DNA from: Bugula neritina
Taxonomy: Eukaryota > Animalia > Bryozoa
DNA: 64,000 bases
Direction of reading: 5' to 3'
NCBI GenBank assembly: GCA_964035545.1
Contig: OZ037768.1
Coordinates: 11,564,741 to 11,628,740, forward strand
The notes under the pieces were generated by a model. The model was not told the DNA's origin. It worked only from the letters and a program-made list of their open reading frames with translations, and ran no database searches. Positions 1-64,000 of this stretch are shown here, one piece after another (position 1 is the stretch's first letter; each line of letters begins with the position of its first letter). Position numbers and translations under genes: made by a program.

Positions 1-3000
1 TGTGCTGTTTCTTGGCAAAGTGCTGGTTATGGCTACCAATGTCATCATTGCCTTCTTCATGTTTGATGTTTGTATTCTGTCTTACTCACTTCCTATTCCT
101 CTCTAGTTTTTGTTTTTGGCGTAAGACATCTAATCAAGCATCAGTATAAGATGCTTTAATTCAGCTGTCAAAGTTATAGTGAAGATAAAAATTTAACTGA
201 AATGACCAATATTTGTTATTTTAAATTGAGAGTATGAGCTGGTTTAATCTTAGATGTTACTTTATTACAGTTATCAATTAGGGTTTTACCAAACTGGTCA
301 CTGTTGTATTTCCCTTTTAATTTTAAGTACATGTGTTGTTTTCATAAGTTACCTTTTTTCATAATAGTCATTAGTTTTTTTTGTAATTTTTAGTGCATAT
401 TATTCTCAGCACTTAGTCTGTCCATATTAGGTGATTTCTGTAAAAATAAGCTGGTTATTTTTTAAAAAGTAGTGATGTGCTAAATGCAATAAGTTTTTCA
501 AATCCAAGAATTTATCGAATCAATGTATTCTGATTTGCTGGGCAGTTTGGGATAATTGTTATTTGTGAGAAACAAGCTAATTTTTTATAAGACTTGCTGC
601 AAACATAATGTAACAAGCATCGCCAAAAACATTTCTCTGTTTTTATTGGATATGCAAATTTTGGCTAGCACAAATTTTTTAGCATTAGCATTGAGATGTA
701 TTTTTCAGCACAATTTTATATTATGGTGGCCAATTTAAATAGTCGTCTTTTTGTAAGAAAGTACATTATGTGAAATGACGATCTGCTAAAAATGCTGGGA
801 ACAATTTTTTTTAAGTGTTTTAAATGGTTATTATTTTTGATAATTATGCTAAAATGCTGCTCACGTTTCATATAAAATATTCTGTATGATGTCTAGTGTG
901 GTTGTGTTTTCAGCGTCACAACGCCGGAGCATCGTATGGAAACAGGAATCTCTTCTTCCTTCCAATGCTTGGAATCGCTATCTTCTCCTATTTGATTGCT
1001 CACTGCTTCCTCAGCAGCTTTGAAGTAAGTAGATAACAGCTGTTACATGAAACTATCTCTTAATCAACATACTGACTACAGAATACATGTCCCAGTATGC
1101 ATTGCATTACTGGGTCTGAGAAATTATCTTTAGCGCATCAGGACTTGAACCCCAAGCTGCAACTTGATACATTATCCTAGTATACAGTCATAGTATACAG
1201 TCATAGTGTACAGCTAAAGTATGTGGTTGAAGTATGCCGCTATATTATACAGTTATAGTGTACAGTTATAGTAAACAGTCATAGTGTGCAACCATAGTAT
1301 GATGCAGTCATAGTGTGCAGCCATAGTATGATGCAGTCATAGACTCATAGTATACAGTCATAGTTGACATAACTGTAGTACATTGAATCAGATTATACTG
1401 ACTATTACTATATAAGTCATAATGCAGTCATAGTACAATGAGTCATAGTATAATGAGTCATAGTCATAATACAGTCATAGTCATAATACAGTCATAGTAC
1501 ACAGATAAGGGGCAGGCAGTAAAAGTTGCTCAACATTGTAGATGCTAGTGGATACTTTGCTTCTATGTTTCTGTGAAGATGTAAAACAGAATGATGGTAC
1601 AGAGGAAAAGCCCTACTACATGAGCAAACACCTTATGGTATGCGCATCTTATTTGCCAGTATTTTATATTAAATATTTTCTTCAAGTTTTTGTGATAGCA
1701 GAAGATATTGCCATGTTGTTGATATATGTTATATACATATAATATATATAACATATATATTGTTGATATGTGATTTTGGTTTAATATAGTCCATAGATCA
1801 TCTATCAGCTGGATTCGAGCTTTGAAGCTTAAATTGGAATTTTCTTTTCATTTTTTGTCAAAGGTGTCAAAAATAAATCTCTTGATCTTTTCGAGTAATG
1901 ACTAATGAAATGGAAAGCAAAAATTACTCAAATTTTCTGAAAATTGACGAATACAAATGCAATATCCGTGTAGCTTTTTTCTGATGATTGGGTGAAATCA
2001 GTAACGTATTGTTTCTGTAGTTTTTGGAACTTTTCTTTAAAATTGTGTAGGTAAAGGCATTTTTCAATTAAACTGGTTTACTGGGGTATTATGCCTTGCA
2101 CTGTAAGCTTGGTATGTTTCGAATAACTGAAGCACAATTTTTAGTAGTTCATAATTTTATAAGTTTAATCATCTGGGTGTGTGTTTGCAACTTTCAGAAA
2201 GCTTTCACATCTAAGGTAAGCTTTAGGAGAACTTCTACTCTTTTGTTTTTTGTTTTTTTATTTATAAAGGAATCACGATGCACATGCAAGTTTAGTATTG
2301 CTCAAAACTTATCACTTTACAATTTACTTATATTCAGTCAATAAAATAATTTATGAAAATCTGTTTTGGGAAACAGACAAGGTTTTGCTTTATGGAGCAA
2401 TATCTCTGTGTTTTTTTATAAAATTTCAATATCCACATAGAAATTTTTTAATACTGGAAGTGTATTTGCATCGATATTCCCGTCAAGTTGCTGTTATCAA
2501 ATTTTGACTGTTCCAACACTGCTCAGTTACAGTAAAGTGTTTGCTTTATTGAATAGATTATTTGAACTTTGGGTAGAGGCTAAAAGCTCAGCTTGCCCAT
2601 TCATCTATAGAGGCTTACACCACTAGGTAGAGACACTAGTCTAGCATAGCATGTGTTCTGGTAATATGGTGCTGTCCCTGGCATCACCAATAGCCCGGTT
2701 TGGGGACATGTTTACTTGCTCTTTTGATGCCATTTAGAAGTGGCCACGCCCTGTTGCCATCATTTGAAGCAAAGTCTATAGCCTACTTATAGGAACCTTT
2801 GACATCAGAGCTCTCATAAAGTTGTAACTGTAAACCAACGCCTGTTTTGATGACCTATATATGAAATTATCTTCTCGTGAAGTAGTAATATTGCTCCTTG
2901 TATACACTAACCATCACAATCCTATACACTGTGATGGTTAGTTGTAAGTATGTGTGTCTATACATAGTTGGCTGTAGGAATTTGGGCGCTTGTGGTTACC

Positions 3001-3559
3001 TGCATTAAACCATAGGGGTATAGAGTAATTGCATGAATTGAAATACAATATATACATTACATAATGGATTAAAATATTATGTTGTAGAAACTCAACATTT
3101 GCATTTGCTAATAAAAATATTGCTGATACATAATTCACATTTTGAAAATTACCAACAAAATCTACTACTGTGATAAAAATTTTCAATTGACTTCGTGTTC
3201 AAAATATAACTCTGATCAAACACAGCCTTTTTTAAAGTTAGAGTTCTTAATGTCCTAAGAGTAATGGTTAAATCTATTGCAGTATTCAAGTTTGTTTTCT
3301 ATGTATTAGATTATGCCAATAAATTTATTTTATATTTGTCGAAACTTTTCGTTTTTTCTTTGTGCCATTTTTAAATAGTATTTCATGTTTCTATTTGCAG
3401 AAGTTTGTTGCTAATAGCTCTACAGCTATCAATAAGCAGAAAAAAGTTAATGTTGATGAGGTTGATGGTGTGACTGAGAGCGAGAAGCAAGTTTTGTCAG
3501 CAGGGGACGACTCCAATGTAGCTCCTGAACACGTGCATTTAACAGAGAATAGAAGTTAG
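1..3559 (+). CDS. SLC44A1: Choline transporter-like protein, CTL1/SLC44A1-like, 3' part (5' end outside window)
   Basis: GT-AG exons <1-67 (VLFLGKVLVMATNVIIAFFMFD), 914-1024 (..IAIFSYLIAHCFLSSFE), 1542-1637 (MLVDTLLLCFCEDVKQNDGTEEKPYYMSKHLM), 3401-3559 (KFVANSS..NRS*). DTLLLCFCED..NDG..PYYM is the CTL family C-terminal signature; AHCFLS and LMKFVANS favour CTL1 over CTL2/4/5. Confidence 0.88.
1178..1503. repeat. Degenerate ~13-bp minisatellite (TATACAGTCATAG)n in SLC44A1 intron
   Basis: Many tandem variants of (ta)cagtcatag(t) visible directly. Confidence 0.9.
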
Positions 3560-4573
3560 CTTCATAAATATACAAATTAGTATATCTGTAGTCTATTTTG
3601 TAAGATTGCATTGTGCATACTATAGGTTTGACTGTTGTTACTGTTAATTACTTATTTTCCCTTTAGTGTATGTGTTTGGTTTAAACATTTACCATAGCTT
3701 TGCATTTTTATAATATTGTGTTGAGTATTAAATGCTTCTTTACCCACTTACCTATTTTCATATTTCAAAACAAATTAAGTCAAATACATCTTTCATAAGG
3801 TGTACTGATTAAATACATGTGTAAATGTTTATATTATAGTAATTTCTATTAATATTGTGATGTCAGAAACTCATCATTATTTGTATCATGTTTTTATATT
3901 ATTATGCTCAATGTTTATAATTAACTCACATTAATTTGTCTATTTACTTACTTTTTACTGATGAATAAGAGCTACATAGTCTAATATTAACTCACATTAT
4001 AATTATTGATTAAAAATATATGTATAATAAACAAAAATGGTACAACATATAATATCTTGTGATACAATAATCTTACAAGTTTTATTCCAGGAGCATGACA
4101 TACATTTATATTGATTATAATTTGGGTTCGTAAATATGTTGAGATGATATATCAATTTTTAGCATGAAGAAGGATAATAATTATTTTGAAGATAAATTTC
4201 ATAAAATGGGTTTGCAATAGTTATTGGGCATGTCTTCTTTTTCATAGACAAGAATAAAAGCGCAGCAAAAATAAAATCAAAATAATTAATTCATCAAAGT
4301 CATTAATATTGAACATGAATAATACAAGTTGAACACCTGTGCAGAGTCTTAGAAGGCATCAGCTACAATTGTCAAATAATTGCATGAATGTTCATACAAT
4401 GTTTTTCCACCAGTTATTTGTCATGTAACAGAACTGTAAGTCAAAAAATTCAAATTTTAGGATGTGTTTCATTGTATTGAAAATATCCCTTATTAACAGC
4501 TGCATACATGTACCATGTTCCAAAAATAATATTCCGGGCATTAGAGTAGTGAAGTTTTCTACTGTTAATTAAT

Positions 4574-5882
4574 CTACACTGACATTTGCATTTCTGTAAG
4601 GTTATTCAAGCAATCAATTTCTCTTGCGCCATCTTCTATAGAGTCACTAATGTGCAGCATTTCACGATAATCTGCCTTTTTTAGAATGTTTTGAATTGCT
4701 TCAACATCTTGTACAGAATACTCCAGCATTATAACTGGGCCAGCTGTTATCTGTAATAAAAAACAAGTGTGAGTGCAGTGTTCTAAAAAACATTGTCACA
4801 CTATGAGATAAAAGTTTAATTTACAAGTTAATAAATTACTGCAACTAACAAAATAATCAAGTATGATAAACTTGACAAAGCAACCTTTAAATTTTTGAAG
4901 TTGTCAAAGTTTAAAATTTATTTTCAGTATTTACATGGTTTTCAAGTTTTAGTTGAAGAATTTAGGTGTTTGACTAATGAGTATTTTATTTATAAGAAAC
5001 GTGAAGCAATGCAGCATAATGATTAAAACTTGCCTGAGGTAAGCAATCAGTCTTTTTAAAAACTCTTTTGGCTTGAGAATCATTCATGGTCATTTCTGCA
5101 GTTTGAACCAAGATGAACTCTTGAAGCATAGCCATAACATTAGTGGCGAGTTGCATCTGATGATTGAAATGGAAAATAGCAATCAAACAGCTATGACCAG
5201 CAGGGCGTTGCTTGCTACCAACTGTATAAGGTATTACACTATTTCTTGCTTCAACAGATACTTCGATAGTGTTGAGTGGCTCAACTGCTGGTAGAGGCAA
5301 GTAATCAGTCAACGAAACTTGCGGTTGGAGAAATGAGCAGTTGTTCTCACCGGGAACTGGTGTAAAATCGTGGATGTTGTTCCAATTATTGTTAAATCTA
5401 CTAATACCAGCTGCTTGGAGATGTTGTTCAAACTGGGGATAAAACATTTTAAGGCATCCAAATTTTACGGCAGTAGTAGACTCGATGATTGGTTGAGTCA
5501 CGCAACATAAAAAAGCAGTTAGCTTTTTACAATCTCTAGTTCTAAATTGCTGGCAAGAAGTGGCTACAACGCAATCAGTGCAATCTCTTACAAATATGCT
5601 GCTTTTTATCGCAGCTATAAATATTCTGCAGTTCACGCAGTCATCAACTGTGACTGTTGCGCAATGATCAAACACATAAATGTCGCAGTTCTCACAATTT
5701 TGTATAATAAACTGTTGTCCATTAATTGATCCTGGCAAGCGTCCAATTGTTTCTCCACTTAGTTTGTCAAGAACAAAGTTTTTTACATCCAACTGTTTTC
5801 TTTTGTCCCATGAAAATTCTTGAGGAGATTCATCTTCAGATAGTTTTGTATGATTAGCCGATTTGCTAAACAGACAACCCAT
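4574..5882 (-). CDS. RP2: Protein XRP2 (ARL3 GAP; TBCC-like domain plus NDK-like domain), 341 aa
   Basis: Exon 1 5882-5034 (MGCLFSK acylation motif, FSWDKR, GQQFIIQNCENC, CQQFRTRDC with the Arg finger, TQPIIES, FNNNWNNIHDFTP). Exon 2 4750-4574 (ITAGPVIMLEY..LTEMQMSV*) matches the RP2 C-terminus. The intron has a GC donor. Confidence 0.96.
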
Positions 5883-6247
5883 TCCAGTTCTATTATTTAT
5901 ACCAGTGTTACTATTATTATTTACTTTGAGTTATACTAGGTATAAATAACTATTAGTATTACTACAATTATAGGTATAACTATTACTATTACTATTAGTC
6001 TATTACCAAGTTCAATGATAATACTGAAATAGTAATAGTATTAGTATTACTACTTTTAAGTATTATTATTATTGAAATATTCAAAATCGGATATTTAAAA
6101 TCAAACGTTTTACTAACGTTTTTAAACACTTATTGCATATCTGTAATTTTAAAGCAATGAGTTAAATAACTCAGTAATTATTAAGTCCCGTAATAGTGAT
6201 GGTTAAAATTGAGTTTTTAGTACAATTTTGAGTAATCAATTATTTAT

Positions 6248-6261
6248 TTTGCCAAAGCAAC
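6248..6261. promoter_or_regulatory. X-box (RFX)-like motif upstream of RP2
   Basis: TTTGCCAAAGCAAC matches GTTGCCATGGCAAC at 11/14 positions, ~370 bp upstream of the RP2 ATG. An E-box/CLEAR-like ATCACGTGAC follows at ~6277-6286. Confidence 0.45.
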
Positions 6262-8179
6262 GCCTAAACAGAGTAAATCACGTGACGTAGATGCGCTCGT
6301 TTCATTAGCTTATACTTTAAACTTAAAGCTGGCAACAATTGACTAGTTGTTATAGCCTTAAACTCTAATAAAAAGCCATTTTAGATTAAATGATCTTTAG
6401 CAACTTCCACGTATAACTTTGAAGAATTTGAATCTTGCACCCGCAAGTTAAAAGTAAATGTACTTAGCTTCCTGGTTTTATGTCCCTTACAGTTTGTAAT
6501 AGTTCTATAAGCAACTCCAAGTTGGTAATGAATAAGTGCAATAGTTTGTTTTCTTGAGTTTAAAGTTGGGGGTTATTGAAAGTCCCAACTTTAAACTTAA
6601 GAACTGCAAACTATTGCACTCTTTCACCACCAAATTGGAGCTGCTTATAAAACCATTCACTTGTTTGAGTTTTCAACATTGGGAAAACGCATTCTTCCCG
6701 ACAACTTTAAGGTTAACTGTGATTACATTTATAATAATATAGTTTACGGTCGGTGTTCTTTACTATATTCATTTTTATTAGCATAAACAAACCTAAAATT
6801 AACGAAATAATATACTTTATTATTTATATGGACGGATAACTAGAAAAAGCAGCAATATTTTCAACACGGTTATTTATTTATTCCTGTCAACTTTAACTTT
6901 AAGTTTAAGTAATACTTTAAATTTAACTAAACCTAATATACAACTATTACTATTAGTATTACTATTAGTATTAGTACTATTATTACCATTAGACTTAACA
7001 TTACTATTAGTATTAGTTTTTTTTAGTACACTAGTGACTATAAGTATTAACTCTGTAAGTATTGCTTATTTGCTATTAATATTACTATTAGTATTAGTAT
7101 TATTAATAGTAATACACTTACACTGACACAACTGAGACAGCAACCAGTATTTTAGCTACAGTCACAGTGATGACATGTTGATATTGGTTTATCTTTACAG
7201 TCATCGTAGCTATAAGTATAACTATAAGTATGCGCTGCTCACATCAGCAGCAACTCATACTCATACTAGCACTAGCAGTGCCAGTAGCTTTCACTTTGCT
7301 AATTACTATTAGCTGTAGAGAATAGTTTATTGTATTCATACAATCAATCGAAACCAGTTCTACTTATACCTTTGAAGTAGAAAAAACTAGTATCAGTTAG
7401 TAACTGAGTTACTAGATATACTGTTTGTATTTGTTTCATAATACCATGATGTTTCAACTTAATTTTATTTTAATTCAGGCCTTCTTCATTTTAAGAAAGC
7501 ATCTATTACTGTTGTGCTATTATTATTGGCTACCACATTGACACTGCTAAAGGAAATTAGCCGTTTCACCATGTAGTGCGTGTAGAAGTTGTATAAATAC
7601 TTGTAACTATAACTATAAACTGTATAAAATTTGCATTTGTATTTTATGTCTCCTACATACAAAATTATAAAAAATTACTCGGTTTTTAATAACAGCAGCA
7701 ATATTATTGTAATATAAAAATAAAACTACCCCACAAATTTTATTATACAGGTTTGCTGGTTAGATCCTTATAATCATATAATCATAAAGCTTATCAAAAG
7801 CATAAAAGCTTTACTTCTTCCGCCTTAATCTAAAATGATAGGCATGACAACATTATTTTTCTTAAATGATTTTAAACCTCCTCCCTATCCGCCTATACAA
7901 ATAGACTTGCCCTGTGTGCTTTTAGTAAGATGATTCTTCAGATTTTTTTATTATCAGTATGACCTGTTATAAATAGAAAATTGTTTCATATTGGTCGAGA
8001 GTTAGTTTAGCAAAGATTTAAACTTCATTGAGAGCCATGTGGTAAAATACAAAAATATCTCGTTTGAAGCTAGTACTTATCATTAGCTACTCTCTGTTTT
8101 ACTTTTGCTATTTATTTTTTGTTGTACATTTACAGAGTGTTTATTGTAATCATTTTGAGACAAATGTAGATGGGTAAAT

Positions 8180-11100
8180 ATGACTTCTAATCAGAATGGC
8201 TCTACAAGCAGGTAAACTTATTTGAATTGTATGTATTTGTAGTGATTATTTATTATTTGATCAAATAAATGCCTTGCCAAACCAAATTTGTAAACAGATA
8301 AACTATCATTAATAATATGGTTTATATATTTTTACCTGTAACTTGGAGTATATGTTTTAGAGTGCCTATTGAGCATTCTATGGCAGAACTTGGACTTCAA
8401 GAGCCATTTAGTTTGCAAAAATATGTCTTAGGTCAAGCTGAAAAGCTGGAATATTACTGGCCTGATTTAACTGCTGATATGGTGAGTAATAACTTTTGTA
8501 TGGTATAAATTTTTATTTAGTTTATGTGGAGATTGAAGTAGTGTACAGTCAAAAATTAAATAAGAAATTCAAACTCTGCCATAAGTAACCAACTCAAAAC
8601 TGTTGGAATATCTATCCATCATATAGTGGCATGGAACCTAGACATTAACAAAAAAGCTAGTTATATCTCTAAAAAAATTTTGCTATGCTATGCCTTGCAA
8701 GACTTTAAGTTAGCTAATGACAGTATTACATAGCATGTTCATATTATTTAAACTTTAGCACATTGCAGCATGGTCATTGGTTGATTAGCTAGTAGCTGCA
8801 AGCATTTAGTTTGCAGTCCAATAGTGATATCAATGCAATAATCAATTCTAAATAAATTTTAGAAAAAAAATGGTTGTACTAATTGCTTGATGGTAAAAAA
8901 GTTTAGTGCAAAAAGCATTTTTGCTACTTCATTTATGGGTAGTATAGTTATTTATGTTTTAACGAAGACTGCACTCTGGGCTTAGAATCAATTTTTGCAG
9001 AAATATAAGTGACTGGTCTAATTATTAGACAGAGTGATTGAAATGCTTTTAGTACAAATCTTATAGCTTTTCAAGTGTAGATTGTGACTAGCATTGTGAC
9101 TAGCAGAAAGTGCAATATTGTAGACACAACATACACTACAAGGTGCTGATGTAAAAAATGGAACATATATACTTAGACCTTCTGGTGCTATGGATGAACA
9201 GAAAAGAAAATTTCTGACTTTGTCAGTCAAAATGAGTTTTCCAAATGAGTGAGTCTCTGGAATGTGTTTATGTACATCTAAAATGCAAAAAGCTAGTTTA
9301 TTTTTATCAATTTAATTAAAATTACAAATTAATCTTTTAAATAATATGTCCATAGTTGTCAGATTTGGCCTTTGTTTAGCATATTTTATGAGTTTTAGTT
9401 ATATTAGTTGTAAATAGCAATTTAATCTTTAGTTTAATTCAACCAGCTTTCGTCTGGTTAGCGTTTATACTAGATATTATGATGAATACAAACTCATGTT
9501 TATGTTTGTAGACTAGTTAGTGTGTGGCACTTTCCAGTGCTGGTGGATGTTGAGAAGAACGAGAAGGGCGAAACCACTCAGGTGTTTTTCTCTCTCACCC
9601 ACAATCACAGTAACATTACTTCTTTAGACAAACTACTCGGCTATTATAGTGGAAGGCCTTTGAGAGGTGAGTCAGTAGCTCATTTGTTTACATGGTGTTC
9701 TGGCAATAAAATATGTCAAGAATTTAGTTCTCAGCAACAGTGATGTACAGTGCTCCCACTTTAGCTCACGGATTCCTTTTCACAAAGTTCCATAGGTAGA
9801 GAGAAGGGCTTGGACCCTCTATTTTTGGCTTATTGTATGTGTGTATAGGAAACAAATGGCCGAATTTAATAGAGTTAAATCTGGTATGCTACCATGTCAC
9901 AAATTGAAGTTTCGGGACAGTAGCTTAGTGAGATACGGAGGGAGCACTGTAGTAGAATAGAATGTATTTTTATATTCTATGAAAATTATTAAACTTCAAA
10001 TATTTTGTCAATATAATAAGCAAAGTTCTAGATGGCAAAACACCTTCCACTGTTACAGCATTTTCATGGTGACGCTTATTGTTTAATAATTTACTTCGAC
10101 AACGATACGTTTCAGCAAACCAGAGTAAATATAAGCGTAGATTACGGTCTTCTTAGTTGTAGTAGTATATTAATATATTATTAAAATGCAACTAATGTCT
10201 CTCTAGTTGTGAAACAAGGTTTATTTGAAATTTGAATATGACAAGATGCATATTGTTGAAAAGTGTTAGAACAGTTTTCACAGTTCAGTTGCACTGTAGC
10301 TATACAGTTTAGGGCTTAGGCAGTGAATATTTTATTTATTTGAGATTTGTCTGCCAAAGTTTTGTGCTATTTTTTCTGTAATTTTGTCCTCTACATTGAA
10401 GAAAACTGAATATCGTGTGCTAAAACCTCACTCCACTCTACAAAAAGATGATTCAACACTGTCTGTACTTTTAGCTGCAGTTGCATTCCAAAAGAATAAC
10501 AGCTGAGCAAATTGGTGCTATTAAGTTTTAAACCACACTGGAGTGTTATTCATTTTATAAAGTATAGTTAAATAACAGAACTATCTTTAAAAATGAATAA
10601 TAATATGAATATATTTGGTTTTTAAATAGAAAAACTAAAATTTAAACTTTGTAGTATAATAATTGTTTGCCTGGTAAGCTACACCATAAACTCCACTACG
10701 AATTTCTTTCTGTTTAAAAGCTAGATGAATACATTTAGGTGCCTCATTGCCTGGAGTATGCTATATAAAAGAGGGTTTGCTGTACCAACAGGAAAAGAAA
10801 AGATCAGCTGTCCACAATGCTGGAACAAGTGTAAGTGTGTAAGGATGTTCTGGAAATGCATAATTTTTATTGTTGAGCGTGTCAATTGTTGATAAATTTG
10901 AAATTGAGTTTTGTCACCGTTTGATTTTTTTTAGGAAACTTACGAGTCTGCTGAATCAAATCATGTAACTACATTCTAACAAATAAAATATCTTTGGTAG
11001 TTGTAGCTTTATTACCTTTAAGCACTTTAGCATCTTTCAACTTTTTCAGTGCAATGCTCCAGTAACATGCAAGCAAGCTACCTTATGTGCCTTATTTTAC

Positions 11101-11485
11101 CAGTACAACTGTTTTCTATGTAAACACCACATTGTAAATGTTGTTAGTAAAAACTGGGGTAAAGTTACCTCAAAAAAATAGGTGAAACTGGTGCATAGAC
11201 TAGATGAATAAGCTTTACTCTTGTACTGGTGCTGCCTGCTCTCATTTCCTATTCATGTGTATTTACCAGCTTGGCTGTCGCCAGTTATTGCAAACCTGTG
11301 TCCCAGCATATCTCTGTTTACATAGTATTGTACTCATTGTTTTTCTTTTGATTATTGCATTTTGATTTTAGATATGGGTTTATAGCCCTCAGATGGTGGG
11401 TAAAAATTGCTAATATATATATAAGATATATAGATATGTATATAATATATATACATATATAATATAAAATATATATAATATAAAG

Positions 11486-11533
<48 letters not shown>

Positions 11534-14500
11534 AAAATATATAATTTTAAGTCATGCTGGCTCTGAATCTCATTGTTCCTGACTTCTGTTAATGTTTTAG
11601 CAACTCACCTAACAATAATTTAGCATGATTGAAGCCCATCTCTAAGATATTTTTATTTAATGCCTAGCGTTGCACTTTATTTGTGATATCTTGTACTTGT
11701 AGCAATATGTCGATCATATTCTAAGTGAGCCACTTCCACCACCACCAGTGCCCTCTCCTCGTGGCACGTTGACCCGGAATGCCAAGTTGGATGATTCAGC
11801 TGCCTCACCTGCTGATGTTATTGTAAATCCTTCCCCAGCCACCCCAAAACCCCGCCCTAGACATTTAACTCAACCCACTCCTGAAGTGCCCCCTAGACCC
11901 ACTGATTTAAATGGTAATGGATTAAACTCAATAGTTGTTTAGTCCTACTCTTTGGCTGTTATAATTTGCCTGATTTGGAACAGTTTGTTTGTTCTGTAGA
12001 TATCTGTCTGTGTTTTATAGATGCCTGTCTATGTTTTATAGAAGTCTTTCTGTGTTTTATAGATCACTGTCTATGTTTTATAGATGTCTCTCTGTTTTAT
12101 AGGCGATGCTAGGCAACCCAGGACTCTCCCTAGACCTCCTGGGGAATCTTCTCTTACTTGCAAATGTGGAATTCCTACCAATGTCACCAGACTCCCTTTC
12201 AAGTAAGTTGACAATTTAAAGAAGTCATCACAAAATTAGTAGTAAAAATGGGCAGTTAGCTACTTGATTACAGTTATACTCATACTTATTAATACATATT
12301 AATAGTTAATTTTTCATTTTTATTTAGTGCAAGTAAAATAAGATTATTATTAATAATATGATTATAGAAAAAAATATTTTGTCAAGAATGTTAAGGCAGC
12401 GAATAGCACAAATACATAATAAAGCTATATAGCAGCGCTTACTGAATTGCCTTAAAATTCTACGAAATGCACAGAAACAGTCAAACTAATAACCTTTAAT
12501 CAGCCAAAGGGCACATACTTTCAGACTTGGTAGAGGTGTGTTGCCAGATGCATAATTAAAAGTATATAATTTAATAATGCTATCACAAATTATGGTCAAA
12601 ACTTAATAAAAACTTGAACAACTATATAAGTTAATTTTTGGTTATCACCATGATATAGCAAAATTTTCAAATTTTCTTAATTTTAAATGGCCATTTTCCA
12701 AATGGGATTTGCAAAATGTTATTACAATAGAAATCAAGGATAGGTAGTAACTATCTCAAACATGCCTTAAAATGTACATAGAAATATGAATAATTTATTT
12801 TACTTGGAACTTGCATATTATGAAAGCTGGGTTGTCTTTCTGGGGCAATTGGAGTAAACTATATAACCTTTTAGCAGGCCTATAGTTTATCTATTAACAT
12901 ATTCACCATCTGAAATAGAAATGTGTCATAGCTCTCTCCATACTTCATATCCATTGTCCTTCATAATAAAGTCTAAAGTATGGGTTATTGTTTAGAATAG
13001 GGAGTTATTGTCTCCTGTAAGCTATAACAAGCCCAACTTGTGATAATTTCTAACAATTCCCATACTTTACTTGAAGGTTTATAGATTGTCTTATCTTACC
13101 ATGCAGAGATCTCTTTTCACATAATGTACAAAACTGGCTGGAATAATGTAGAATGTATCATATGGTTATGTTAATGGTTGTAGCTGGAGTGTTCACAAAT
13201 CTTTACTCCCAGACACTAGAGACATGCTGTACTTCATGAACCCTAAGGGTCAAACCACGTGGGCACCTCCGCCATATATTGACAAAGAATGCAAGAAGAG
13301 AGAGTATTTAGAGTATGGAAAGCTCAACGTTAAAATTTTTGATTTGGTAAGTTGTGTGAAATCATTGGGTCTTCTGCCTCTACATGCTAGCTGGTTGTTA
13401 TCTATTTCAAAGGAGAGCTCAGTTTTGAGAGGATCTCAAGCTCCAAAATATAAGGGAGATGATTTTTTATAGCTGTAGTGGTGAATCAAATTGCCTTCAA
13501 ATTTTCTGTTTGCAGTACAAAAATTATTGCGAGATATTAGATTGCAGACATATTCGCATACGTGTATAGTAGTTATACACCATGATTTTTTTTTTTGTAA
13601 ATAGCCATCTTTTTTATTGTTTGTTATTGTTTGAACATCAGTAAAATTGTGTTATATGTAATATGTGTGGATCTTCTGTATGAAATAAGGATTTATAGTA
13701 ACTATGTCAAGTGTAAATGTCCTGGTTAGCTGAAGCATCTTTAGTATTTCCTATAATACAGCCATCACTAGGCATTCCAGGATTTTTGGTATTCCTGTAA
13801 AACTTTCAGTCTTGATCCAGCCAACTCATTGGTTCTTACCTAGCCAATCATATTGCGCCTGTTACAGTGAGTTATTTTAGTCTGCTGAATACATTATGAA
13901 TCATGAAGTTCTGATCTGATTGACACTTAGGTTTGGCTGGTGATAAGCTCTATTCATCTGTTGCCAGTTTCACTGCCTGTTTTGACTCTGCAGTCTTGCT
14001 TCATTCTAAATTCTTGACAGTTAACACTTGAATCAGATCTTTTTTGTTTCTTCTGCTTTAATAATACATGCAGTTATTTCATACTTTTGTATATCATAAA
14101 CAGTGGGGGGCACATGGAGCATGTTTTGGTAACTGGTAGGGCACACTTTGGTAACATAGCAATTACTTTTTCCTGGTGAATTTTCTCAATTCGGAAATCG
14201 AAATTTTTTTTGCTTCCTTTAAAAAGTGTTGCAACTGTGCTCAATCATGTGTGATACAGTTGTAGGCTACTTGTAGCACCTTCTGTTAAGTGTTATTTTT
14301 TATGTAAGTGACAAAATTCATATAAGATTAGCTTCTGAACTTCTTTAAAGGTTAAAAGGTTCTATAATTAAAGGGATTCATAGGAAATGAATATAATAAC
14401 AGTTGAAATAATGCCTGTAAAAGATGTTCTTTCAGGAATTTTCCAACAAAGTTTTTTGAATAAAGATATAAGTTATGGAATGCAAAGTTTTACTATAATT

Positions 14501-14714
14501 TTCAAAATGTGTCAAATTGCATTTGTACTGTTTTCTCTTACTAATTCATAACTGTTGACCGTGAACAGCTAAGTTGTTACTGTTGAGCTAATCTTTCATC
14601 AATCCACTGTTGTAGTATCGTGATCATTTGAAATATGCAGAAAACAGTGAACTGACCAACTATCGCAAATACCAAACATATACATCAAAGTCTAGCTACT
14701 CTAGCAGATCCTGA
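8180..14714 (+). CDS. Uncharacterised SH2 + proline-rich + WW adaptor protein, paralog A (~365 aa)
   Basis: Exons 8180-8211, 8361-8481, 9124-9248, 9512-9666, 10739-10830, 11703-11913, 12103-12202, 13184-13346, 14616-14714 join in one frame (1098 nt, all GT-AG). SH2 motifs: YYWP..GTYILRPS..FLTLSV..VWHFPV..SLDKLLGYY. WW: LPFNW..LYFMNPKGQTTWAPP. Confidence 0.85.
9748..9949. mobile_element. Tc1/mariner-type MITE
   Basis: TIRs CAGTGCTCCC...GGGAGCACTG with TA on both sides (TA target duplication); lies in an intron of adaptor A. Confidence 0.8.
11412..11542. repeat. (TA)n-rich microsatellite
   Basis: Direct. Confidence 0.9.
11990..12102 (+). repeat. 21-bp minisatellite made of repeated 3' splice-site-like units
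   Basis: Units atgtctgtctgtgttttatag; AGs end at 11999, 12020, 12041, 12062, 12083, 12102. Confidence 0.9.
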
Positions 14715-16005
14715 AATTTATGCTCATATAAAGTTTTTTTTAATAATAACTTTCTGACAAATTCAATTGTATGCTTTATTCATAGTTTTTACCACCAGAT
14801 AATTTATAGCTTTTATACATCTTGCATATTTTATGCACCAGATGCATTTTTTATTATGGGTCTATGGCCTGAGCATGTATTCTTTTTAAGGTTTTCTGGT
14901 TTTTATTTTGTATTTTATGGTTGCTCATAGTTATAATGCAATATATTTTTAGATGCTATAATAATTACTTTGCTGTTTTCTATAACATTTCTGAAAATAT
15001 ATAGACCAGTTCGTGTGTTGCAATATTATGCTAAAATGTTTTTGCATTAAAGAAAAAAATACCTTTGACATTGATTTATTATTGCTAAAAGTTATTTTTT
15101 AGTAAACATGCTCTAAATTTACAATTTGATATCACTAGAGTTGATTACTTAGCAAATTGCACAATTTCTATTTTATTCTGTATGGTTTTTGAAAAGTTAA
15201 AAATAAACTAGCATTATCGCCCCCTCTGTTCCATAACCCCACAATGCATGATTTTCTTCATAATCTTGTCTTATTATTCCATCGATGACAACTCATATTG
15301 GTGTTAGTACTGGTAGGCCTACAACTCTTTTCCTCATTGCCATGCAATAAGTTCTTTTATTTTAGAATCTAATACTTGTTTGAGCTCCCTATACTATCAA
15401 TTCATTTGCTCGATAAAGAACTTTTCATGTCACGTATATCAATTTTCAAATCATGTAAAATGATCTCAACTAGGGACTCCTCTACACACTTATATTGGGC
15501 ATGTAAGAGCATGTCATTCATTTTTACAGGAAAAACTATGTTCACTTTGATTTTCTTTTCTGATATTATTTTTATGTTTATGAAGTTAATTTGATTTATG
15601 TTTCCTGGTTAAAGTTGAAACTCGTGCTGCAAAAGTTGTGAGCACCATAGCAATGCTGGAGACATTACTACTTATCTATACATGGTTTCGCATAGCTGAT
15701 TTGAGAGGCGCACTCATGCTGAATAATGCACGTTAGTGTGTCAAACACTGAGCAAGACAGATGACTTCATTTCATTGGTTCATTTGTTGATGACATCATT
15801 GCTGTGTAAGTCTGTGTATTTGGCTTTTGGTATGCATTTCGTCAATTTTTATGTCCAAGGTGTGTTGAATATTTACTATACTTTCAAATTGACTTAGTTT
15901 GGTTTTTATATATAATAATATATTTAATATAATATAATGTGTCTTGAATTTATAACCTGCATATATAGAATTTAATGGGTAGTTCCTTGATTAACATTAC
16001 ACAGC

Positions 16006-19000
16006 ATGGCCGAATCCAATCTGCAAAGACATGTAATGGAAGAAGCTGCTGAACTGGACTATTTCTGGCCAAACCATGATGCTAGTAAGGTACGTACAAT
16101 ATATACTGTCATAAACCTAATTTCTCTGCCAAATATGCATATTTTTGTACTTGAATTTAGGTTTAAAGTTACTTTCTTATACATAACTTTTCATACTAGA
16201 CATGTATACTAAAGTGCACTTATTTGCTAACAGTTAAAATCTGAAATTACTACCATGAAATAAGATTAACTTATGATGATGTATCTCATTGCTTACTAAT
16301 TCAAATAAAAATGTTTCCTCTGCCAGTTGATGATTATTATGACATTTTACAATCTTTTTTCTAAATATGACTTGCTGAAAGTAACAGTTGAAAGCATTTC
16401 GGGTCAGTAGCTCATAATATGAAGATTATATAGTGTTGGTTAATTATTTCTGGTTTATACAATGTAGATTCAGCAAGTTCTACAAGGTTCTGACATAGAA
16501 AGTGGGACATACATTTTACGGTCATCTGGTTCTGTTGATCCAATCACTAGAAGATTTCTCACTCTTTCTGTTAGAATGGAGTTTGAAAAAGCTCAGTAAG
16601 TGATTTAAAATGCAGCTTCAACAGTTTTGTTAATTCTAAAAGCTGCCTTGTTAGTTCTCATTTATGACTTTCCCATTCATTTCCATTTTGATTTTTGCAT
16701 CAGTTGATAAGTCAATGTTATATTTAAATAATGATTTAAGGCTGGATTAAACATTTTCAAGATGTCATGCAATAGCTGGTGACATAAGAACTTAAGAAGC
16801 GATTTTTCTGGGTTCTATAATATTAATTCTTATATATAGGATATCTGTCTACTACCTGACATTGATTTGTAAACCATTTTTTGAAATAAGTCGTTCTAAG
16901 TACATCTAGTTACTAGAAACAAAAATAGTCAGTTTGACTGTGCTGGGCCTCAAAATGTCTATTTGATCAACTGAGTTCTGTCATTTAAAAATATTAAAGC
17001 TGTAGCAAAGGTGACATAGTCAGCCTATATCTGTTTTGAGCTTAAAAACAACAAAATCATTGCACTTTCATATAGGGTGTTGACTTTTACTGTATTTGAG
17101 TGAGCATTGGCTTGTTTGTGAGTGCAGTTGCCAATTTCTAGTTCCTACTAGCTTAAAATACTACTCATACTATACATACATCTCTGCAGTTAGTTTTACT
17201 GCTGGCAATGCCATAACTTGGCTAGGGTTGTGATTTATTCTTTCAGTCTTGATTGGTAGAAAGAAAAAATATTACATAGGTGCGGTTGGCATTATAGTTG
17301 TTTACGGATAACTTTACACCTTTGATGCTTATTTTAGCATAAATATATTATACATTCTATCCTGCTACCCAAACAGGACAAAGCTGAGATAGGTGTGAAT
17401 GTTATACATCCTATACATATTTTTAGATCTGTTAACGTGTGCCATTTTCCTGTAAAGATAGAGAGAGATGAGAACAATAAAGTAAACTACTCACTAACCA
17501 AAAACTGTCCTTCAATAACATCCCTTGGCCAACTGGCGGAGCATTATCATGGCAAGCAAGTCAAGGGTGAAGTTGTACAAATAACTGTTTAACCGTAATC
17601 AGTAATGCTTTAATGGTGTTTACCCACTTCAAAATTTCCTGGTTTCAGTGTAATTGCTCATTTAAACTGTACCTATGTTATCTCTACACCTTGCAAATTC
17701 CAGGCTTAGTACCAATAAATAGATTAAGCAATCACTTTTGCATTCAAACAACAACTTTTTTCTACCATATGCTATATTTTTATCTTAAAATAAACAAGTA
17801 AAACATTAATTTAATTTTTAACTTAATTATTTCTAGGTAATCACAATAATAATGCTAATTGTTAGAGACATTTCATGAATCTCACTGAAAATGAGAATGA
17901 GTATATGCAAAGTCTTTTCAATCAGTTTTAGCATGGTTTTGACTGTTTGTGTTTTCAATACATAACATTAAAATAAGAATCAACAAATAGTTTGCTTAAG
18001 ATGGATTTTTCTTTCATAATATCTAATAAAACTAATATGCAGCTGATATCAATGCATATTTTATGCCTATTTGTTTATAAGTAATTATAATAGTTGCAAT
18101 AAATTACCTCTGGAACTTGTTTAGTGATAGTCTCATATTGTTTTATTTGCAGGTAAAACAGATAGAGGGGAATGTTCAGCTATGATTAAAAAGGGTCTGT
18201 CTTACCGGAGCTACATGGATAAAGTGGTATACACGCCTACCAACAACAATACTTTGCCTGTACATATACATTCTACTCTCCTTTCTTATAACAAAGTGTT
18301 ATCAATGCTTTTGTATCGTTTGTATAGAGATTACTTCAATGCATGTGTTTGATAGAATCTTTAATGTTTGAGATTAAGTACCTACAGACTGCAGGTATTG
18401 TTCTATATTTTATGTAATGAGATAGTTTACATGTATCTTGTAGTCTACATTCTATACCGCAGGTATGTAATGAGATAGTTTACATGTATCTTGTTTTCTA
18501 TATTCACAGCAAGTGCCGGCTCGGAAAATTTCAGTTGAAAAGAATTCAGCAAAAGTAGCACCCACCCCTCCCCCTCGAGTCACGTTGCCGAAAGGACTGT
18601 CTAACGACACCCTGGTGATTATGGACCCTTCTCCACTCCGCCCTTCTCTTTCAACTGCCCGGCTGTCTGATCGCAATGGGGCAATATATGAAGACAACCC
18701 TTTATTTACATGTGAGTTGAATTTTCAGAATCTAGATTGCTGACATTAACTGTCTTAGCTGGTGGTTAGTGCTCTATAGCAGCAATCTATTTATCAGTCT
18801 CCAATCACAAAATCACTTTGAGGGTATTTCAGTAGAATGTTTAAATTTTGAAGTCATTTATTAAGTCACATGAAATGTAAGATGAGCAATATACTTGCAT
18901 GTACAACATCCACATTTCAAAAACGTTTTGTAAACAAAATTTGTAGTTAATCTATGGTTTTATAAATGTTAGTTTAGTTTACTACAAATAACTGTCCAAT

Positions 19001-21842
19001 GTTTGAGTATTTATTCCTAGCAGCAGAGGAACGATTAAGTACAAACAGCTCAAGTGACATTGCATCTAAAAGCACTTACTGCCGCTGTGGGCTACCTGCC
19101 AGGGTTACTCGTCTACCTGAAAAGTAAGCAGCACTGTCATACTTTTGGTCATGTTAATTCCTAAAACATTATTATTGCATGTATTTTTATATATAGTGAA
19201 CTTTATTAGAAATTTTGAGCAAGCATAATATATTAATTGTTTGTATTTTGATTAAACTACTTTAATTGCAGCATCTAACATTGAAATTATTTTACAACCT
19301 TGTGATAGAAAGGAGTATTTCAACTTGTAACATTATAGAATAATAACAGTGTGGACACTAAGCACCCGTGCAATGTATATACTATATTACATGCATATGA
19401 CAGCCCACCTACATATTTTATAACTAGCATATTGTATTTTCTATATAAGTTATAGCCTTTAATATAAGTTTTCATGTTTTACAAGTTTAGTTATTATATA
19501 TAATAGCAATTATTATATAATATAGCAGTTGGCTGCATTTTCTTGCATGAATCTATATGCTGTGATAAGTACTCTATAGGAAGTGTACGTTTATTGGTTT
19601 TGAACATTTACGGTATAACATCTCGTAATTCTATCAGAGAGCAGTCATGGTCTAGGGGTTCGAGCGCTGACTTAGTAAACACGAAGTCATCGGTTTGAAT
19701 TCTGACAAAGGTCATTGGTGATGTTAAAAAGAGCATTCAGTTATAATTGCTCCTGTACCTCATCTGAATAAGTCCTTAGCCGAGTTAACAAAAGAGCCTT
19801 TTCCATCAGGGATGGTGACTATAAACTTGCATGAGGTCTGGTAATTCTATTCTAACCTATTTGGTTGGTAAATTTAAGCAGAACCTGCACTGTTTTGGAG
19901 TTTCAAACTTGCAACTGTTTTCTATACTTTGGGTAACTATTTGCAATATTGAGAGCTAGTTATTTTAAAAAGAAACACCAATTAAACAGTTTAAGTTCCA
20001 CTTCAAACTAAAATTGTTTCACTTTGTATCATTATTACGTAGCTGTGTAGTTGCTGTAAAGTTTCATCTGGAATATTCTATAGCTGGTCCGTCCACCGTT
20101 CCTCAGAGCAGGATACTCAAGACATGCTCTACTTTAAGGATGCAGAAGGCAGAACTGCGTGGGCTCTTCCCCCTTTTGTAGACAACTTGTGTGAGGAAAG
20201 AGAATATTTGAAATACGGCAGGTTAAATGTTCAATGCTTTAGACAGGTGAGACAACTTCTGTCATTAGACATAATAATGTCTGTTCTCAGCCTAAACCTA
20301 TCGCCAGGCAAGCAGTGTGAATCTAAATGTATGTTCGAAGTGAGCTAAAATCTGGTGCACTGCATGTATTGGTGAACAGTGTTTTCAAGTTTAGTTAAAG
20401 TAAAATAAGCTGCTGTGTTAACTTGGCTGTTGATTAAACTAGTTCTACAAGCCAGATGCAACTGTTGCCCGACGAAGTGAATAATACTTTTGAATATGAT
20501 AGTATGCTGTTATGTCCAACAGCTTCAGATGGTAGATAGTTTCTCCTGGAATACACATTTCTTATAACTTGCACCATAAAAGCACAATGTAGGTTACTTT
20601 TCAGTTAAATAGCTAAACTGACATTGCCTTCACCTAAACTAATGGCTGGTTTTAATGAAAGCATGCTTATAAAAAATGGTGTGAACAAACATATTGACAT
20701 TTGATTACAGCTATACCAGTTTACACATTCATATCTTTCAAGTATCTTCTTAGAAGCTTCTCTAATTTACTCCTTGATGGTGAAAAATTACTTCCTTATC
20801 TAAATGCTGTTATCTAGTAACATTCAGGCCTACTAAATGAGATGATCTTTACGCAGTCTGCAGAACTTATTATTTCTAATTGACGGAAAAGATATTATAT
20901 TCTGCTTTATTCATTATCCATAGCGGAACAGGGTGGTATGATTCCGTCTGTGTGGTCAAAGGTTTTGTAAAATTAAAAAAACATCAGCATTAGAAGCAAA
21001 GTTGTTGTTAAATACACTTTACAAAATTGCATGTTTTAACCACACTGCCTAATATTAGAAGTAAACAACAAAGTGTTTGCAACTAAAATAAATCACAATA
21101 ATAATGAGTGTAAGTTGGGTTACCAAGTACAAGATATATTGACAGCTGGAGTATGATTTCAGTCTATACCACTGCAAGTGGTAAACTCTAACGTAAAGTC
21201 AAATATAATATTGATATTTAAATAGAATATAATTCTCACCTAGCCCGCTCTAGTCCTGCTCTAGTCCTGCACGAGTAGTCGTATCTAAATATAAATTAAC
21301 ATAAAATATAAAACAATATTTACATGATATAATATAATATGTTAATATATTCTTATTATAAATGCAAATGTGTTTCTAGGTTATAACTTAGTCTACTCCT
21401 CATAGTTAAATTATTTTGGTATTACACTGTCAAGAAGTACATGTTCTAGAATGATTGGTTGCCAAGAAGTTTACTCAAAAATCTCACAGCTGTGAGTTGG
21501 CCCAATATATTATGTCTAATCAGTTATTGTGTTAAGTTGGTAGGCGATTGTTAAAGAGAAATGTTCTACTCACCTAGTCAATTCAAACTAGAAGTTGAAC
21601 ACGCTAACACTTTATATTTGACTATAATTATAAGGTTTAATATATTATCTGTAGGGATAGTGATGCCATATATGTGTAGCCATTCATCTCTTATGTTGCA
21701 GTATGGCAAGCATTTGACGTACTCTCCTACCAGTGAACTCTCTCAATTTCATAATTATGAAACCTTCAATTCTGAGCATTTGTCGTTAAAAATAGATGCT
21801 GCTTCTCTATCAACCTGTTGTGGGAAGAAACTCAGACTTTGA
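16006..21842 (+). CDS. Uncharacterised SH2 + proline-rich + WW adaptor protein, paralog B (~355 aa)
   Basis: Exons 16006-16089, 16468-16595, 17427-17566, 18153-18259, 18510-18711, 19021-19123, 20084-20246, 21702-21842 (1068 nt in frame). Intron phases match paralog A and the WW exon is 163 nt in both. Motifs YFWP, GTYILRSS, FLTLSV, VCHFPV, CRCGLP..LPENW..LYFKDAEGRTAWALPP. Confidence 0.85.
19639..19836 (+). mobile_element. tRNA-derived SINE, copy 1
   Basis: A-box-like TGGTCTAGGGG and B-box-like GGTTTGAATTC; body homologous to the copies at 24557-24767 and 57161-57378. Confidence 0.85.
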
Positions 21843-22728
21843 GTGCTAGATTTAGCGTATCTTGTAATTTTCAGTCATAGAAGTATGAGTTTCAGTCAGT
21901 ATTAGTTAGCAGCATGTATACTTAAAATAGCTGTGAAAATGTGTTTTATCAGACTTATTGTCTATAATTTTAAAGTCTTAAAACTGGATTATAGTTTTAA
22001 AGCCTGCAAGATAGTGTTTTAAAAATTATTAATATCAAAACATTATTTTAATCTGTATTTTTGTAAATTAAAATTTCTATTTTAATGCTATTGTAACTAG
22101 GAAAAGCATTTGAAAGAACTGTATTTTTTCAATATTTATTTCTTATTACACAAAATGAATTTATAATTTGAGAAAAATCTAATTTTATAGATGGTAACCC
22201 AAGTTAGTGGGTTTGCAAAGTGATTTTTCAGAAGTTTCAATTGTGTTTTAGTTAGGAATTCTATACAAGCAGCTAGCAATGCGATGTGTGTTTACTAGTG
22301 TTTTTTAAAATAACATCTGATATAAAAACTGTATAAAATATATTTAATAGACAAATAGTTAGTATTCTTTTGGTGTCAATGTTGACAAACTTAGATATTA
22401 CACCAATAACAGGCCTAAAGTTATAATTTAAAGTTTCTGTTTCTTGCATATAAGGTGATCTGGCTATTTGAATGAACATATGCTGAAGTTGTCTTTTCTT
22501 TACCTTAGAATAAATGTGCTCCATCACATGTTATTTGTAAAATAAATAGAAGACAGAAGCAACCTTTGGTAGACTTTAGACCCACTATTTTTTGTAAAAC
22601 AAAGTCAATGAACTTGGCAGGAATTTATTTTTCCAGACAGAAAATGAATTGGTATTCTGGTAATTGAACTCTGACATGTTTAGGCCCGCATCAAAATAAT
22701 AGACTTTTACAGCTAGTTTGAAACATGG

Positions 22729-22729
<1 letters not shown>

Positions 22730-22775
<46 letters not shown>

Positions 22776-22788
22776 AATCTGTGGACAG

Positions 22789-22838
<50 letters not shown>
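22730..22838. repeat. Two (TA)n tracts flanking a short inverted repeat
   Basis: (TA)n - tctcaatctgtggacagatt - (TA)n. Confidence 0.85.
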
Positions 22839-22839
<1 letters not shown>

Positions 22840-23935
22840 CTTTTATACAATAAGTTTTAATTCAGTAGTTTGAAGCTGAACAAAAATTCTATGCTTTAGT
22901 AGCATTGCTACTTGTTGTATATTTACAGCAAATATATTCATGAACTGCCATTAGGTAAATACAAACAAATATGTTTAGCTATTCTTCTCTGTCAGAATCT
23001 GTTTTCTGACATTTTCAAACTTAATTAAATTAATGGCATTATTTATCTCATAAAAGAGTTAATTCTTATGAATATGTTAGTAAAGCCTCAAAACTTTCCA
23101 CCAAATATTAGTTTATTACAACTAGTAAGTTGTTGGAGTTATCCCACTACTAATATATTGCTTTCCAGTATAATCTCTACTTGTCTAGAAAGATTTTCAA
23201 GTTTAGAAAACCAAGATATGATATGAGATACAAATGCCAACTTGTGTGATGTTTGTAATAAAATAGTATTTTATTAAATATATTTTATGATATATAAACA
23301 GCATTTCAGATGTAATAAATATTAGCTTTTACTGAGATTCAATAAAATTGTTTGTATACTGTAAATATAAATAAAATAACCATATTGGGAATAGTCTGCT
23401 CATCAGGTTAAGTTTGATAGTTATTAATATTATTATATTAATGACATAATGGCACTTTTACCTGACAAAGATATAACAGATTACAGAAATTGCCAAATGT
23501 GCTCAATAATGTGTTATATAATCAATATTGGGATAGCGTTCTTCCTCAACGACTGCTTATAACACATTTTTCCTTAAATCTAACAGCATGTTTCAGCTTA
23601 GGTAGTGAAACAATATATATTACATAAATAATAGACTATGACAAAATGAACAGGATTTCATATTAAAAGCTGTTATACAAATTGGAAGCAGTTGGTTCAT
23701 TTGAAATATTATAGTAGCAAAAACATGATGCAATGTTCGTTTTTTTATTAAATTAAAGTCATTTAAGGCCTGTTATTATGCAAACTGACCTTTGTGCCTA
23801 TGATAAGCATGTTTATCTACTTTATAGAATTATTTTCAATAACTGATATCGAAAAATATGAATTAGCCAGTATTTTTTTCAGCAGATATTATAAAGAAGC
23901 TGAATGAAGCAAATCAGCAGACTGCAAACTGGTGG

Positions 23936-26900
23936 TTAAGTTTGATATCGGTTTTCAGGCGCTGGAACTAATGGTTCATATGTTAGGTCTTCATTAAAAA
24001 CAGCAACTTTCTTCCATTCAGACTTCAAGCAATTTCCCCAGAAGGAGCTTTCAGTGCAGTATTCTCTTTCCTCTAAGTTGAAACAGTTCATGCCAATGAT
24101 GTTGAAAAACAGGTGGCCAATTGTATCAGCTAATGGGTCACCATACCTATTTGATGCTTTTTGTAAACACCGGTGTAATCTGCAATAACAAGTGTAGTTC
24201 ACAATAACAACGGCCATATAAACTATTAATGATGAAGTTTTTATTAAAAACAAATAGTATTTAGCAATACTTCTGCAGCATGGCTCAAGTCGAAAAGGGT
24301 GATTCTGTTTACTTCCCAAACTGGAAGATGGCAACAAAACCCATCACATTAATCTTGGTCTCTGTAGATTGATAACTCCGTACTAAAATTTGCCTATAAA
24401 CTTGCTCGTATGATGCAGCACAACTAAATTTTAAAACGACAAAACTAGGAGTGTCAAAGTGCTAAACATCTTTAGTTTGTTACTCTAAAGCCTAAATGAT
24501 AAATTTTATACATTTATATGAAACCCGCATATGATTCTAATTATTCCATTTAATAAAACTCACGAAAGCTTATATAGTCACCATCCCTGTGAGAAAACCC
24601 CTGATGGAAGAAGTTTTCGTTAACGCAGGCTAAGGACTTATCAAAATGAGGTACAGGAGCAAATACGACTGGGTGCTCTTCCTAACATCACCAATGGCCT
24701 TTGTCGGGCTTAAACCCATTACTTCATGCTTACTAGGCAAACACTCTAACCCCTAGACCACGGCAGCTTATTTCATTTAATAACCTACAGCTAAAAGTTG
24801 CCATGTTGGCATACTAGCTAACTAAATGATGAAATAGCTCTGTTGCTATAAACCAATATGTAGGACTCAACTTAAATGCTTATCTTACATACCAGGAAAA
24901 TTTTACTAGAAGAGACAGGCTAATTATTTCAAAATGCCATTATGGACTTTCAGGAAAATATTTTTGAGCAGTAGGAAAAATATGGTCAAAGTCCAAAATA
25001 ATAATTCAGAAATTTTAATTTGTGGAGCTGCAAAATGAATTAGGATTTAATAAATTTGACCTCTAGATTTTAATAATCATTTTTCAGCCTAGTTTATTAT
25101 CTGCTTAAAATACCAAAGGCATTATGATAGAGCTTTGGTATATATTAGGCAGCCTTGGTTTTGAGGTCAGTCCATGCAATGCTTAGCCAAACAGTTTGTA
25201 AAATATGAAGCACCAAGTTTTTAAAATGCTTGTTGCATTCTATATTTTGGATTTACATGCGATTCGGGGTTTAAACTTTCCAGCAAATCTCCACTATAAC
25301 AGTTCCTACTTGACAAGCTGTTTATATATGGTACACTACTCACTTTCTATCACAGGAGCAACTGCTTGCAGTGAGAAGGCCGAAGTTGAAATAGTTATAT
25401 TTAGTTGATAGAGCTGGTATTATATCAGGACAATGATCATGAGCTCTACAGCATCTGTCTGTATACTTGTTTTCTCCCAAGTCGTAGAAATTTTCAGCTG
25501 AATTACCTTTTCCACACCATTTTGTGCCTGTTTATAAAGCCAGGTTTATTATTATGAAGATATTGTATATTTTAATATATTATATTATTATGTTATGTTA
25601 TGTTCTATATATGCTACAACATATAATATTATAGCATATATATAACATATATATAATAGAAGGAGTATTAAAACATGTAAAATATATGTTATATTATTTC
25701 TCTATGCAAAATTTCACCCACTAATACTCTTTGCTAATAAAATAATATAACATTTGCATACTACAATGCAATACAATACAATACAATGCAATACAATACA
25801 ATACAATGCAATACAATTTAATACAACTCAATGCAACTCAAGTGAGCAAGTTGGCTGAACTGCATCTATCAGGAGAAAAATAAAAGGACTGAAAACTTTC
25901 AGCTGTAACTCTCAATTGAGTTTACCATTTTAATAGATGACAGGATAAAATGAAAAACACATTTGATGATGGCAAAAAATTTTATCAAGATTTTGCCAAA
26001 CAATGAAAATAAAGTGACATTGAAAAGACTGAAGTTTTTGGCAGCTTGCAAAGAATTTACATTTGGCAGTGTGCAAAGAATGCTGTCAGTAAAAGGGTTA
26101 TAGCCTGTAGGTAGGGCTGACTTGCTGAAGAAACACAAATACACATCCTTGTTTTGTAGAAGGTTACCTTCTACTAAGAGTTATGTAAATAGAGCACCTC
26201 TTGGTATGCCAAAATAATACCTGGGCACATGCTATCTGTTTTATCACTACATCTTAACAGATAAATCTAGGCTCATTTTAAATGTAGTTCAGATAATCAT
26301 ATAATGAAAAAATAACTAGCAAATTATTCATTGTTTTAAAAATTGCACAACAAGCCACTTGACTTGTAAAAATAGTTACTAAGAGGGGCTTAACTTGTTA
26401 GGATTATTTTCACTAATAAAAACCAAGTTCACTTTTGACCTTGCAGACAATTCAATTTAGAAAGTAGTAATGAGTAGTGATAGAAGAGGTATGTAGTACT
26501 TGTGACATTTCATGATTTGATATTGTCAAAACTTTTACTGTTATACTAGGCAGTATGCTTACTCATATTCTATCAGGTATTTCTACCCCAAGAAGTTGTC
26601 TGTCCTTAAAAACCAAGTAATAATGCACCCCCTAGTCTACACACAAATGCGTAACTAAAAACTACACATACATTTCTGTACCTAATTGTTCTAGCACACA
26701 CAAATTTACTCGAGATACAATCTATGCAGTTTACAGACAGTGTTTGTAAGCTGTCTGTAAACTAAATAAATAAAATTAAGACACTAAAATAGAGTGTCAT
26801 GTAAGCAATCATTCTCCAGGCAGTGCTACTTTTTACAGTTTACAAGGTGCTGGTGTTGGCAAGGGATGCTATTTGTGTTGGAGACAGCCATGTGTTTCTC

Positions 26901-27889
26901 ATAGCCACCAGGTTTTTTATGTGTAAAATAATAATGATAATCTCACAACAAAACCTGGTAAAAGTTTCTTTTTGCAGTAGGAAATTAAATTTTTACTATT
27001 ATTCTTATTGCATAGCCAGCAAGAAATAACAAAGAGAACTTAAATCATTTAGGAACAGTAGTGGAGAAATTAAGATAGCCTAGCTTTTTAATTTTGGTTT
27101 GGGGTGCGGATTGAAATTCTCGAGAAAACATAACTTTTTATGCTACATTTCTAATCTAGAACACAGGCTTTTCACAATTTTTCCATGTTACTGCACCTAC
27201 CTCACTTAAATTACAAGACTATCTTTTTATACTGGATAAAAAATGGCTATGGACTTTGAAAGCAAAAAACATCTGATCGAGCAATATGTCTGCTGCATTT
27301 ATAGAATCTCACCTGGATAAACGAGGTCCATAATTCCTCGCTTTTTTCTTGTCTCACTTCCTGTGACGTCTTTTGCTGCTTCATCACTAGACTGTGTTAG
27401 TGAACTGGCTCTATTTGATCTCAATGTGCTTTGAAACTCATTCAAGTTCATGCCATGGAAAGTGTAACATTTTTCTATCCAAAAAGTAATGTTAGAAATA
27501 TGGTTTAGACCATCTTTGTGATGACGGATGTTGTGTTTCGCTGCTTTAGTGTACTTTGAATGAACATGTTTGCTCAGCCTTCGTACTTGGTGTGCGGAGT
27601 TTGATACGTCACAGTCAACCATCTGTGTAGAGGGAGAGAATATCAGTTGAGCTATATACGAGCTGTTAGTCACCTCTAAGAGTCGAAGAGATGAATTGCC
27701 TTTCACCACTGTTCGCTGCCATCCAATAACCCCACCGAGTCCAAAGACAAGTTCTGAATAACCTCGAGGAGTAGTCTTCTTTATTGAGAAATTTCTTTGT
27801 AGGATTCCATCGTCCTGGTTTTGTACCACAACTCCTGCCGAAATGTGTGCAGTGAATAGGAATAGTAGCAGAGCCGGAGTTGGAAACAT
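23936..27889 (-). CDS. Secreted group III (bee-venom-type) phospholipase A2 with long pro-region, 334 aa
   Basis: Exon 27889-27313: signal peptide MFPTPALLLFLFTAHISAG, pro-region, RKKR, GIMDLVYP. Exon 25527-25344: GTKWCGKGN..DRCCRAHDHC..CSCD. Exon 24179-23936: LHRCL..IGHLFFNIIGMNCF..*. The Ca-binding loop and catalytic His/Asp are intact. Confidence 0.95.
24557..24767 (-). mobile_element. tRNA-derived SINE, copy 2, with 16-bp target-site duplication
   Basis: Reverse-strand homolog of 19639-19836; flanked by TTATTCCATTTAATAA (24541-24556) and TTATTTCATTTAATAA (24768-24783). Confidence 0.9.
25758..25840. repeat. (AATAC/AATGC)n pentamer microsatellite
   Basis: Direct. Confidence 0.85.
27052..27197 (-). 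mobile_element. ~150-bp MITE family (TIR GGTGCAGTAGTGGAGAAATTGAG-like), copy 1
   Basis: Imperfect TIRs with TA flanks; homologous, in inverted orientation, to 52648-52805 and 55625-55782. Confidence 0.75.
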
Positions 27890-27947
27890 TTTAATGCAGT
27901 AAGTTGAACAGCAGAGATGGAATGACTTTCAACAGCACTGAATCTGC

Positions 27948-27956
27948 CTTATATAT
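27948..27956 (-). promoter_or_regulatory. TATA box candidate for the PLA2 gene
   Basis: Minus-strand TATATAAG ~60 nt upstream of the ATG; CACGTG E-box at 27975-27980. Confidence 0.55.
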
Positions 27957-28589
27957 GAGCACAGTCTGGTGCTGCACGTGCATCGATGAGTAATTAATTA
28001 ATATGGATAAAAAGCTACAGTTAGTAATGCTGCTGCTTGTAGACCCGTGATATTATGTCATAATACTAATAATGCCATTGGCTACTAGTTTTCATATATT
28101 CTGTTGGATTCCTTGACTCCAGTGGCTCCAATGGCTCCAGTCTTAAGGCAGAAGAAGACTAGACTGTCCCAGATATCGGTCACTCTTCAGCGTCTTAGAC
28201 TATCAGCCTGCCTCGTGATAACTCAAGTCTTGATAACAGCACAGCGTATCAGATTTTCAACTCAATTTTAATCAATTCTTTCCTTTGGCAAATCAAAATA
28301 ACAAGAGATAATATTGGTGCAGTAGATTACAGCTAAGCGTTTCTTGCATGAAACCAGCTAGGGTAGTTTATAATATATTACAATACAAATTGTGATGTTG
28401 TTTGCTTGTTGCTGTATTTTAGTTACCACTACAGCTGTTTATATAAAAATAAGTAACCTTTACCTATCTTGTGTAATAAAACTGATACTCTATTGATGTT
28501 GAAGGATCTGAGAACTGGTGGTGCTACAAAGTATTACATTTGAATTAAAATAAAACTAATTGACTATTCAAATTTGCAAGCCTACTTAC

Positions 28590-28772
28590 TAACTGTTTCG
28601 ATAAACTGGAGAGCTTCTTCTGAAGGTTTAGGATATTTATCAGGGTTAATGGACAATGGGGCATCGGTTGTAAGATAGCCTGCGTCACTAAATAAGCAGG
28701 AAGACATTTAGAACTTTTTAAAAGAGATATTAGAAAGCAGCACAAATCTACAAATATTTTACTATTAGAGTT
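28590..28772 (-). pseudogene. Duplicated CATIP exon 2 (28590-28687) plus upstream intron flank
   Basis: 98-nt copy of 33306-33403 with 13 substitutions, no indels, and AG and GTAAGT retained; ~85 nt of intron flank also homologous. Confidence 0.8.
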
Positions 28773-29973
28773 ATTTTTAATAAAAAATTGCATAATATGT
28801 TATGCAAAAAAACAATTAGTGTTGAACATTATATGCATTTTTAGTTGTATACTGATTAAGCTGCATGTTATAATACCAAGGAAATAGCTTCTACTATGAG
28901 CACACATAACATCTTATACTAAGCTAAAGACGAAATCAAAATATCAAGTTCATTGGAGTTTTGTTAAACTTATATGTGTAATATAGCATGGAAATATGGT
29001 ATGGCTTCTCACATGCTATATTATAATATACTCAAGTCAGCGCTGACTATATAGGGGGCAACACTTGCTAAGTTCAGCTTACAAAAGTTAACGTGGAGTC
29101 TCTCAAACACTGTGAGGCATTCTTAAAAAATGCAAAGTATTTTCCACTAAAGATCAGATTTGTGATCTGTAAGTTTACTAACATTTCCTACATAGACTAA
29201 TTAGATCAATGCAACACACCGGGTGACCAAGTTATTCCCTTCGTAGCACGGATCGTCTGCATTGACAGTGCATGGACTACACGTCACAACAGCTGACCCG
29301 TATGTTCAACTTGACTTAATGCTGCAAAGTTGTGCCAAAATGATTGCAAGCGCAAGCAAGCAATAAAATAGATATTATAACGCCGACACTCTCAACTCTA
29401 TTTATGGCTTCTATTGATGTGAAAACAACACAATTATTCGTGAAGGTTCTACTGTAATTAAACAGCACTTTGTAGAGTTTCAAGAGGTCACCAGGCTATA
29501 TGTACATACAAGTAAATGCAGCATTCAGTCACAAAATGAATATGGAGCCATACAGCGACTTGGCTAGAGTAAAAGAAAATATCAATATGTTGAAACTGCC
29601 TTGGCAGCCTAGAAAAACACATCAGATGAGAGAAGTATTGTAATTTGGATTATAATTAAAATTATATAAGCAGCCAGTTGCACAATGATATGTCATGTAA
29701 TGAACATCCTGCGGTAGTGCTTACAGTATGTCATTTAATAACAATAATTAATTAACTGCTACATTGAGTGTTCTTCATACAAAATGAATAATAAGATCAA
29801 GTTCCTTCGATAAGGTTTTATGAAAAAATATAATTAAATCAAATTTATTATACGATACAGATTTCATACATCAGGCAGTGAAAGGTAAACAAAGCTAATG
29901 GATTCATTTTCAAGGCTTAGTTACCAGCCATATATACTTGAATTTACAAAGAAAAAGAAAAAAAATGACACAA

Positions 29974-32900
29974 TCATTTTTTCTTATTCAATTTTTGGTT
30001 AATACTGATGATAGTGTTAGTTCTCGACATTGGGAAAGGAGTAGGTGCGGCGGAGTTAGCGTACGCTCCCAAATCTACAGCCCGTGAAGAAAACGATGCA
30101 AAGTACTCTCCAGCAAAGTTTAGTGTATCTTCAGGTTTTCGAAGGAGGAGGAACTGGAGAAAGTCTGCTAGGATAGCGTTGAGTTCTGGATGATGACGAA
30201 CATACATTGCATGGTCATCTTCTAGCTCAGCCTTCAATAACAAATGTTTTAACGATTATTCTAAAATCCATCCTTCAAAAGTAAAAGTATTGATTGTAAA
30301 ATGTTTATAAATACTCAGATATTATACATAGAAAATAAGACACTTATGAACTGCAATATAATACAATTACTACTATCACATAGAAAACAGAATTCTACCA
30401 AATATAGGCTGGTAGGTTTTACGAAACTACTAAAGTATAGGAAGTTAGGAAGTTGAGTTACAAAGAGATACTTCCACTGTTTTCTAAATTATATTACACA
30501 ATTCAACAATAATATGTTACCCAATAAATACTTTTGTTTGTTAGTCAGTAAATGAATCAGCTGTGCAGACAAGCAACAGATACGGCTAATTATACTCCAC
30601 ATGGCATGCTATTTCCATCATATCTTTATGGAGCAATGACAGTTTTATTGAATTATGATGCCTTGTAGGGATAGAATTGCATACCTTCCTATCTTGGTAT
30701 TTTGAAGACAGCTGTACATCCTCTTCCCAGTCCAGCTTCTGTTTGCTAAATGTTGGTTTCTCAGTATACTCATCTGTCAACACAACTTATTCAGTTAGAA
30801 AAAATGTTTTTCCCTTGAAAACAAATTTCTTCACAATTCAACAAGCACACAATATGTTTTGTATCATCGTAAAGTAAATAGTAGTAGTGCTATACACACT
30901 CTATAGTCTATACTCCATAATATTGTCTATAATATTATTATCTATAATATACTCTATATTATACTATATAGTATATCCTGTAATTTACTCTATGATATAT
31001 TCTATAATATACTTTATAGTATACTCGGTACTCTATAATATTCCATATACTGTATTATACACTATAATATACTCGATAAACTTTACAGTAGACAGTATAA
31101 TATACTCTACATAATTTAAAATATACTCTAAATACTCTATAATATATTCCATAATATACTTTATAATATACTGTGTAATAATATATTCTCAGGGTATATA
31201 CATCAACTATTTTTGTGCCACTCTTTACGTCATACACTTACCTTCAATAATAGGCTCAGGTATCTTTGTCACTCGCATGATGGCCGGGGATCCAACTTGA
31301 ACCCGACTTGTTAAATGTCTAAACAAATTAAGAAATATGTTTTATGTCGTTTAATCAATTGAAAAATGTACAAAATTAAATGAACACCTACTTGTAAGAG
31401 ACATAACTTTCGAGCATTAGTAAAACTATAAAGGGAACATAACTCCTTTAGTATAATTGTTGGAAACTTTACAAATACAACTAGACATGGTACACACCCA
31501 AACTGATCAAAGTGAGAGTGCCAGGTAGTTGGGAGGTCAGATATTGACTCAATCTCTCTCTGTATACCCGTAACAAGTAAAGCTTCACCACCAATTGTCT
31601 GACTTTTAGATGCTAGATTTGTCTGAAATGTTGAAAAAACGGGTGTACATATATCTCAAATATGCTTACAAACTTATGTTTCAAATTTCTAAAAACTAGT
31701 AAAAAATGTTAAATATAGATTATAATAATAGCATGATGGTGCAATTTGGCTTAAAGAAATACTCAGAACAGCTATACGTCTGTACCATTTGTTTTTTTAG
31801 ATAACAAGTTAAATTTGATGAACAGCATTTTTATATATAAGAAAAGCAGACGTTATTTTTGCCAAGATTGTAATTTTTTTCAAATATGCTATTAGTGAAA
31901 CCTCTGCCTTTATCAACACTAATATTTATTTGGTTAAAAGCAAATAGTAATAAAACCTGACAGAAAAAGTGCCTATGCAATAATAATGGTACTAATTTAC
32001 TCAAGTCAATTTGAAGTTCAACCAATGACCTGTGACATACGTTAATGGCTCGATATCATCTATCAATAGCTTTACTCTTAACCCTAGTAACCAAATACTA
32101 GGCAAAAATATTTGAATTAGATTGTAACAAATCCATATTAGATCTGTGGAAAGATTTTTTACATAATGTTATAAAAATTAGCAACTACTGTTAGCTAGGA
32201 CATTAATTGCTAGTTTCCAAAAACTACCTTACTGAATGTTTACTCACATATGGAGATTTGCACAAGTTTCCATCACTGTCAAAAGAAATAGCTTGAAATC
32301 CCGAAGGCAATCCTTTTTTAACGAGTAGTCTGAGAAGAAGCAGATTTGAGCCCTCAGAAATAAAGCCCTTCATGGAGTCTAGCGAGTAGACATGTGACGA
32401 GCGCTCTGTTTTCTCCCCTTGTGTAATTACTCTATTGACTTGGTACTCCGTAGCTTCTTTGGTCAGTATAGTCTTTTTATCCAAAGCAAAATTGTCCAAC
32501 TATAATATATAAAATATAATTCACTTATAGACAGCATTAAACATCACCACCGATACTGAACTTCTAAAATCAAACTGTGTCTATAGATTAACAATAAAAA
32601 ACTGATGTTGCTTATAAAATAAGTCAAATGAAATATCTGAAGCACAAAGTAGTGTATTTATATTAGCCTTTCCAACAATTATCATTGTAACAACTGTTGT
32701 TTAAGAGGCAAGTGGCTGTAGCTAGTTTACATGTAACATGTAAAATGAGAGAAATACACACCTTGACAAACTCATGGTGCTGTTGCTCTAATGTGTCTAA
32801 AGACTTAGACACAAATGCCGTAATAGTGGTTCCACATGGTACGCCATCAATTGTTCCTTGGCTGTTAGCATGTACAAGAAAACAATCAACCTGATTTCTT

Positions 32901-33992
32901 TTAACTGGAGTTACAGTAACCACAAACTCTCCTAGCTCTCTACCACTCTCAGACACCGTCACTAGCTCATCAGAGAATAATAAGTTTTCAAAGTCACTGG
33001 GAACTAAAACGGAAATACATAGCTGTCCAATAACTGAGTGCATAATAATCTGCGGAACTTGTTTTACAATTTCTTATTGTAATTTACATGACTTAATCTA
33101 AACACAATTTCAGTTTGGTAAAGTAAAAACTCAGTGTTTGTAGCTAATCTTAAGTTGAAGCACTTTGAAAATAATGTCATTCATTAGAAAATTAAGTCCT
33201 AAAGGTACAATGTAGTTACTGAATATAAATTTTAAAGGGACATTTAATAAAATCAAAAAACTAAAAAAAGAAACTATTTGATTAATTAAATACAAAGACA
33301 CTTACTGACTGTTTCAATAAACTGAAGAGCTTCTTCTGAAGGTTTAGGATACTCAACAGGGTTAATGGGCAATGGTGCATCGGTTGTGAGATGGCTTATG
33401 TCACTAAATAAGCAAGAATAAATTGAGAACTTTTTCAAAAAAATATTAGAAAACAGAACAAATCTACAAATATGTTACTATTAGAATTGTTCTACACGAC
33501 AAGCTGTACATTGGGGTTAGAAGATAATTGTTAGAGCATTAGTTAAATAATAGAATTGGTAGTCTATATCGAGTCATTATATAAATATGCAAAATATAAT
33601 TGTATATTACAGGTAGCTTATATAGTTAATTACATAATGCCTATTATAACTTATATTATGCACAATTTTTTTCTCATAAAATGCTTTTTAAAAAATTATA
33701 TAGCCACTGTTATGTATTAATCATACTATCAGTATAAAATCTTAGAAAAATTTACAATAAGGTTAATAAAATTCCAAATTTACTTAAAGTAATTTAGTAC
33801 TAGTAATATGTGTAGTAATTTTTCAAAACTATTATAATTAGCATGAGTATTAGTAATAGTAATAGTAAGACCAATTGTATTAGTTTTGAAAAAGTCGACT
33901 CATTTTTTCTATAAGTTATTTTTAAAAAAGACATTGAGTTTATTGATTTACCTGGATGCTGTGTGAGGGTGCTGTGCACTTAATGCTGCCAT
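29974..33992 (-). CDS. CATIP: Ciliogenesis-associated TTC17-interacting protein, 393 aa
   Basis: Exons 33992-33952, 33403-33306, 33003-32762, 32499-32248, 31622-31498, 31318-31242, 30773-30685, 30231-29974 join in frame (1182 nt). Motifs LFSDELVTVSESGRELGEF, HANSQGTIDGVPCGT, GFISEGSNLLLLRLL, GHLTSRVQVGSP, WEEDVQL, and the C-terminal HPELNAILADFLQFLLLRKPED docking domain. Confidence 0.93.
30888..31195. repeat. Degenerate ~12-bp minisatellite (TACTCTATAATA)n
   Basis: Direct; lies in a CATIP intron and explains ORFs 30887..31114 and 31055..31237. Confidence 0.85.
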
Positions 33993-34318
33993 TACAATAA
34001 GTTTATTTAATATTACTCATTTATAAATACTAAAAAGCAAACTGGACTACAACTGACTTTGACTTTTAGTTCAATGACTCGCACAAATTCAATTTCAAGT
34101 CCAAGCTAATAAATAGCAATCCTAGTTTTTTATATAGTAATTGATTTATGGAAGTAACTTGATAAAGTTGCTTAAAATCAAAAATATTTGAATTTAAATA
34201 TATTCAAACTTTATGGTATTTATTCACGCTAATAAAATTGTGAGTATTAGTTAATCCAAGTAGGAGCATCTCAATTTAAAGAAAGTGTTGTAGAACTCTT
34301 AACCGGATACGAGTGAGC

Positions 34319-34331
34319 GTGACTAAGCAAC
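34319..34331. promoter_or_regulatory. X-box (RFX site) upstream of CATIP
   Basis: GTGACTAAGCAAC fits GTNRCY-N-RGYAAC; ~330 bp upstream of the ATG of a ciliary gene. Confidence 0.6.
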
Positions 34332-34533
34332 GCAGTACAGTGACAATATTATTTTGACAAGTCGCAACAACATATAAAAATATAGAGCTACAGTACATTT
34401 ACTAACAAAATTAAAATGTTATTTAAAACAATTTATTTTAAATTTAAAATAACGAAACATTTTTATAGAATTTGAAACTTGATTTTGTTGAGCAAATCCT
34501 TACCATATTAGTATTACATTAGCACATTATCGT

Positions 34534-35315
34534 TTAGTACCGTCCTAGGCGTTGCGCGGTGATTACAAACAACACCTTGTAACTTACGATCATTGAAATA
34601 CGACTCCCTTGAGCTTTAATTCATTGGTTGCAATGGCTTCAATCCCTCGCTCAATATTAATAATTATTATTTTCTGATACTTCTAACCCTACGTTATGTA
34701 TGTGACTATGTCAGCATGACTATGCTTAGCTCTACCAGCATCAGCATGGCTATGTTCATTGTTCTACAAGTACAACCAAATTATAATGATAATGATTATC
34801 ATTATGATATTGATAATGATAATCATAATCATAGTGAATAAATATTATAATCATAATGATTAAGTGATAATCATAATGATAATATTAATTATAATGATTA
34901 GCTCGTTATGATAATTAATATGATTATCATTATGATAATGTTAAATCAGCAACCACTAAGTCTCTGTCTAAGCGGGTTAGTCTAAGTCAAATAGCAATGC
35001 TGATACTCAAATAGAAATAGTAATAGTAATACTCACTTACAGTTAGTGTTGCTGTAAGACTAAGTGTGATACTGGGACTATCGAGTATAAAGGGATACTT
35101 CCTTAGCACCGAACAGTTAACCGGTATTCGATTTCTGGTGTAGTAAAACATATTATTAAAGCTATCGTCATCGAACAATACTTGGCAAGGTCGAGAAATT
35201 TAGCTAATCAAAACTAACTTAGAACGCGATTGGTTGTTCTAAATTTTAACGGTAACTTATAGAAAATTCATTTTAGTTCTTGAAATTTTCTTAAACATTG
35301 CTTTTATTAAATAGA
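34534..35315 (+). mobile_element. Possible decayed non-autonomous Helitron/Helentron-type element
   Basis: One end has a GC-rich hairpin-like cctaggcgttgcgcgg, the other has GCTTTTATTAAATAGA, and the interior has a (GATAAT)n-like satellite. This resembles invertebrate HINE-type elements; single copy in window. Confidence 0.4.
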
Positions 35316-35779
35316 AAATTAGTATTATTCTTAACGTTCACTCATGTATAATATAATTTATAAACTGTTGGTTAATAGTTTATATGTTGTTGTTTTTATA
35401 TTCATGTAACCAGTATTAGTATCTTAACTTTACAATTTAAATTTTTTTTGAGAGAACAGATTTGCCATGATTGTAAGTTTTTTGTTAATAATTGTAAGTT
35501 AACTCCAAGAAGTCAGTTTTGTGAAGATAAATACGATCATGATTTTTAGTAACAGTCAGTTCGCTACTTTTTATCTTAGTGTGTACATTTTACTATTCGA
35601 ATAAATCTCATTAGTTGCAATCTCCCTGGCTCTTTGATTAATTTACCATTGAGTTTGAGTTGCAATAGTGGTGAATATACTTCTAAGTGGTGACTACTCT
35701 TGTGCTGAACTTTTCAAATGACTTTAAGATTAAATTCTACAAAAAGGGAATTTTAATCCAACAAGTAAAATTTATTTCA

Positions 35780-36565
35780 ACTCTCTGACAGACAGCAGAC
35801 CATTTTACTGGGAGAGGGGGGAATTTCTTAGAAACGCAAGGCAACCTCAGGAGTGTCCCATATCACATTACAAAATCGATAACACATGCCTTGCATGTGC
35901 AGAAAACACCAAATACCTTGTGGTAACAATCCAGTCAGACATAAGATTTGATCAGCACATAAATAAGAAGTGTACCAGGTCGCGGAAAGTTATCGGAAGA
36001 ATCAAGCACTTGATGTATGATGCCCTAAAGGAGGCTAAGCTACTGACCTAACCTTGATTTTGCAGATGTGATTTGAGATCTTGGGACTAGAAGCAAGATG
36101 CATGATATAGAGATGGTCCAGAACAGTGCCATGCTATTCACAAGCAATCTGAAGGGAAGCACTGACAGTGTATCTCAGGCGAGAAATGAGTTAGGACTCT
36201 GGTTGCTGGAAGACAGAAGAAAAAGCCATCACTGTGTTTACTGACCTAAATTCTTTAGCATGAGGATCAGCACCGAACTCTATCCATAGCCTATGACGAG
36301 ACTATTAAAGACAGGGAACTTGTAACTGTAGCCACCCGGGCGGCTGCTAGAGGAGAGCTTATTTCGATATCAACTAGAAAAGCATATTCCACACTAGTTT
36401 TCTGCCACGGACAATTCATGAGATGCGAGGAGAATATAACAAATAATTACTCAATAGCAAATGCAAACTCTGGCCTAATATAAGTTGTCCTTAGAGGCTT
36501 TCCTATAGACATTCCTGTTGCTACAGAAGTTCTACCTCAACTGAGGTAATAAACTGAGATAATAA
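35780..36565 (+). mobile_element. 5'-truncated, internally deleted non-LTR retrotransposon relic (CR1/L2-like RT 3' end)
   Basis: Broken translations DRQQTILL..ATSGV, TKYLVVTIQSDIRFDQHINK, HDIEMVQNSAMLF, SVSQARNELGLWLLEDRRK resemble LINE ORF2 C-terminal motifs; stops and frameshifts present. Confidence 0.8.
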
Positions 36566-37573
36566 TATTTATCACGAATACTAAAATAATGAAATGTAAG
36601 GGTAGCTCAAACTGCAAGTCTAAAAGTAAGTCAAGCTGTAAAATTAAAATAATAAATATAATTATAATAAATTCAAATTGTTATTGAAATTATATGATTA
36701 TTATATTTAATAATATTATATTTATTGATTACCAATTCATCATGTCATTATCAATGTAATTTCCATTAATACTCCCATTCATTCAAATTAAATGTAGTGT
36801 AAGTGTTATGCTCAGAAGTTAGAGTTCGTTTAGTTTATAGTTATACTTATTTACTGTTGAGTTGTCAGATCTTATCTCATTTAAGATTTTACTTTTACTT
36901 TTTGTGTTACTAATTTTTTCCTTTAGTTATCGGGTTTTTCAGAAAGCCTGGAACTTATTAGAGCAAATAGGGCTGGGACTTTAGCCCTTAACTTTTATTT
37001 TCACTACAATTTTTGTTCAAAATAAATACTATATTCAATTGTTATTATGCAATTAACAACATCATGCGAAATCGGTAAGCTACAAAGTGATACAATGAAT
37101 AACTGGCATATTCTATTAAAAAAAAAACATTTTTTTGGGAAACTATACTACTTTTAATTAGACTTCAATGTTATAGGATAAAGCATAATCAATCAATCTC
37201 AGCTCCTGGCACTAACAACTAATAAATAACATTACCCAGATCAGTATAAATGTGAGATTTGTAAAATATTTGTACATAAATTATTTAAGAGCAATAAACT
37301 TTAGTTATTGTTGATTGTAGTTGGGTCGAAGCTACATTTCTTTGTTCATATTGATTGCTATTTACTAAGTTTTCAAATTCAAGGGAGTAAGGAATAAATG
37401 AAGGATCACTTGTTCTCATACAGACGTCACAAATCTAATTTATATCATACCATTGAGGGCCTGTGTTAAGAATAAATAAGTAACTGCGATAGTATTTGTA
37501 ATTATTTCTATATATTATGTTATTTATTACCAGTTTGTATTGATTAGGTTTACTTTGGGCTTGAGCAGTCAAG

Positions 37574-40500
37574 ATGTCAATAAATCAGTTAGGTGCTGCA
37601 GGTAGGTGTGATTATTAATAACTGAAATACAAACTCAATATGATATTTTAATCCTTTTTTTATAGTTGTGTAATTTTTTAGTCTCACCTAAAACAAATTA
37701 TGACTGAATTTATCTCAAATTAATCTTCACATGTTTCCTCCTTTAATTGTCTTATGCTTTTAAAAGTAACCAAACAATCTGATTTAAAACCTTAGATTAA
37801 TTTATATATATTATGCAATAAAACTTTTTTTCCTAACCGTTAGAAAAAGTTAAATTACTTGTATTTTATAATTAATATTTTTTAGAATTAGACTCTTCTA
37901 ACTTTGCTATATATTTAAGAACTTTGTGTTCACCAACATTTTATGCACCCCAGTATGTGTAACGATTTCTAATTGGGTTAAATTTCAATCATCTATCAAT
38001 ATACTATATATTGCAAGATGTCACCATGTACAGTATTTTCTTGTATTACCAACTTGTTCAAGTTTACCAGACTATAATTGAATGAAAATTTGTCCCTGCA
38101 GCAGATCCGCTCATTCACTGCTATATGATGACATTTATTTAGTATTGGGTATATTTTTCAGTTAAAAATGATTTTCTAATCTGCATATAAAATTATTAAT
38201 TTCTAATAGTTTGTGTTTTGTAAAGCAGGAGGTGACAATATAGGGGTAGATGATGATGACCCAAACTTTAACACACCACCAGAGAGTTTAGAAGATCTGA
38301 GACTAGAGCTGTCTCCAGATATAGACTCAACTGAAGAATATATTAGAAGGAATCAGGAATGGATAGCCAAATCTGAAGGTTGGAGGTTTTACATCTGAAT
38401 TTAAAGTAACTAAAATATAGAATCCAAACAAATGTTTTTGTTTCACTTTCATAACAAACTTTTTTCTGAAATATAAGTTTGTCTTTTAAAGCATATTTTA
38501 CACTGTTGCAGTTGAGTTGGTCCTTCATTTATAATCGTTTTGATTTGTAAACTTACAAAGTAATATTTTTATAGCATCAGTGCGAGAATTGAAAGCAACT
38601 GTGAAAAGTTTGATTGGTCAGACCAGCTCCCGCAAAGCAGGTTGGTACTTGTTGGTGGTCGAACTATAGTGATAGCTTTCCAGACTCTCTCTGTATCTAT
38701 AGTCAGTTAGTTTCTGTTTTGTAATCATGATCATGAAAGAGTCATTGTTTGACTAACAGAATTACAGAACAGAACCCTTCAAATGAGACAGATGAAAAAG
38801 GAGATTGAAGAAATCAGTATGGAGGCAATAGAGAAGGAAGAGGAGGAGCTAAAGAAGTTAATAGTCGTTGAGACTGAGAGACAGAAATCTCACAGTGACA
38901 CTGATCAACCAGGTTGTTAGTTGTAAAGCTTGTATAAGGATAGTCAATATAAAGTTCAATGTCTGCTAAGTTGTTCATGTGGCTGTTCTAGATTTGATAG
39001 TTGCCTTCATGTTTGTTTGGAAAGCAAATTGATTCTATAGTAAATGTTTTAAATAATAGCAATAATTAAGATTTGGCAAGTCAAGTATAGTTATTATATG
39101 AACAAATATATTCTACATCAATTTGCATGTAATGGGTTTAACTGAAGCTTAGAACAACAAATTTTATTTTATAGATGTGTTCAACACATGCTGGCTTTTT
39201 GAAAAAAATTTGCCGAATTTTTACAAACAAAAGTTTTTAATAATCTAGAAACTTTATTTATCATGTATATATTTTTTATGTTGTAACTAGTGAAATATGT
39301 CAGTTGACTCTAATAAAATAGTTTCACCACTTTTTACTCTTGCTGGTAAAAATACCTTTTTTCTAAGCATTTTTTCTGTCACTTATTCACATCTAATCAT
39401 TTTTGCTGTGCCAGCAAGATTTAATTGGCTGGTGTCCTTGCTCATCACTGATGTCGGTCAAGTAACGCATGTTTAAAACTGTATTACAGGAAATTTTGCA
39501 AAGCTTGAGGAATTGAAGCTCAAGTTGGATGCCTATAAAGAGCATTTGGGGTTGGAAATTGATGTTCCTTCACAAGGTATAAGTTCTATTGTTAGCATCC
39601 ATCTTTATAGTATAGTCCGCAAAAGACCACAGAAGTTATATGTGGGTAATGTTTATTGCGCAATATAAAATCAGATGAATCGAATGGATTTTTGCCTGCA
39701 TATACTTTCATGGGAAGACAACTTACAAATTACAACTGCCCGTCCACAATTTAGGCACTTGAAATTCAGTAAATAAGATGAGGATAGGAACAGCTCATAC
39801 AGTTTGACGGTTCAATTTATGTACTTCTGAAGTAGTTCGGAAAAAGAGATAGTTGTTATTTTAAGAGGAGTGATAGACCTGAGAGTGCATGAAAATAGCG
39901 CATCTGCCCTCAACTTATAAATTAAATTTTGGAACTATAAGTAGTGAAATTTATTTAATATTAAAATATCGTATTTGTCTACAAACACCTAACGTATGAT
40001 TGTTTGCTATTACAAATTGGTGTAATATGAACTAGACATAAGTTGTGGAAGAAGTTGAAAAAATTTTACCATTATAATTTTCATGTGTTGTTAAAAATTA
40101 AGAGACTCACTAATACTCAGTATGCTTTTTACACTGTACAAATATATGGGTAAAAACAGCAAAACCTGCAAAAGGTATTAACAAGCTTTCACAAAGCATT
40201 TTACGCTAACAGCAGTAGAGTTTCAAAATATAACCAACCAAGAAACTAATTTAAGCCTCTATTTTACTACACATCTACAACTTTTGCCCTCCTTTCCCAA
40301 ATATATATAAATAATATATATTTTTCTTAAAGCTAATGTTTCTAATGGAGCTTTCATTCCAAGCTTTGTAGTTATATAAAAATTCACCAAGCATAATTTT
40401 ATCCAATTTTGTTTTCTTTGAACACTATCAACTTATTCTATCTGTTTAAGGAGGATGGATTGAATTTATCTTCACCAGAATTGATACCGAGTCCACAAAT

Positions 40501-40811
40501 GCTACTCACAGCATCAAGCTTACTGTAGATAACGAACATTATAAATGTGGGTATTTTGTATCCAGATCTTCAGCAGACTAATATGCCATGATTGCTTTCA
40601 AGGAAATATTAGTTTTCAAACATTTTCTTTTGCAAATATTACTAGTTCAGTTTTTCATGCGGTCATTCTAATTTTTGCAGGCATCTCATGTGACCCGCAA
40701 GTTCCAAAATTACAAGACCTCCTTCAGCAACTCAACACTCACCATGACCTTCACCAGTTTATGACTGAACTCCGTACGGAGTTTAAAAATATAGCCAACA
40801 AAGAAAATTAA
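37574..40811 (+). CDS. SPC25: Kinetochore protein Spc25 (NDC80 complex), ~236 aa
   Basis: Exons 37574-37601, 38229-38378, 38575-38640, 38760-38912, 39490-39576, 40451-40546, 40681-40811 (711 nt in frame). Coiled coil followed by RWD-like YKEHLGLEI..IEFIFTRID..YKCISCDPQV..FMTELRTEF, matching the Spc25 C-terminus. Confidence 0.85.
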
Positions 40812-41007
40812 TCCATTCTCATTTTACTATGTTTTCTTCCACAATTTCACTAAATTTATATATATTAATTTATATATATATATTGATAATGATATATTTA
40901 TAGTTCGCTACTGTGTTTTTGTTTTTCTAGTGCATAAAATATAATTCTAAATAATATTATGTGGTATTTTTTAATAATTTTTATTGTGAACAAATGATAC
41001 AAAATAA

Positions 41008-42613
41008 TTAGAATCTTAGTTTCTGGAAAAACCATTTGTTTTTTCCAGTTTTGTATCGTTCTTCAAATCTGGCTTTAGCTTCCCTTCTAGCTCGGCGCCT
41101 TTTTGATGGATCTTTGAATGCATCTTTATTGACAGCAGCTTTGTCCAAAGTGACATCTACTGAGTATCTAGGAAGTTGAATCAATTATAATTGTGAATCA
41201 GCATACTTTCCATACAGTTTTGTGGAAGATACTTTAGCAAATGCAATACTTGTTCAGGAATTGGTTACATATCTGCATACGAATCACCTATGCTTCAATA
41301 CATGGAAAAGCATTCATACACAGAACTTGGTATATACACAAAATATGCTTGGTATAGTTTAATGTAAAAGAACTCAACACATCTTTCTGCTTGGCAGACA
41401 AACTAGCAAGTTATTTAAAAATCAGGCAGACATGACACATTAGCAGGCTAAGCCTTCAGTATAAAAAGGCTATTCTTTTGGAGCATTGCGTGTTGCCTTA
41501 AAATGAGGTACTGCTGAGGAAGAAATCTGACTAGCACATCAAATTTTAATTAGCAATAGGTGAACAAGAAAAACTTTGCATAACATAGAAATGATGCTGA
41601 GGACAACTGTCCATCTGCTTAAGTTCTAGAGAAAAAGTTGAAGGGTCCATACCCTTACCAAAGTCCAAGAATAACTATATGCAAGAGAAAACTGAAGTCC
41701 AACTAGTACAAATGGAAGTCCAACTAAACTTGCAGGTAATTCTGTTGGCAGCTTACCTTGTGGGCATAAGATGGTTATAGTTGTATACACGGACAAATGT
41801 CTTTATTTTAGATCTTTGCTTGAGTTTTTTCTTACTCATACTTTTTGTCACAATTCTGGGGTATCTGTCAATTCCAGCTACTAAAGCATGTCCATAGGGC
41901 TTTTCAGTACTACCTTCATCGTAGTTCTAAAAAATAGATGCATCTTTATATACAGTGTATATAAAATTTAATTGAACGCTCGTAATCTATTGGTGCATTA
42001 TATTTATAGTATGATATACAATCTTAAAATTTTCAACTAAGGAGCTTTCAGCCTAACTTTCTACTTTTGTAAGTGAATAACAAAAGCATATTGCCATCGC
42101 AAACATCTATATAGGAAACTTAGTTGTGTAGAAAAATGAACGAACTTATTTTAATAACATTGAAAGGGCTTTGTGTTTTACTATTTTTTGCCAAATAAAT
42201 TGTAGTACAGTTAACATTGTGATACTTGGTCGACTAAGTTATTTTAAAAATGAAACAGAAGATTTTTAACATTGGTTTAAATCCCAACTAAAGGGTGCAA
42301 AGGCAGTACAAATGCTAAATCAAATTGAAACTAAAATTTTTCAACAATATGTTTTCTATTTTATTCGCAGTACCATTACTATTACTACTGATGAATTTTC
42401 AAAAGTAGTTCATCAAAATTTACAGGTCACTAAAACTCGAGTCTCAGGATGACCATCAACATACAAATGACATGCGTATCACTACGGCTACTAAAACTAG
42501 AACTGTCCAGCTGATCAGTGGGTGTAACTTACCTTGACTATCACTGCTTTTCGCCCTGCAAACCGTCCGTTTAGAACTAGCACAACTTTGCCACTCTTCA
42601 TAAACCGACCCAT
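41008..42613 (-). CDS. RPL27: 60S ribosomal protein L27 (eL27), 136 aa
   Basis: Exons 42613-42533 ([27 protein letters not shown]), 41926-41757 (..[23 protein letters not shown]), 41167-41008 ([20 protein letters not shown]). Minus-strand AATAAA ~25 nt after the stop. Confidence 0.99.
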
Positions 42614-43206
42614 GATGGCTAAAAGAATAATCAACTTTGAATATATTCACAATGACCATCACCCAGTGAGCGAGCCACCAACAACTAGATATTGCACCAA
42701 TATTGTTTCACAACAATACAAACAGTTTTTAAAAAAGTAAGATATTTAAAAACATAAATATAGAAAAAATTTATTGTTTGGTAGATGATTTCGATTTCTA
42801 TGCACATAGATGGATTGGGATAGAAAATTTAGGCAAGTATTATTACTTACTAACCAGGTATAGAGTTGACGAGAAAAAGAATTCCTTCACGCGAGATTTA
42901 ATTTGTTGGAGTCGCTACATGACCTTTATTTGGTGATGTAATTCAAAGTCCAAAATAGCAACTGAGTGTGACCTACAATAATTATACCGATGCTTTACAC
43001 AGTGCAATTTTTAAGCTTTGGCTATCGGCATTTTCTTGGTCTATTTTACTAATATTCGACGGATCGAGTCGGACTGAGATTGAGAAATATTCAATAGTTA
43101 TTGTAATCATATGTTAACACGATTTAGACAGCTTTTCTAGATTTCACAGACTATTAATTTATAAAGTTCTTTTTTGTTTTGAACGCATTAGAACAAGTTA
43201 TATAAA

Positions 43207-49704
<6,498 letters not shown>

Positions 49705-52647
49705 ATAACTATATCTAGTCAACCATTCTAAAAGTGTAAGTGTTGTTTACACCAAAATTACTTGAGTATTAGTATTTACTTTAAGAATTTAATATATTTT
49801 GTTTCCCATTGTATAACTTGCCAGCAAAGTATTTCAGCTGCCAACTTATCTGTTCAATGACCCTGTAGTACAAGATATTTGAGTATTGCGTAAAATAACA
49901 TCTTGTGACTTGATCACTCATTAGGAAGAATTGGTTTTCTAGAAATTTTCAAAGCACACATGTATTGCATAACAAGTGTGATGTAAGCTCATGTGCAGTT
50001 CTATCTCAAAAAATACCACTCTTGTAGTGTTTGTCTTTAATTATATTTAGTTAGGCATATGCGTCACAAAATTATAGAAAGTACAGTGTGGGATTTTTAT
50101 AACTATAGAATAAATGTTACAAGCCTGGCTAGTTGATTAATATAAAACTATTTTTGTAACAGAGTCAGTTACTCAAGTGTATAGGATACTTAGTTGTGTG
50201 ATAAATGGTTGCTGTATGTCTGAGCAAACAGTGTTTAGTGCTTTGTTGACCTCTCTGTGTTAAATCCTACTGAATACAGCAGCAGATTTTATAACTAAAC
50301 TATGTAATCCATCCTTTTAACATTGTTTTCAGATTTTTTACATTAAATTAAGCATTCTTGAACATTTTGAAGTTGATTTTATGTTTTCAAATACAAGTTG
50401 GTGTATTTTTCAACATAAGTGTTCGTTAATTACCTTGACCTTTTTGCAGAGTTACTGGCGAAGGAAATGACAAGAGAATCAGAAACCTTAACAACTTGAT
50501 AGCCAATTAAGATGTTAGAATACCTTCACTATCTCTAGTAGATTACTCACTCAATATTGTGGTACATTATGGTGCAAAAGAATAATATGAATAAATAATA
50601 TATTTACTGTCTATTGGGGCAAGTAATTCTCTGTTACATGCTTTATACATTTTATAGTAAATGGTTGGATTGGCCTTCCTTTTACAGAATGTATTTACCA
50701 TTCCAACATTATTCATGTTATCAAAGCTACTAATACTGTTATAACTATTTTAGTGATATTTATGTTGTAAACTAATTTAGGTTCCAAGTAATGTATAGTT
50801 CATCTTTTGTATGCCTGTCTCTTTCAACGCAGTTGCTTTGAAATTTGGAACTTTCTATTAATTTAAACTAATCATGTTCAAAAATAAATGTGAAAACCTA
50901 GAAATGTCTATTACTAGGTAATCAACACAGTATAAATTTGTTTTTCTAACTACTTTGTTCACAAAATTATGACATGTCATTATTCAGAGTTAAATGATGC
51001 ATGTGTTTTTGCTGTGTACACTGTTTGATTGGTTTTATTGTAAATTATGCTGGAACAAAATAATATTATATCAATAAAGTTTCTCCATTTTTATTTTCTA
51101 TTGCAATTTTTTCATGTTGCTAATGAACTAGTATGCCAGTTGAATTCTCTCTTGTGTAATTTCAACCTCTGGTGGTCCTTTAAGGTTGAACTTTCATATT
51201 AATTCGAGTGACTTTGGCCATTCATCTTGGGCATGCAAACTTTTCTTACAGGCTATTCCATGAGTCATTCATTTCCATTAAGTTATGCGTTCATTGTTGC
51301 TCAGATGCATAGATACACAGAATGTTTGCTTTGGGGATCAAATTATAGCTCTATTCAATTTTCTAAGTTCTGAACAACCAAAGTCATGGTCACTGATTGA
51401 CTATTGCCACATTAGTCATTATTTGAATTGGTTCCAATTCCAAGATGGCAGGAGTTGATTCCCCATTGGAGGGAAGCAGCTAGTTGTTGCCCAGGGTACT
51501 GTTTAGTTTTCTTCCCTGCAAGCTAGATTGGCTGAGCTTCAACTCATGAAAGGAACTGACAAAGGACTCATTGACATGATTAGTCATTGTGATTGGCATT
51601 AGCTAGTATTTCTGTATTAAAATCACACCAGCCAGTGCACCTAGCTACTCTATTTTGTTAGCTGCTGCCACTAGGCCTTGTTTTAACAGTCATTGGTTGC
51701 TGCTCTCATAATCTAGATGTTTGGGCAGCCATAGTGTATCCTGTTTGTCTATCAGCAGTTGGTTGAATATTCCAATTTGATGATAGGGGTGAACGAGATA
51801 TCAGCATATTTTGCCAGAACTGCCAAAAATACCGCTTTGGTGTGTGATGAATAATGTTCACGTGTTGTTTTGAATGTAACAGTGACAGAGTCCATCAAGA
51901 TTGAAACTTGCTTGGTGACTGTCTGCTAGTAGCTATTCACTTTTAGCATAGTGTGCTAGGGTAACTCTCTTCCAGTATCTATCAATATAGCATCTGTCCA
52001 ACTAGCTGATCTTATGGGGGTAGTGCTTAGGCCTCCGTAGAAATATATATGAAATATTAAACTAAATACTTGTGTTCTATCTGTTATAGTGGGTAACTCA
52101 AGTTTTCTATGCAGCTAGATAGTACCTAATCAATATTATTGCAATTAATATTACTTAAATCTAATGCTAATTGGGCTCAATGGCCCAATTAATATTGGTT
52201 TTTTACACAATGTGTAATATGTATTAACAATGTTTTCAATGTTAACAGATATGATTTTATTCTTCTAAAATTGATTATATTGAAATAAACTTTGACAAAT
52301 TGTTTATTGATGCTATTTGGGTAGTTCATATTACCAATTATCAAAATTTGAAAAGGATAAATAAATCTGGGATATTTCGGGGTAATTTTAGACTGTGCAT
52401 GATTTGAAAACATTTTAAAAAACACAGGTTTTGATATAATAGTGATACAATGACACTCGCATTGTTTTAGTACTATATAACAGCAAAGTGACATAACAAA
52501 AGAAGATAGTCTTCATAATATGCATTTTAAACCAACCTCATCAACATTGAGTGTTCAAGTAAACATACTAGTATTATGTAATATGTATCCTTCATAAGAC
52601 TCAAGTTATGGCTATTAGGATGCTGCTCTTCCCTAAACCTAGAGGTA

Positions 52648-52805
52648 GGTGCAGTAAAGGAGAACTTGAGAAAAGCCTGTGTTCTAAATCAGAAATGTCG
52701 CAAAAGAAGTTATGTTCTTGCAAGAATTTCCACCCAAGCCGCAAACCAGAATTTAATAAGAAAATTAAAGAACCGAGGCTAACTCAATATCTTCACTACT
52801 GCCCC
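52648..52805 (+). mobile_element. ~150-bp MITE family, copy 2
   Basis: ta|GGTGCAGTAAAGGAGAACTTGAG ... CTCAATATCTTCACTACTGCCCC|ta. Confidence 0.75.
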
Positions 52806-54078
52806 TAAAAGTTATACAATTCGTTATTTCTCCAATATAGTTTTAAGTTTCGTTTAGGTTTTTCCACCATGGTACAGTATGAGAACCCATACCATCTTCG
52901 TTTAACCGTAGGTATAATAATTAAATTTAGCATGGCAGAAGAATTTGATGTTTTGCCCAGGTTCCGATTATCTATCCATCAATGAGCAATCTAAGTTGAA
53001 CTGTGTTAAAATTGTAAAAAATAATTATGAGATCATAATTGCTATATATAAATACTGAATAGTGTTTCTATATTTATATGTTTGTTTAAATATTTCATCT
53101 CATGTTCGCCCTATCGGGATTGAAGATGCAGCTCATCATGATGATCTTTGCTTGATGAATCATGTTCAAAAGCCTGTGCCCCTCTTTATCATATGATGAT
53201 ATTGTAATTGCCTAGTCATGGAAAGAGGGCGATGTCTTTATCATTTCATTCTAATAGAAATTTTTTGAAAAAATCCTGCATTTTTTTCCAATCCAATGAG
53301 CTAACTTCAGACTTTGAGGAATTGGAAAGTTTATACTGCCATGACTAACTTCTTGCCACAAGGAAAATCTTGGCATCCATTTTTCAACCTTTGACTTGAA
53401 TAGATATATGTAAACATTCAACATTCTTCAATTATGTAATATTAATAAACTGAAAGTGTATTTTTTCAACAGAATAGCATATTTTGGCAAGCCTTTATCA
53501 ATAGTAGATGTAGTAAACAGAGTAATTCTGCAAATTATGTAAGAATACAATTCTTAGCAGAGTGCCAACTGCCATTTTATAGCTTGCAAATATGTAGTTT
53601 GAGTTCACAGTTCATGCCATCATTATTATTATCATTATTATGAGATATTCAACAGCACCATGCTGCAGTGCATACTTGTATAAATCTGTAGTTTAGCTGT
53701 GATCAGCATTATTCGTTTTTATTGGTTATAGGCATGAATGTTTTAATCTTTGTCCACTCAGTATAGCTATAATTAAAACATTGTGTTTGACTTCTTATGC
53801 ATAACTTTTTCACTTCCAATGTGACTCATTAACATATCTGTTTTCTTATTGGTTGAAATCGATTTGGGGAAAATTCAGTGATCGAATGGGTGAGTCATAC
53901 AATGCCTACTTGCATGTAGGCATTGTATGCTAACTTTTTAATCTAGATAAAACTGTTGGTTCAAGCTTAGTGGCTAGCAGTTGTCTTCAAACAAGCACAT
54001 TAATAGGTAGCTACAATTTGTATAATAAGTAAACTTAACCTAGACCGGTGAACGTCATAGTGTTACCGAACCAGGAAG

Positions 54079-57734
<3,656 letters not shown>

Positions 57735-59219
57735 GACTGATCATACCTTGTATTATGGGAAGATGTGGGTTTAGGTAATGCTGGAGAAGCTGACCTGTCA
57801 TAATTGCTAGGTGCTTGTGCTGCACTCAAGAAACTTTTTCCAGTCTACAGAAAGTTACATGGAATAAGAAATGATGACATTGTATTATATTCCGAGTCTT
57901 CATTTTAGCATAAGCTATAAATAGCACTCACACACTATACTATCAACCTACAAAGCTGCATATTAAGTACGCTGAGTTACTTTATTTATTTGTATATATA
58001 TTTTTGTATTTAAACTAAAACATGCGTATTCAACTATTTTAATATGTAAATATTGTCATGTAATTATAAAATCATCCTATATATGTTAGTAATTAACACA
58101 AAAAGATAAAGTTGTAAAGCCAAACCTTTTTTCTACCATGCATTGTGCACTTGGATAATAAATTTCTTTACAATATTATTTATGTTTCCTTCAAAAAATC
58201 GATAAATTAATAAATACTTTTACCAGACTATTGTACCTATAGAGTTTAATGATATATAACTTCATATATCTTTTGGGAGTCAGCTATAAAATCATGAAAA
58301 GCATGCAATTATAATTGGTTTCTCACCATAGGAGTTTTTCTAACATTTGCATTGCATTGAGGGTAGGACCCTTAACTGCTATGTTACACAGTCAATACCA
58401 ACAGCATGCTGTAAAATACTTTATGTTGACTTATGTTTTACTCCCATAGTAGGGTTACTTTGTAAAGACAACGGTTTAGATACCAACCTTTAAAGCAATA
58501 GTGTGTTAATTTCATAGTGACATGCAGTGAAGCTTATTTAACAAAATTCTTTTTTTTTGGGAACTAGAGCATCACATATAAAAGAGCCAGCAAAGTTTAG
58601 AAACATTCTTTCATGTTTCAGAATGCGCACTAAAATATAATTGATTAAATTCATCATTCTCTAATAGATGATATCCTTTCAAAACTAAACATTGTGTTAC
58701 TCTGCAATAGAAGCTCGAAACTTCAAAAATATTTTTAATAAGCAATCTGGCTTTATATAATTTTAAAACTTTATCACTATTAATGTATAGTGACAAAAAT
58801 TTTAAAAGAAAAACATAATATTTACCAACAACTTGGAAGATCTGAGGTTGGCTGTTAAATACCTTTTGTTAGTCAAGCTGTGTATAAAATTTAAACAAAT
58901 TTGACTGCTAAACTTTTAACAGTCAATTTATCTAACAATTGCTTCTGATGCTGAGACTTTTATTTTAATACTAAACAACTTGAGCCAAAACTAAATTTAA
59001 TTTGCATTACATGATTATAAAACATATTCATAACCAACTTTAATAAATGTCTACTGCAGTTTTTGGTATAAATTCCTAAAAATTGCACACTCTACTTCAA
59101 AGGTTTACTACATAAAATTTATGTATAAAGTTGATAATACAAATGCATGTTTTAACGCTATGTAAGCTAGTGATAAAATATCTTAATTTTGTTAGAACCA
59201 TAAAATCAAATTACACAGA

Positions 59220-59262
59220 CATAAATATATATAAATATGTAAATATATATAAATATATAAAT

Positions 59263-59338
<76 letters not shown>
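59220..59338. repeat. (TA)n microsatellite
   Basis: Direct. Confidence 0.95.
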
Positions 59339-59340
<2 letters not shown>

Positions 59341-59754
59341 GTCATTTTACTTAATTTAGTACACACTGAAATCTCCAGTTTTTAGCTATTTTTCACAATT
59401 TTAATGGTAATGAACATGGCTTCTGCCCAAAACTAGTAAAACACCAATAAGCACACCGAAATAATTCAGGTTCTTCTTAATTTTGCTTGATTTTTCATGG
59501 TTTTTTATTTATTTAGCTCATTAGGAGTTCGGACCGTTACAAAAAACCGTAACAGTCCGTAACAACAAGTAGCTGAATAATTAGGAAAAAACATGGGAAA
59601 TGAAACAAAATTAAAAAGATTTTTGATTATTTAGGTGTATTTATCGGTGTTTTACTAGTTTTGATTAAAAACCTATGTTCATTAGCAGCTAAATGGTGAA
59701 AAATAGCTAAAAACTGAAGATATCTAGTGTGTACTAAATTAAGTAAAATGACCC
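59339..59754. mobile_element. 416-bp fully palindromic (fold-back) MITE
   Basis: Perfect terminal IR GGGTCATTTTACTTAATTTAGTACACACT; imperfect pairing continues to the central cggaccgttac..gtaacagtccg; ATAT on both sides. Confidence 0.9.
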
Positions 59755-62700
59755 ATATATATATATTGACAATAAGGCACTGTTATATACAATTAGGCCT
59801 ATTTGATTTTCACTGACTTGCTTTTTATGTTTGGGGAGATGATATGCATAACTGGAAAACTTAGTGCTGAAAATAAAATTTAAGTTTTTTCCAATAAATC
59901 TATTGTGGGAACTTGGGCACACCTTCCAATAAAATTGTGTACTTTCAGCAGAATTCCACGCAAAGTTATGTAATCAGATGTTGCATATGAAGCATGCAAA
60001 CACCATTGATTATAGGTACTTATTGCAAATAAAATAAAATGGAATTTCGCAAAGACACTCGATTTGGTTATTATTTATATAGACTGCAAATTACGACATT
60101 ATGAGGGTTATGCCAGTTTTGCTTTTGGCAATTGATAAAGAGTTGTTCTTGCAGTTTAATGATAATAAAACAAATTATTGTTCCATGTGCAAAATATATT
60201 AGTTATATTGCTGTATAATTTACAATACACCTTAGAATAATTTAGTGTACGCCTAAAATAGCATTATATTATTTTAGATTTTCTTAAACCATAAAAGTCA
60301 AAGCAACTCTAATAACATAATGATTACCAAATATTTTGGAGTTGTCTACTCTTGTTCTATCTATTTCAAATTTTTAATGCGCTCTTGTTTTTCAATCCTT
60401 TACAATACTAAATATAAATAACACACAAATAGTCTCCATTTTTTTTAATTTTTATTTAACTGAAAGCAATATTTGCTTTTAGCTTTTTAATAAGGCTTTT
60501 AGAAAAATAAAATTCGTTTTATTAAAGAGTAATTTACATTGACCAATTGGCATGAGAAAGAAAGTTCCCGGATGTGGTATGCTAGCAATGGTTGGTAATT
60601 TTTTCAACAACTTCTATACCAAAAGTATTTAGTGTGTTTAAAAATTGAAGTTTTAGTACCAATATGATAAATTATATGCCGATGAATTGCTTCCAATGGT
60701 AGTAAAACCTTATTCTCTTCTTCTCTGTGCATTTTGATTAAATTCATACTTATCTAGGCACCATTAACATGAGTTGGAAATACCAAATAACCAAATCCAA
60801 TACTCACATTTTCACAGTGCAACTGAATCAATATCATCTTCATGATGATGAATGTTATACACTATGATACTGTGTGATAGTGATACTGATAATCAATACT
60901 GATACTGATAGTCTCACTGATACTGATACAATTATTTGAACTCAGAGTCATAGGAATACTCATAGTCGTACTGAAACTTCAACTTGAAGTTGAAAATGAA
61001 TTAGTGAATTACTCATTTTGTTTTCTGTAAAATTAAAAATAGTAATACTAATAGTAATAGTAATAATTCCCCAGTAAAATTAAGGTAAACTATTCTTAAG
61101 ACTTATAATTAAAGTATTAGTTATAGATAATACTAATGGTAGTGCTACTGTTCTTATGGTTATAGTTATTACTGATTAGTAATTGTTATGGCTAATGCTA
61201 TTGAGTATTTCAATTTATAATTATTACCATTTAAAAATTAAAACATTAGCATCTCTAGTCTGAGTCTCCAAATCTCTAACAAAACACCTAACAGTTCAGT
61301 AACGATAACTAAGTAAAGTCTGAGTGTAAGTCTAAAACTAACTATACGAGTATAACTATATCATAAGTATATGTACTTCAACTTGTAGTAGTGTTGTAGT
61401 AAATGTAAATACTAATACTGAGTACTAATAGTAATAGGAATACTAATAGTCATGGTACTGGTTGTAGCTATGCTGCTACTGCTAGTTTATTACAGTTATT
61501 ATTACTATTAGACTTACTTTTACTCTTAGTATTACTATTAGACATAGTAATAAGTCTTGTCTCTGGCTCCTACCTTTAAAGTTGAGTAGTATTACAGACT
61601 TTACAGTTTCTATAAGTACAACTATTAGTAATATTATTACTATTACTATTGGTAATAAATATAATAATAATTATAATTAATATAATTAATTTATTATTAT
61701 CGTAATCTTAGTATCACTCCATATGGTGATTATAAGTAGTATGACTAAGTATTACATTTAGTAGCAGTAAAAGTAAAACTTTTACTACTTGAACTTACAT
61801 GAGTTTTACTTTTATTACTCATTAGTTTAATGGTTATTTGTAACTTCCAGTAATTGGTTTCTTTTAGGGTCATGCTTATAGCTGTTATAAATTATAACTA
61901 TATAATAAATATAATAACATTAAAATAAGTATAGCTAATTATACTTAATTTGTATTATAGCTTTTATTTATTATAATTGTGTCTACTGTTGATGTTATTC
62001 ATGAGTAATAGTTTTACTTGCATTTACAATTACTTACTGTAGGTGTTTTTGATACCAATTTATCAATCATCAGTGTGATACTGAGTTACTTTTATTAGTA
62101 TTATTGTTAGTTGCACTAAGTACTACTGCAATGCTAATTGTAAATAGAATTGTAATGTTGATAGTTGCTGTATCTGGTGATCACTAGTGTAGTCTAATAA
62201 AACCGTAATGTGTTGAGTAAGAGATAGTCATAAGTTTCCATATGATTACATATGATTAAATGAGTGCTATATAATAATTTGAATTGTAATTTTTTTAAAT
62301 AATAACATTACAATTGTTTCTTCTAGGTTTACTTTTTTAATTAAGACTATTGTTATTACACTTAAATCTTATCTGAAGAAATAACTTAGTTAATGGATAT
62401 GGGGATTGTTTTCTTATAATTTAATGCTGTCCCCAGTCTCTTCTTGATAAGAGATGCTAGTTCAGGTTTAATTTTACATATCCTAAAGTTCAAAGTTGAT
62501 CACAAGAGTTTGACTTTTTTCATGATATAAGAATTTAAGTTTCATATAGATATAATTCACACAAGCAACTTACATTAATGCTTAGTTTAAGTCATGATGC
62601 TGATTATATGCCATATTAAGGTTAGGACAAGAGCTGTCTGTTACAAACCTGTACCATGAATAGATTTTTAATCATAAATTAATATTTAATAACTGTGACT

Positions 62701-64000
62701 AGTAGCACTAGTGATTGACTCCTACATCTATGCTTTCATGATCACCCTGGTGCAGAGAACAAATGATTTTTATAACATTGAGGTTACTAATGTCTGTAAA
62801 TCTGATGTTCACATTTTCCATAAACTTCCTAGTTGATAAAAAGTTTCAACTTTTACTGTTGTTATTGCTATTATTTTCTTATTGAAAGATGCTGTGTTGC
62901 ATTAGTCACTGATATTGGCCAGTTGGCAGTCTATAGGTTACTCTTTTTTACTGAAAAAGAAGTGTTTTGTTTAGTTATTTTCAGGACCCATTCACATTTA
63001 AAAAACCTTAGTTTAAGTATTTATTTATTGCCTTAGTATTTGGACACATGACTAATGAGCACTCCATGAATACATGATTTTTAACCAGCCTTTTTGTTTT
63101 CTCAGTGGCTTTTCTTGACATCAGAATATAGGTTGTTCACAAAAATGTCAGTTCAGTTCAGGTTGAATTTAAAACAATTTTTCAACTTATGCCAGATTTG
63201 AGAGCAGTATAGTTACTACTCAGTCTTTTAAAACATGGTAAAATTCAACTGAAATATGTATGTTTTTAGGGACACTCATTGACATATATCTGAGCAATTT
63301 TTAGCTATATGTTTGTTTTTAATACAACTTCAAATGTGTAGTTAATAGGCAGGTTTGTACATCTGGTACTACAAAACTCATCAAGCATTGCTAAGATTGA
63401 ACAACTACATGCTGACTTATTTTTTGATTATTTTTTCTTTTATGAAAATACTCTGTCATCAAATTTTTTGAGAAAATTGTAGCTGTTTTTTTAAGGAGTT
63501 ACCATCTTGATTGCAAAACTTTTTCTATTCTAAAATATGAAAACTGGAAAAGTTCTGACTGCAGTTTGAGCTTACTACAAACTGTATGAGATACTGTTTT
63601 ACTTCATCCAATACATTTCCTGTAACATTTAATGATCACAAGTTATCTCGTTGTTCGATCAAGTCCCTGCGCTAGTAGTTGGTAGTTTTTAACTATTTTT
63701 TACTAGATTTAACTTGAGTCATTCATCAAAACAGGCATTCTGGAATCTAAGCCAGATAATTAGTACACATGTTCTTGTATCTTTTGACTGGGAAAGGGAG
63801 GGCAACTTGTTTCACTCAAAAAATTACAGAAATTGCCAAAATTAACATTATGGGTACTAGCTATCGTGTTCCTTGTGTGAACGGTTTTAGTTGCTGCTAA
63901 ATGCATAAGTATGGGAAAAATAAACAGATACTTTAGTTTCTGGAGTCTTTTTCTGAATCTGTGAAACCTTATAGACTGTAACACTGGTTGGGACTCTGTC

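Follow-up and report, generated by a model that had tools for sequence, protein, structure and literature searches.

The window, a stretch of 64,000 nucleotides of the Bugula neritina genome, contains two genes for SH2/WW adaptors, here called A and B, which lie in tandem on the plus strand. Gene A (8180-14714) consists of nine coding exons for 365 aa (1095 nt plus the stop codon, no internal stops), gene B (16006-21842) of eight coding exons for about 355 aa. The pair extends from the ATG in the short first exon of gene A to the stop codon of gene B, exactly as placed by the initial annotation, which had also claimed identical intron phases. This is confirmed for the seven introns common to both genes (phases 0, 2, 1, 0, 1, 2, 0 in each), and GT-AG borders were found at every intron. 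The proposed origin by duplication is equally borne out. The exon-by-exon similarity of A and B is far above chance (tblastn E of 1e-13 for exon 2, with 60% identity, and 2e-22 for the WW exon). No further copy occurs in the 216-Mb genome. The flanking genes code for a TBCC/RP2-like protein, a phospholipase A2 and CATIP, and nothing links the pair to the immune or allorecognition role that had been considered for it.

Table 1. Coding exons of genes A and B, with positions in the window.
Gene	Exon	Position (strand)	Encoded feature	Remark
A	0	8180-8211 (+)	ATG and first 10 codons MTSNQNGSTS, then split Arg codon	GTAAAC donor
A	1	8361-8481 (+)	SH2 start YYWPDLTADM; beta-A and beginning of alpha-A	Ala at alpha-A2
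A	2	9124-9248 (+)	SH2 end of alpha-A, beta-B GTYILRPS, beta-C	beta-B5 Arg
A	3	9512-9666 (+)	SH2 beta-D VWHFPV to alpha-B SLDKLLGYY	beta-D4 His
A	3b	10739-10830 (+)	SH2 end ASLPGVC... and start of linker	mends frame between exons 3 and 4
A	4	11703-11913 (+)	proline-rich linker; PLPPPPVPSPR, PEVPPRP	18 Pro in 70 aa; dN/dS about 0.3
A	5	12103-12202 (+)	RTLPRPP and CKCGIP..VTRLPF lead-in to WW
A	6	13184-13346 (+)	WW core WSVHKS...MLYFMNP...TTWAPP and helical extension IDKEC..REYLEYGKLN
A	7	14616-14714 (+)	Tyr-rich tail, stop codon	6 Tyr in 32 aa
B	1	16006-16089 (+)	start codon and SH2 beginning DYFWPNHDASK	346-aa GenBank model begins here
B	2	16468-16595 (+)	SH2 beta-B GTYILRSS, beta-C
B	3	17427-17566 (+)	SH2 beta-D VCHFPV to alpha-B
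B	3b	18153-18259 (+)	SH2 end KTDRGEC..GLSY	acceptor certain; donor uncertain (18223, 18226 or 18259)
B	4	18510-18711 (+)	proline-rich linker; PTPPPR, IYEDNP	dN/dS about 1
B	5	19021-19123 (+)	CRCGLP..VTRLPE lead-in
B	6	20084-20246 (+)	WW core and helical extension
B	7	21702-21842 (+)	Tyr-containing tail, stop codon

The start of gene A coincides with that of the GenBank model in the assembly of another B. neritina lineage, and its N-terminus is conserved with the Watersipora subatra protein XP_067932688.1 (QN..R.P[VI]EH[ST]M). Exon 1 was matched to the same protein by tblastn (E 6e-9) and its register relative to SH2 by hhalign. Exon 3b of gene A corresponds to GGLPSIC in Watersipora, and the length of a 279-aa GenBank model fits exactly only if this exon is included. 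In the draft GenBank annotation of the other assembly, gene A is not joined across exons 5 and 6; the join of exons 6 and 7 is contained in the GenBank protein KAF6017906.1. Gene B is annotated there as a full protein of 346 aa. All three candidate ends of its exon 3b keep the reading frame, and by length arithmetic only the end at 18259 (107 nt) agrees with the 346-aa model. The far C-terminus of gene B is unlike between the B. neritina lineages, owing to a 20-nt indel in the other assembly. In both genes, the Asn of the lead-in (VTRLPF(N)WSVH in A, VTRLPE(N)WSVH in B) is encoded by a codon that is split by a phase-2 intron. The pattern of the Tyr tail, Y....Y...SEL..Y..Y.T[YF], is conserved.

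Full-length orthologues were found in Watersipora subatra (XP_067932688.1 and XP_067932687.1, 'uncharacterized protein'), and a contig of a third species shows the same exon order. A eukaryotic protein of 433 aa carries two CxCG-WW modules. In eggs of the sea star Patiria miniata, an uncharacterised protein of 317 aa which contains only SH2 and WW was described and confirmed by RT-PCR, and a match in Acanthaster as well as an amphioxus protein of look-alike SH2/WW architecture were named in the same report (PMC11593052, Cells 2024). With 317 aa, compared to 343-365 aa here, the sea-star protein likewise has an N-terminal SH2, a C-terminal WW and a proline-rich stretch in between. Its sequence (Supplementary Figure S1 of that report, translated by hand) includes a C-x-C-G-L lead-in, W-x-x-H, GRVFFVN and W-E-L-P-E, and CxCGL, W..H, FFVN and W.LPE recur in the 433-aa protein and in the bryozoan proteins. 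This likeness of the sea-star protein (XP_038061760) was noted in a visual comparison of machine-read text, and XP_038061760 was not among the sequences retrieved by the database searches. Its SH2 is of the GSFLLRDS type, canonical and recognised by CDD (PMC11593052), whereas the bryozoan SH2 escapes Pfam. The bryozoan domain must therefore have diverged far. The family had been regarded as undescribed and lineage-restricted. It is neither, because an SH2/WW-only protein was already reported in 2024 and shares the CxCG lead-in as read by eye; the amphioxus architecture and the two-module protein likewise extend beyond a single lineage.

Both gene models are without any detectable domain other than SH2 followed by WW. 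All motifs quoted in the initial annotation are present, including GTYILR, the proline motifs, the CxCG lead-ins and both Trp, and profile and model evidence supports the architecture of SH2, proline-rich linker, CxCG lead-in, WW and Tyr tail. For the SH2 domain, the claimed residue pattern is correct: A, B and Watersipora all retain the beta-B5 Arg (in YILR) and the beta-D4 His, and all three have Ala instead of Arg at the alpha-A2 position. The beta-B7 Ser is likewise kept in all of them. Pfam SH2 (PF00017) gave no match at E<=10 on the single exons of A and B and none at E<=1 on full-length XP_067932688.1, and none of the 60 matches of a whole-genome SH2 scan lies at the locus. On the distant 433-aa relative it reached 12.5 bits (E 0.16). 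The AlphaFold model of the domain is poor (mean pLDDT 48.6) and yielded no significant Foldseek match, Grb7 and Hck SH2 appearing among the matches only at E>1. Profile methods, in contrast to Pfam, recognised the domain. The reference for hhalign was an alignment of SH2 domains from the same genome, with unrelated controls at P 0.39. The exon 2 profile, from the N-terminal half, aligns with FLVRES of these domains (56%, P 1.1e-4), and the C-terminal half follows with 32% (P 4.7e-4), both halves being collinear and in register. All nine matches of a family-profile search of PDB sequences are SH2 domains, with PLC-gamma2, GRAP2 and Fyn among them, and the protein-language-model neighbours of the N-terminal domain are SH2 without exception. 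By sequence profile, the N-terminal domain is a very divergent SH2 domain that shows distant homology along its entire length, with its elements in the expected order.

A similar division was observed for the WW domain. Pfam WW (PF00397) found nothing on the A and B exons or on XP_067932688.1, and gave the 433-aa protein 20.9 bits, below the cut-off of 26.9. In contrast, hhalign assigned the C-terminal module to true WW repeats with 93% (P 3.5e-7), or 83% (P 8.4e-6) for the bryozoan sequences alone, and most of the 24 matches of a PDB profile search are WW domains, including Ess1 and, as the best, PinA (E 0.0033). Both genes and all their bryozoan relatives show the pattern W...(M)LYF...T-x-W-A-x-P, with both Trp, the beta-2 aromatic pair and a Pro three residues past the second Trp. 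The two Trp are spaced by 25 residues. Loop 1 exceeds the usual length by 2-4 residues, and hhalign places two extra residues there relative to the reference WW repeats. In the AlphaFold model of the Watersipora C-terminal module, residues 1-70, which comprise the lead-in, WW and the following helices, have a pLDDT of 83-94. The WW part is predicted as a three-stranded antiparallel sheet (pLDDT about 90), which superposes on the WW domains of FBP11 and Pin1 with 1.3-1.4 A over 29 residues. The best structural match is the TCERG1 WW with a Z of 3.3, and such low values are expected since the domain is so small. The model suggests that WW, the CxCG lead-in before it and the helices behind it make up a single compact module, in line with the earlier idea of an extended WW fold.

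Comparison of two B. neritina lineages showed that both genes are under purifying selection, with an overall dN/dS of 0.21 for gene A and 0.35 for gene B. Selection is strongest in the domain exons, with values of 0.05-0.12 in the WW exons. The linker of gene B evolves much faster than these exons (Table 1), as had been anticipated for the proline-rich region.

The failure of Pfam on the exons, the orthologue and the locus, the loss of the alpha-A2 Arg, the low AlphaFold confidence and the distance from the canonical sea-star SH2 would all agree with a 'pseudo-SH2' that has degenerated and lost the ability to read phosphotyrosine, so that the proteins would act only via WW and linear motifs. 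We consider this unlikely, as the Arg, Ser and His named above are invariant and the SH2 exons accumulated few amino-acid changes between the two lineages (Nd of 4-5.5 at about 275-295 non-synonymous sites). Phosphotyrosine binding is also possible for SH2 domains that have no alpha-A2 Arg. Decay of gene B towards a pseudogene after the duplication is very unlikely. It is more divergent from Watersipora than gene A (31% versus 56% identity in SH2 exon 3), its linker evolves neutrally, its C-terminus differs by lineage and the donor of exon 3b is weak, but its frame and splice sites are intact, the key SH2 and WW residues are all kept and a full protein is annotated in the other assembly. Its dN/dS is about 0.05 in the WW exon, where only one amino-acid change in 54 codons (exon 6) separates the lineages.

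Alternatively, the main role of the C-terminal module might lie in structure or dimerisation, on a WW-like sheet stabilised by zinc, and not in the binding of proline motifs. The putative metal ligands would be Cys-x-Cys, the W-x-V-H His and a Cys/His further on. C-x-C-G and this His are conserved in all sequences seen (bryozoans, both repeats of the 433-aa protein and the hand-read sea star), the lead-in is ordered in the model and a fourth Cys (ID..C) is invariant among bryozoans. Outside bryozoans, however, the fourth ligand falls in another column, and the residues of the WW binding face (beta-2 Y/F, T-x-W, W-x-x-P) are conserved, which argues for retained ligand binding and makes a mainly structural role somewhat doubtful. 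A further proposal, which we regard as speculative and rather improbable, is that the putative zinc site (C-x-C-G, His, downstream Cys/His) fastens an N-terminal arm and a helical hairpin at the C-terminal side to the WW sheet. Such modules would represent an ancient subclass that has gone unrecognised, a 'zinc-capped WW' which always accompanies an SH2 and is conserved from echinoderms to bryozoans. It may read phospho-Ser/Thr-Pro and would in this way couple tyrosine to serine/threonine phosphorylation signals.

The preferred reading, with a probability of about 0.75, is that A and B are selectively maintained tandem paralogues of the expressed type whose products are modular adaptors in the cytosol. 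These belong to an unnamed SH2/CxCG-WW family that is also present in Watersipora and, by motif, in the sea star. In such an adaptor, the SH2 domain, with its retained Arg, Ser and His, would dock on activated receptors or scaffolds through a phosphotyrosine, and the proline-rich linker (PxPPPR, RxLPRPP) could recruit SH3 proteins. The WW domain, which keeps the beta-2 aromatic pair, Thr-x-Trp and Trp-x-x-Pro, would bind a proline-containing partner. In its conserved W-x-V-H-[RK]-S loop and in Y-F-x-N-P, the domain is similar to the Pin1/Ess1 class, so that a phospho-Ser/Thr-Pro motif may serve as this partner. The tail, rich in Tyr, is probably phosphorylated by kinases and could recruit other SH2 proteins or fold back onto its own SH2.

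A full-length counterpart is the Watersipora orthologue, to which all exons of A and B align collinearly from the N-terminal exon to the Tyr tail with 30-60% identity. It differs in that it has a single locus, as far as databases show, and a longer linker (376/383 aa); it is likewise unnamed and unstudied. Adaptors of the Grb2, GRAP2 (Gads) and Nck type follow a similar working principle, being small, non-catalytic proteins in which one SH2 is joined to modules that bind proline motifs, and GRAP2, together with Fyn, is among the few PDB sequence matches of the A/B SH2. Unlike in these adaptors, the role of SH3 is taken by WW in A and B, there is no sequence orthology and the SH2 is unscored by Pfam. 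The group IV WW domains of Pin1, Ess1 and PinA are the best profile matches of the WW module, with W-x-V-basic-x-S in beta-1/loop 1 and Y-F-x-N-P in beta-2. In contrast to them, A and B are without a rotamase domain, have a longer loop 1 and add the CxCG lead-in and a helical extension of roughly 25 residues.

The initial annotation had read the locus as a tandem pair of SH2/WW adaptor genes; the locus is real and was read correctly. With the tandem genes A and B, a rare SH2/WW adaptor family already reported from a sea star gains two new members. The gene models were built from stop-to-stop frames, inspection of splice sites, a tblastn comparison of A with B and tblastn with the orthologue from the bryozoan Watersipora subatra. 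Every intron of both genes follows the GT-AG rule and the phases of the seven common introns (0,2,1,0,1,2,0) are identical between A and B. Joining the exons of gene A by script gave a product of 365 aa without internal stop. The product of gene B comprises 343-355 aa, the length being set by the choice among three in-frame donors, with exon 3b ending at 18223, 18226 or 18259. Exon 3b of gene A holds the end of the SH2 domain (ASLPGVC, compared to GGLPSIC in Watersipora) and is required, since the reading frame is lost without it. The GC content is about 32% throughout the window and the composition is unremarkable. The Darwin Tree of Life genome of Bugula neritina comprises 216.00 Mb on 9 chromosomes (PMC11480708).

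Coding exons of genes A and B, neighbouring genes, and the draft models between which gene A is divided
Feature	Position	Strand	Remark
Gene A, 9 coding exons (0, 1, 2, 3, 3b, 4-7)	8180-8211, 8361-8481, 9124-9248, 9512-9666, 10739-10830, 11703-11913, 12103-12202, 13184-13346, 14616-14714	+	
Gene B, 8 coding exons (1, 2, 3, 3b, 4-7)	16006-16089, 16468-16595, 17427-17566, 18153-18259, 18510-18711, 19021-19123, 20084-20246, 21702-21842	+	
TBCC/RP2-like gene	4986-5882	-	Pfam TBCC, E 1.7e-42; upstream of gene A
Phospholipase A2 exon	23936-24337	-	Pfam Phospholipase A2, E 1.4e-5
CATIP exon	32663-33043	-	Pfam CATIP_N, E 1.1e-32
Gene A split in draft annotation	L029 (VXIV02003351.1) 3791-8499 and 10001-11503		279-aa and 73-aa models

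Independent support for the exon structure of both genes is provided by the models of L029, the corresponding locus in a second public assembly of B. neritina (GCA_010799875.2), whose AUGUSTUS predictions used transcriptome hints (PMC7576161). The 279-aa model is the exact sum of exons 0-5 of gene A, with the donor of exon 5 read through into a TAA codon. The second model is the 73-aa protein of exons 6-7 (GenBank KAF6017906.1), which shows 98% identity to the translation of the window. Due to this read-through, the SH2 and WW halves were filed as two separate hypothetical proteins. The corresponding exons are joined in the RefSeq model of Watersipora. A third model of 346 aa represents gene B and fits the 107-nt exon 3b by length arithmetic. 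The analysis of the locus thereby corrects the published draft gene set, in which gene A is divided between two proteins.

All searches from the window were run with single exons, and the Watersipora protein XP_067932688.1 was used as full-length stand-in. Pfam gave no match on the exons of A and B or on the Watersipora orthologue, and when the B. neritina genome was scanned in six frames with Pfam SH2, none of the 60 SH2 pieces recovered lay at the A/B locus. A single-sequence search of the PDB with the orthologue was empty for SH2, and the short profile of exon 2 matched only chance peptides in the PDB. AlphaFold modelled the SH2 region poorly (pLDDT 48.6), and this model gave no significant match in Foldseek. 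The family profile, compared with all PDB sequences, matched SH2 domains in nine of nine cases (PLC-gamma2 with E 0.018, then GRAP2 and Fyn), in register over beta-D to alpha-B. Alignments were made domain by domain, as a whole-protein alignment with the exon fragments misaligned badly. Eighteen canonical SH2 exons from the B. neritina genome itself served as reference alignment. Against this reference the profile of exon 2 scored 56% (P 1.1e-4), placing YWPD...GTYILRPS...LSV on WxG..R..AE..L..GxFLVRxS..LSV, and the profile of exon 3 scored 32% (P 4.7e-4), placing VWHFPV...SL..LL.YY on V.H..I...F.SL..LV.HY; unrelated control pairs gave P 0.39. The two matches are independent, collinear and in the right order. 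Neighbours in a protein-language-model search were SH2 clusters throughout. Taken together, the exon and PDB profile matches and these neighbours make a convincing case at the sequence level that the N-terminal domain is homologous to SH2. As initially annotated, the alpha-A Arg is absent (position alpha-A2 is Ala), and beta-B5 Arg and beta-D4 His of the phosphotyrosine pocket are retained; beta-B7 Ser is retained too.

The C-terminal WW assignment likewise received no Pfam match on the bryozoan proteins. P0010, a eukaryotic ORF of 433 aa (ENA ERZ26052378), reached 20.9 bits with Pfam WW, below the threshold of 26.9. Pfam is silent on the bryozoan proteins, but profile methods support both domains. 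The profile of the module matched mostly WW domains in the PDB, with PinA as best match (E 0.0033), followed by Su(dx), SMURF1/2, Itch, YAP, NEDD4 and Ess1. In hhalign, the comparison with true WW repeats gave 93% (P 3.5e-7) and spanned the entire WW; with the bryozoan sequences alone it gave 83% (P 8.4e-6). Foldseek found no significant match with the WW-module model either. AlphaFold modelled residues 278-347 of the Watersipora protein with pLDDT 83-94; they comprise the lead-in, followed by three strands and by three short helices, and the Tyr tail is disordered in the model. An exhaustive structural alignment placed the WW of TCERG1 first (Z 3.3) and listed at least 11 WW domains; those of FBP11 and Pin1 superpose on the module at 1.3-1.4 A over 29 residues. 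WW-containing clusters were also among the matches of an ESM Atlas shape search. From these profile and structural matches, the core of the module is a WW domain, with a loop 1 longer than usual by 2-4 residues. In the predicted structure, this core sits inside a larger ordered module which includes the CxCG lead-in. The invariant Cys-x-Cys of the module, its His and a later Cys/His are candidate zinc ligands. Pin1/Ess1/PinA is the nearest WW class by profile, and two conserved motifs of the family, W-x-V-H-[RK]-S and Y-F-x-N-P, fit this class. The module may bind phospho-Ser/Thr-Pro.

Exhaustive searching by phmmer, with the WW exon as query, found 11 proteins. The sole full-length match was the Watersipora protein (XP_067932688.1 / XP_067932687.1, 376/383 aa), annotated as 'uncharacterized protein', with which every exon of A and B is collinear in tblastn. 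Other matches include several ORF fragments from further samples. On a contig of 5.9 kb, exons 3, 3b, 4, 5 and 6 follow one another as they do in A and B. P0010 contains the second half of an SH2 followed by two CxCG-WW modules in tandem, the first without the second Trp. The contigs of P0010 and P0014 (ENA ERZ26052378) are 1.8 and 2.9 Mb long. Word-indexed protein searches returned only the queries themselves, and a metagenome scan added three further copies, all from one species already represented. In the 216.0-Mb, 321-contig assembly there are two copies each of the WW exon and of the two SH2 exons, all at the A/B locus. Between A and B the WW exon shows 56% identity, and the closest foreign sequence is not the same for the two genes. 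A recent duplication is therefore rejected.

L029 and two JGI contigs (L027, L028) represent a lineage of B. neritina whose introns differ from those of the window by about 10-12%. Window positions 4463-24183 align to these three sequences with only about 88-90% identity and many indels, so the two assemblies stem from separate lineages within the B. neritina species complex. Selection was estimated by exon-by-exon Nei-Gojobori counts between the two lineages. dS is about 0.115 in both genes. Over the whole gene, dN/dS is 0.21 (A) and 0.35 (B), so both copies are maintained. The linker had been described as fast-evolving, and this agrees with the dN/dS of its exons (about 0.3 in A and 1.1 in B) compared to about 0.05-0.12 in the WW exons. 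Constraint acts on the domains and leaves the linker free. An indel of 20 nt in the last exon of gene B (window 21702-21842, L029 19021-19178) makes the C-terminal ends differ between the lineages (about 355 vs 346 aa).

An immune or allorecognition role had also been considered possible, but no neighbour or domain at the locus points to such a cluster. The TBCC/RP2-like ORF is a single exon of 298 aa and begins with MGCLFSK, a probable acylation motif. The phospholipase A2 and CATIP exons appear to be ordinary neighbouring genes. The order TBCC - A - B - PLA2 is also found in L029. The intron preceding the WW exon of gene B contains a segment of about 180 bp (about 19650-19830, + strand; L029 16455-16635) which has an inverted match at 24581-24762 (- strand) with about 86% identity and is probably a small dispersed repeat.

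In the proposed mode of action, the SH2 domain would dock onto phosphotyrosine, and the linker motifs PxPPPR and RxLPRPP would recruit SH3 proteins. The WW module would bind a proline motif, possibly phosphorylated. Phosphorylation of the conserved tail tyrosines, in the pattern Y....Y...SEL..Y..Y.T[YF], would follow, and these could then attract further SH2 proteins or fold the adaptor back upon itself.

To our knowledge, the pairing of SH2 and WW is rare and missing from the well-studied vertebrate adaptor set. Its one earlier report is from sea-star eggs; the locus extends it to the Lophotrochozoa, with a tandem duplication in Bugula. The novelty is modest. The pairing can include an SH2 too divergent for standard domain models, so that invertebrate SH2 censuses may under-count, and the WW is extended by a deeply conserved, Cys-capped Cys-x-Cys lead-in, seemingly without earlier description. 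At present, the practical value of the locus is that it offers binding and structural studies a defined target.

A full-text search found a single paper on a protein with SH2 and WW only (PMC11593052, Cells 2024). The Patiria miniata egg transcript GGEY02085024.1 (XP_038061760) encodes 317 aa and was confirmed by RT-PCR and sequencing; the authors propose that the protein bridges tyrosine and serine/threonine phosphorylation signalling (PMC11593052). The SH2 of Patiria is canonical (GSFLLRDS type), in contrast to the Pfam-invisible SH2 of A and B. The Patiria sequence was translated by hand from the nucleotide alignment in Supplementary Figure S1 (PMC11593052), and in this machine-read text, where errors are possible, a comparison by eye alone places K-K-C-T-C-G-L directly before the WW, followed by W-M-M-H, G-R-V-F-F-V-N and Q-W-E-L-P-E. 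By the same comparison, lead-in and framework are common to the Patiria protein, both repeats of P0010 and the bryozoan proteins. The family can no longer be called undescribed or lineage-restricted, as it was at first. As judged from these sequences, the Bugula genes likely belong to a family spread across Bilateria.
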